The notes under the pieces were generated by a model. The model worked only from the letters and a program-made list of their open reading frames with translations, made no database searches and was not told the DNA's origin. From assembly GCA_017499595.2 (NCBI GenBank), contig CM039005.1:806001-870000 (forward strand): DNA of 64,000 nt, written 5' to 3'. The position numbers and the translations under genes were made by a program. Position 1 is the stretch's first letter. Every line of letters begins with the position of its first letter. Positions 1 through 64,000 of this stretch are shown here, in pieces. The DNA comes from Psilocybe cubensis. Its lineage: Eukaryota.

Positions 1-704
1 CACTTCAGGCTAAGTATTCTGCCATAGTTCTGTAGAACCCGTTGTAAAATCATTTCGGAACAAACTCTCACTCCAGCTCACTCCCCAATTACACATAGTC
101 TGCGGTAGCCTGCAGTGGCAGAGCCTGGTACTTGATTTATTTCGTAGGCTTCGCGAACCTCTGTTGTAACTTGAATTCTGTTTCTTCATGTCTCGGTTTT
201 CAATACATAATGTCCCGTTTTTTGTTCTGCTGTCTGCACCGTCTTGGTTCCTTTTCTTGAACTCTCACTTGACCCTCGTTGTCTTTATTCTTTCACCCCT
301 CATTTTGTCGCCCCACCCTCCTCTCCCTTTTTCCATCCTTTCCAGTGCTTGGTACAGCCACCGTGGTTACCGGTTTCAGCACTTATGTGGTGCAACCCAT
401 GCGCTCAGGCCTTTGGCGGCCCCCTTCTTCTCGTTTCCCCTCTTTGCGCGTTCACCTTAAGTTTCCGCGCTCTCTCTCGCGTCGGTTTTCACGCCAATCA
501 TGTGATCCGACCGACTTCTGGTCTTTCAAAGACCATCCGCCAAAGCCCTACGCACCCACTAAATAATCAGTTCAACCATATATTTCTTTCCTTCTCTTCA
601 CGTCTCACATCTCGACCCCTCTGATATAAGGGAAAGTTCACTACGAGCGATTTATCTTATCCGTTGTTTTTGGCTCGGCACCAACTCGGAGGCCCGTGGT
701 GTCC

Positions 705-723
705 CGTGGGAATGACTCGCGTG
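705..723 (+). promoter_or_regulatory. Conserved upstream element CGTGGGAATGACTCGCGTG (CSL-type site plus AP-1/Gcn4-like site) of FunK1 copy 1
   Basis: 17/19 identical to 39859-39877 upstream of copy 3; the CGTGGGAA core also lies upstream of copy 2. Confidence 0.5.
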
Positions 724-769
724 ACTAGTAATAGCTCTGAGCCACTGCCAACACCCAACTCATCCTGAA

Positions 770-3700
770 ATGCCATCAACACCGAGCAAACTCAAGAGTG
801 GTTCTCTTAGGCAAGCGGGTAGCCTCAAATATGTACGTCGTCACATCCCATATATAACTATCCTACCTACCTAAACAAAGACAAAGGCAGGAGGAGATCA
901 GGGCCGATCTTGAGCCAGACATTGGGAATTCAACCAGATGCAGCGTCAACGCATTTCTCAAGCACTTTCTCTACACTATTCTTAGGGACGATGACCCAAA
1001 GAAGGTGAAGTTGAACGAAATACAGAAATCTATAGAGGAGCTACAGTTGAGACGCTATGGAGAGGATTTGACTATAAATGAGGACACTACGAACAATGGA
1101 GCCACTAGCGACAATGTCGCTGCTGATTTGGCTGGGACTTTGAACTCAGCAGCGAGAATACAAGAGCGTGCCAATGATAAGGACGACGATACTCTGCTTG
1201 GGTCCGAGAAGGAAAAACAGCTGGTCCAAGAAAGGGATGCATTACTGGATCAACTCCTAGCAGACGCCCTCGAATTAGTGAAACCTGTTGCCAACAACAG
1301 TGAGGTGATTAAAAGGTTGAAAAAATTGTGAGTTACATGTTTGGTTGAAGTGATGTACAAACTGTAACGGTCTATTGCCAGTGGAGAGGCATTCGAAAGC
1401 GGGGAAGCTGCTCGTTATGGCCCGTTTGTCTCACTATGTAACACAGCCCTCCTCCTCCTAGCTTCTTGCAACTCAAAGCATCACTTTCGAGAGAAAGATG
1501 GTCTCGACATTCAGTTTCACTGCAATGATCCTAGCAACATCATGTCTAGCTACGATGGTATGCAGGATATCGAGCGTAAGCCAGATGTTGTCATCACGTC
1601 TCTCATAGCTTCCCTACTCGCAGCCTCAAAAAAATCGCCCAAGTATAAATTCCAATGGTCCGATATCCTCGGGTGCGCAGAGTTTAAAGTTTTGAGGAAG
1701 GGTATTCCCGAAGACGGCAAGCCGTGGCTCGAAGTTTCCGAAGTAAAAGCTTCTCCTCAAGTGCGGGAGCACACTATTGAGGGTGTCGAACCACCCAACG
1801 CTACAGAAGGTTCTGGGTCAAAACGAGTTCGAGATGATGTGTCCGTTGCGGAAAACCTTTTGTCATCGAAAAGACAGCGGCAGTCGAATGGTACAGCGAC
1901 GCCTACAAATTCAAACCCCGTCTCTTCAGCCTCATTTCCGGAAAACAATTTAAATCTGCAGGTCAACATGATCGAACAGAGCACGCAACAAGCCACTAAT
2001 GACGGTGTGGAGCGTGATGTCTCCATCGCGGAAAACTCTTTGCCATTGAATAATCGACGACAGTCTAGTGCAGCGACGCCTACGAGTTCAAAACCCATCC
2101 CTTCAGCCTCAGTTGCGAAAAAAAAATTAAATATGCAGGCCAACATAATGGAACAGAAGACACAACAGGCAATCAAAGGCGGGGTGCAGTGTGCGTCATA
2201 CGCGCTGGAAATGATGTCTTACAATGCAGGTGTTCATCATGCCATTAATTTGCTCTTTATGGGTAGGTTTTTCTTTTTCTTTTTGGGTGAACGCTTTGCG
2301 AATTCATTATTCTTATCAACACAGACGGACATATGTGCATTTGGTATTACGATCGCCAGGGAATAATACAGTCTGATGGCCTCAGCATCTTCGGGGATTT
2401 TTCTCAATTCCTTGTCCTCCTTTTTGCTTTTCAGCGTTTCTGCCCAGAAGACTGGGGCATCATTCGTTGCCTAAATCCTCAATTTTTTCATGGGATCGAA
2501 AACCAGACGAGGGTGAAGAATGAGCAAGGTCAGTAGGCAACCTCTCCTCGAAAGAATAATTCCTGATGAACTGCTAGAACCAATGCCAGAACCAGAAGTC
2601 AAATTGAATTTGCAACAAGATCTGTCCGGGTTGTGGGTTCGAAATGATCAGGACAAGATTCTGACAACGGTTGAGGTTGATATGAAGAGCTTTCTATCGC
2701 ACAAACCCCACTGCTTGAGCGGAAGGGCCACATCAGTTGTATCGGCTAAGGGTGGTGACCCAAAAAAAATGATGGTGTGTAAGATATATCACCCCGAGGT
2801 TGAACGACGGCACGAAGGAGAAACACTCCAGGTAGTCCGCAAGATAGCTGCAGACAATGATCAGACCATACTCAAACACCTGCCCTCTGTACTGTTTTAT
2901 GGAGACGTGCCGGGATGCACCACTCATCGTATTCGGAGCATGATTAAACGGCGATGGAAGGGCCACCGCACTCTCCGGATATTGGGTCTCAAAAAACTAC
3001 AGAAGATCACGTCCGTCGACGGTGCTCATTTTATCAAGGCTTGGCTTGAAACCGTTATATGTAAGCCATGACTGCTTCTTTTTGTCGATGTAGATTTTTG
3101 ACATGGAATGCCTATTTAGGTCACGCATTTCTTTGGAAAAACTACGTTGAACATGGGGATCCCAGTCTAAGCAATATCATGTACGACCCGGATGAAAATT
3201 GCGGGGTTCTGAGCGACTTTGATCTTTCTTTGCTGCAATGGGAACTTCGTGTCATTGGGACGGACAGAACCGGCACTGTCCCATTCATGGCTATCGAACT
3301 CCTGAGCAAGAAGTACTGGGAAGGGAAAATCCACAGATTTTATCACCATGAATTGGAATCATTCATTTGGATTCTCGCCTATGTGTGTCTTCTTTATGAC
3401 AGAGGGATTCGCAAAAAGAATGCGGCAGTTGATTCTTGGAGAACGTCGGACTATGGCGTGTGTCGTATGGAAAAGAGGGATTTCTACGGCAACTTAGATG
3501 AAGAACTTGCAAATCAGGTTCAGGCAAACTATAAGACATACTGGCCCACGGCTCAAAACCTCGTTCGCAATCTAGATATGTACCAGCAGACTTCGGCGAA
3601 CAACCCTCGTCCGGCTTCCGACAATCTCTGGGAAAGGTTCAACTCTGTATTGCGCTCAACCCTCCCGCCCAACAGTATTCCTGACCAGGAGGCTCTTTTG

Positions 3701-3790
3701 GAACGACTCAAATCTCAGAAGCCATCCTTTGAACCTCTTGATGAGACTGCACGACAGAAACTTTGGGCCAAGTATTCCATCATTGCCTAG
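770..3790 (+). CDS. FunK1 (fungal-type) protein kinase, copy 1; multi-exon
   Basis: ATG 770 (MPSTPSKL..). ORF pieces 1005-1331, 1542-2366, 2333-2536, 2520-3071 and 3068-3790 are joined by GT-AG introns (approx. 833-890, 1328-1381, 2263-2323, 2530-2577, 3061-3119). Motifs QCASYALEM, WYYDRQG, HGDPSLSN, SDFDLS, RTGTVPFMA and HHELESF match the FunK1/Pkinase_fungal pattern. Confidence 0.88.
1836..2190 (+). repeat. In-frame ~180-nt tandem duplication inside FunK1 copy 1
   Basis: DVSVAENLLSS..EQSTQQATNDGV is followed by DVSIAENSLPL..EQKTQQAIKGGV; copies 2 and 3 have a single unit. Confidence 0.8.
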
Positions 3791-4345
3791 GACTTGTTGG
3801 ATACACTTCGCTCTTCCCCGTCCTTTCGCATGTTCAACATATCCTGAAGAAAATTCTTACTCCCCAACAAGGGATATTGTGTGGTAGCCTAAGCCACATC
3901 TTTCGCTTTCTTCGAAACACGCCGTTATCTTACCCTTTCCACCAGTTCAGGCTTGGTGGAATTTTCGGCTTTGTTTGTTGGAAATACGGGATATACTTCT
4001 CCGCAATCAATTAAGTAATTATTGATAGCCCTAGAATAACCCTCGTGTAGCTGCTCGCACAAACGACCAAGATTTGTTCAGTTTTAAACGTACATGCTAA
4101 TCTTTGTTTATTGGGGAATACGAGAGACAAGTTGGCTAGTCTGGCCCATTTTCCGATCTAGATGATGCAAAGATTTTTATACCACCAAGACTTCACTCAA
4201 AATCCGACTTTTCCATGATCTCCATCGCGTCTCCTCTACCTTTCCTTTGCCCCTATTGTCATATTCCCTTATTTTTTTTCTTTTCTCCGCGTATTGATAT
4301 TCCTCTCCAAGTATCCTTTCCAAGTGTTGGCTGTATATTCTAAAA

Positions 4346-4657
4346 TCACTGATCCTCATCTTCTAAACCCGTCATGCAACAACTCCAGCATTGTCCATCA
4401 TTAAACGCGAACTGATTCCCGCCGCAATCTGGCTTTGTAGGGAAACAAGCCATAGTGCACATCATCGGTTTGTCTGGAGGGTAGCAGCATGTTGCCGACG
4501 ACCAGCATCCGGGTCCTCCTCTGGGTATTAATCCGGGAGGACAGGTGGGTGGTTGGAAGGCGCATTCGAGTGTGCAGACAGGTGGACGGCGCCCTGCTTG
4601 AAGCCCCGAGGCCAAGGAAGCGAAGAGAAGGAATGATGAAAGAGCTGCGTATAGCAT
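4346..4657 (-). CDS. Small secreted cysteine-rich protein (103 aa) with two 6-Cys repeats
   Basis: Signal-peptide-like MLYAALSSFLLFASLASG, then RR, then two C-x3-C-x6-C-x11-C-W-S-(x3)-CC units. TATAAAA at 4778-4784 (minus) and a 51-nt GTAAGT..CAG 5'UTR intron at 4678-4728. Confidence 0.8.
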   Translation of the reverse strand: MLYAALSSFLLFASLASGLQAGRRPPVCTLECAFQPPTCPPGLIPRGGPGCWSSATCCYPPDKPMMCTMACFPTKPDCGGNQFAFNDGQCWSCCMTGLEDEDQ

Positions 4658-5517
4658 TATTTGCACTGTGATTTTGCCTGTCATCGATGAGAATGATGCC
4701 GCAGTTATGGGAGGTATGTTGTACTTACTTATTGCTTGAAGTGGGAGGTTGGGATATCGTTGTACGGTGTTCATCGCTTTTATAGCTAGGTTACAGCAGG
4801 AGATCACTGCTAGTGCGTTATTGAGCTTCATCAGATAGACTTGGGTCTGGTCCCACTAGTTGGGATAGTTGCAAACGCGTTATCCAATTTGCGCTTGGTT
4901 TAACAGCTGTAACTCACGCACATCTCCTAACAGTGACAAAGATATGCAGGCCAATGCCATTTCAGCAGAACAAGATGCGCTTACTATTCCTTTCGCCTCG
5001 AGAGTCACCAGAAGCATTCTGATAACAACTCAGACCGTTGGAGATTCATCCATAAGGCGGGTAAATGGAAACGTTTGGTGCTACACGCATCCGCTAGCAA
5101 GGGGTCTTGGTCACTGTCCAACGGATACGCTATGCATCCCCATTACTTTTCCAACTTGGAGAATGCTCACTTTCTTCCATCGTTCATACGAATCAGCCTA
5201 ATTCCGAAATGTCCCTCTGAACTGAGAGATAAACAAGACGGCTATTATTTAGATAACGTTACCTCCCGTCAAGAATTCACGGTTCAACAGGCCCCAGGGC
5301 CTCCAGGGCCCCCTTCAGATCCCACGACATCTGCCGAAACTTACTATGCCTAAAGTAGTACATTCATAGCTACTTCTGGACGGTATGCATGCTGGGCTTC
5401 CCCACTGACAAATTGTGGCCTGTTCCGAGGGGCGTTAGACTATAACCTTGCGATCAAACCCACGTTTTTGAGTAGTGGTAAAATGTAAACTCGAGGAAGT
5501 GGAAGCTCCTGCGGGAG

Positions 5518-6151
5518 TAGGGCAGGGTTTGATACCTCCCGGCCGGTCTGTGTGATAGTGGTATAGGTTCGGCGCTCTCAACCGGTGTGTTACTTGTGTT
5601 TTAAACAGGTGTTATACCACATCACGTGACCTTCAGAGTTTTTTAATTTTAATTTTTTTTAAAAAAAAATGCATGACCAATTGACTGGAAGTCCTCATTT
5701 TTAAGCTTAAGAAGAGCTATAATAACTAATTATTCTACTGTTACATGGCTTATAAGATATATCTGTGATGTTTGTAAAGCTATCCAAAACCATAGGTCAT
5801 TTTTGATGCATACACTGGGAAATGTAACGGTGTCACATGGTGTGACTAGGGATCACAAACTCACTTTTTGCCGACTACATGCCGCCGCGGCATGAAGTAC
5901 AAAGTTAGAATTTAGAAACAGCGTACCATTTGATTGACAACGCTTTCCTGTAGCAAAACTATCAATAAAAGTCTAAAAATCAATGTAGATTGTTGGTAGA
6001 TTGAGAAGTTCTGACTATAATACCCCCGAAGATTAACACCAGTAAAACACACAGGATTTTGACCCTCTGGCTGTGTTATTGGTATAACACGTGTGTTACA
6101 TTGGTGTAATACCTTGGCGTGGTATACCAGTATGTAACAAACCCAGCACTA
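5518..6151. mobile_element. hAT-type non-autonomous element (MITE), 634 bp
   Basis: Imperfect 18-bp TIRs TAGGGCAGGGTTTGATAC (5518-5535) and GTAACAAACCCAGCACTA (6134-6151), 15/18. 8-bp TSD TGCGGGAG at 5510-5517 and 13376-13383. Subterminal GTGTTA/GGTATA repeats at both ends; no ORF. Confidence 0.72.
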
Positions 6152-6186
6152 TAGTTGAGGACAATCAAAGACATCAATTTTCGTAT

Positions 6187-6505
6187 TGTTGAACGACTAT
6201 TATTAATAAAGATCACGTTCGACCGTGTGACTCTCAGAGTCATATGATAAGTCATGTGAATAGATTACTAAGTAGATAGATGACTAAGTACTATACAGTA
6301 GTTACTGTCACTAGTCACATGTAACGCACTCTAGGTGTATATAAGGGCGACGCTAGTGCCCTCTAATAACAAGCGGTTTTCACAACCCACTCGAGTAGCT
6401 ACAACTCAAGTAACACGACCCAAAGGGTAAGTATTAAGTCAAGTCCTTAGCCACTGCGTACATAGACTGTGTAGAGTAGTTTTGGGCACATTATGCTGCT
6501 CAACA
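6187..6505 (+). repeat. 5' LTR
   Basis: TGTTG..CAACA; identical by eye to 12105-12423; TATATAA at ~6338-6344. Confidence 0.97.
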
Positions 6506-6517
6506 GGTTATGGGCCC
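6506..6517 (+). promoter_or_regulatory. Primer-binding site GGTTATGGGCCC (internal half of initiator tRNA-Met type)
   Basis: Directly after the 5' LTR; complementary to the tRNAi-Met anticodon arm, as in Drosophila copia and yeast Ty5. Confidence 0.85.
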
Positions 6518-6792
6518 CGTAGCCATAACGACGCAGGCTTGTTAGCCTTGCTGTCGACGGCACTGGCCTAGGGACAATACTTGCCCCCATGCTGCTCTGA
6601 AAGATAACGCCTATTTTGGCGATCTAGATGAGTGTGCAAAAGATCTTAATCTTGATTGGATCTTAGATCTGATCTTGAGATTGATTGGGCCTGACCAGCC
6701 CAACTGTTTCCTTTCTATTCTAAGTTCAGGATGTGAGAAAAAGCCTTGCTGACTTATTCTCGTCACAGGCTCAAACTTTAAGCGCACTAAGA

Positions 6793-9700
6793 ATGTCTTC
6801 CAAAGCAACTGTATCCGTTTCCGAATTCCCCAAATTCGATGGTTCCAACTATCGTAAATGGGCTGACAAAATGCTTCCCATATTCCTCCTGACTGGCGTT
6901 GATGGGGTTATTTCTGGAGATGTCGTGGCCCCTTCTCCAATTGAAGGAGAGCCTGCATTCCCATCCCCTGTTGCTCCGGCAACAACTGTTAACGCAGCTC
7001 AAATTGAGCTGTGGAAAATCCAATTCCAACGCTGGTCGCAAAGATCTTCGTCGTTTGAAAAAGCAATGAAAGATTTTAAGGAGCAGAATTCCAAGGCACT
7101 AGGTGTCATCGCGAATTCCTTGATCCCATCTATTTGGGAAACAGTCAAGGGAAAGACCGCGAAGGGGGCATGGGATGATCTGAAAGCAAAATACGATAAA
7201 GTTCAATTTGTTGAAGTGATGGAGGATTTTAAACGCCTGACCACCTTCAAATTTGATCTTTCGGATCCTACCCCTCAGCTGGCCCGTTTCAGAGCCATCT
7301 ACGAGCATGTCAAGAAGGTCGAAAATGCGGATCTAGTATCCGAGACCATGGCATGTCTCATCTTATTCTCACGTTTACCCCTTGCGGTATCGCCCAATCA
7401 ACCGCCCTCCATATATCAAGACCTTATTAATGATTATGGAGACAAGACCAAGATTGACGACATGAAGCTGGAGGCTATCTCCGCTGATATCCGCAATCGT
7501 TGGGGAGCGCGGTTTGGTAATCTGGATGACAGGCAAAAACCTAAAAAGGGTACGACATATGACCCTAAGCCTGCACCAAAGACCGGCCCTTCCCGGGCAC
7601 CGCAACAGTCGGCTGAACGCAATACTGCGATCCGACCAAAAGGGGAACACCCCCACTATCATCCTTCGAAGACCCCTAATCAGGGACAGTCTCAGGGTGA
7701 TAATCAGGAGAAGAGGATTCGTAAGCGTGCCCCACGAGGCAAAGGCAAGCAGCGTGCACAAGGTAATACAGCCTTAGCGGATGATGTCTTTATGGCATCA
7801 ACATTGACGGTTCTCAAACCGGCAATTCCAGCTCCCACCACGTCAAGGATCATCGAGATCAACGGTAGAGGAAGTATCTCCTCCCGTACCTCTGCTCCGG
7901 CTGGGCCCTGGAGAAATCCGGACACACGCATGGCGCCATACCCGGCTCCTGCTGCTGCACGCAGCCTAGCTTCCAGAATTGGAGTAAAGCCTACTTCACA
8001 GGCACTCCAGATCATGGAAAGCGTTGCCACGAGCAGCTTACAAATTCCTTCGGATGTCTCCCTCGCAGAGAAGTTGAAGACTCCGCCCGTCAACTCTGAA
8101 ACCATTGACGATCACATGGTAGTTGATGGTGAGATCACATCTCCGGAGATCGAAAAGCTTAATAATGAGCTATTTGGACCGGAACCAAAGCAATGGGGTG
8201 ATATCCCAAACTTTGATGATCAAAGAGAACGGTCTCCTGATGTTCCTATTGAGGAACGTGTGGATTACGGAGAAAACGATGAGGATCTCTATGATGGTTA
8301 CTATGATGACCATTTTGTTGATAGGCAAGTAAGTTCTAGTTCTAGCAATTGGACCATAAATAACGCTGAGATTCCCACAGGGACTACCCCATCTAGAGAC
8401 GACAACGACTCAACAGTCGACCGGCCGGAGGAGGAGGAGTTTCCTGTAGATATTTACTACTCATTTGTACATGATGTATACCAAAAATATCTATCTCATT
8501 TTGCGTGTTGTCCAGATTGCAAAGGAAAAGGAACTGAAAAACCCAAAAAGGGGAAAGAAGCCATAACGGCTTGGTTAATGGACAGTGGTGCTAGTGTGCA
8601 CTTTACTGGCGATAAGTCTGATTTCGCAAGTTACCAAGACTTTGCTGAGAATAATCGACCTATTTCGCAAACTGCCACTACCACAGTGCCTATCACCGGT
8701 TTTGGAACAGTCTTCGTAGAAGTGGTTTCACACTCCGAGGATCTGGGACATGAAGTCCGCCGACTCCATCCTGTTCTATACATGGAACAATTACATGTTC
8801 GATTAATGTCGATGGGACAACTCCTGTCGTCCGGCATGACCATAGAAGGAACAGCTAAAGTCCTTCGGTTCTTTGATTTGCCTAAAAAATCATATGGCCT
8901 GCAGGCCAGGGCAGATTCAATTGAATCGAACAGACATCCAATGTATTGGGTGCATACGCGCATTGTCTCTGGAGAAGACATTAGCACGTTATCTTCGACT
9001 CTTCAAGAGTCAAGTGACCTTTGGCATCGACGCCTTGGTCATCCCTCTGACGATGTTCTAAGACATTTTAGGGACTCCACTAAGAACTTTCCCAAAATAA
9101 GTGTACCCAAGGACAAAAATGTCTGTGAAGGCTGCGCGAAGGGTAAAATGACTGATAAGTCATATGACGAAAACCCCAAACACGCAAAGAAGCCTTTTGA
9201 TCATATTCATTGTGATCTCAAGACATTTTCTGTTTATTCCTACCAGAAGTGTAAATACTTCATGTCCTTTTTGGACGACCACACCCCACACGTATGGCTC
9301 TACTTTCTTAAAAAGAAGAGTGATGCCGCTGCGGCTGTGAATTCTTTCGAGAAAATGGTGGAAAAACAGTACGGTACCTCCGTCAAAGAATACTTCTTTG
9401 ATAATGGCGGAGAATTCGTTAGTACCGAGTTCTTGGAACGGCTACAAAATGCCGGTACACGTGCCTGCTTTACAGCTCCCTATGCTCATCAGAGCAATGG
9501 TCGAGCTGAAAGACTAAACAGGACAATTATGGAAAAGTCTAAAGCGATGAGGCATTACGCCTGTCTACCGGATAGCTGGTGGCAATTTTGCTGTGCCCAC
9601 GCTGTCTTTCTATACAATAGGACTCCGGTAAAACGCATCGAGTGGAAGACACCCCATCAGGCCCTTAAGGGGGAGTTACCTGATGTGTCTAAAATTAAAA

Positions 9701-12045
9701 CTTTGGGATGCGCAGCTTATGTGTACCTACACAAGGAGCAGCGTAAAAATAAGTTATCACCGCGTTCCGAGTTGATGACATTCCTCGGCTACGAATCTAA
9801 TTCGGTGATGATCTTTATGAGATCTCCGAATAATGTGGTCTTTCGTGCGAACAAGGCCCTATTCGATGAAACCTTATTCCCAAAGTGTGAATCTAAGAGG
9901 AAGATTCCACCCAACACACGCTTTAATCCTCCAAAACCAAAGGGACCCTCCTTTGAAATCGGCTATGGAAGTGAGTCGACCGATTCCAATAACGACGACT
10001 TTCCAATGCCACCTCTGCCGAAAGAGACAGGCGATCAACCGAGCCCACGGTCCGCCAGTCCTCCAAGTTCTATGCCAGGGCCTAGTTCACGTCCTCCTCG
10101 TGACGATGACGATGATCAGGATGACGATCAGGGATACGTAACACCTCCCACGTCAAATCAAAGACCAAAAATGCCTGATACACCTGTCAAGCCTCCGCCC
10201 AGAAGGTCGGATAGAACTCGGAAAGTACCAGAGCGGGAAGGCAATGTTTACCGACCCGGAACAACAACCGATAAAGATCGACGTAAGAAGCTGCAGACTG
10301 TTTCACACGGAGTGGCATCCGTCCCTGATTACGTGCCACTTACTCGATCTAGTAGCAATCGCAATGTTGAATCTGGTATCCCTAATTCAGGGACGGAAGG
10401 GGGAGTAGCAAACAGTCTTTTCGCGACATTACTTTCCAAACGGGTCTGCGAAATTATCTGCGCTGCTGATTATGGTCTCACAAAGGATGTCCGTGACTGG
10501 ACCCTGCGTGATTTGCTGAAATTACCAGCTGACCAACAGAAGGAATGGAGACAAGCCATGAAAGACGAGTTAGAGGTCCTCGTCAAAAGAGAGGTCTATG
10601 AGCTTGTCGATCTCCCTAATGGCCGAAAAGCCATCAAATGCAGATGGGTCTACGACATCAAAACTGATGGTTGGAAAAAGGCTCGTCTGGTAGCCAAAGG
10701 CTTCTTACAGATAGAAGGCCTAGACTACGATGAGTTATTCTCACCTGTGGTCATGCTACCAAGTGTTCGCACAATATTTGCCCTTGCCGCACTCAAAGGG
10801 TGGAAAGTCTGGTCTCTTGACGTCATATCGGCCTTCCTTTATGGGCCGTTAGACGAGGAGATATATATAGAACAGCCTGAGGGCTTTGTTCTAAAGGGAC
10901 AGGAGAAGAAAGTACTCCGGCTTAAAAAGGCAATTTATGGGCTCAAACAAGCCGCACGAGCATGGTGGTTCGAGCTAGACAGAAGTCTAAAAGAGCTTGG
11001 ATTCACCAGACTATACTCGGACGCCGGCATCTTCATCTCACGTCATACCGACGGCACGTTAGCAATAATGTTTGCCTATGTCGACGACATCCAGATCACC
11101 GGACCTAACTCCGAACTCTCACGACAGAAGAAAGATCTCTTTATGAAGAAGTGGGATTGCCGGGATCTTGGAGAATCACGGGAGTTTCTCCGCATGGCTA
11201 TTGATTATAAAGACGGCAAAATCCTCTTGAGTCAAGCCAACTATTTGGAGAAGGTTCTAACTCGGTTTGGCATGAGCAATGCTAAAGCTGCTAGAACTCC
11301 CTTACCCACGGGCTATCGCCCAATGCCGTTCGATGGTACTAGTTCGGCACAACTTCGCTCGCAGTACCAATCAGTGATTGGTTCCTTGCTTTACCTAATG
11401 CTTGGAACTAGACCTGATATTGCCTATGCAGTGACTCAGATGGCGAAGTTTGCTTCCAATCCGTCTGAAGACCACATGAACAAGGCTAAATATATTATGC
11501 GGTATCTTGTTGGCACACGCAAATATGCCTTAGTTTATGATGGGAAGTCTCGCGCTGGCCTATATGCCTATTGTGACGCCTCTTATGGAGATGACCAATC
11601 AGAGCTCGACCTTAAGCGTCGGTCTGCACAAGGCTACTTCTTTAGCTTGGCAAATGCCGCGGTCATGTGGAAATCACAGACACAGAAGTTAGTCTCAACG
11701 TCGTCTACTATGAGTGAATACATGGCACTCTCCGACTGCGCCAAAGATTGCGCATGGATCAAAAATCTATTTGCGGAACTGGCCAAACCAATTTCCCACG
11801 TCCCAGTCTATGCGGACTCACATGGTGCAATATTCAATGCGCAGAATCCTGTGACACAAAAAGGGATTAAGCATGTGGAGATTCGCTATCATTACATACG
11901 GGAACAAATAGAGCAAGGCACACTCAAGTTATATGCAGTTCCGACTGCTGATAACGTTGCCGATATGTTTACCAAGAATCTAGGTCCTGATCTATTCTTG
12001 AAACATAGATCCGCTCTTGGCCTTGAGTTTTACCCGCTAGATTAG
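6793..12045 (+). CDS. Copia Gag-Pol polyprotein (1750 aa from ATG 6793)
   Basis: Gag N-terminus PKFDGSNYRKW; protease WLMDSGAS; integrase LWHRRLGH..CEGC, HCD, DNGGEF, NGRAER; RT KARLVAKGF, YVDD; RNase H YCDASY, EYMAL, ADMFTK. No internal stops. Confidence 0.97.
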   Translation: MSSKATVSVSEFPKFDGSNYRKWADKMLPIFLLTGVDGVISGDVVAPSPIEGEPAFPSPVAPATTVNAAQIELWKIQFQRWSQRSSSFEKAMKDFKEQNSKALGVIANSLIPSIWETVKGKTAKGAWDDLKAKYDKVQFVEVMEDFKRLTTFKFDLSDPTPQLARFRAIYEHVKKVENADLVSETMACLILFSRLPLAVSPNQPPSIYQDLINDYGDKTKIDDMKLEAISADIRNRWGARFGNLDDRQKPKKGTTYDPKPAPKTGPSRAPQQSAERNTAIRPKGEHPHYHPSKTPNQGQSQGDNQEKRIRKRAPRGKGKQRAQGNTALADDVFMASTLTVLKPAIPAPTTSRIIEINGRGSISSRTSAPAGPWRNPDTRMAPYPAPAAARSLASRIGVKPTSQALQIMESVATSSLQIPSDVSLAEKLKTPPVNSETIDDHMVVDGEITSPEIEKLNNELFGPEPKQWGDIPNFDDQRERSPDVPIEERVDYGENDEDLYDGYYDDHFVDRQVSSSSSNWTINNAEIPTGTTPSRDDNDSTVDRPEEEEFPVDIYYSFVHDVYQKYLSHFACCPDCKGKGTEKPKKGKEAITAWLMDSGASVHFTGDKSDFASYQDFAENNRPISQTATTTVPITGFGTVFVEVVSHSEDLGHEVRRLHPVLYMEQLHVRLMSMGQLLSSGMTIEGTAKVLRFFDLPKKSYGLQARADSIESNRHPMYWVHTRIVSGEDISTLSSTLQESSDLWHRRLGHPSDDVLRHFRDSTKNFPKISVPKDKNVCEGCAKGKMTDKSYDENPKHAKKPFDHIHCDLKTFSVYSYQKCKYFMSFLDDHTPHVWLYFLKKKSDAAAAVNSFEKMVEKQYGTSVKEYFFDNGGEFVSTEFLERLQNAGTRACFTAPYAHQSNGRAERLNRTIMEKSKAMRHYACLPDSWWQFCCAHAVFLYNRTPVKRIEWKTPHQALKGELPDVSKIKTLGCAAYVYLHKEQRKNKLSPRSELMTFLGYESNSVMIFMRSPNNVVFRANKALFDETLFPKCESKRKIPPNTRFNPPKPKGPSFEIGYGSESTDSNNDDFPMPPLPKETGDQPSPRSASPPSSMPGPSSRPPRDDDDDQDDDQGYVTPPTSNQRPKMPDTPVKPPPRRSDRTRKVPEREGNVYRPGTTTDKDRRKKLQTVSHGVASVPDYVPLTRSSSNRNVESGIPNSGTEGGVANSLFATLLSKRVCEIICAADYGLTKDVRDWTLRDLLKLPADQQKEWRQAMKDELEVLVKREVYELVDLPNGRKAIKCRWVYDIKTDGWKKARLVAKGFLQIEGLDYDELFSPVVMLPSVRTIFALAALKGWKVWSLDVISAFLYGPLDEEIYIEQPEGFVLKGQEKKVLRLKKAIYGLKQAARAWWFELDRSLKELGFTRLYSDAGIFISRHTDGTLAIMFAYVDDIQITGPNSELSRQKKDLFMKKWDCRDLGESREFLRMAIDYKDGKILLSQANYLEKVLTRFGMSNAKAARTPLPTGYRPMPFDGTSSAQLRSQYQSVIGSLLYLMLGTRPDIAYAVTQMAKFASNPSEDHMNKAKYIMRYLVGTRKYALVYDGKSRAGLYAYCDASYGDDQSELDLKRRSAQGYFFSLANAAVMWKSQTQKLVSTSSTMSEYMALSDCAKDCAWIKNLFAELAKPISHVPVYADSHGAIFNAQNPVTQKGIKHVEIRYHYIREQIEQGTLKLYAVPTADNVADMFTKNLGPDLFLKHRSALGLEFYPLD

Positions 12046-12104
12046 TCCGTTCATGAAAACAAGTAGAGTCCCGCCTTATGGCGCGCGCACCACTTGAGGG
12101 GGAG

Positions 12105-12423
12105 TGTTGAACGACTATTATTAATAAAGATCACGTTCGACCGTGTGACTCTCAGAGTCATATGATAAGTCATGTGAATAGATTACTAAGTAGATAGATG
12201 ACTAAGTACTATACAGTAGTTACTGTCACTAGTCACATGTAACGCACTCTAGGTGTATATAAGGGCGACGCTAGTGCCCTCTAATAACAAGCGGTTTTCA
12301 CAACCCACTCGAGTAGCTACAACTCAAGTAACACGACCCAAAGGGTAAGTATTAAGTCAAGTCCTTAGCCACTGCGTACATAGACTGTGTAGAGTAGTTT
12401 TGGGCACATTATGCTGCTCAACA
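12105..12423 (+). repeat. 3' LTR
   Basis: Preceded by the PPT and followed by TSD CGTAT. Confidence 0.97.
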
Positions 12424-15068
12424 CGTATCTCAGGAATGCGAATTTTCTGGCAAAAACTAACGACGGATTCGAACTCGGACGGTCAAATAGCGTCTAAAAA
12501 CACACTTTTCATAAAATTCCCACGAGGTTTTGACCACCGCCAAATTTTTTGGCCAAAAAATTTCAAAATATAGTCATGTTACTTGGTGCCGGGCAGCTCG
12601 GCGACTCCAAATTTTACCACGAATTACTCGCTGCACAATCGGCCGGCCTAATTTTGCTTTCTCACTGCCCACACCGCTGTAACTCGCCGTCAAATCAAGA
12701 TAAGCACCCGTAAAGCGCCAGGAGCAATTGATAAAAAAACGAATATTATTGGTGGAACATGCTTTGGAAGTGCTTCAAGATGTTTTTTTTTTTGCTCAGA
12801 TTCTGTATCCTAGCTGCTTCTTGAAATGTCTTTTTTTCAACTTCATAATGGCAGTATTGCACAGTCATCCCCAGCACTATAGACATAGTTTATGAATAGG
12901 AGTAGCCATAGCTAAAAAGTATAATAGCTTGCCAGTTCTACAGGATTCAATTTCCAATGGAATTTTCACTCAAAATGCATTCATGGCCTTGAGAGAAAAG
13001 AAGATTGAGGAAGTTATTGTTTTAGGCCGGCAATGTTCCTCATTTGCTTGGGTGGTCTGCCGTTAGGTGGCATCTTGCCGAATTTATTTAAGGGGAACGG
13101 CTCGATAATTTTTTTTGATATTTCAGGCGCGAACCCAGAATATCAAAAGCTATCTAAAAATGAATTTTTCGAGAATTTAGCGAATTTTTTTGACCACCGC
13201 CAAATTTTTTGGGAAATTTTTTCCAAAAAAGTTGAATCTGAAAAATCTGCTCGTGCAAATCGTTTAATTAGACGTAGTATTACCTATTAAAACAGTTTCT
13301 AGGCACCCTACATGTTTGTCATAGTCTACATAATTCGTGCAAAAAAATTGATGTCTTTGATTGTCCTCAACTGTATGCGGGAGTAGTTGAATTTTCTTGG
13401 CACGAACAGGGGAAGTTTGTGAGAGTGTGGCGCTTAGGTTTGTAGGTTCGTGGGCGCTTGATGCTTGCCGGATATGAGCGTATTTTATGCGGAGGTGGAA
13501 AATGAAAGGTAGAATATGACAAGACTCCTTTTTAGATTTTTTGCCGGTTCATAATGAATGAGATTCGACTCCTTGTCAACGCTGGCTGTCGAACGGCCAA
13601 AGTCGATGTCAAAGTCATCGACGTCACGGTATTTAAATGCTGAAAAAATGTTTAAGCGCATTGCATCATCGGGTCATTTTTACTTTACCCCTCTCCGTGG
13701 AAAGGTAATGCAAGAATTGAACTAGCATCTAGAGACTAGATGTCTGGAAAAGGTTTCTTCAGAGTCTACTGAGCAATAAAAATAGATCATATCATCATCA
13801 CGGTCATCTCCATCTTCGTGTTCTCCATCTCGCGTTTGAACTTGATTAACCTGCCTGCAATATCAGTACCCCAAAATCCCAAAAATAAATGGTATTGTAG
13901 TATCATGAGGTATTGGCTCATCTCAAAGACGCGTTTCGATAATTTTCCTTGTCATACAGTAAAGTGAACGTGTCGGAAAGTGACTGCCCAATGGTAACCA
14001 AATGAATTAATAACACGGCGGTCTCCCCAGCAGCCAGTCTAGAAATCGTTAGTCCTGGTGCGCAATCAAACGGCAAAATCGAGTCTTACACTAGGTTCAA
14101 AAGCGCTACCGGCTTCAGCATGGATCACAAACTGTTGATGGAGGAATAACATCAATGACGCCAGTCCACCAATTTTGACATCCGGTGCCTTTGGAGATCA
14201 AGAAAAGTGCGACGAATCCGTACTCGTCGGCGGGGCGCGAGTTCAGAGCTCTGCAAAGCGCAGGGCGGGATGGAATCAGTAAGAGAATGCGCTGTAAAAT
14301 GGTGGCGGGGGTAAATTGAATGGGTCACTGGATGGGTCACAACGCTACAGGGCTTGAATAGAGTTCTCTTTACTTGCATCAGAAGCTGCATGGGACTGGA
14401 ACATTTGTTCCGAGATGGCGGGGCATTCGGTTGGCCGCCTCTAATTTGAAACTCGGGGGTCGCACCCTTGGCAGAGGCATTAATCGACGCCAGGACAAGG
14501 TCGTTCTGTTGCTGGGAAAATTGGCACTGGTTCTGAGGACAGTGGTCGACGTCGGGCATTCGAGAAACAAAGCTGGTGGTGACGCTCTGTGAGAGCAGGA
14601 TTCGGAACGGCAGAGATTCGGCACCAGTGAAGATTTACAGCGAGAAGTGATGGGATTGATGGGACCTGTGTCTTGACACGCGGTGATTGGTCTTCGGACT
14701 TGTCATGTCTGCTGGCTACAATTTCAAAAATACAAACCACACTTGTTTCTCACCATTCTATCTTGGCATGTGGCCGCTCTCAACGTCTGTGTTTTCCTAT
14801 TGACAACGTCCACCATTCTCTCACTGCTCAGAGGACGGTCTGTCTATCTCTCAATCCTGTGTTGACCTTTCACGAGCGCGCCATTTCAGGGTGAGTATCA
14901 TTTAACTCTATCAACCCCATCATCATCACACCACAGGACACAGCTCAGATTTGCTGACCTATCAATTCCTTTCTGCAGATTTTGACGAGGCGATACCAAT
15001 TGCCTAGATTATCTGTTTACACACTCTTTTAGTACACCACATTCGTTTATACACATACACCGCACAGC

Positions 15069-16462
15069 ATGTTCACTCCTCCTCCCTCCCCTCGGCCATA
15101 TACTTCGAGAGAGCCCCCTGCACCAGTTCCAGTGCTCCCTCTCGAAAAGCCAATGGAAATTACGGAATCACCTCTGCCCCACCATTCCTCCTTCCCCACG
15201 CATGAAGGTAAACGAAGGACGGGACGCCGGTACCGATGGGCGGTCCTCGTTGCGCCTATGCTGCTCGTGCTATTGACAGCCTACAGGGGTTACGTCTCGT
15301 CGGCAACCGTCTCGACGAGCACACTACGATCTCTGTCATGGCGTGGTCTCGTCGCGGAGGGATCAACATCGTGGAGCTCACACCTCAAGAGATCACCTGA
15401 ACCGGAACCCCAAGCCCCTTCTCCAGTTTCTCAATCCTCCTCCTCCTCCTCTTCTTCTTCATCCTCAAGCTCGTCGTCATCTGCTTCGAGCTCCGCAACA
15501 TCTACCGCTTCCCAAACCATACCCACTATACCCTCCTCGCCTCCCGTCCTTCCTACCCCGTTCCCCCAGCCGTTCGATGACAACATTGCTTCCAACTTTA
15601 CGAGCACCACATGTGCCACATTCTTCGCCAACATGACCAGTGCGACACCTTTCAGATCCTGTCGCCCATTCTCGCTGCTCCTCACATCAAATGCATTTAT
15701 CATTGTACGTATGATCGCGAGTGTTTTCGTTGAACTGCTCTGACCTGATTTTGTGCTGTGTAATGATGATAGGCCCAAACCAATTTGACTCTGATGAACT
15801 CGCTGATATGGGGGACGTGTAACACAAATACAGGATTTGACCAGTGCAAAGCCAACATGGGATGGTTTGCATCGGCATTGAAAACAGCATGTTCCCAGGA
15901 GCTATCCAGCAAGAACGCAATGGCTACAACAACGCTCATGGGTATGTTTTTCAATCCCTAGATTCGGATTTGCTTGTGAATGAAATATCGTTGAATAATA
16001 CTGTTTCAAGGCCTCAACTCGTACTCTGTCATGCACGATGTCGCCTGTCTCCCTGACCCAACATCCAATACCTATTGCTACATCAACGCTGTACGCAACA
16101 GCAACCCTGCTGACCTATACTACTACAACCTGCCTTCTGGACTCACGATACCAAAAAACGCACAACCGACATGCTCGTCCTGTTCCAAGAGTATCATGGG
16201 CAAGTACCAAAGCGCGCTGGCAGACCCGGTTTTAGGCCCAGGTCTGACAGGCTTAAAAACGGCGTACCCCCCGAGTGCACAATTGAGCGCTCAGCTATGC
16301 GGCGCGGCGTTCCTGCCGGCTGCTGCGAATGTGTCGAGTGCGGCGGTGGCAGCGGTGCTGAGAGGACCGTCGTGGGCATTGATAGGTGGCCTTGGCGTTC
16401 TGGTGTGGATGTTGTCCGGTTCGAATGGTTTGAACCTGCTGTTGCCGCTATCGTGGTCTTGA
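15069..16462 (+). CDS. Membrane/cell-surface protein with Ser-rich linker and Cys-rich fungal domain (DUF7729-like)
   Basis: Exons 15069-15704, 15773-15941 and 16011-16462 splice in frame (PTPFPQPFD..CRPFSLLL..WGTCNT..YCY..DLYYYNLP). N-terminal TM segment and hydrophobic C-terminus (TM or GPI signal). Family name from recall. Confidence 0.8.
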
Positions 16463-17860
16463 TGGATTTGTCGGCGTTTGAGCAACCGTTCAAGTGCACC
16501 ATACTACTAAACTCACCCCATGGTCCTGCTTTCGAGGCCATGTCATGACCGCCACGCTTACTATTTCTCGCCCGGCTCGACCACACAACTATCCCGACTC
16601 ATTATAAGTTCCCTCCCCACACACACACTCACGCACGGGTTCTATTTACAGATCATCTATCATCGACAATATGACGTCCGTTCTTTTATCTACAGGGTTT
16701 ATTTGGTTTTGATTTCTGGTGTTCTGATGTTTGTCTTTTTATATCTTACCATTCTTCTTACTTTATTTCGCTTTTTAACAAAAGGGATGTCTATGCGGAA
16801 ATTTTGTGTGTACATGTTCAAAATTGTGCATACAAACGCAATAGCGCTCTGCTGCCTTTCAAGGACACTGCCACTACCGTATTGCTAACCCAACCATCCA
16901 TGTCCATCCACATCCATCCTCACCCATTTTTATCCAACCTCGACTCCCATCTACCCGTTATATCTTTCATGCTATTTATTACCTTCAACATTCGATCAAG
17001 TTCTCATTGCACTGCGCATTTTCATCCTTCTTTGTCCTCCTTCCTGCGTTGTGCCTCATCCAGAGCATAGTTGTCCTACTATCAATTCAAAGCTCTTTTC
17101 CTTTTACACCCACGGGGATTGACCTGATTTGTCTCCGCGCAATTGCACTGTCACACCTACCCATTATAAACACATCATCCAATTACACACACCCGTCAGC
17201 CGTTCGGTCGTCCTGCCTGGCATCCAACTACCTGTAGTCATTGCGGTTCGTTCCGGACATGCCAGACCGTTTCTGCGTACACGCCGTCAAAAAATCATAG
17301 AACCAATGCCTTATCCTACATCCACGTTACTTGCATCCCAGTTTCAACGTTTTGAACTTCCTTCTGATCCAAAGATGACATGGACGATACTCATGGAGGG
17401 CTGGTGCCGCCGTCTGACCTGGGATCTCGTTGCTGATGTATTGCATCTCTTCCTTGTACCTGTCATCAACCTCGTCGTTTATCCGTCGTATTCCGTTTTG
17501 GGCCCTGTGTACGTCTCGGCCCTTATAACTGCCTATATAGCGTGTGCTTTGCAGATTCCGAGCGCCGTGCGAACTTGGCGCTCGACATTTTCCACAGGCT
17601 CAGTACAAGGAGCGATAGACATCTCCGCTGTCTGTGTTGTTGTCTTGTCTGGCTCTCGAGTCTCTACGCATACAACGGAACCGCCTCTCGCGGATGATTA
17701 TACCGATGAGAGGTTTTGGCTTAGGCTTTAGCACTCATTAACATACCCGTTCAGTTTAAAGCATTGTACATATTAGGAAGTGGTATTACCGCATCCGGCT
17801 CTACCAATATACTATGCTTCGTGTCGGCGTTAAATGGGATCTTAAAGCTCGTTATGTAGA

Positions 17861-17905
17861 GACTAGTAAGTACCTGGATGTACTACATCCAGTTACTTAC
17901 TAGTC
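17861..17905. repeat. 45-bp near-perfect palindrome
   Basis: GACTAGTAAGTACCTGGATGTA-C-TACATCCAGTTACTTACTAGTC; arms match 21/22. Confidence 0.9.
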
Positions 17906-18673
17906 CATAGTATGCGCATTAAACGATCGCGACCGTCACTTTTTCTGCCACTTAAACTCGTTAATCAATAGCGGAAGAATTGTACCCGTTCTTTAGGGGT
18001 CTGTCAGTGACGTCTAACTGGTAAGTAATGAGTCTGAGGGATTCAGGGATGAGAATTGGGAGATATTATGACCGATGACGCCGTTCTATTCAAGTAGTAG
18101 ATCTGTGTGGCATCTCGATTCAGAGACTGCGTTCAAGTTCTCAATAAATGGTACTGATAGGTGGTTGGCCTAGACGGTGTTGTCACTTCAATGAAAACTT
18201 GGTGGCATGGAAGTCAAACTTCAAAGACCCACATACGACCACGTCAATATCAGTTGCATGACCTTGAGTGGCGAATGGACTTGGACAGCCTTCCTTCCCA
18301 AATAATTAGCAAAATGTAGTACAGACGTTTAGTGCTGGATGTTTTCTTGTTAATTGTACGAGGACCGGCGCGAGTAGCATCCAATTACTAGTGCTCCAAC
18401 TCTACTGACAAATGTCGAAATCTTTGATATCGATTTAGTCCTGTATTTCAAACCATTAAAGTTGGTATTCCTATTTCAGAATTTCGGCCATCTGGAAGTA
18501 CATGGTAATTGAAAAGGAAATATGACGGCATGTATGGAACAGATTTGCAAGTTTGAACAGAGGTTTGAAAAGTCTGCGAAATAAACAAAAGTACAAGGCT
18601 CTGGTATAGGCTACCACAGATTATGTGTTGTGGGGGAATAAGAGTTTCTTCTGACATGATTTGATAACGGGTC

Positions 18674-21523
18674 CTACTGAGCGATGGAGGAGTACTTAAC
18701 CTGAAGTGTCTGTCGTGTAATCTCATCAGGGGGTTCAAAGGATGGCTTCTGAGATTTGAGTCGTTCCAAAAGAGATTCCTGTTCAAGAATACTGTTGGGC
18801 GGGAGGGCTGAGCGCAATACAGAGTTGAACCTCTCCCAGAGGTTATCGGATGCCAGACGAGGTGCGTTGTTGGCCGATGTCAACATCTGAAATTGATGTT
18901 CCGCATGGTATATATTTAGATTGGCAAGGAGTTTTTGAGCCATGGGCCAATATGTCTTGTAGTTTGCCTGAACCTGGATTGCGAGTTTTGGCTTTAAACT
19001 GCCATAGAAATGCCGCTTTTCTTTTGAACAAATTGTGTAGTTCGACGTTCGCCAAGAATCAACTGCCGCATTCTTTTTGCGAATCCCTCTGTCATAAAGG
19101 AGAATCACATAGGTAAGAATCCAAATGAATGATTCCAATTCATGGTGATAAAATCTGTGGATTTTCCCTTCCCAGTACTTCTTTCTCAGGAGTTCGAGGG
19201 CCATGAATGGGACAGTCCCGGTACCGTGGGTCCCAATGACACGAGGTTCCCATTGCAACAGAGAAAGATCAAAGTCGCTCAGAACCCCGCAATTTTCATC
19301 CGGGTCGTACATGATATTGCTTAGACTAGGATCCCCATGTTCAACGTAGTTTTTCCAAAGAAATGCGTGACCTAAATAGGCATCCCATGTCAAAATCATC
19401 ATTTACAAGAAATAATCATGGCTTACATATAACGGTTTCAAGCCAAGCCTTGATAAAATCTGCACCGTCGACGGTCGTGATCTCCTCTAGCTTTCTGAGA
19501 CCCAATATCCGGAGAGTGCGGTGGCCCTTCCATCGCCGTTTAATCATGCTCCGAATACGATGAGTGGTGCATCCCGGCACGTCTCCATAAAACAGTACGG
19601 AGGGCAGGTGTTTGAGCATGGTCTTGTCCTTGTCTGCGGCCATCTTGCGGACGACCTGGATGGTTTCTCCTTCGTGCCGTCGTTCAACTTCAGGGTGATA
19701 TATCTTACAGACCATTGGTACAGATACCAATGCACCGTCTTCATCAAAACCCTGGGCCAAAACAACTGCTGTGGTGTTGCCGTTCAAGCTGTGCGGTGGG
19801 TGTGATAAAAAATTATCCATGTTAACTACAACCGTTGCGAGTGTGCTGCCATGATCATCTGGAACCCAAACGTTCCGCAGATGTCGCTTCAAATTGAGTT
19901 TGACCCCAGGTTCAGACACTAGTTCTAACGGTTGAACAGGCATCTTTGTTTCCATGAATTGGCTTACTGACCTGGCGTATTCCTAGACACCGGCTCGTTT
20001 TCAACCCTATCTATAAATTGGGGATTGAGACAACGAATAATCCCCCAGTCTTCCGCGCGGAAACGCTGGAAAGCAAAAAGGAGAACGAGGAAGCGAGCAA
20101 AGTCTGCAAAGATGCTGAGGCCGTCAGACTGAACGACACCCTGACGATCATGATACCAAATCCACACATGGCCATCTGTTCTGATGAGCATGCAAATCTT
20201 GTTGTAGACGAAAGAAAGAACATACCAGTGAAGAGTAAATTAATGGCATGGTGAACCCCGGCGCTATAAGACATCATTTCGAGAGCGTAAGATGCGCACT
20301 GCACACGCCCGTTAATTACCCGCTGTTTTTTCATTTCAACCTTGGTTGCCTTTCTTTTCGAATTATTGACTATGGCAGAACTTGTAGATGTGGATGCTGA
20401 ACTTGTGGGCGTCTCTGAATCCGATTCCCTTGGTTTCTTCAACGCCAAAGAGTTCTCCGCCAATAATCCATCATCCGAAGCGCGTTCCGAGTTACAGCCT
20501 TCTGTGTCAATAGACAGTGGAGGTTTGGCTTCGAAGAAAGTACGTGCTGCAACGCTTGTGAAGAAATTGTGATTTCAAACTGTCTGTTGTCACGGACTTG
20601 CCTTCTGCAGGTATACCCTCATTGACTAATTTAAAGTCCAGGCACGAGAGGATATCAACCCATTCGAAACTCTTCCGGGGCGGTTTGTCAAAGTTCACAT
20701 CGACTTCTAGACCCCGCGAGGCCGCACGTAAAGCAGCAACGAGAGACGTGATGACAACATCCGGCTTACAGTGAATATCCTGCGTGTCCTTGCAGTGGGT
20801 CGTGATATGGCTGGGATCATTGCGATGAAAGCGAATGTTGAGGGGATCTTTCTCTCGAAACCGACGCTTTGAATCTACATAAGCTAGGCGTCGGAGAGCG
20901 TTGTTGCATAGACGAACAAATTCCCCATAGCGGGACGATTCCGCTTTACCTTTGGCAAATGCGGTCGCGCTGAAATAGAACGTCGTAATTTACATCGTAG
21001 TTTAACCGAATGTAAAACTCACAAATTCTCCAACTTTTTAATGAGATCCCCATTGTTGGCAACGGGCAGCACTGATTCGAGAGCCTCGTTCAGGAGCTCA
21101 TCCAGTATGTTATCCCGTTCTTGGATCAGTTCTTGCTCCTTCTGTGACCCAAACCGAGTGTCGTCATCCTTATCATCGTTATGCTCAAGTTGTGTACTCG
21201 CTGTTTCCCCCAAAGTCTCAACCGACTCAGCAGCTGTACTAACTCCTCTGATTGTAGTGTTTCCATTTCCCACCAAATTTTCCTCATAGCCTTTCAATTG
21301 GAGCTCCTCGATCTCTTTTTGAATGACGTCCAAGCGCCTCTTCTTTGGGTCATCGTCTCGAAGAACAAGGGAGAGAAAGTACTTGAGAATAGCGTCGAAG
21401 CTGCACTTGGTTGAATTCTCTGCCTCAAGATCTCTCAAGATCGTCCCTGATATCCTCCTGTCTTTGTATTTATCAATGTATGTAAGCTATTGAAAACTCG
21501 ATGACGTACTTGTATTCCAGCAT
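18674..21523 (-). CDS. FunK1 protein kinase, copy 2 (5' end uncertain)
   Basis: ORF pieces 21019-21438, 20507-20698, 20011-20463, 19964-20191, 19416-19955 and 18674-19402 are highly similar to copies 1 and 3, with the same intron positions plus a GC-AG intron at 20547-20601. Confidence 0.8.
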
Positions 21524-23718
21524 CGATGTCTTTCTACGTGCGAAACTGTTACTCTTGCTTTAGTCTTGCTCAATTGCTGGCTTAGATGTGGTTGGAAGGC
21601 CTGTTCGGCGTTGACGGCAGTTCTAATCTGGGCTGACGTTCCCTTTCCCACGACCTCTGAGGATTTAATACCAGGTTCGATTCCCGTTCAAGCAGGCAGC
21701 ATTTTTTGTTCTTATCCGAGTTTTCTTTGCAAGTTTTTCCCTACCAAATTGGCATGTCTATCCCATTCACTTGGAAATTTTATTTGTCTAGTTTTACTGA
21801 CAATCTGATCCCCCATCCTATGGTAAGCTTACCACCGCTCAATACATCAATTATTAATAACTCACACTAACACTGGGATGATGAACCATATAATAAGCGC
21901 GAACATCAGCAGATTGGTTTAATTTAGCTTCTCAACCCATCCCAACATATATTGGAAGGATGATTTGTTACCATCATGGCCATGAACCACTTGATTTGAG
22001 ATTTGCGCACATTTCAAAACAACAAGAGCCTGCCGTTTTCAGCCTTGACGAAAGTTTAAAGCATTATGCTCATATTGAGTCACAGAATCATCCTCGATCG
22101 GTCGTTATAAGCTTTGGATAAGATAGCGCTTGGCTATAAGTACAAGTTCTGTTCATCAGTCGATTCAATTAGGGGCCGCTCCGGCAATTATTACTAGCCG
22201 ACTCATCACGTGGTTATGAACAAAAGGCGGCCATGGCAGACTGGCAGTTCATCGCGAGCCACATTGGAGCAAAGTGGCACTGGCAAGTGGCAACTGCAAG
22301 CAATTGGCAAGAGCAAAGAGCAACGGCAAAGAAACCGCGGTTGTATTATTTGTTTGATCGACCATACTCAATGAGACATGGAAATATGTATGCATGGCCC
22401 ATGGGATCGGCTTCGTCATAAACTAGTCTGACATCTCCATGACGGCGGCGACCTCCTTCACCATACTACCACCATTATCAGCCACGAACGCTCCCGATCT
22501 GTATTCCTGTGCTGATTTTTGAAAGAAGGCGCAGTATTGAAACATCCTCCAAATACCCCGTCCCTCTTAATTGGCCTATAAATAGGTCTATCAGCTATAA
22601 TAAGGTGAGCATGCTGCCTTACGGTGGGATTCGATGAGCGCAAATGGACGTTTTCCTAACTTATTCTTAGGAAGTCAGTGAGGTCCTCTAGGACCCATCT
22701 GTTGCATCTGTCCAGGCAATCCGGCGGATTCAACGTTCCCACCCTAATAGTGATCATTCGGTGTTCGATCCAAATAGACCGGGTCAAATCGTCCGCCACT
22801 CACATTTGGGATTTCCTAGGCTGCGGACTCGGAGGCTCCGTAGACTCCTTTCAGCATTTATAGGGTGGGTACATTTTTACGCTTTGGAATTTGGAGCGTG
22901 TCTGACTTCACTTGAAATAAAGGGGAACTGGATTCCCTCGTTGCTGCGCGTTCATTCTTTATTCAATTCTTGCTGTTGGTCGATCCACTCGCCGCTTCTT
23001 TATTAAATCTGAAAGTAAGCACTGAAAAGAAGGGAAACCCTCAAACGTAAATTTGACCCCTGGATCACTTCTCTACTTCGATATCGTTCTCGTCACAGTT
23101 GACGATTACCACTACTACACTACATCCATCGTTGCTAGGAACGTCCCTCACAGCCATCGAACGGCTACTAGAAGACACGTATTCGACCACTAGACCACCC
23201 TCGACCGATATACCCATCCACTAGCTTAGATTGTCGCACGACTATCTTGTCTGCAACGGCTTGCAGTTTAGCTCATTCGTGAGTTTTTTGTCTGTGCAAT
23301 TCTGCAGCGACTGTCTGACACCGTCCCTTCTGTCGCACTTTGACTCACCTTTGTTCTTTGTCGCCATCTTTGGGATTGTCTTCTCGTGTGCCGCTACTGG
23401 CCTTTCGATTCCAGTTGACGACGATATCCAAAACGCTCTTCAGCCTCAATACAAATTGGGGTGGTAGACTCGGGAGCCTCATTTGCACTGGTACACATAC
23501 ATACATAACCGATCATAACTGTGTTACTGCCCACTGCCTCTTGATATTTCACCGTCTACGTCCTTTTTCACACCCGGTACACTTACCCGCCAGGAGCGCC
23601 ATATCATTCCAGTCATATTAACTCATTGCGGGCGTCCACACAAAATTGTACACGCTCGCCGTTTCCGCATCGACGGCTACTTCAATCCTTTAACCTAACC
23701 CCACATAGTTGATACTCA

Positions 23719-25054
23719 ATGGCTCCTCGACTCCGGGTTCTTGCAGGTACATCTCCTTCCTCGATGGTTCCCATAACACACCTCGTCAACACTCCACATT
23801 CACACCCTATCCGCTCGGACTTATTTGAAGGTGAATTGGTAGCGCAGATTCAGGGCATGACGGACGAGCAGGGAAAAGTACGCGAGTCTGAATATTTCAA
23901 GAGGGAAGATCGCAGCGGTGTTACATGGAGTATTGTTGTCCGAGGTGAGTTTGGTTTCTTTGCCTAATTTTGGTATTTCGAATTTGCACGATGTTCGAGT
24001 CGCGAGAAGGGGAGGGGGTTATTCGTGTGATTCCGTGTGCTGACTTTCGGTGTTATTTTACGTTGGGTTGTGTGAAGGCCGGTTCCTAGTACCCTATTCA
24101 GCGGACGACATTTTATTCGGAAACACATTCGATAGGCCTCTCAAGTTACCATGGGGAACAAGTGCGGTACTTAAATTCATGCAGTACGCTCATTTAATTT
24201 TTTTTTATCCATCTCTCTCCATCTCTGTATTTTTAACTTCAACTGATCTCCATTTCTATAGCTACATCGACCCAACTCTCGAACACGACCTCACATCTTC
24301 CACCAAGCCATGGGCACTTTCACCCCTAATATCGACCATGCCTCATTTCATGCACACGAGGATTCCACCTTCATCCTCCTCATGTATGCTACCCCCCTTC
24401 TCAGCGAACCAGTCCATCCAAGACAGGAACTCTGAGCTGTACCTCGCCCTCTCTGATGAGCTCGATGAGGGAGATTCTGCATCCAGCTCGTCAGGAACAT
24501 CATTCCGCTCTGCGTCCTCCTCCTCCGACAACGTCGCACCGGTAAGCCCGAGTCCCCTATCAGCCGCCAGATCCAGCTCGAAGGGATCCTCATCCGGCGG
24601 CTCGAGCTTCTCTGTCAAATCCGCCATGCGCAAAGTCAAACCGAAGCGCGCGCGGAGTACGCTTAGCACCGGGTCTTCTTCATCGTCCGAGCAAGGCGAA
24701 CGCCGTATGAAGCGTGAGCGGGAACTGCAGACGCTTCAGACAGCGTCGCAGCGGCGCAGCTACTTTGCGCAAAAAGCCCGCCGGCAGGATGTGGTCTTCG
24801 GCCCGGAGGATGTGATCACGACCGATTTTTGTTATGGGTTTATCAGTTTTGCGCCGACGTTAGCTCTGCAACTTCCCGGGGGATTGTCTTTTGACTTGAT
24901 GAAGTATTGGGACGGACAGCCGGTGCGGTTTGTTTGTTGTGAGCGGGTGCGGAAGGAGGAAGGAGGAGAAGATAGGAACGGAAAGGAGCCATGGGGAAGG
25001 ATGTTTTGGTGTGTAGCTATCGAGATTGTGGATGAGGATGAGGATGTTAATTGA
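23719..25054 (+). CDS. DUF1769-family protein
   Basis: Exons 23719-23944, 24078-24183 and 24262-25054 are in frame; MAPRLRVLAG, YFKREDR..TWSI, ILFGNTFDRPLKLPWG, TTDFCYGF, KYWDGQPVRFVCC. Confidence 0.85.
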
Positions 25055-25487
25055 GCTGGGGTGGACTAGTCTTGGATTCAAACATCTTATAACATTTGTA
25101 AGGGACACTGTCGGACTTATTGGATAAAAAATGTATTAATATACCCCACAAACTTGCGGTCCCAGGTAACTTTTGAAAGTTTCAAACGGAATGTCATAGA
25201 ACTCGGAAAATGAAATTTGGATAAACTGTCATTTAATTGTTAATCTGGATTGACAAATATCTCTACACAAACTACCCTGATGTTTGAAGCCCACACGACT
25301 CGGGCAAAGCCAAATGGTCGAAGTCGCCAATCATATACAGGTTTAGGGTTGCTGCCCGGTCTCACTGTGTTTGAGGTCACCATTTCAAAGTCAAGCGTAA
25401 GTAAATAGCTCAGATTTTCTTCTCCAGTTCTGACTTTTGCAGTAAACTTGGATTATTTGATCTTCAAATAGAATACCCGACGAAACC

Positions 25488-25815
25488 ATGGGCCTGCAAA
25501 ACGACTCAACGAATTCGTCGAGCACAATAAATGTCCACCTGATAGTGTGGTTCTTCAATTCAAAGCATTGCTTCAGGCGTCATAAATACAAATTCAAACG
25601 ATAAACGCCCAAGTAAAGCGTCTTAAAGCTAAATTAGCCGAACTCGAGGGAATTCTGCACACTATTTTCGATCAATGCTTGCCCTGCAATTGCAACTCTT
25701 CCGACATGACATCTACAGAGGCACCCATGCTTCTCAGTCGAATACGTAGTAGCTGGGGATCAGCTTCTCTGCCTCTATGGTCGTAATTGTACGTTCCATT
25801 TCGCATCGCAGCCTG
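25488..25815 (+). pseudogene. Truncated, degenerate duplicate of the 5' part of the neighbouring F-box gene
   Basis: Aligns by eye to 26178-26565 (ACCATGGGCCTGCAA.., TGTCCACCTGAT, ACAGAGGC.CCCATGCTTCTCA); carries a frameshift, a stop and an internal deletion. Confidence 0.8.
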
Positions 25816-26177
25816 AGATGCAATGAGATCGTCATCGCTGAATACGACAACGTTTAACGGCCAAATAACAACAGGAGAGCAAGCGCACTAGGCACACAGC
25901 TTCAGGTCTTCTTCCTCGTGCTTGCATAGGACTTTATGTACATCATCTTGCCATTTGTACATTTCTTCGAACTTCACACGCATCGGGTGATGCCAGGTGT
26001 CGGCGCCAATTACGAATTACACATGGCATCCCTAGACTCTTACCATCATCACGATTGTTAAGGTTGCTTTGTAAGTCCCACGTAAGTAAACATCTTATTA
26101 CTTTTCTTCTTCTTCAGTCGAGGCTTATTGTACATCGGTTGAATCAACAGGAATTCAAACTGGAAACACCCGGAACC

Positions 26178-27941
26178 ATGGGCCTGCAACAACAACTCGA
26201 CGAATTTATCGAAGATAATGAGTGTCCACCTGATGATGTGGTTTTACATGTCAAAGTACTGCGTCAGGCGCCATTAAAACGAATTCAAGCGATAAACGCT
26301 GAAATAAAGCGTCTTGAAGAAGAACGAGCTGGACTCGAAGGAACGATGAAGCAATACGACCGTATATTGGCCCCAATCAGACGAATTCCATCCGAAATTT
26401 TACGTACCATTTTTGAGCATTGTTTGCCCACCAATCGGAACCCTTCTATGGATGCTACAGAGGCTCCCATGCTTCTCACTCGAATATGCAGTAGCTGGAG
26501 ATCAGCTGCAATGACCTCTCCGCGGTTGTGGTCGCGGTTGTATATCCCATTTCTTATCAGTGCCGAGGCAAAGTGCCTCTCTGCTTGCGAACCAAGTGTC
26601 CCGTTGGACAAGCTGATCAAGACTCTTGAACTTCGGTGTCGCGCTGTTGGGGACTGGCTTTCCAGATCGGGTGACCAGGCGTTGTCCATTTCAGTTTGCT
26701 ACGGGCAAAACGCACGTACTGTCAAATCAGATATAAACCAGATCGACGGACCAAGCACATTGCTTTTTGGTACGCTATTGAAATTCTCATCTAGATGGAA
26801 ACATCTGCAGCTTTCTGTTCCGGAAGGCATTTATCATACACTTGAGGTCATGCTATCGGGACATTCTCTTCCTTTATTGGTGGATCTCTCGGCCGTGGTA
26901 TATCACTGTATGTGGTATACCTATCGACCCAGCGACGAAAACCCGCCGACAGTGCTCCTTAGAGCACCCAACCTAAAGCGAATCTTTATGGACGGTATAA
27001 CGTATACCGATTGGATCCACCCCACTACCAATATGACATTTCATTCCCCAGGCATCACCCATCTAACATTATCTCAGTGTACTGTAAATGATTGTATCAT
27101 TCTTCTCCAACGACACCCACAGCTTGTCTATTGCGAAATCACCATCCACAATTTTATCAGGCGGAACGCCGCTCGCTTGTTTATCCCATTAACAATCTAT
27201 CTACCCCAGCTCCTTTCGCTACGGATAGGCGGCCCAAGCTATCCTAAAAATCTGGGAGAGGTCCTCTATAATGTTATTATTGCTCCAAAGCTGAGATATT
27301 TTGGATATTACAACTCCTTCATACACACGATCAATGGTGCACCAGATAGTCGATACTCTATACCGGTCCACTTCATCGAGGGTTTGATTGGCTTGGAAAA
27401 GCTACAACTGCAACGACTATCCTTTTTCGTACCCAATTTTCTGGCCATCATCAAGGCAGCTTCTAATACACTGATTCATCTCTCCCTTTGTGACGATCGT
27501 TTTCGGGGGTGTGAATCACCCATAATAAATTTGGTGTCACACTGGGACCCATTCGACTTGGAAAACCTGATTGTTGGAAATTTCCCGGATGGCAATATGC
27601 AAACACTACTTCCGTCTCTTGAAGTGTTCGAGCTTGATCATACAGAGGTATCCGATGACATCGTCCTTCGGTTTGTCACCAGTCGGATGAAACCGCAATC
27701 GCCTATTGCTGTCATCAAGAAGGTGGTTATCCAGTTTAACCGACTGAAAGACGAGAATGGTTATGACCTGTCGGAAGAAATCAGAGCTAGGGCAGACGAG
27801 GCGGGCGTTCAGGTGGAGACGACTTTCCACTATGCGTTGTCGACATTGCAGGTGGAAAAGAAGAATAATTTTTTATCGCCGTCGTACCAAGACAAAGAGT
27901 GTCATGCACTGCTACCGAAGACTCTGGAATGGGAAGAATAG
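26178..27941 (+). CDS. Agaricomycete F-box-like protein (coiled coil + F-box + LRR-like region), 587 aa
   Basis: Single ORF containing ILAPIRRIPSEILRTIFEHCLP..APMLLTRICSSWRSAAMTSPRLWSRL and WLSRSG. Confidence 0.9.
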   Translation: MGLQQQLDEFIEDNECPPDDVVLHVKVLRQAPLKRIQAINAEIKRLEEERAGLEGTMKQYDRILAPIRRIPSEILRTIFEHCLPTNRNPSMDATEAPMLLTRICSSWRSAAMTSPRLWSRLYIPFLISAEAKCLSACEPSVPLDKLIKTLELRCRAVGDWLSRSGDQALSISVCYGQNARTVKSDINQIDGPSTLLFGTLLKFSSRWKHLQLSVPEGIYHTLEVMLSGHSLPLLVDLSAVVYHCMWYTYRPSDENPPTVLLRAPNLKRIFMDGITYTDWIHPTTNMTFHSPGITHLTLSQCTVNDCIILLQRHPQLVYCEITIHNFIRRNAARLFIPLTIYLPQLLSLRIGGPSYPKNLGEVLYNVIIAPKLRYFGYYNSFIHTINGAPDSRYSIPVHFIEGLIGLEKLQLQRLSFFVPNFLAIIKAASNTLIHLSLCDDRFRGCESPIINLVSHWDPFDLENLIVGNFPDGNMQTLLPSLEVFELDHTEVSDDIVLRFVTSRMKPQSPIAVIKKVVIQFNRLKDENGYDLSEEIRARADEAGVQVETTFHYALSTLQVEKKNNFLSPSYQDKECHALLPKTLEWEE

Positions 27942-28168
27942 CTGTAGCTCTACATGATCTAATGTACAATCCAAGTTCCAAAGTGTAATTGGAAGCAACT
28001 CACGATTTTTTAACTTCGTGCTTTGCGCCAATTTTCCCGCTGCGTTGAGGAAAAAAAAACATCACAGCCGCATGGCACAAGTCTTGAGTTGTTAACTCGG
28101 CGAAACTGATGTTGCTATCGAACCTCAGGACAATCTTCTGAGCTGCCAATTATTTTGTCGACGTCGTC

Positions 28169-28240
28169 GGTCTTGTAGTGTAGCGGTTATCACACGGGAT
28201 TCTGATTCCCGTAACCCCGATTCGAATTCGGGCAGGACCT
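28169..28240 (+). tRNA. tRNA-Gln (anticodon CTG), intronless, with A53-U61 in the T-stem
   Basis: Acceptor stem GGTCTTG/CAGGACC, D-arm GTG..CAC, anticodon arm CGGGA-TTCTGAT-TCCCG, T-arm CCCGA-TTCGAAT-TCGGG; T6 run about 47 nt downstream. Confidence 0.93.
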
Positions 28241-28942
28241 GTTCATCAATTTGCATTAAGTACTAATCCATTCCGAATGGCAACAATTTTTTGCAGTAGA
28301 ACAATCCAACTCGCGAATCTGAGTTAATACTAATTGGACGATACATCGCAAATCAGCGGTTGAAAGGAGCCAACCATTTTAGATGACGCTGAAGCTTTTG
28401 GGAACATATATCTATGAGTTGATTTGGAGGGGTTCTGTGTGAGACAGGTTCAATGATTGATGTTACGTTCATCAGGGATTCAAAAAATGAAAAAGACTAG
28501 AATATCAGTGGCCTTCCGCGAACGTGCGAGGGTGACCTTATTGCAGTTAATATATGGCCTTAAAGTGGTTAAGTACAAGTGGCCACCGGTTAGCGATCCA
28601 CGATCCATCAGGCATAGAATGGCAAAGTCCGAATGTGGGCGTCTATTCGGTTGGGCTCTGGAAATAGCTTGTGTACTACGCTCATATTTGTATCGGGACT
28701 TGTTTTTATGCTATCTGATATGTAGTTTCTGTTCTCTTCAGAATAAATGATGGCTATTAGTCCTCTAGTGCAGGGCTGGACGCCACAACTTGGGACAGTC
28801 CTTCGGGTCCAGAGGATATGGTACAACTCTTGAAAACTATAAAATCGCGGTCAATACTACTCTTTCCTTATTCCAGTATCCCCAAGGTCTTCCAGCGCTC
28901 TTCCAATCATTACACTCATTGACACCGTACTTGATCAGCAAT

Positions 28943-29497
28943 ATGTTCAAACATTCCTTTTTCACCTTGTCGCTCTTTATTCTTCAAATACTGAGTGCTG
29001 GAGTCATCCAAGCGCTCGGAGCACCAAATGTCCTTCGGGGTAGAACAGCCGAACGTGCAAAAGGTATGATATGAATTGGGAAAAGCTTAAACACCTTCGC
29101 TGACGGTAGATTCTATTTTCAAGTACCGGCCTCCAACAAAGTAGGAGGAGGATATGACGAAGAGTCTTCTGCCTCGCCTCCATGTCAGAATATCTCATTG
29201 TGTCCCATCGTCGAACAGAGAGATGACTCAAAAGGCAACGCTGCACTCGAAAGTACGCTCAACGATGTAGGAATTATGGATGAAAAGTCTCTTAAGCCGC
29301 GGATGACACGTCAGAAGGACATTGAGTCTCAGCGTAGGAAACTCCCCGACAAGAAAGGCGACGGCTCGGAGCCTGATGACGAAAAACCGGACTCGAAACC
29401 TATGAGGCATAAGGATAAGAAGTATGGAAACGAGAAGCCTGAGGAAAAGAATGCTGTTCTTTTTGACGTCCAAGTGACCAGAGAACAAGCGCATTAA
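28943..29497 (+). CDS. Putative small secreted, charged low-complexity protein (exon structure unresolved)
   Basis: TATAAAA at ~28838, signal-peptide-like MFKHSFFTLSLFILQILSAGVIQALG, intron 29064-29109, downstream K/D/E-rich ORF 29198-29497. Confidence 0.45.
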
Positions 29498-31255
29498 GAC
29501 TCCCAGGAACCTGCTACCACAACAAAGCAGCCTGATTCTGGAGGTTGTTTTATCCAGGATGGTAGAACTAGAAACTGGAGCTGATGAAGGGCGACGGTGG
29601 GACGTACATCAACATTAACTGTATTCATTCGCTAGCTATTTCTCGATTTAGTGTTTCATTCTTTCTACCCGTAGTCCTATAGGTTTTGATGTGGTCATCT
29701 TTCGTTCGTATGTGGTAAATTACACGCTCGTTTTGTTTTGATATTCAATGGTTTTGTTGATTGTATGAATTTCATTAATTATATACTTGGTTTTCACCTT
29801 ACGGTCTTGTCTTTTTTTGTGAACGAATCCGCCTATGTGCCACACAGCCGTTGAGCTGCGGAGGAGTAGGATTGAAGTGGGTAAATGGCCAACGGCATCA
29901 ATAGCTAGATAACTGATCTGTGACGACGGCTTCTTACTTACCTTGGTCGGGTGGGTATTGAGGTCGTAAATGACGACAGGCTCGAGACGGCATGGAAGGA
30001 TTGTTGAGCCGCATAGCCCTTCAACTCGTTTTGATGTTATGATATAATTTGACTGGGTTATAGGTGTAGAATGGAAGAGAAATAGGTGGGGCAGGCAAAG
30101 AGTTGATGCAGGTCCAAGGTATGTCTAGTGAGCTACAATTCAATTTGTGCAACGGCGATTGGATGAGCCAGCAGCCCTTTTACGCAGGAAACTTGGTCAT
30201 TCACTGGTCATAGCACTGGAGCTGCGGTATGTTGATTGTACTAGGCTTGGAAGTGTTCCGATGAATGCACGACTCTGCCTCGTTGGACTGTGCCGCGAAG
30301 TCTATTTTTGCTGACCAGGAGCACTTACGTCATTATCTGGGTGATGTCACCAAAAGGCGGGGATGATCCGTGTGCGAGTACTGTGTTTTCTGGAGGAGGA
30401 GGGGAACGGGACAAAGACATAAAACATATGGAACGCCGTTGTTGTTGAAGTAGTGGTTGCGGGCGAAACGGCAGGAAAGGGAAGTCGGCGTTGACTGAGT
30501 TTCAAAATGGAAAATGCGCGTTGAGCACAAGTCCTCTTTGATCGGGGCCATCACCGGCTGTGTTTTGTATTTTGTATGTTAGAGAAAGGACGCCCGCTTC
30601 TCACCCTGGATCCATGCCGAGTCTGCAATAATTGCTCGGAATTGTACTTTTGTGCGTCCTTTTGCTTCAAGACCCTGCTTATGTCTTGAAGCTGACCGAC
30701 ACACCACCGCAAAGACCGCGTAACGAGCGTTCGTTTTCTCCTTTTCTTTCATCTCAACCAGCGACCCACCTTTCGCCCACCGACTATCACACGTCTTTGT
30801 CATTCTGCGCCGCGGTTGAGTCAGCGGAGGAGGCACAGTCGGCGTCCCCACACGGGCTACAAGGTGAGTTGAACCTTGGTTCACACATTGCGTTCTGCAA
30901 GTACTGTATTCAAGTGCTCCAGGTTTGATTTCCAGTGCTAATTTTGCTATACTCCAATCAGTTTATTTTCGACAGAGACAAAGTCCGCGCCGGTGCCCTA
31001 TCTGCGCCAACCTCGAGGCGTGCTTGTTCTAAACCAATTCTGAACTGCCATATACATTCCTGGTCCCCCATTCCCCCGATTCCCACATTACATCGTGAGC
31101 TCCCCCGGCTTCGCTGCACCTGCATTCAGAAAGCAGTTGATTGTTTAATTGGCGTCATTCGGCTTGCTTTGGCCTTTTGACTGCTTTCATCTTGAACGTC
31201 AAAACAAACTACAATCGCTCAAACGAGTCCACGGCCCCTTCAACACAACCTGTGC

Positions 31256-34200
31256 ATGGAGGTCTCAGCGATACAGCCTGTGGTGTCGCCTGTGCCTAGC
31301 GCTCATAACGGACGCCCTCAGAACAAGGTCAGTCACTTTTTCCCAACCGTTATTTGGACATGCACCGATCGTTGCGTTCAACTTTGTCTTTGTGCTTACT
31401 AACTGCTATGTTGCTTGTGTAGACCCGTGGCTCCAGCACACATACGAACAAGCTTTCCTTTTCCCAAACGATCTCGTCACTCAAGGGCATCATTCGGATA
31501 CCGAACCGCAGGAAGCTTTCCACACCCCGCACCCACTTCCACTCTCAGTCGCAAGACGATGCGGACAGCACCAAGTCCACCTCCAACCCCCATTTCACCT
31601 CCAGACCGCGGCCCACGCACGGCCTCTCGCACTCGCTCGACACGCAGGCCCACCTGCACTCGCGCACGCGGAGCACGGGTACTGCTGCGTCCGATGGGAG
31701 TGGAGATATCGACGGCATTATCTCTGATACTGAAGACTACGATAAACAACAAAGGCGGAGGAGCAACATCAAGAATGACCCGTATGCGCGGTTCTCGCGC
31801 ACGGCAGAGGGCCTGAACTATACTTACAAGCCATATATGTCCCAGCCGATGCTCGGCGCTGAGCTCTCCCGGGGCACTGGCGGGGATGAGTTGGTCACTG
31901 GTTATGATTCGGAGTCTGGCTCTGCTTCAGGGTCGGGATATGGAGGGGGTGGTCGTTCGCCTGTTGGGACCGGTGAGGGTGGAGGGAGGCGCAGCGGAGA
32001 GCACCATCAACAGCATGCTCCTTCAGGGTTTTCGGCAACTTCACCACTAGCGCTGCCACCCCCATCGCCCTCTCCGACTCCAGTCTCATTGTCATCTCCT
32101 ACTGCTACCCACCCGGCGACGGAGGTAGCGTTTTCTTCGGGTGGAAAAGTGGAAGATACGTTAATCCAAGTGCAGCACGGCGATCAGGGAGATGAGGGGG
32201 AGAAGGAGGGGCATATTAATGATCTCTATGATGGCAAAGCTGGATGTTCTCTTAACAACGCCGCACCTAGCGACACGAACACGGACACGAACACAAACAC
32301 GAACATTGGTACTACTGCTAATACTGCACAATCTACGACTCCAGCTCAAATTTCATCGTCTACATCTACACCTACGTCAACTATTCAAACTAATTCACAT
32401 GCCCGCTCCAACTCACCCTTGCCATTATTACCTCTACCTGATGGACCCTCTTCGTCGACGTCTGCGTCTACACCCGGAGCAGCATTGCGCCCGCGTAGCA
32501 GCAACGGCAGCGGTAGAACACCTGCACCCAGACGTGCATTACCGCCTCCACCACCTGAATCACCAATATCTGCATCATCTTCTGCGTCAGCCGCCCCAGA
32601 GGAACAGCATGTTGCGGCTAGAGCCATTCCATCCCAGTCTGAGCCCAGCTACACTGGTAATGGCGATACCGACGATCGGAGCCCTCCGATAGACCCGCTA
32701 GCCACCCCGCGCCCCGCGTACTCGACCTCATACACACGCTTCGCGCACACCGAGTCTCCGCCGTCGTTTCCGACACCGTTGCCCATCGTCACTCTCACCA
32801 CCCCGTCGTCGCCCACCACTCCTTACACTCACACTCCCCCCCATCTGTCGGCAGTTGACCGGCCCGCGATATTATCGTCTTCACTATCTTCGTCCTCTGC
32901 CACATCCACTTCGACAGTCACTTCGGCGACGTCGTGGAGGACGGTTACTGAATCTATGGGGTCTATGAATGCCACTTCCGCAAATAATAATAATAATAAT
33001 AATGGCAACAGCAACGACAAACCGAAACCGAAACGTCCGCCGCCGAACCACCGGTTCAGCATGACGTTCATGAGCAGCATGAGCTCGGGCGCGGCGCCGC
33101 CTGTATTACCTGTGCTACAGCTGCCAGGGATCAGGTCGTTCTCATCTTCGTCGGCATCGGCACAGAGGAGCAGGAACGACACGGGGCCACACTCGCCTGG
33201 AAGTGCATCGAGCGGCGAGGGCGAGGGCGGCTCGCCGGGTAAGAAGTTGAGCGAGATGCCGGCGCTGCCGTTGAAGGGCACGGGCCGCGGGGTGCGGGGG
33301 CACGAGGAGGTGGACGATCTCGAAGATGACGACGAGGACGGTGATGAGGAGGAAGATGAGGAGGAAGATGAGAATGCACAGTACCGCGGCCACGCATTTT
33401 TGGATGCGAGCGTCGAAGTGCCGTCGCGCACGAGCTTTAGCAGCGAGATGACCAGCGGGAGCAGTGAGGTTGGTGATGGAGATTATTCACATTCGTCGTC
33501 GTATTTTGTGGAGAGGGATGGGGATAGGACGTTTGATTCGGCTTGGGGCTCTGGTGGATCGAGTGCGAGTGAGACGATGGCGACTGTCGGCTCGAGCTCG
33601 TCAGCGCGCTCTCTGGGTATGGGTATGGGTAGCAGCTTGAGCGAGTCGAGCTCGGCATCAGGGTCGAGCTCTAGTTGGGGTTATCATTTGCACTTGCAGC
33701 AGCAGCAGCATCGCCAACAACAACAACAACTGCAGCAGCAGCAGCGAATCGTGTATGCAGAGCAGGACGAGGAGGAGGAAGATCCAAATGCCGATGCGAA
33801 GAGTACAGGGTCGCGCACGTCGTCGTACAAGACGGCGCTGGGTTCGATGCCGCCGTCGCCTGCTGCTCTACCCCCCGTCCCTCTTCCATTGCCACATTCA
33901 ATTCAGTCCCCTCAACATCAGGCGCAGTCGATATCCAAGTCAAAACATCTCCCTTCGATAGCAACGTCTTCTTCACAGTCCAGCGTACACCAGCAACAGC
34001 GCAAACAATCTCCGTTGGAAACGTACTTTGGCGACCCGACACGTCCGTCGGAGAAACGTTTCTCGCGCACGCCGCATCTCCCACCTGTAGAGACGTCCAA
34101 GCTCGATTTGGATTTCTCGTTCTTGGATCGGGATCCGTCGGAGAGCAGTAGCAGCAGTGGTAGCCTGGCAAAGGGGAAAGGAAAGGGAAAGAGTAGAGGC

Positions 34201-36919
34201 TTGACGGATGATGCGGGGCGCACGCCGGTTGGGAGGAGGCCTGTCAGCACACCATGGGGTGGTTCGAAGGCCGGCGCGGGTGGTGATTATTTCCAACAGC
34301 AGCGCGAAAAGGAGCGAGATCGGGGGAGGGAGAGGGAGGAAGAGATGGGTTCTGGAGCGGCATCATCCTCTTCCCCTGTGCGGACACCTCGTGCAGACGA
34401 GTATCATCGTCATACGATGAATCTGCCTACTCCAGTACCTGTGCAGCGTACACCGTCGTTTGTGCGTGGGCAGCAGATAGTGTCGCCGCCGCCTTTGGTG
34501 AATAGATCGATATCTGCTGCCAATCGCTTGAGTATCAATTTCAATGGAGGAGGGCTAGGAGGAGTGTCGCAGCATCCAGGGATCTACAAGCAGGCGTCGA
34601 GGAGTTTAATTGACGTGCATGCTGTAGAGAAGAAGGAAAGGATCGAGCAGATGGTGCGGGAGGATGAGGAGGCGCAGGAGGTGGACAGAAGGAGGAAGGT
34701 GAAGGAATATAGGATGAGTCTGCGGGCGTCTGCTACTGCTGCGGCTGCCGCTATTTCCGGGAATGGGACTATTGCTGAGGAGAATGGGACGGAGAAACGA
34801 GGGCATAAAAATAGGACGACGATGGAAATAGACGCAAGAGGTGATGTGTTGGCTGCTGGAATAAATGCTGGCAGCACTGGTGCAGCATCTACTTCTGCCA
34901 ATGATACCGACCCGGCTAATAGGTTGCTGCCACCGCGTTCGGCCGATATTGTTACGAGAGAAGGAGACGAGGTATCTTTTAGTGGGGAAGGCTGCTCCGC
35001 TTCCGGCACGATAGGACGGACAGGTGCAGGAGGAGGAGAAGCAACAGCATCAGACCGCAATGGTGACGATGCAGGTTTAGCTGCTACTGCCACTACTGCG
35101 ACTGCTACTGCTGGTGCCAGCAAGAGGATCAGCATGGCTCCTGCCTACGACGCGCTCTCATACCCGCTCCGGCGGCGGCGCTCGATGCCGACGTTCAACG
35201 CCACGACGACCGCGCCTCCGCCTTACCCGGAATTTGCGCCGCATCCGCAATCTGTAAGCTGGATGAGCGTGCAGATCCAGCCGCGCGAGGACGAAGGGCG
35301 GGAGGAGCTGCCGCCGTACTCGAACTCGATCAAGCTGGCCGCGATCATGCCGCGCAAGATGGAGTTCTCGAAGCCGGGTATTCAGGCCAAGGACAGAAAA
35401 TGGCGTAGAGTGTTGTGTGTGCTCGAGGGCACGATGTTCAAGGTGTATAAGGCGCCTGCTGGTGCGTCGGGTGCTGGGGTGCTGGGAGAGTGGTGGGAGA
35501 GCAAGGTCGGGGTGGGGGATGTGGCTACTACGGCGCCTTTGACTACGACGACTTTTGTGAGTGGTAGTGGATCTGGGCATTCGCGTCGGCCGTCGGCCTC
35601 GACGTTGGCGATTGCGGGCATACCGGGGGTGAATCCGGGAGATTATGCGACAGGGAGGGGCGAGGAGGGTGTAAGGAATGCGATTGCTGCTGTTGAGGAG
35701 GCGGAGAGGGCGGAGGAGATGGAGCGGGAGAGGGGCCTGATGAGGGCGAGGAAAAGTGGAGAAGTTGAGCCACGGCAGGAACAATCTCAGCAGCAGGTGT
35801 CACCGATTGAGAGTGGGAGTGCTGGAAACTCGTCTGGGCAGCTGCATCCTCCTGCGTTGCATGTTCAAGGCCATCATAATCTACAACACGACCAACCCAG
35901 CAGCAGCAGCAGTTCATACAGCGAAAACCACTCAGGAGGCGGTGGATTGTTACCTGCTACACGATCTGCATTGAATTTGGCAGTTCAGCTACTCAAACCA
36001 GGTTCATCGCGCCATGGAAGGTCTAGCAGTGATGTGGGCCAAAATCATAGTCCAGTTCGAGCTCATTCGCCTAGGTCGTCATTGAACATCCCGAGAAGTG
36101 GGAGGACGACTCCAACGTCGTCATTACCTTCCAGATCACCTACGCCATCGCCTTCTGTAAACAATTACTCGAGGCCATCGACACCTGCTACGTCAGTCTC
36201 GACTTCGCATTCCCACTCGAATTCGCACTCGGCGTCGTCCGAAAGATCAGGGTTCCGCGTAGGCGCTGGGTCGATGGCGAGTGGTTCTAGCTCTGGTCGA
36301 GCTAGCACCTCGCGGCAGGCGGCGCGCCCCAATGTGTCTATTGTTTCGCGAGAAAAGGAAAAGGAGAAGGAAAAGGAGCGGATGCTCAAACCTGACGAAG
36401 CGGATTTGATTAGGGTGTATACCATGCAAAACGCGGAGAGCGGACTGGGTAGCGATTATTTAAAGAGGAAACACGTCATTCGTGTGCGGTTGGAGGGCGA
36501 GCAGTTTTTGCTGCAGGCGCAAGATGTGGATAGCGTTATAGCGTGGATTGAGGTGTGTGTTTTTTCACATTGTATCGAAGTCAAATTTGATTGATGTTGG
36601 ATTTGCGGCATTCAGGGACTGCAATCTGCGACCAACATTGCTTTGGATCTAGACGAGAGGCCTATGCCTCGTGGACCCATCTTTCCAAGGTGTGTAGACG
36701 GTTTCTGGGTCACTCTGACTATTTATGACTTTATTGACGTGTTCATTCCTCTCGCGGGATTGCAGACGGAGGAGACGCCGACGAGTTCAGCCTCCACCTA
36801 TTAATACCGACACGGCGAATATGCCAGCTGCGAATCCGTCTCCTACTGGACAAACCCCGGTGACTGCCAGCCATCTCGCAGCCCCTCTAACGCGGTCTGC
36901 CGGACGACGTCTGCGATGA
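31256..36919 (+). CDS. Large low-complexity protein with split PH domain (YHR131C-like family)
   Basis: Exons 31256-31327, 31423-36552, 36616-36689 and 36766-36919 are in frame; [24 protein letters not shown] and [47 protein letters not shown]. Confidence 0.85.
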
Positions 36920-37472
36920 AACTTACTCGGCTAAAAGGAACGCGGTGTGGAAGTGGGTGTGAAACATTTTTTACTAAGTTTCTGACTGGGAGTATGTACG
37001 AACAAGGCTGTATAACTGTATGAATATGTACTATACACGCACCTACACACCAAGTACACGGACATTTTTACCTGGCTGGTGTGGGATGATAAGAATGGTG
37101 AAAGAGGAGTGGATTTATTTTCATATTCCCACGGGTGAATCCGAAGTAATCCGGTTTTGTCATGTTGAAGCCCGCTGTTATCTGCACCGCCCACCATCGA
37201 TATTCATTCATCCCCACCCACCCCACCGAGCACACAACCCACAGCGTCCTCCTCATCCTTCTCGGCGACGCTCTCTCCAAAAGTCCTTTTTTCTCCAGCA
37301 CGGTCCTCGTCTTTGGCCTCTCGTCGCCAGCCAACTCCCCCGCACTCTTTTTTTCACCCTTCGTCTGCCTTGGTCAGCGGCTCTTTGGCGTCACCTCTTC
37401 TTGGTCCTATACAGTCCAATATCGTAGCTTGACACTCAGCAGTCTTTGCGGTCATTAGAAAGGAAGATGAAC

Positions 37473-39420
<1,948 letters not shown>

Positions 39421-39858
39421 ACATGATTAAGGAAAAGGGATTATTCGGATTTTATTTTGGGTTGATGATGAAAGGACGTCAAGGGGGGGAAGGACAAGAA
39501 CACAAGAACAACATCTACCATTCCTTCCGTCTCTTTTATGATCTTCATCTTTTTTCACCTCTCCGTTTTTCTTTATTTCTTCTGCCTGTCCCATCTTCTG
39601 TCGTCCTCTTTTTTTCTTTTCTTTTTCCTCTGTCATTTTGATTTGCCTTTTTTTTTTTGATTGCGTCCTCGTCTTGACTGTATATTTTATCACATTTTTT
39701 TCGCATATTCCTTTCCCCCCCTCTCGTTCGCTCGCTCGCTTAGCTCCGCTCGTTCTCGGGTTTACTCGTTTTATGTCCTGTCCGTGGCGCGACTCGCGTC
39801 GCGTCCGTCGTCACCAGTCTAATATAAGTAGTCTAGTCCTCTAAACCTAACTAAAGGT

Positions 39859-39877
39859 CGTGGGAATGAGTCACGTG
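39859..39877 (+). promoter_or_regulatory. Conserved upstream element CGTGGGAATGAGTCACGTG of FunK1 copy 3
   Basis: Overlapping CGTGGGAA, ATGAGTCA and CACGTG; shared with the copy 1 upstream region. Confidence 0.5.
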
Positions 39878-39929
39878 TATATGTTAGGGGGGTGGGGGGA
39901 AGTGTGCGGCGCGGTGAACTTGCTTTGAG

Positions 39930-42822
39930 ATGACATCTACCAACAGCAAGATAAAGAGTGATGTTAATAGACAGGCGGCGAATGTCGAATACAAGTACGT
40001 CGTTATTTTCATCTATCAATTTCATGCGTATTTAAATAAATGAAAAGGCTGGAGCATATCAGGAAGGACCTTGAGACGGAGAATTCAACCAAGTGCAGCT
40101 TCGATGCTATTCTGAAGTACTTTCTTTCCCTTGTTCTTAGAGACGATGACCCAAAGAAGAGGCGCTTGGATATCATTCAAAAAGAGATTGAAGTGCTTCA
40201 GTTGAAACGCTATGGGGAGGGAAATGGAGACACCACGATCAGAGAAGCTGCAGTTGCTCAGGCCGACGAGTGTTTGAAGGCAGCAGGGAGTACACCATTT
40301 GAGCATATCGATGATAAGGATGACGACACTCGGTTTGGGTCACAGAAGGAGCAAGAACTGATCCAAGAAAGGGATAACATACTGGATATGCTCTTACACG
40401 AGGCTCTCGAATCAGTGCTGCCCGTTGCCAACAGTGGGGATGTCATTAAAACGTTGGAGAATTTGTGAGTTTTATATTCGGTTAAACTACTATACAAATT
40501 ATGATGTTCTGTTTCAGCGGGACCGCATTTGCCAAAGGTAAAGCGGAATCGTCCCGCTACGGGGAATTCGTTCGTCTATGCAACAACGCTCTCCGACGCC
40601 TAGCTTATGTAGATTCAAAGCGTCAGTTTCGAGAAAAAGATCGCCTCAACATTCGCTTTCATCGCAATGATCCCAGCCATATCACGACCCACTCCAAAGA
40701 TATGCAGGATATTCACTGTAAGCCGGATGTTGTCATCACGCCTCTCATTGCTGCTCTACGTGCGGCCTCGCGGGGTCTAGAAGTCGATGTGAACTTTGAC
40801 AAACCGCCCCGGAAGAGTTTCGAATGGGTTGATATCCTCTCGTGCCAGGACTTTAAATTAGTCAATGAGGGTATCCCTGCAGAAGGCAAGTCCGTGACAA
40901 CCAGACAGTTTGAAATCGCAATTTCTTCACAAGCGTTGCAGCACGTACTTTCTTCGAAACTACACCTCCTCTGCCCATTGTTACAGAAGGATCTATCTCA
41001 AAACGCGCATCGGATGATGTATTTCTAGCGGAAAACCCTTTGCCGTCGAAGAAACTATGGGAATCGAATTCAGAGACGCCCACAAGTTCAGCATCCACAT
41101 TTACAAGTTCGGCCATAGTCAATAATTCGAAAAGAAAGGCAACCAAGGTTGAAATGAAAAAACAGCAGATAATTAACGGGCGTGTGCAGTGTGCATCTTA
41201 CGCGCTCGAAATGATGTCTTATAGCGCCGGGGTTCACCATGCCATTAATTTACTCTTCACTGGTATGTTCTTTCTTTCGTCTTATAACAAGATTTGCATG
41301 CTCATCAGAACAGATGGCCATGTGTGGATTTGGTATCATGATCGTCAGGGTGTCGTTCAGTCTGACGGCCTCAGCATCTTTGCAGACTTTGCTCGCTTCC
41401 TTGTTCTCCTTTTTGCTTTCCAGCGTTTCCGCGCGGCAGACTGGGGGATTATTCGTTGCCTCAATCCCCAATTTATAGATAGGGTTGAAAACGAGCCAGT
41501 GTCGAGAAATACGCAAGGTCAGTAAGCCAACTCATCACGGAAAGAAGGATTCTCGTTCAACTGTTAGAACCAGTGCCAGAACCCGGGATCAAATTCAATT
41601 TGAAACGAGATCTGCGGAACCTCTGCGTTCCAGAAGATCAGGGCAGAAAACTTGCAACGGTTACAATTAACGTGAATAATTTTTTATCACACCCACCACA
41701 CAGCTTGAGCGGCAACACCACAGCAGTTGTTTTGTCCCAGGGCTTTGATGAAGGCGGTGCATTGGTACCTGTACCAATGGTCTGTAAGATATATCACCCC
41801 GAGGTTGAACGACGACACGAAGGAGCAACCATCCAGGTCGTCCGCAAGATCGCCGCAGACAAGGACAAGACCATGCTCAAACACCTGCCCTCCGTACTGT
41901 TCTACGGAGATGTGTCGGGATGCACCACTCATCGTATTCGGAGCATGATTAAACGGCGATGGAAGGGCCACCGCACTCTCCGGATATTGGGTCTCAGAAA
42001 GCTGGAGGAGATCACGACCGTCGACGGTGCAGATTTTATCAAGGCTTGGCTTGAAACCGTCATATGTAAGCCATGACTGTTTCTTCTTGCCGATGTAGAT
42101 TTTTGACGTGCGATGTCTGTTTAGGTCACGCATTTCTTTGGAAAAACTACGTTGAACATGGGGATCCCAGTCTAAGCAATATCATGTACGACCCGGTTGA
42201 CAAATGCGGGGTTCTGAGCGACTTTGATCTTTCTCTGTTGCAATGGGAACCTCGTGTCATTGGGACGGACAGAACCGGCACTGTCCCATTCATGGCTATC
42301 GAACTCCTGAGCAAGAAGTACTGGGAAGGGAAAATCCAAAGATTTTATCACCATGAATTGGAATCATTCATTTGGATTCTCGCCTATGTGTGTCTTCTTT
42401 ATGACAGAGGGATTCGCAAAAAGAATGAATCAGTCGATTCTTGGCGAACGTCGGATTACAAAATTTGTTCAAAAGAAAAGCGGCATTTCTACGGCAATTT
42501 AGATGAAGAACTTGCAAATCAGGTTCAGGCAAACTATAAGACATACTGGCCCATGGCTGAAGATCTCCTTCTCAATCTACATATTTACCATGCGGAACAT
42601 CAACTTCAGATGTTTACATCGGCCAACAACGAACCTCGTCTGGCTTCCGACAATCTTTGGGGAAGATTCAACTCTGTATTGAGCTCAACCCTCCCGCCTA
42701 ACAGTATTCCTGACCAGGACGTTCTTTTGGGACGACTCAAAGCCCAGAAGCCATCCTTTGAACCTTCTGACGAAAATGCGCGACAGAAGCTTTGGGCCAA
42801 ATATTCCACCGTTAATGATTAA
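39930..42822 (+). CDS. FunK1 protein kinase, copy 3
   Basis: ATG 39930 (MTSTNSKIKS.., homologous to copy 1 exon 1). ORF pieces 40040-40468, 40501-41028, 41040-41525, 41573-42076 and 42073-42822; GC-AG intron 40886-40941; same kinase motifs as copy 1. Confidence 0.88.
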
Positions 42823-43414
42823 CAATGGTGTATAGTGCCGCTTGGTCGTCGCCTCCATTTTCGCATCCTGCGTACCAGTTCCTAGTTGATCTTGTCCCAC
42901 ACTACAGTACGACAAGTTCAAGAGAGGAACACATTTCCTGAATACACACTTTCTTGTTAGCTGCTAATTGTTTGTTGACATTGGAATATTTATTCTACGA
43001 GCTAACATACGTTATTAGGCTGGCCACTGGACATAGTAAATTGGGGATGCACTGAAAAGCATAGGAGTATGCGAATGTCTCTGTCAACTGTCTCACTGTC
43101 TGCGCTCCTATGCAAGCTTTGGTCCTTTTACTTCTTCCACGAATGTCATCAGAAACAAAGTCTAACGGACTCGTAGTGCGGTCCAATGCACCTACTACGT
43201 AGCTTGTATTGTATGCTTTCATGACCTGTTTCGTTGCATTAACAATGCTTTTCACGAAACTTCCGAAGGCTAGACTATAAGGGCCGCAGCGCCTATTGAT
43301 GACGTAGAACTGAAATCTTTGGTGCAATTAAAGAGACGTACTACTGTTGTTCCCTTCTTCGACTCTCTTTCCGGCACCATTTTCTCTCGATAAACGTAGT
43401 CGTGATTTTTTACA

Positions 43415-44916
43415 ATGACCGAGGCCTTCATGCAGCCACCTCCCCCTCCAAAGACCAAACTGGGTCGTTATCGGCTTCTGTCTCCAAACGCTGGCGTACA
43501 TGTCTCACCAATTCAGCTTGGGGCAGGAAGTATTGGCGACAAGTGGGAGAAATTTGGCTTGGGGAGTATGGACAAAGCCCGGAGCTTTGAGCTTCTGGAT
43601 GCATACTACGACAGCGGCGGAAACTTCATTGATACTGCGAATCATTAGTGAGTAATACGTTTTGTCTGACTGTTTTTTTTCTGACCTGAGATCACCTACG
43701 TAGTCAAGATGAAACTTCGGAAATGTTTATCGGAGAGTGGGCACAGAAGCGAGGAATCAGGGACCAGCTGTTCATTGCGACCAAGGTTGGTTAACCATTT
43801 ATACCATTACAATTGGACAATAACACTTCTATTATGATCAGTACACCACTAATCTGAAAGCAAATAACAATTCTGTCGCACAGCAAATAATGTATACGGG
43901 CAACAATACAAAATCACTGCACATATCAGTTACAGCCTCTCTAACGAAATTGCGAACAAACTACATCGATCTCTTATATGTTCATTGGTGGGACTGGGAT
44001 ACGAGTATCGAAGAAATAATGCAGTCATTGCATAACCTTGTGTTGCAGGGTAAGGTCCTGTACCTTGTAAGCGCAACCACTCCTCAAAGATATATGCGTT
44101 GAAGTATCTTGTGTTCTGTAGGGAGCTTCAGATACACCTGCTTGGATCGTGTCAAAAGCCAATCAATATGCACGAGATCATGCATTAACGCCATTCGTTA
44201 TTTACCAAGGTGCATGGAATGTCATGGAACGCTCTTTCGAACGGGATATTATTCCAATGGCTAGAGCAGAAGGTAAGTAATCGCTCTATATTTCACGATT
44301 ATGGATTTATCGGTTATATTACAAGGCATGGCGTTAGCGCCTTGGAATGTTCTTGCGGGAGGAAGGATACGGAGTGACGAAGAGGAAGAACAGCGTCGGC
44401 AGACAGGCGAAAAAGGTCGCACGATATTAAATCCTAACTGGGAGCGTAACGACCAAGAAAAGAAAATGTGTCAGGCACTTTCCAAGGTTGCAGCAGAAGT
44501 GGGTGCAAAGAGCATCAACGCCGGTGCGTCTCTATGCTTCATAGCCATTTTGCTATTTGAAAGTGGCTGATTTCTCCCCCTCCGAAGTTGCAATTGCCTA
44601 TGTAATGCAAAAGACCACCTACGTCTTTCCTATCGTTGGTGGTCGTAAAGTCGAGCATCTCATGAGTAACATAGAGGCCCTTGACATAAGTTTGAGTAGC
44701 AAACAGATGCAATACTTGGAAAGCATTGTCCCGTTAGACCTAGGTTTCCCGTCTTGGTTTATCGTCAGTTATCTCTTTCTTTCAAACTTCGAGCTGCAAC
44801 CTACAAATGATTATATCTAGGGCGACGGCACCAAGATAGGCGACTTCATGAACGTTGCAGGAAACATCGAGATGCGTCCCATGCCACAGCCACTCCATCC
44901 TGCAGTGAAGTCCTAA
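43415..44916 (+). CDS. Aryl-alcohol dehydrogenase-like aldo/keto reductase
   Basis: [68 protein letters not shown]; multi-exon, stop at 44914-44916. Confidence 0.93.
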
Positions 44917-45313
44917 TGACGGGGAGAGATCCTGATTTCTCAAACCTCAAATTCAAAGAACCAAGAAACCTGCTTTGGAAGATGATATATTGTAAAAAAA
45001 CATAGGTTTGCGACGACAAAACATATTGAAAGCATAATGGTGAAGAAAACATGTGGCATAACTTTTGACGGAACAATAAGTAATTAATCCAAATTATGAT
45101 AGAGAATTAGTTGTAAAATGCTAGGGATTGCGTAGATCATAAGAAGCATGAGACGATGTGAAAGTGGTTTAGCGCTACAAAACAAATAACAGGTCAGTAC
45201 AGCTTAACAATACATAATAACGAAGGTGGTGTGAAAGAGAACGTGAGGCATTAGTGGGCATCATCGTTGGAGATGATTGTCGTGATAGTGAACGTTTGTA
45301 TCAAGCAAGGTGG

Positions 45314-46426
45314 TCAATCAAGGCGAGACTGCCTCCTGTTGTCGGCCGAGCCAGTGGCTTTATTAAAGCCAGAGATTTTTTTGCCACTGATCGGGGCGCG
45401 ATGTTTTGCAGCTCGGCCCCGTGTTGCATGAACTGCAGCGGACGGTCCTCCAAGCATGACACCGCCCGTGAGGACAGTGCTTTGTCCCCCTCGATAGAGG
45501 TATTTCGTCACCTCTTTCTTCTGCTTGTCGACGAAAACCTCAACCTCGCCCCGCTTGAGAGGACCTAAGGCCACAGCGCCTCCATCATCGCCTTCGACCA
45601 CTTTAGGAGAGACATTCAAGCTATTGAAAGATTGAAAGGAAGAGTCAGACGAGAACGATTCCTCATTCTTGTGGGTAAGAAAGAACCTGGAGGACCTAGA
45701 CGACCCTGAGCTCGACCTGGTGCCCGGGGGAGACACAATATCCGGCAAAGAAGATTCAACTTGCATAACTTGATCCGGGACGATGAGGGTCGGCTGCGGG
45801 ATAATGAACTTATCACTGGCTGGAGATGGTGAGGCGGCTGTAAAAGTAGAAATCAAGCCTAAGATTTCATTTGCTTCATTCTCCGCCTCCTGCTTGGTTT
45901 GTAACAGTTCACGCGAAATCGGTGCATGCGAGGTAGCAACAAATGGCTGCGAGATCGTCTGTCGAGTAGGCCTAGCTGTTGAGTGTCGGACAAGTCTGCC
46001 ACTGGGAAGGTGCATCTCGTCGCAAAAGGGGTCAAAAGACGTAAAAGTTACCCGAGGCGAATCCAATCCTTTTGACCACAAAACTTTTACCTCAGTTTTT
46101 TCTCCGTGACGAATTAAAAAGACTGAGAGAGGTTCAAGAATGAGATCGAAAGGCTGGTTGCCTAGTATCTTGATCCAGTCAGGCCAGTGAACGTTTTCGT
46201 AGAGACATACATCAAATATGGGGCTGGGGGGAAGTCTATGAGGAGAGAGGGTTATCGACAAGTTGGATTCCGAGTTGTTGACATAATAGCCAAGTCCAAG
46301 TTCCAGGGTCTTTTTCGCGCGTGACAGAGCAAGTGGGCTCAACACCGGGACCAGCGGTTTCGTTAAGAACCCTGTGGCAATTTGTATGCTGTTGGAGAAC
46401 AGAATATTGTTGAATCGGAAAGACAT
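45314..46426 (-). CDS. BTG/Tob (anti-proliferative)-like domain protein, Agaricomycete type
   Basis: Single ORF; FLTKPL..ITLSPHRLPP..WPDWIKILG..FDLILEP and C-terminal TVLTGGVMLG resemble this family (recall, not a search). Confidence 0.65.
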   Translation of the reverse strand: MSFRFNNILFSNSIQIATGFLTKPLVPVLSPLALSRAKKTLELGLGYYVNNSESNLSITLSPHRLPPSPIFDVCLYENVHWPDWIKILGNQPFDLILEPLSVFLIRHGEKTEVKVLWSKGLDSPRVTFTSFDPFCDEMHLPSGRLVRHSTARPTRQTISQPFVATSHAPISRELLQTKQEAENEANEILGLISTFTAASPSPASDKFIIPQPTLIVPDQVMQVESSLPDIVSPPGTRSSSGSSRSSRFFLTHKNEESFSSDSSFQSFNSLNVSPKVVEGDDGGAVALGPLKRGEVEVFVDKQKKEVTKYLYRGGQSTVLTGGVMLGGPSAAVHATRGRAAKHRAPISGKKISGFNKATGSADNRRQSRLD

Positions 46427-47578
46427 TTTGAAGACCGATAGCAAAGTAGCTCGTGACGGTTGCAAGATGAAGAAATTTATCGACCGGCGACAAGAGTGAA
46501 GGTCCTAGAAATCGAAAAGCGATAACGAACTGATGATCTGCGACAAGAAAATGTGGATAAGTTGATTTGAACAGTTCAATTTGACAGTTGACTGAACTCT
46601 GAATATGTCGTTATAAAGAAGGAATGTATATCCTTGACCCAATGAGAGGACGAAAGAGTAGAAGACACAAACAGTTACTCAAGTGCAAACCAGTTGACAG
46701 TTGGGGGACTGGAACAAGAAAGGGCGGGCGAATTCAAACATGCACTTAGGTTTATATAGTGTCACGCTTTGGTTAGCTGCAGTCCCATCATTGTCCTACA
46801 AAGCATTGTAAACCACTTGTGGCCACCGCCTGAACCACTGTGAACTGAATGTGGCATTATTTGCCCGTTTAAGCACTTTTCAAATTCTCCGGCAAATTCT
46901 CCGCACCACGTGTTTGTATCATGTGATCAGAAGATACGGTCACGCTTTGCTGAAACCAGTAGCACGCGTCCGCGCGTTTGCATCTCGCACTAGAAAATGA
47001 GCATTACAGAGGACCTGGGTGCTCATTACATTCAGAACACAGAGATTATTGCACGCACTAGTGTTATTCGTCTTTTAAATGTGACAAAGCCTATGATTTT
47101 GGCTCCCTTGAACCAGGGCGTAACCAAGTGTATTGGAGAGTGGAATGAGGCAATGCTGCTTTGATTGACGATGGGTTGCGCTCCCTGAATTCCGTCACAG
47201 AGACTAGAAAGATAACAAGTAGTATCAAAGAGATTGCATAAAATTATATCTTGAAAATAAAGTAAGCCAGTTCATCTGATAGTCAAGTAAATGCGAAATC
47301 ATCAAAGGAAATTGTTTCCAACCATACTTAGACTTTGACCACCTAGACATCGAAGAATGTAGACCAGAAAATTTCCAGAAACTATGATTGGGTAATGCTT
47401 CGGGTCAGTCTCGACCCGATATAGGTCAAAGCCAACCGCGGGCCATGGAAACGAATTGCACCATAACCAACGCTAACAAAGGACCTGTGGTGATGCTTTG
47501 ATTGAACTGATAGGTGTCATAACTCATACCTTCGATAAAAAGAGTACCTCTACCAATGCGTCAAAGACCAGTGTCCAT

Positions 47579-49112
47579 TTAAGAACTTGGGACCTTTCCA
47601 AAGACTGCCTCCGCGGACCCATTTTTGACACTTCGCAGGCCAGTCCAAAACTCAAACGCTTCACGATCTGCCTTGCCCTCAGGCCTGACCGTGGTCACTC
47701 CCAAGACTGTCTGATCTTTGCATCTGATCAGAATCATTTTGTTAGATTTCGAGTATACCGCATGTCCAGGGGTCGAAGACAACTGAGTGTCAGCCAATTG
47801 ACCAGCGTTAGGTACCACGATTTGGCGAAGCTTGAGAATCTTGTCGTCTGGAGTGAGTGTAAATATTTCTTTCTAAGTGAAGAAGATATTATACACGGCG
47901 AAAAATTAACTGAGAGAGTTTTGGCATACCTGATGGCTGATAGCCCGGAAACGCCAATAGATTTCCTCTGCGGTCATGTTGTGGAAATCAGCAAAAGCGT
48001 CCTTTGAGCTTATCAGTGGAGCAGGAGGTGCATTATCAGCACTTGCTTGTGGAGTAGCAACAGCCTGGTGTATGGTCAATGTATGCTATGGTGCGACAAA
48101 GAGATACTACTAACTTTATTTTGCATGGCGTCCTTCAAAACAGATACAAGTAACCGACCACCTGCAACAGCTAGGGCATCGCGCATCTGGCTAAAATTCG
48201 CGTCTTCAGGAATGTCCTTAATAGCAACTGTGAATATTACGAAAAGATTTTTTAAGGCACAATGTATTCACCATCGATTCACTTGCCCAGATATCCCCAG
48301 CGTCAATTCCTTGGGAACTCTTCAACATCTCGATGACGCATACACCTGTCTTTTTGTCACCGTTCATGATAGCATGTTGTATAGGAGCAGGTCCACGATA
48401 AGCAGGTAACAAGGAGGGATGAACATTGAGTCTGCGTGTAGGGTCGAAAGGCTTGAGCATGGTGTGTGGTAGAATCCGACCAAATGAAGCGGTGATGAGA
48501 AAGTAATCTAAAGGATGGGATTCTCCGTCCTTGGGTATATTAAACGGAGCAGGTACCTGAAACAATTGTTGTGTAACTTTTTAAGCATAGAGAATATACC
48601 CACCCCAACTTACTTGCCAGTTTTTGAACCCAAATTTGGTTTTAGGTATTATATGCACAGGCAAACGAAGTTCATGGCCAAGTTGTTTCAGAGAGGCTTA
48701 GGATAAGATAAGTCTTAATATCAATATAATTAAACTTGGAGACTCAAATTCTAAAGGAGTCTCCAGAGTTATGAAATAACCACTTACATACTGACAAAAC
48801 TGAACCATTTCGTCCAACGTGCGTGTCAGGCTGGGTTGCTATTACAATTTGCTTCCAGACATCTGCGACCAAAGGCATTTAATGTCAATGCTGGAAAAAT
48901 ATGGAGAAAGACGTGCCTCTGGCTTTGTGCAATTCTCTTAATACGAGACACGAAAATTCATCGCGTCCGAAGAAAAGGATACGGAATCGACGAAGATCAT
49001 TGGAAAATGGTTTTGCAGTGCCAGAACCACTGGCGTAGCTGCGAGAGAAGATAGCACGTGGGTTTAGGACGCAAGAAAGTTGTCGCCGTTGGCAAAGCGA
49101 GACCAATAACAT
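47579..49112 (-). CDS. FMT1: Mitochondrial methionyl-tRNA formyltransferase
   Basis: Arg-rich presequence, RILFFGRDEFS, LITASFGRILP, LNVHPSLLPAYRGPAPIQH, GIDAGDI; multi-exon, 3' end approximate. Confidence 0.9.
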
Positions 49113-50015
49113 GAGTGGTGGAGAATTTTGGGTAGTACGACTTACGAATTCTTCGAATACACCACAGCAAGCGCACGTGACCAATGTGACCACCGTGTTG
49201 GTCAAATCCGATCCATTGCTCGTCATCTTAAAGCACTCATGTTATCTGTAGTCCATTTAACCTTTAAAATTGTGTCAAAGCAGGTAAACCGCTCTTTCTA
49301 CTATTTATCCTGTTTTTGTGCTCTACTCTGCCTTGTAAAATCGTAGGTAAGGTACCGTGAATGCAAAAGAGGCTTTGTTGAGGCTGTACTACGTATGTTC
49401 AAGATGGATGAGTATGGAAGCGTTTCTTGAGTCCGGGAATTTGGTAGACAACAGTCCATAGTAGCTTATACGACAAGATAAAGGATATTGAGGTTAAAAA
49501 TACGACCAATTCCAGAAGTGAATGTTGGTCGCCCAAACAACTTCATGTGATGCCAATAACTATTGATGTGTGTGTGTGTGCAAAAATTTCCAATTTGTAA
49601 ACTACAGATATCAGTACAAAAAGAAGTGCAGAACGACTATAAACACATAGATAGTACATGTAGGTTCCAGCAAAGCAATGAACAGATCCTTGCAACGAAT
49701 AGTATACATATGCAAAGAAGAGAAGAAATGGGAGGGATGACACGCGTTATTCCTGATCGTGATATTCGTGGACTTGTTTGTGGCACTCAAGAGTGCATAC
49801 CCAATTGAACAGTCGAAAGGGATAAATTGGCACACGCCTGCAGGAATAGCTAAGAACCCTTCGGTAAACAGACACTGCAGCATGCGTCTTTGGAATCTTG
49901 TTGAGCGAATCCTAGGTACCAGAGGTTGCAACCGTGAGGTATGTAGTAAGTTGTAGTACTCCCTGACGATCCATACTAAGATTTCCGTCAAATGTAATAG
50001 AGCCGAGGGAAGTTA

Positions 50016-52786
50016 TCATGGCGGGATCACAAATGCGTCGTCATAAGCGGGTGGAGGAATACTGTTATCCTCGCGAGACTGTCGATTTCTCCTTGTGCTG
50101 ACATCAATCTTTAATTGATTGTTTTCATGTGTAAGACTGTCGACCTTTTGCTGTAGCTCGACCGCCCTCGTTTCGCTCGCTGACCTGAATTCAGCGAACG
50201 CTCGTTGACCATCTCTGAGCTGAGCTTTCAGTTGTTCATTTTCACGAGTTAAATTCTCTATTCCCCTCCCACCAGCACGACCGCCACCGGAGGACTGAGA
50301 CTGTGCAGCAATCAACTCCAGATCTTGCACATGCTGCTTCAGTCGTTTGTTCTCCCTTTCCACTTCGTCGTACCGCGCATGGAACTTTGTCGACAAAAGA
50401 AGCTGCTCCATCGATTTTTGCATGTTCCGAAGCTCTCCCTTGAGCGTATCGTTCTCCTTCGTCACATCCCTGATGAGCACGCGCAATTCACGATTATTGG
50501 TCGAAGAGCTTGGCTCAGACATCGCCCTCGTCATATCGGAAAGCCGCGACTTCAACTCGGCGATTTCCTTAGATTGGGTGGTAATTGTGTGTTTGAGGTC
50601 TTCAGACTCGCTCTTAACCTTCTGCGTGGCCTGTTGGGACTCACGCAATGCAACTCGTAGCTCCTCTTTGTCATTTGTGACAACAGCGAGCATCCGCTCC
50701 ACATTCTCATACTGCACTTCCTTGTTTGCCAACTCCGCAGTCAACCGGTCAACTTCTTGAAGATCATTTCTCCCATTCAAATCACTAGCAGAAAGTACCT
50801 CCGAGACTGTTCGCTCCATTTCGTGTAGTTCTGCCTTCAATGTGTCATTCTCGCTGCGGAGCGCCTCATTGGAATCACGCAGTCTGTTTTGGGCGGTGAG
50901 CTGACTGAGCAGACTTTCGACTTGGGCAGAAAGGCGAGCGGTCTCCTTTTTAAACCCATCCAGGACTTCGATGCTGACGGTATCAGGCGGCCTCGGAGAT
51001 GGTGCAGGTGATGGGGTATAATATTTCGACGGAAATGAATGGGACGAGGTGGAAGAAAGAGGGTCTTCGAAAGGCGATAGCTGATCTTCGGGTACAGTAG
51101 TGGGTATCGAGGGACTGGCTAAAGACGATACGGAGGACGAAGGCCCTGATCTCAAGCCAAGACTAGATGTAAGAGGAGTAACTGGAAGTGAAAGGTGACC
51201 TGAGACCATCTCGGGCATCGTTTGGTTGCGTACATGACCTACACCGTTGGGTCCTTTTAAGGACACCGACCGGTCTCGTTTGGGTGGAGGGGGAGGAGGA
51301 GGTTTACTTTTCGCGATCTGAGTCGAAGATGTCGTCGGAGAAGCGGGAGACGGCACAGTTGTGTTCATACGCAATTTGGGAGAGTGTGGAAGAGACGGCG
51401 GCGGTGTAAGGGAGCCCGGTAACGTTGCTGGCATTTCATTTCCTGCCAATCGCTGCCTGATGAGGTGGAGGGCGATTGCAAATCCATCCTTGGTAAGACG
51501 ATTGTTTCTATCGAGGTCAGATAAAGTCCTAAAACGCAAATTGTGAGCCATACCCGCCTGCTAATGCTAACGGAGACAGCGTACCATATGCGAGTCAAGT
51601 CTTCAGGCGGAAGCCCAAAAGATAACATGAATCTTGCTGCATTATCACCATCAATGTATCCCTTATTCTCCACGTCCACTTCAATGAATTGTTTGTCGGA
51701 TTCGCGTCGCTCTAATGGCAAAATTTCCCAGGTTTCAGGATTCGAATCGCCGTTCGAAGGTGATTGTGGTTTGGTCCCACTGGAAGGCCCGGGTAACGAA
51801 GATGAGGTTTGGGTTGATGTTGGTGAATACGTGGAGGATCGTTTTAAGTTCGCCGAGGAAGCGCTACCGATATCTACCAAAGGGGGTGTGGACGGCCCTG
51901 GTATTGGTTGGATTGAAGGAGGAGATGTAGGAACCCGTTTCAATCCCCCCGCATTAAGATCAGGAAATTGATTGAACAGTTCGCGAGGGAAGGAAGTTGG
52001 GACCGATGAAATAAGACAGGATTGCAGAGCTTGTATAAGGTACATCCCTAGGGAGAACTCCCGGAAATCCAACGCTCCTCGAGCGTTGTAGTCGACCAGG
52101 GTCCTACGGCAAATGTTCGAAAATGAGCTTCAGAGTTTCATGGATTGGGAAAACAATCGCAGACGAACTTGATTTTCCAGATATCGTCGTAGGATAGGTT
52201 TGACGTCATAAAAGAATCCATAACCTTGCCCCCTACTCACGATGTCAGTGCTAACTCAATAAGTACAGTACTCTAAACATACCATCCAGAAGACCATCCA
52301 CAGGGCCTGCCTTAAGAAAGACCACTCTAAAGTTGCGTATATCGTCTGGATTCAGAGGGGGAAAGTGTTGGGTATGAGTTGTTGCAGATTTTCTGACAAC
52401 ATCCGTTATGCCCTCGAGAGTGGGTAGAGGACCAGCTGCAAGAGACACCACATTGCCACTCAACATCGCGTAACTGATATTTTCACCAAACGCACAGAAG
52501 ACGCACCATTCTTCAGCAGATGGTCACCCAACTCCTCGCCCGCCTGCACCCACCCCATGAGGCGGATCGCCACTGCCAGCTCCTCCCGCGACAGATCTCC
52601 ACTCCCATTGGCGTCCGCAATCGCCCATATATCCCGCAGAATCGCATACGAAAGCCCACTCTTCTTAAAGACCTCGATGGCCGCGTCCGCACTGAGCACC
52701 CCCCTGTGGTGGCAATCGGTCATGGTCAAGATCTGGTTAGCGAGCTGCTCCTCTTCCTCCGACGCTGTGTAGTGGAAGCTAGTCAT
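50016..52786 (-). CDS. EH (Eps15-homology) domain protein: three EH domains, Pro-rich linker, coiled coil
   Basis: KSGLSYAILRDIWAIAD..LSREELAVAIRL, LDFREFSLGMYLI, FGLPPEDLTRIW..LSDLDRNNRLTKDGFAIALHLI; long heptad region; ends IPPPAYDDAF. Confidence 0.85.
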
Positions 52787-53661
52787 GGGTGGTAGCAGGC
52801 GACGAGCAAGCCGAGAAGCGGCTATGAGGGTAGATTTAGGTCAAGCACTGCTGTTTCGGCCTTTGATATCCGCACGAGGGTAAGAATTTATGATGTCTTA
52901 TAGCCGCAAGAATATTGTATGGATAGTGGGGTGCGCAGCTGACACGGTGTTTAATTTTTGTCCGCAGTTGAGATTCTTGGGAAACACTTTTCAGGAGGAC
53001 GGTGGATTCAGTCCTTAAAGAACATCGAGGTGAATTGGGTATAATGGCGTAATACAAAGTGCAGATAGAGAAAGTTCATACAAGGAGCGGATGATTCAAT
53101 CAGGGGATGTGATCGTGGACGCTGGCAAGGCGCGCGCTTACCTTCAGGGCCGATGTCGGTGAGGCACAAAGCCGTGATACTAGGTCGTGACCATCGCCTT
53201 GGCAATTTACCTTGCACCGCCAACTCCTCGTTGTGAATAGCTTCATCATGGCAATACGATAGAGGCGTGTCAAAAGAGATGATTGTTGGACCCGAAACGC
53301 AGTAACTGGTGTACAGAGGATGAAAAAATGTGTACATAGGTGTACATACATGTGGTAAATGTTACAAGGGATGCATAAAAGTTGGGGATGGATATGTATG
53401 ATGATAGAGAGAGAGATGTGGTTGGGAGTGAACAAATGTGATGATAGAATATACAAACCGTGGAATACATCTAAGTGTGAATCAGAATCGGTAAAGGTAG
53501 CTATGGAGACAAATGAAAGAGCGCAAAAGTCTGAAGTCACAGACTCCATTCGTCTAAGTAGAAAAAATGGCATACGCGAGTGAACGAAAGAAAGGCATGC
53601 TTTATGGTACAGTAGTTATAAGAAAAACACAAAGTGACGGTATACAGATGCCCAGGACGAT

Positions 53662-55085
53662 TTACTCGAAGTTAAAAAATTGGAAGATGGACGCATCGGG
53701 ATCTTGGTCCATCTCGAAATATTCATTAGACCCGGAATCGATATCCATCGCATCGGTATACTGCTTCAAGATCGAGTCGGCTTCAAGTATTGGGTCATGC
53801 GGCGACGAGACATCCCCCGAAGTGGTAGAAGACGATTCGGCAAAATAAGAAAAAGATTGGAGTGTGGCCGTTGGAATAGGTATGAACTTAGGATCGGCGG
53901 GCGCATCGAACGAATAGTCACCAAACGAAGAAGATGATGCATTGGGAAGGATAGGCATAGACGTCGCCATGAAATCATGCTTGTACGACTGATATGCGTA
54001 TTCGCCCGTTACAGGGTCAAGGTGGGGATGGAAGGGTGGAGGTTCGTACGTGACTTCGAGTTGTTTCTGTCGAGTAAATAAGTAAGGATGTGGGAGATCG
54101 AGACAGGATTGCTGCGATGTACCTCTTCCTGTTTTTGGATCATCACTGGGGTGAACTGAAGGTCTGGAATCTCGGATGTAGGGACATATGAAATAGGAGG
54201 AGCCGTCTCAGGAGAAGATGCGTTGTCATGAGGGTTGGGGTCTGGAGGATATTGGAACTCTTCCTCCTCATCCTCAGAGGCGGGAGAAAGGTGGGCAGAA
54301 GGGGCAGGCGATGGAGACTCTAAGAACCTTTCGACAGCACGCCTGGCAGCTGCACGTTGCATCTTAGCAGGTCGCGCGATGGGGGAAGTGGGGGAGGGAG
54401 AGCTTGAAGAAGTATCAGGTGATTTCGACCAGCGATCCTCAAAAGCGTTCGATGCCTTTCTTTTCTTCGATGCAGCATTGCTCACACCGCTTGTCTTTCG
54501 TGGATTTGCTGCCTTAGGCTTCCCTTTTCCACTGCTGCGTCCGGGAGAATAGACATAGTCAGGATGCTTCAGATAATGCTCCTGCTTCTCGATGGCCGCG
54601 AGCTCGCAGTACGGGCGTCGATCCTCATCAGACATCTTGTTCCATACCTTCGCGGCATGCTTGCTGAGCTCGTTCTGCTGACCCTCGCCATTCGCGGCGT
54701 TGCGACTGATGTAAGCCGAGCGGAAGAAGATGAAGGCATTGCGAGGGCGGGGGATATGTCCGGGCTCGCGACGGCGGGTGTGGCTGTTCCTTCGCGCAGG
54801 AAGGAGTGCGGCAGTGGCATCGACATCAGGCAAAGGATCGAGGAGAGGTTGTGGCAGAGGATCTTCTTGCTTGAGAGCGCGGGGGCAGGCATCGTCGAGA
54901 GATTCGACCTTCACCTCGTGATCGGGGACTTGCCAGCCATCCTCTACAAAATTAAAATGTGAAATAGCATTAGCGGAGGATCATTCAAGGCAGTAGTAAT
55001 CAAACGCACTATCATAAATGACCGGGATGTGTTTTCCGAGTCGTCCAGAGTGTCGATTAGGTGCAACATTGCGAAACGCCGGCAT
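53662..55085 (-). CDS. HMG-box transcription factor (MATA/SOX-TCF type)
   Basis: Exons 55085-55010, 54943-54123 and 54066-53662 are in frame; HIPRPRNAFIFFRS..ELSKHAAKVWNKMS..EKQEHYLKHPDYVYSP. Confidence 0.9.
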
Positions 55086-56242
55086 GACGAAAACTTTTAG
55101 ACGCAATGAGAGATGTTGGTGGTGGTGGATAGTGTTCGAAGAGAGAAATCGACGCTTAGTGATTCCTCTTCATTTTGTCGAGCTTAAAAGACGACCACAG
55201 ATGTACCTTTGGGTCTCGATGGATAGAACCAAAAGACTGCCTCGAGGATTTACCTTTTTCGTTAATCACCTTAAGTTAAGCCCGATTATAGCAGGTGAAG
55301 ATCGATCCATCAATCAAAACATGCGGCGCCATAAAGCCTGTCAACCAAAGAATTCGTTCAAAGGACGAGGTCTGCACCAAATGGCGTGAGAACGGGCGAG
55401 GTTTTGTTGAATTCAGAATTGAGGATCACAGGATAGGTATAGCATTCGGCAGCTCCGGAAGATTTCCAGAGAATTACTTTCCAAAGACGCGTTTGTCAAT
55501 GGGTCGAGATAATGTCCGTCACGAGACAAATGTTCTTTCATTGAACGAGATATGACTAGGAACCAATGGCGGCCTCGGAATTCACGGAGTTCGATTAGCA
55601 GACTATCAAAGAAATGATTGAGCTGCTGGGAAAGTTAGACCGCGTTCAGCTTCCAGTAAAACAGGCCAAGGCCCCGAGATACGAAAGCAGAAGCCACCGA
55701 TGACTCGACCATCATGAAACAAACGGCGTGGCTCTTCTTTGCACCACCTGGCCGCGTTTAAAGAAGATTACACGCAACCGCCACCATACTTGGCGGTGGA
55801 GAAACAGCTGAAAGAGAAAGAAGACGATTAGACTTTTGAAATGGAGGCTGACAGCGGCGTTATGTACGAAACCTATAAGCACTGATTGCCCTCAAGGCAA
55901 ACTACGGTTCTCGCGGTTGAGTTTCTGGATATCGCCTACATAAGTACTTTGGCCACGGCAATATTTTGTCAAAGAGAGTGATAGACAATAGTCAAAGAGG
56001 AGCCAATTCTCAAGAGATTCGACATGAAAGAGATCTGCTACCTTGAACTTCGTCGCATCGGTGGATGCTCCCGGCGGGAATGATTACGATGTGTCGGGAC
56101 CACGTGTTCTACCATCTCTGCTGGATTTTGCGACCCTATTCAGTCTTTATCACAGCATCTAGCATCCATTTCTCTTTGGCATAATCTGACATTACTTTCC
56201 GGCGGTGTCAGACACTCTTCGAAAGTTGAGAATCTAATAACC

Positions 56243-59200
56243 ATGCCGGAGGTTCTCCCAGAAGAACCTCAGCAGAATGGCACAACAACCCAGAGTACTA
56301 CCCACGAATCGGAGAACCATACTGCCTCCTATCCAACAAAACAGCGGCGTCCCAGCGTAGACAGAGATGCGCAGGACATGGTCATCGATTCACTGCGTTC
56401 TCAAATTCAGGACCTGATCTCCCAGGTCAGCCAGCTCAACAACAAGCTCGTCAAATCATACGACCGTGTTTCTGACTTGGAGGACGATCTCCATGTGGCC
56501 TCTGCCAATGTTCGCAGCTCTTCTCTCAAGATATCGCAGCTCGAGCTGGAGAGGACTCAGCATCTTGCGGCACTAAATACAGGATTACTGGTGGAGAAGT
56601 CGCATGTCACCGCTGAGCTTACCCGTCTCATGGAGAAGGCGACTGAGGAGGCTGCCCAACGTGGACAGGCAGAGTCGGCTCGTCTCGCCATTGAAAAGGA
56701 CCTCGACGATCTGAGCGCATCACTTTTTGGACAAGCGAATTCCATGGTTGCTGAAGCCCGCTATGACAAGCACCTTAGCGAGCGGAAAGTCGAAGATGCC
56801 GAACGCGCACTGAAGAGCGCAGAGGAAGCCGTGCAGCTCATGCAAGCCCAGATGCAAGCCATGCAAGCCGAAAAGGAGGAAGCTGAGCAAAAGACGCGAG
56901 AGATGGAAGTAGTTATGGGCAAAGGGAAATGGATTGACAGACAAAACGGCGAGAAAACCATTTCGCTGCGACTGCTCAGCACCCATTCGCCATACCAGGA
57001 ATATCTAGCGTTCATTGCCCATTTACGTATTCTCCACCCAACTTCGCCAAACCCCCCTGCAATGTCCACTCTTCTGCAACTGCCTTTCCTGACGCGGTTA
57101 ATGACCGAGGACTCGTGCGTTCATTCCCTCCTATTGCATTGTCTCAGATACTCATTTATGTAGAGAACCTACCGTTCGCCTTGATATTGCTCCATCGTTA
57201 AATTGGCTTTCGCGGCGTTCTGTCCTGGCGGCCATCCATTCCGGACAGCTTACGATCGAGCCCATGTCCTCTGCTACCTTATTCGCCGAAACGACAGTAC
57301 ATCCAACGTCAACTACAATTGCTGGAATTAATAGTAGCAACGACAATGTAGCCTGTGCTCTTTGCGGTGTGCCAATTTTCCCGACATTGGATCCTCATAA
57401 TTCCTCTCGCCCTCCCATCCACCCTCAAAGTCATATTTACCAGCCACAACCTACATCATGGTCAGGCGCGTTCTTCAAGAAAGCAAATGGATCCAATACT
57501 GCACCATCATCACCCACCGCTCCCAGTTTCCGAAATAATTTCGGCTCTCATTCCAACTCTCAAATTTTCATTTTCCGCCTGGCTGCCCCTTCAACTTCGA
57601 TAGCATCCCTCCCCATTCCAACTCTTACAAAAGCATCTTCTCAGCCTAATTCATCTCCTATACCCAGCGCATACGCATCATCAAGCAGCAACGGCATCAT
57701 TTCTCAATCACATTCTCAGAGCGGATCACAAAGTGGCCAGCCAACGACAATATACCCCTTATGCATGTCTGGCTGGTGCTTGCACAGATTACGGACGACA
57801 TGCACTCTCTGGGCGTTCGTGCGCACCGGAATTGTCGACAAAATTTGGGAGGAAGAGCTCCCTCCACCTCCACCTCCACCATCGGCTCACCCAGAGAAGA
57901 GCGCGAATGGCGACAAGCCCCCTGTACCGCCTAGGAAAAGGGGCCTTTGGGGCATCGCGAGTGCCTTTGGAGAGAGGGCGGCGAGTTGGGGCGAAGGAGA
58001 TCGCGATAAATCGAAGCGCAACTCTGGTAGCGCGAGCAGTAGCCCTGCTCAACCGGAACTGAGAAGATTGCCACCACCCCCGCCGCCTGTAAGCGCAGCG
58101 CGCCCATCACCAGTCCCCCCACCACTGCCTAAGAGAAATGAGGGTCGCGTTCGCACACCAGTATCTGACCCACCTCCCCCGACCCCTCCTCGAGCTAGTG
58201 TAGAGAAGCCCACAGCGGATGTACACCCTGAAAGTTCCAATACCGAAGCTCCTGTGGTTGTTGCTGCTACCTCCTCCCCGCGCGTTTCTGCAGACCTGCC
58301 GCCCATCCCCCCGCGTCGAAGCCGCGAAGCCCCTCCGCCTTCACACTCAGAGCCTTCATCAGACGCGGCGGCTCCTGCTACCCCTCCTCCGCGCCCGCCT
58401 CGTGCGCATACGCCTGTGAGCGTCCCTCTCCCTGAATCCAGACCTGCAAGCCCCGCAGTGCCCTCACGGACCGCCTCGCCGGCAAACGTAGCTGTTGCTG
58501 CTGCCGGCGGGCCGCCACCTCCGTTACCGAGAAGGGCGGCTGCTCGGACGCGTACGCACCTCGACGAGTCGATGTCTGCCACTGCTATCAACTCCGGTGT
58601 TGCAGAAAGCTCTGTTTCTGTGTCAGAACCTGCTTCTATTGCTGCTGATAAAACCGCCTCCAACGCTGAACTTTCAGCGACAGAGGAAGTGAAAGAGGGA
58701 GAGAAAACTGTAAATGAGGTGGTCGCTGAGACCAGCGTTGAGAGTGAAGCGGCAAAGGGGAAAACTGCGTCATCAGATCCCGTCTCTCCAGCTGAATCGC
58801 CTGTGGCTACCGAAGGTGCAGCTGTGAGAAAGGAGGATGAAACTGTTAAATCTGCTTATTCCGAAATAGAGAAGAAGACAGATGAATCACCGTCTGATCC
58901 CGACCGATCCACCCAGCCCTCGCCTGCATCTGATGAATTTGTTGATGCGCCTACTCCAGGTGATGAGGCTGAAGATCCTCTCGAAACAGCCACTCCTGTT
59001 AAAAACCAGGAAAAGGAAAAGGTTGACGGTGACAAGGAGGTTGCCGTAGCTCCTGCCAACGGTGTTGAGAAGCTACAGGAAGAGAATGAGGACGATAAGC
59101 AGACGATCATTGATAGCCCCGCCACTGTTGTTCATCCCCCACTGCCAGTTGATGAAACAGAATCTGCTGAAGTCGCTGAACCGGCGGTCCATGCTTCGGC

Positions 59201-59468
59201 CAATGAGAAAGAGGTTATTGAAGGAGAGGCTGCCGGTGTGCAGGATAAGGCGGAGGTGAATGATGATGCACCACCAGTGCCAACGCTTGCCATTCCTGAA
59301 AAAACTCCTGAGGAGAAGCTGGAGGAAGAACGAAGGCGGAGGGAGAAGGAGGAATGGGAGAAGGCGAACTATGTGGGCGAGGCGACTTGGGAGGAAAGGA
59401 CGTGGAAGGAGATTGTAAGATTACGGGAGGACATGTTCTGGGCGCGTGTTGGTGGAATACGGGAGTAG
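56243..59468 (+). CDS. SEC2: Sec2-like Rab GDP/GTP exchange factor
   Basis: Coiled coil with IEKDLDDLSASLFGQANSMVAEAR; intron 57115-57163; EPTVRLD, CALCG, LC..GWCLHRLRTTC; C-terminal WKEIVRLREDMFWARVG. Confidence 0.88.
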
Positions 59469-59691
59469 GGTATGTGGATATATGATATCTTATAAATTGT
59501 GTGCTCAACATGCGAAGACGCGTTGTTTTGCTTTATTACCTATCTATCTATCCAACACGTATACGCACCATGTTGCCACCATATAATTACACGCGGTTAA
59601 TATGTTATAGGGATATATGATATTCCAAGATGGTATGGTTAGATCTAGAGTATTTCTTGTAATTCCGTTTCCTTTTGGTCTATCATCGGCT

Positions 59692-61054
59692 TTACGAGGT
59701 GTTTTCTACCCACTCTGTGTGCCTCTTCACTAACTCAGCAACAATGTCTTCTTCGATCTCTTTCACTAAAACTCCAGGAGCTGGATGTTCTGGTATATCT
59801 ATTCGGAGCCAGTACTCTGAAAAAGAGTTGGAAGGATCTGTGGCATGCGAAATAGCTTCTTTAGTCTGTTTGATGCCAGGAGGAAGAGCTGGTGATGGCT
59901 TTTTGGAAACGAACACGACTTCAAATTTACGTCGATGGAGTTCGTTACCGATGACTACTTGGTGGCCATATCGTTCAAGCGCCTGTCGGGCTTTGGGGAG
60001 CAAGAGATTCTCGTCGGTTTCCAACTGAGTTCAAGCTTTTAACAAATTAATCGGACCTCAAGTGATAGCTGAATCTTACCTTGAACGACACAATAAACCC
60101 TCCTGGCGTCCACTCGTCCACTAGGGGCTTCAAAATCTTGGGCACCTGATCCATCTCAATGTGCAAACTGCCCTTGCCTGATTGGATCTTGTGTTCCGAC
60201 TGTAATGGGGGATTGATTATCAACTACACCGCGCAACAAGAAGGATGAGAAACGAGGTAGCTTGCCATTTTTTGCCGGGGCAGGAAGAAGTCGCTGACAG
60301 CCGCCGCGAGGTAGAACATGGCTTTTCGCTTCAGCACGGACATCTCCTTGCTGACGGCGCGTAGGAGCCAGAGGTAATCATCAACAGTTACGAAGGTTAA
60401 GGTGTGTAGTGTGCCCCGAGCGTGAACATCCTTGTACATGGTCAGGACCTGGAGAAGGTCTTCGCGCTTATTCGGAGTGACGGAAATACGCGGTGTAGCT
60501 CCTGGAGATTCGGGGGAGTCGATGTCCAGGAAGTCGAGGAACGGGTTCGTAGAATGGGAGTAGTGTCTGCTGAAGGGCTGCAGACTAAATTGCCTATGCA
60601 TAAAGATGACTGCATATCCTGCTTTGAGGAAGTATTCCGCAGAGGTTGCACCTCGGGTACCTAAGATTGTAGATAAGATTATAAAGCCAAGGGGGCAGTA
60701 AATTGGTGGACGACATACCAGCACTGAAGTTGTCAAGGAATCGGACGCTAGACGAGCGAATGGATAAGTTCTTGAAGATTGTAGAACTCGTTACAGCTAA
60801 GTGCGCTCACACATTGAGCTCTAATGGGACTGTTGTACCCCCGCTCTGGCAATAGGGGCAGATATGTTTGAACTAAATCAAAGATGTAACTGGCGCAATA
60901 CAACACGCACCGTTACGAGGACGACCGCCCTTCCCTCTTTCTGGTGCCGTGCGATGAATTCCCGGACGCACTCTACGTCATGTTGCAGTGTGGGAGGAGG
61001 CAATTGGGTTGCAAAATACTGTTCGGCGGAAAAAGTCGTGGGTTCTGTATACAT
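59692..61054 (-). CDS. CAB2: Phosphopantothenate--cysteine ligase
   Basis: VVLVT/SGGTTVPLE, VRFLDNFSAGTRGATSAEYFL, FYLAAAVSDFF, HKIQS, FKLETD, YGHQVVIGN; multi-exon. Confidence 0.93.
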
Positions 61055-61891
61055 CCTGGGGTGATGAATTGATGTTATCGAGGTATAGAATGATGCTTTC
61101 GGGAAAAAACCTCGACGTATTGCAGTGTTTCGTACGTTGCTGTAGACGCCGTCGACGAAAACTGTTGTTGGTGTAGAAAATAAACCCACCAACGGCCTCG
61201 GGTTGCTGTTTAAGCGGACGATGGCCCAAAACAAATATGACCCGTTTGATCAGATTGCCAAATAAGTTCAACTTGAGCTCGAACGACCACCATCATCTCC
61301 TCGAAAAGCCTTGAATCATTGCCATTTACATTATCGTCAAACAGCGTCAAACCCGTTGTTGCATAGCAAAAGCGCGTCTCTACCTATTTACCTGTCAAGG
61401 TTATGTCTTGGCATACTAATGCTGTCAACAACTATGGACCACTATGGATATCTTTCCTCCATGATGGTCATCATCAGCATCAGTTTGAGTTGACGGGCGT
61501 GTCCTCGACTGTTCGACGCTGGCCAAATTGACCGAAATGACATTCTTCACAAGGTCACAGGATTTTGATACGAGTGTTATCATTCCGATAACAGGCCTTT
61601 ACGCGCTCAAAATGTTAATTCGTCTCACGACTTGGTCCGACACTTTGGGCGACGCTAGGAGAACGTCAGCTTTCTTTGAGAGTTCCGTTGTCCTGGGCCT
61701 CCTTTTGAGCCTCTTTCGCTCTAAATTAGTTTTGAGCTTATTGCAAAGCGTGTCTCATCTGTTGGCTTTTAGATCTAATGACGTCTCAGTGGGAGAAATC
61801 AAGCTATGTAAGTGAAGTGTCGGGATCACGAAATAACCTTTCTCCCCCCATCCTTCTGGACCCTACGTTCGAGACTCTCTGTGGGCTAAGT

Positions 61892-62824
61892 ATGAATTCC
61901 TGCCCTTCATTATGGCCTGCCAGGACGCAAAAATGGAAAATATTGCTAATTGGAGATCAAGAAGTCGGCAAGACCTCCTTCGCTCATCGAGTACGTCAAT
62001 AACTCTACAATTTGGAATAAAATGCTAATCGATGGATGTGATATACACTCTAGTTCTCCAGTGATTCATTCGGTTAGCTCATCTACCATTTTTCCATGCC
62101 TGAATTCGCTGAACTTTTAAAATTTTGCTCAACCTTTAGAGGTGAGGGATGATTCCTTCGACGATAGCTCCTGTACTCAACTCTGACCCGATTAACACTC
62201 TAGGAATACTACAAATCCGACAACGTTATTTTTAATGTAGCTCATATCAAAGAATGCTACTTGGATGACAATAATTTTTGCATTGCATCCTTGTCTGACA
62301 CATTTGTGGCTCAAAGTGAGGGATTCCTTCGAGAACTTTGGATCTAGCCACAATAACAAACTTTCCATAGCGGACTATAGGGATATGGAGGAGGAGATGC
62401 CGTGAGTTTTCGTCCATTGACCCCTACCCATTCGCCTGTAATGTTCCATTACCCTCTTAGATCCTGCGACGGCTACATCATTCTCTACTCCATCGCATCC
62501 AGGTCATCCTTTCAAGAGGTCTCAAGGATCTGTCGACAAATACCACTGAATGGCCGACAAGACCCAAATCTCATGCTCATCCTAGCCGGAACAAAATCAG
62601 ATCTGAAATCTTCGCGACAGGTCAGCACCGAGGAGGGCCTCGCTCTAGCCAAGGAGCTCGGATGTGAAGCATTCTTTGAGACATCGGCCAAGTCTGGAGA
62701 AAACGTTGACGCCGTTGTTTTATCCATGGTTCAGGCTCTTCGCAGGGCCGCCGCGTCTCGAGATATGGATATGATGGCACCATTTAGGATGATGCGGAAT
62801 CTATTTCGAGGGGAGAAATCATGA
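61892..62824 (+). CDS. Divergent Ras-like small GTPase (208 aa, six exons)
   Basis: Exons 61892-61990, 62054-62072, 62140-62141, 62204-62315, 62371-62401 and 62461-62824 total 627 nt in frame; KILLIGDQEVGKT, GTKSDL, FFETSAK. Confidence 0.82.
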
Positions 62825-63160
62825 TACTGTTGCAGCCCGTGGTTGCTTGCATGGTGCGGAGATGTATCACTACAGGTGGAGAGTTTATCTGAGCTTTCAT
62901 TAATTATTCATTTTTTCTACGGGATTCAGTGTTAATCAGAATTTTATTAGGGCAAATCTTTAAGGGTATTACACGCACATACACGGCGTAATGAACGATT
63001 TATGTACATCAGTTACTACATGACTAAAACATTGATCATATGCACGAGTGAGCGTTTAATGGGAACGATGTGTTGAAGATCGACCATGACAGAGGGGCAT
63101 CAAACTTTCAGCTGCTGTACGTAGTTTTACATGACAGTTCCCAGGCACGGTTTCCCCCAA

Positions 63161-63352
63161 TGTTAGAGTTCCCTCTAACGTAGACACACACACGTGCCTG
63201 TAGTCACATATCACACAGTATTTGTAGACACACCCGTAGCTACGTAGCCTCAGTTCCTTCTTTGTTAGCACACCCAACACGTTCTGGTCCTTCGTCTCTC
63301 TCTCCCGCCTCGTCTCCGGGTCTCCTCCTAACATCAAGAAGGAACTCTAACA
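63161..63352. mobile_element. 192-bp LTR-like or MITE-like unit with 12-bp perfect terminal inverted repeats
   Basis: TGTTAGAGTTCC (63161-63172) and GGAACTCTAACA (63341-63352); TG..CA ends; no TSD on the immediate flanks. Confidence 0.5.
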
Positions 63353-63880
63353 CATTCAAAACATCCTCTCTCATCGCCTTTTGGCATTTCAATACCACCG
63401 TTTCCCAAACTGCCTGGACTACCTCGTTCCCCTTCGATCCTGCCCATCCAGCAGGATATCGAAGCCTGTACCGACACTTGTGACCGCTACTCTTGGCAAT
63501 TATTTTTTTTGCAAAGAGACCTCTTGTTGCACGAAGAAACCCTGCGTATTGCTTCCAACCAGGGTGCATCTTTTGATACCCTTCGGCGACTTACTGCTGC
63601 TGTTATAGACTGTCAACGGTCAATCTCACATACCAGAGACCTTCTCGCTTCCGCTGAAAGACAGTTGCGTTACCTACACGACCAGGCTGATCGCGTTCGC
63701 GACCTACAAGATTGTCTGGCTACTCTGTCTCGCCGCATTGATAATCTGGCTTTTACCACCTCTCTTAGCCCTGCTATTTTGTCTGGACTTCACGCCCGCC
63801 TTGACGATATTCTCAGCTCTCCTCTCTTCTCCAGGTCCTCTACCCCAGACAGCTTACCTGACCTTGAACCCTCCGATTAG
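63353..63880 (+). pseudogene. Degenerate intronless coiled-coil ORF, probably transposon-associated
   Basis: ORFs 63262-63483 and 63509-63880 can be joined across a TGA and a poly-T frameshift; the region directly abuts the 192-bp unit. Confidence 0.3.
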
Positions 63881-64000
63881 AAGCGCATATATTCACCCTT
63901 TTGGCGCATACACCCACCCTCTCTGTTTTTTTCTCTTTCCTTTTTTTAATTCGCTTCTCGCTTATCGTTTGCACTCATGCCTCCCGGAAAAAGTAAAGGT

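Follow-up and report, generated by a model that had tools for sequence, protein, structure and literature searches.

Retroelements need capsid protein (Gag) in excess over their enzymes, and elements with a single open reading frame (ORF) solve this problem differently by lineage, with splicing used in insects and plants. The closest described system is BARE1 of barley, in which a 104-nt facultative intron lies just after gag; its removal, demonstrated by RT-PCR and cDNA clones, shifts the frame and brings in a stop 3 codons past the junction (Chang et al. 2013, PMC3735527). The same study describes two RNA pools derived from two promoters, one capped and spliced and the other uncapped and packaged, and reports that no spliced form was found among the genomic copies (PMC3735527). 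Splicing around the protease, which shifts the frame and introduces a new stop, is described for EVD of Arabidopsis and for many other copia elements (Oberlin et al. 2017, PMC5580714), and for Drosophila copia a 2-kb spliced RNA was described (Yoshioka et al. 1990, cited in PMC5580714 and PMC3735527). In budding yeast, Ty1 relies on a +1 ribosomal frameshift between its two ORFs, and Ty5, which has a single ORF, degrades Pol after translation, both being described without splicing (cited in PMC5580714 and PMC3735527). A literature search for a fungal case of Gag-only splicing found none. The splice-to-Gag mechanism is already known in kind from BARE1 and would be new for fungi only. The initial annotation of the locus analyzed here named Drosophila copia and Arabidopsis EVADE as elements that splice for Gag; it missed BARE1, the nearest precedent.

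We analyzed a 64-kb window of Psilocybe cubensis contig CM039005.1, in which an intact Ty1/copia element occupies positions 6187–12423 (all features on the plus strand). The element is flanked by a 5-bp target-site duplication, CGTAT, at 6182–6186 and, directly 3′ of the 3′ long terminal repeat (LTR), at 12424–12428. Its 5′ LTR (6187–6505; 319 bp, TG...CA, with TATATAAG at 6340–6347) and 3′ LTR (12105–12423) are 100% identical. A primer-binding-site candidate, GGTTATGGGCCC (6506–6517), adjoins the 5′ LTR and is presumably complementary to the anticodon stem-loop of initiator tRNA-Met, in the priming style of copia and Ty5; a tRNA gene search of the window detected one tRNA (Gln) and no initiator tRNA-Met. 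At the other end, GAGGGGGAG (12096–12104) abuts the 3′ LTR, a position that suggests a polypurine tract. The leader also contains a possible intron of its own, running from a GTAAGT in the LTR (6427) to CTGAC...CAG (6768), the removal of which would take out the primer-binding site and may separate translated from packaged RNA. No second copy of the element was found in the window by blastn or tblastn. Loose ends of contig pieces matching the LTR reveal a solo LTR at another locus.

Coding capacity is confined to one gag-pol ORF of 1750 aa (P0001, 6793–12045), which is uninterrupted and lacks a recoding site between its gag and pol parts. Pfam assigned Retrotran_gag_2 (aa 87–196), Pol_BBD (594–681, the protease barrel), gag_pre-integrs (733–786), rve (integrase, 799–897) and RVT_2 (reverse transcriptase, 1267–1504); a separate RNase H family was not detected in P0001 at E 0.01, and ~245 residues follow RVT_2. 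The order Gag, protease, integrase, reverse transcriptase, with integrase ahead of reverse transcriptase, is the arrangement of Ty1/copia elements (Pseudoviridae) and agrees with the earlier description of a single-ORF copia element. The protease active-site Asp-Ser-Gly (aa 597–599, 8581–8589) falls within Pol_BBD, in an LMDSGAS motif conserved in the relative P0014. Identical LTRs, the 5-bp duplication and the open 1750-aa ORF show that the element is intact, young and recently active, and its sequence has, therefore, been under recent functional test.

The candidate intron (8329–8380) lies between Gag and protease and measures 52 nt, a length not divisible by three. It begins with the donor GTAAGT (8329–8334), preceded by CAA and read in frame as the Val-Ser codons GTA AGT. 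Counted from the ORF start at 6793, codon 513 begins at 8329, which places the donor on a codon boundary, and exon 1 would end in ...YDGYYDDHFVDRQ; the last exon base is A, where the consensus has G. Two branch-like motifs follow, ATAAC (8360–8364), with its A at 8363 located 17 nt before the acceptor, and alternatively CTGAG (8366–8370, within GCTGAG at 8365–8370), either of which may serve as the branch site. A pyrimidine-rich tract and acceptor, ATTCCCACAG (8371–8380), ends in CCCACAG. In unspliced RNA, the 52 nt encode VSSSSSNWTINNAEIPT plus one base and the ORF continues to 12045. After splicing, in silico translation predicts 22 codons, GLPHLETTTTQQSTGRRRRSFL, followed by a TAG stop at 8447–8449 (8381–8449 in total), giving a 534-aa Gag (512 + 22), the length stated in the initial annotation. 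The signals listed in the initial annotation (CAA followed by GTAAGT at 8329, ATAAC or GCTGAG, and CCCACAG up to 8380) are all present in the sequence, and its reading of the site as lying between Gag and protease, read through to Gag-Pol when unspliced and frameshifted to TAG at 8447–8449 when spliced, was confirmed by the domain positions, the open frame and translation of the shifted frame. RNA folding around the site gave no sign of a regulatory hairpin (z = −0.44, with 65 of 200 shuffles folding equally well).

From this arrangement, we tentatively propose, at only just short of an even chance, that 8329–8380 is a facultative host-type short intron through which a recently active Ty1/copia element obtains a Gag-only product. 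Most transcripts would stay unspliced and act as genomic RNA and Gag-Pol mRNA, while a fraction would be spliced from the GTAAGT at 8329 to the CAG at 8380. Splicing would shift the frame 84 codons ahead of the protease active site and end translation 22 codons on, and the spliced RNA would make Gag alone, yielding capsid in excess over the enzymes. We infer the use of the site by the spliceosome, its partial use and the importance of the product for transposition. A tail of ~3.9 kb would be left untranslated in the spliced mRNA and may destabilize it.

This scheme shares with BARE1 a single gag-pol ORF and a short, host-sized intron at the end of gag that is coding when retained, and the predicted spliced RNA matches the nearly full-length, Gag-only RNA described for BARE1. 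The two differ in that the barley intron has 104 nt, a CAG/GTAT donor, a stop after 3 codons and a plant host, whereas the candidate has 52 nt and 22 codons to the stop, with splicing being predicted. The shGAG RNA of EVD provides a second parallel in its splicing after Gag, its frameshift and new stop, its Gag-dedicated mRNA and its donor resembling the host U1 site. The described Arabidopsis introns, by contrast, average ~300 nt, remove the protease and involve premature polyadenylation, whereas the 52-nt candidate sits upstream of the protease. Drosophila copia is likewise a single-ORF element that derives its Gag excess from a spliced RNA, but its intron of ~2.9–3 kb removes all of pol without the frameshift predicted for the 52-nt candidate. 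Ty1 and Ty5 belong to the fungal Ty1/copia group and face the same Gag:Pol ratio problem as the P. cubensis element.

For a comparison with host introns, we used contigs of runs X4 and X5 of the same species, which skip eight short stretches (51–88 nt) in two neighboring host genes. The type label of these runs, ‘RNA?’, is a guess; because the contigs skip introns in host genes, we regard them as derived from RNA. The eight introns have the donors GTGAGT (two), GTATGT (two), GTACGT, GTAAGC, GTCAGT and GCAAGT, acceptors CAG, TAG or AAG, and branches of the CTGAC/TTGAC type. The candidate fits them in size and signals, in line with the earlier remark that 52 nt is a typical length for the host. 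A search rule combining a GTRNGT donor, a TRAY branch and a YAG acceptor at 45–95 nt picked two donors in ~2.7 kb of RNA-covered host gene A, both of them true introns and none exonic, and recovered two of the eight true host introns; it is, in this small sample, strict but specific. Over 6506–21500, the range compared with X1, X2, X4 and X5, no X4 or X5 contig covers the element between 7006 and 12005; a short low-depth X4 piece near 6712–6738 and LTR pieces are all that was obtained, and they are uninformative on expression or splicing of the element.

Gene models of diverged copies bear on the site as well, as predictions rather than transcripts; on model making, the genome paper mentions FunAnnotate alone, with no RNA evidence in the parts consulted. 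P0009 (P. cubensis JR316_0003285) removes exactly the homologous 52 nt and ends in VDRQRLSHLEMITTQQSTGWKRRSSL, using the same shifted frame and the same stop as the predicted product of the candidate. Three further models, P0012, P0016 and P0017, pair this donor with a different acceptor, joining ...DRQ directly to IPTE/IPIE. The five P. cubensis models thus comprise one 52-nt frameshifting intron, three 42-nt in-frame introns and one read-through (P0010). The models P0009, P0012, P0016 and P0017 all use the donor, which has therefore been kept at two or more diverged loci. At the protein level, Val-Ser and Thr-Gly are retained in the relative P0014. A Gag-only model from P. cyanescens, P0011 (677 aa), was considered as a parallel and rejected, as its tail fails to align with the linker and its end is unplaceable relative to the donor.

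Of 7996 candidates scored in one protein search, 5 were matches, the best at 29% identity; further searches yielded 8 among 7999 and 4 among 187. With P0009 as the query against 1.84 billion representatives, five matches were obtained, of which the self-match alone extends through the shifted tail. These representatives, a library with very few members of the family, yielded no spliced protein of transcript origin. For DNA of relatives, a pattern scan of viral contigs gave 9 matches and two scans of metagenome contigs gave 110 and 356, none of them related. In the DNA runs X1 and X2, which carry the same species label, all covering contigs differ from the window at 8304, 8316, 8322, 8355, 8365 and 8442, and none of the differences listed affects the donor or acceptor. 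No 8328^8381 joint, as expected of a spliced genomic copy, occurs among the X1 and X2 rows listed, which derive from contigs that drop rare variants.

The strongest competing explanation, a real possibility if somewhat below an even one, is that the motif arose by chance. GTA AGT would simply be the Val-Ser codons of an acidic linker under weak constraint, with a CAG 52 nt on by luck; the stretch would be unspliced, or spliced at noise level, and Gag excess would be achieved otherwise, for example by Pol degradation as in Ty5, a post-translational route that exists (PMC5580714). Consistent with this, GTAAGT is not enriched, occurring once in the 5.25-kb sense ORF as base composition predicts (~1.3 expected). 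Among the Val and Ser codons of the ORF, GTA and AGT have shares of 18% and 14%, respectively, and 1 of 12 Val-Ser dipeptides uses GTAAGT, against ~0.3 expected, which is not significant. We also scored 2000 synonymous-codon shuffles for a donor followed by a TRAY branch and, at 45–95 nt, by a YAG acceptor; with GTAAGT as the donor, 28.5% of the shuffles had an intron-like stretch somewhere in the ORF, and with GTRNGT 76% did. Loose intron-like candidates number four in the ORF, compared to 4.5 expected, giving no indication of a purge of look-alikes. The GC content of the 52 nt (40%) is barely lower than that of the flanks (42% and 47%), and the encoded peptide, with 11 of 18 residues conserved in the 69%-identical relative P0014, is conserved similarly to its surroundings. 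That the gene models disagree on structure can be read in the same direction.

Against a chance origin stands the placement of the stretch at the one point in the ORF at which the element would profit from an intron that shifts the frame. In the Gag–protease linker (aa 330–590, a range picked after the site was seen), an intron-like stretch was present in 3.3% of shuffles with GTAAGT, 7.0% with GTRAGT and 8.0% with GTRNGT (7.2% if frameshifting), rising to 46% (36% frameshifting) with a loose donor set. We regard this result as suggestive and not decisive. The signals all agree with those of the host introns that the RNA contigs reveal, and both rule-passing stretches in the covered host gene are real introns.

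An unlikely alternative is a cryptic intron without adaptive value, at which the spliceosome would engage the transcript, produce a dead-end RNA that is degraded and perhaps, in a fungus with RNAi, mark the transcript for silencing. In Cryptococcus, transposon RNAs stalled on spliceosomes were reportedly proposed by Dumesic and colleagues in 2013 to carry such a silencing mark. Stalled spliceosomes are described as a trigger for siRNAs (PMC6643885), the splice signals equal those of host introns in quality, and a long untranslated tail would follow the new stop. However, the perfect donor and normal length point to efficient splicing instead of stalling, and an element that has just transposed, as its identical LTRs indicate, and appears repeated in related strains tolerates the site. 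Least probable is another acceptor for the same donor, either GAG at 8368–8370 (42 nt, in frame, giving Gag-Pol minus 14 residues), as in the ...DRQ to IPTE/IPIE joints of P0012, P0016 and P0017, or TAG at 8394–8396 (68 nt, giving another Gag-only form), which satisfies the search rule. GAG is absent among the eight host acceptors, 42 nt falls below the 51–88-nt range and the models, as predictions, may simply favor open frames.

On balance, we favor the facultative intron because the element is intact and young, its signals are complete, its size is host-like and its linker placement recurs in only 3.3–8% of shuffles, and also because gene models keep the donor and precedents exist in barley and Arabidopsis. 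Our confidence is lowered because GTAAGT is unenriched, ORF-wide shuffles reach 28.5–76% and the linker was chosen post hoc; because look-alikes are not purged, the peptide is an ordinary conserved coding one and GC contrast is small; and because an A precedes the donor and gene models disagree. More doubtful, and offered as a possibility, is the extension to the family that in single-ORF copia elements of Agaricomycetes a facultative intron of ~50 nt at the Gag–protease boundary sets the Gag:Pol ratio. It would constitute a convergent miniature of the BARE1 and EVD strategy and the first splicing-based retroelement switch in fungi, maybe combined with a leader intron.

The locus also matters for annotation, as predictors cut the stretch in three different ways in P. 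cubensis models. If it is unspliced, it is a useful reminder that the ORFs of retroelements contain perfect look-alikes of introns. If the 52-nt intron works, the splicing solution to Gag excess would extend to fungi, shrunk to the host's own intron size, and the element would provide a clear example of a parasite tuned to the spliceosome of its host.

The candidate splice site lies on the plus strand in an intact Ty1/copia element at 6187-12423, whose 319-bp LTRs (5' LTR 6187-6505; 3' LTR 12105-12423; both TG...CA) are 100% identical. CGTAT stands at both flanks of the element, and a purine run, GAGGGGGAG, adjoins the 3' LTR. The gag-pol ORF extends from the ATG at 6793 to 12045 (1750 aa) and contains, according to Pfam, a copia-type Gag domain (aa 87-196), a protease barrel (aa 594-681), an integrase (aa 799-897) and RVT_2 (aa 1267-1504). 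Given the identical LTRs and the open frame, this copy inserted very recently. Summed contig depth over the element was ~320-540 versus ~79-100 for flanking host DNA in X1 and ~200-315 versus ~24 in X2, two DNA runs with the same species label; because such depth is no copy number, we read it only as indicating that the family occurs repeatedly there. Directly 3' of the 5' LTR, positions 6506-6517 read GGTTATGGGCCC, which looks able to pair with the initiator tRNA-Met anticodon stem-loop; if so, priming would presumably use a half-tRNA, as it does in copia and Ty5. The sole tRNA gene in the window is tRNA-Gln(CTG) at 28169-28240. A second GTAAGT occurs within the LTR at 6427-6432 (copy at 12345-12350), downstream of a TATATAAG box, and CTGAC, 12 nt rich in pyrimidines and CAG together form a strong intron 3' end at 6749-6768, which finishes 25 nt before the gag ATG. 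Joining donor 6427 to acceptor 6768 would create a 342-nt leader intron, far longer than the 51-88 nt of host introns, and remove the primer-binding site; a short contig over 6712-6738 from X4, a run labelled ‘RNA?’, indicates that at least some RNA or DNA is unspliced there.

The junction reads ...GATAGGCAA/GTAAGTTCTAG...ATAACGCTGAGATTCCCACAG/GGACTA... (slashes marking the boundaries), with a GTAAGT donor whose first G is at 8329 and a CAG acceptor whose final G is at 8380. As the ORF begins at 6793, the donor G opens codon 513, preceded by the residues YDGYYDDHFVDRQ. With the 52 nt retained, the full polyprotein is encoded; the frame from 8381 encodes GLPHLETTTTQQSTGRRRRSFL followed by TAG at 8447-8449, and removal therefore yields, in silico, a 534-aa protein. 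The donor is 84 codons upstream of the protease Asp-Ser-Gly (aa 597-599), in an acidic, poorly conserved linker C-terminal to the basic part of Gag. The initial annotation had proposed exactly such an intron between Gag and protease, and ORF and shifted-frame translation bear out its donor, acceptor, length, both reading frames and location; its 534-aa product likewise follows from the ORF start, codon 513 and the stop. We consider the chance that 8329-8380 is a facultative intron to be close to even. A fraction of transcripts would then lose the 52 nt and be translated into the 534-aa Gag only, and unspliced RNA would give Gag-Pol and also serve as genome.

Host introns provided a local standard. 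In contigs of X4 and X5, for which the ‘RNA?’ label is a guess, three GT..AG stretches of 88, 68 and 69 nt are missing from a host gene on the plus strand (14719-17464), as are five stretches of 55, 53, 51, 55 and 53 nt from a gene on the minus strand (18.7-21.4 kb); no corresponding skips were present in X1 or X2. The eight donors are GTGAGT, GTACGT, GTATGT, GTAAGC, GTCAGT, GTATGT, GCAAGT and GTGAGT, the acceptors CAG, TAG or AAG; branch sites either follow the CTGAC/TTGAC pattern or are weaker. Judged by its motifs, the candidate (GTAAGT...ATAAC-N16-CAG) is a textbook case among them, and its 52 nt fit the 51-88 nt range, in line with the host-typical size originally claimed. A fixed search rule (donor GTRNGT; branch TRAY, 8-35 nt before the end; acceptor YAG, at 45-95 nt) picked two donors in a neighbouring host gene partly covered by RNA-type contigs, both real introns and none within exons, and recovered 2/8 true introns; on this tiny sample, the rule is thus strict and specific. 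An apparent GC-AG intron, starting GCAAGT and ending CAG, was shown by RNA contigs at 20547-20601 (minus strand). Depth in the DNA runs is also elevated over the minus-strand gene region at 18500-21500, where RNA contigs depart from the window at many positions (44 mismatches in a piece of ~430 nt and 62 in one of ~640 nt, for example), a pattern suggestive of a gene family that is multi-copy or highly allelic. A plus-strand 1723-codon open frame at 31423-36594 was rejected as a second retroelement; it is a host gene with a low-complexity, Ser/Pro/Thr/Gly-rich product containing poly-Q and acidic runs.

The main rival, to which we give a chance somewhat below even, is that the motif arose by chance in a linker under weak constraint; Gag excess would then come about in another way, such as the breakdown of Pol reported for Ty5 (cited in PMC5580714). 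The sense ORF contains one GTAAGT where base composition predicts ~1.3, which shows no enrichment of the hexamer. Among 2000 synonymous-codon shuffles preserving protein and codon usage, a rule-passing stretch with a GTAAGT donor arose anywhere in the ORF in 28.5%. Inside the linker (aa 330-590), the rate was 3.3%, rising to 7.0% with GTRAGT, 8.0% with GTRNGT and 46% when a loose set of donors was allowed; these linker values are not clean P-values, as the interval was chosen after the site was seen. Weaker intron-like stretches were not purged from the ORF (4 loose candidates versus 4.5 expected), and codon bias at the donor was unremarkable (GTAAGT in 1/12 Val-Ser pairs; GTA 18% of Val codons, AGT 14% of Ser codons). 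GC content was 40% in the candidate versus 42% and 47% in the flanks, and the RNA fold at the site showed nothing unusual (z = -0.44). Statistics are mildly in favour of a functional intron.

Variation among other copies was compared with these signals. At 8304, 8316, 8322, 8355, 8365 and 8442, every covering contig of X1 and X2 departs from the window sequence; of the differences listed, none falls at the donor, ATAAC or acceptor; by simple arithmetic, six changes would miss ~21 signal bases in ~139 nt with a chance of ~37%. No X4 or X5 contigs covered the element interior. The 8328^8381 joint expected after removal, and thus a retro-copied spliced form, was not seen in X1 or X2, which is weak evidence because contigs lose rare variants. 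Splicing might instead be real and non-adaptive, or mark the RNA for defence, along the lines of a stalled-spliceosome model in Cryptococcus (cited in PMC6643885); we regard this as unlikely.

The nearest database proteins were P. cubensis gene models (63-87% identity), followed by P. cyanescens and Agrocybe pediades models; the likely source of the window is P. cubensis or a close relative. Protein searches recovered very few family members, the 64-kb window holds no second copy, and a scan of viral and metagenome contigs found no related DNA. Model P0009 (JR316_0003285) removes exactly the homologous 52 nt of a diverged copy and continues in that same shifted frame as far as the same stop, ending in VDRQRLSHLEMITTQQSTGWKRRSSL. 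P0016, an older model that falls with P0009 into one 90% cluster, and P0012 and P0017 from a second locus (JR316_0010953) use the same donor and join in frame to IPIE/IPTE, which implies an intron of 42 nt whose last bases are the GAG matching 8368-8370; that this donor is genuinely paired with another acceptor appears very improbable. Read-through is found in P0010 and in P0014, a 69%-identical Logan protein with Val-Ser retained at the donor position and Thr-Gly at that of the acceptor. P0012, P0016 and P0017 also remove a second stretch after ...EEFP, within 8446-8515 as deduced from the model proteins; in P0012 and P0017, it appears to span 70 nt, from the GTAGAT overlapping the shifted-frame stop to CAG at 8513-8515, and P0016 rejoins slightly further upstream. 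All models were taken as predictions, as the available text of the genome paper (PMC8220353) names FunAnnotate v1.8.4 and gives no transcript support for them. As predictions, they show that standard fungal gene finders detect an intron at this site, that the donor survives in at least two decayed copies and, from the second stretch, that such programs carve the linker freely. Separately, diverged copies in X1 and X2 (6506-12423) carry mostly C>T and G>A changes (151 and 136 places in X1 versus 14-82 for each other kind), and in P0009, P0016 and P0010 the residue changes include D>N, E>K, P>L and T>I; the excess looks like RIP-like or methylation-driven decay of older copies. X4 and X5 RNA-type contigs matching 12105-12423 contain the whole LTR with GAGTC on both sides and then unrelated sequence, indicating a solo LTR of the family, with its own 5-bp duplication, in a transcribed locus elsewhere in the genome.

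Anatomy and context of the putative facultative intron are fully consistent with a Gag-only splice switch of the BARE1 type. This barley element, the closest known system and one with the same mechanism, is a copia element with a single ORF and carries a facultative intron of 104 nt that starts 2 nt past gag. Removal of this intron shifts the frame into a stop after three codons; splicing affects about half of capped poly(A) transcripts, and the spliced form lacks genomic copies (PMC3735527). In Arabidopsis EVD and many other copia elements, an intron of ~300 nt around the protease is spliced with a frameshift to a new stop, coupled to early polyadenylation (PMC5580714), and Drosophila copia splicing removes all of pol (cited in PMC3735527 and PMC5580714). 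The initial annotation invoked copia and EVD and omitted BARE1. A full-text literature search found no fungal example, which is not proof of absence in print; the accessible text of PMC4427930 describes fungal copia elements as single ORFs without splicing, and the word ‘fungi’ does not occur in that of PMC5580714. The Gag-only splice mechanism itself is already known; if the candidate is true, what would be new is its presence in another kingdom, the fungi, and its use of a very small, host-sized intron.
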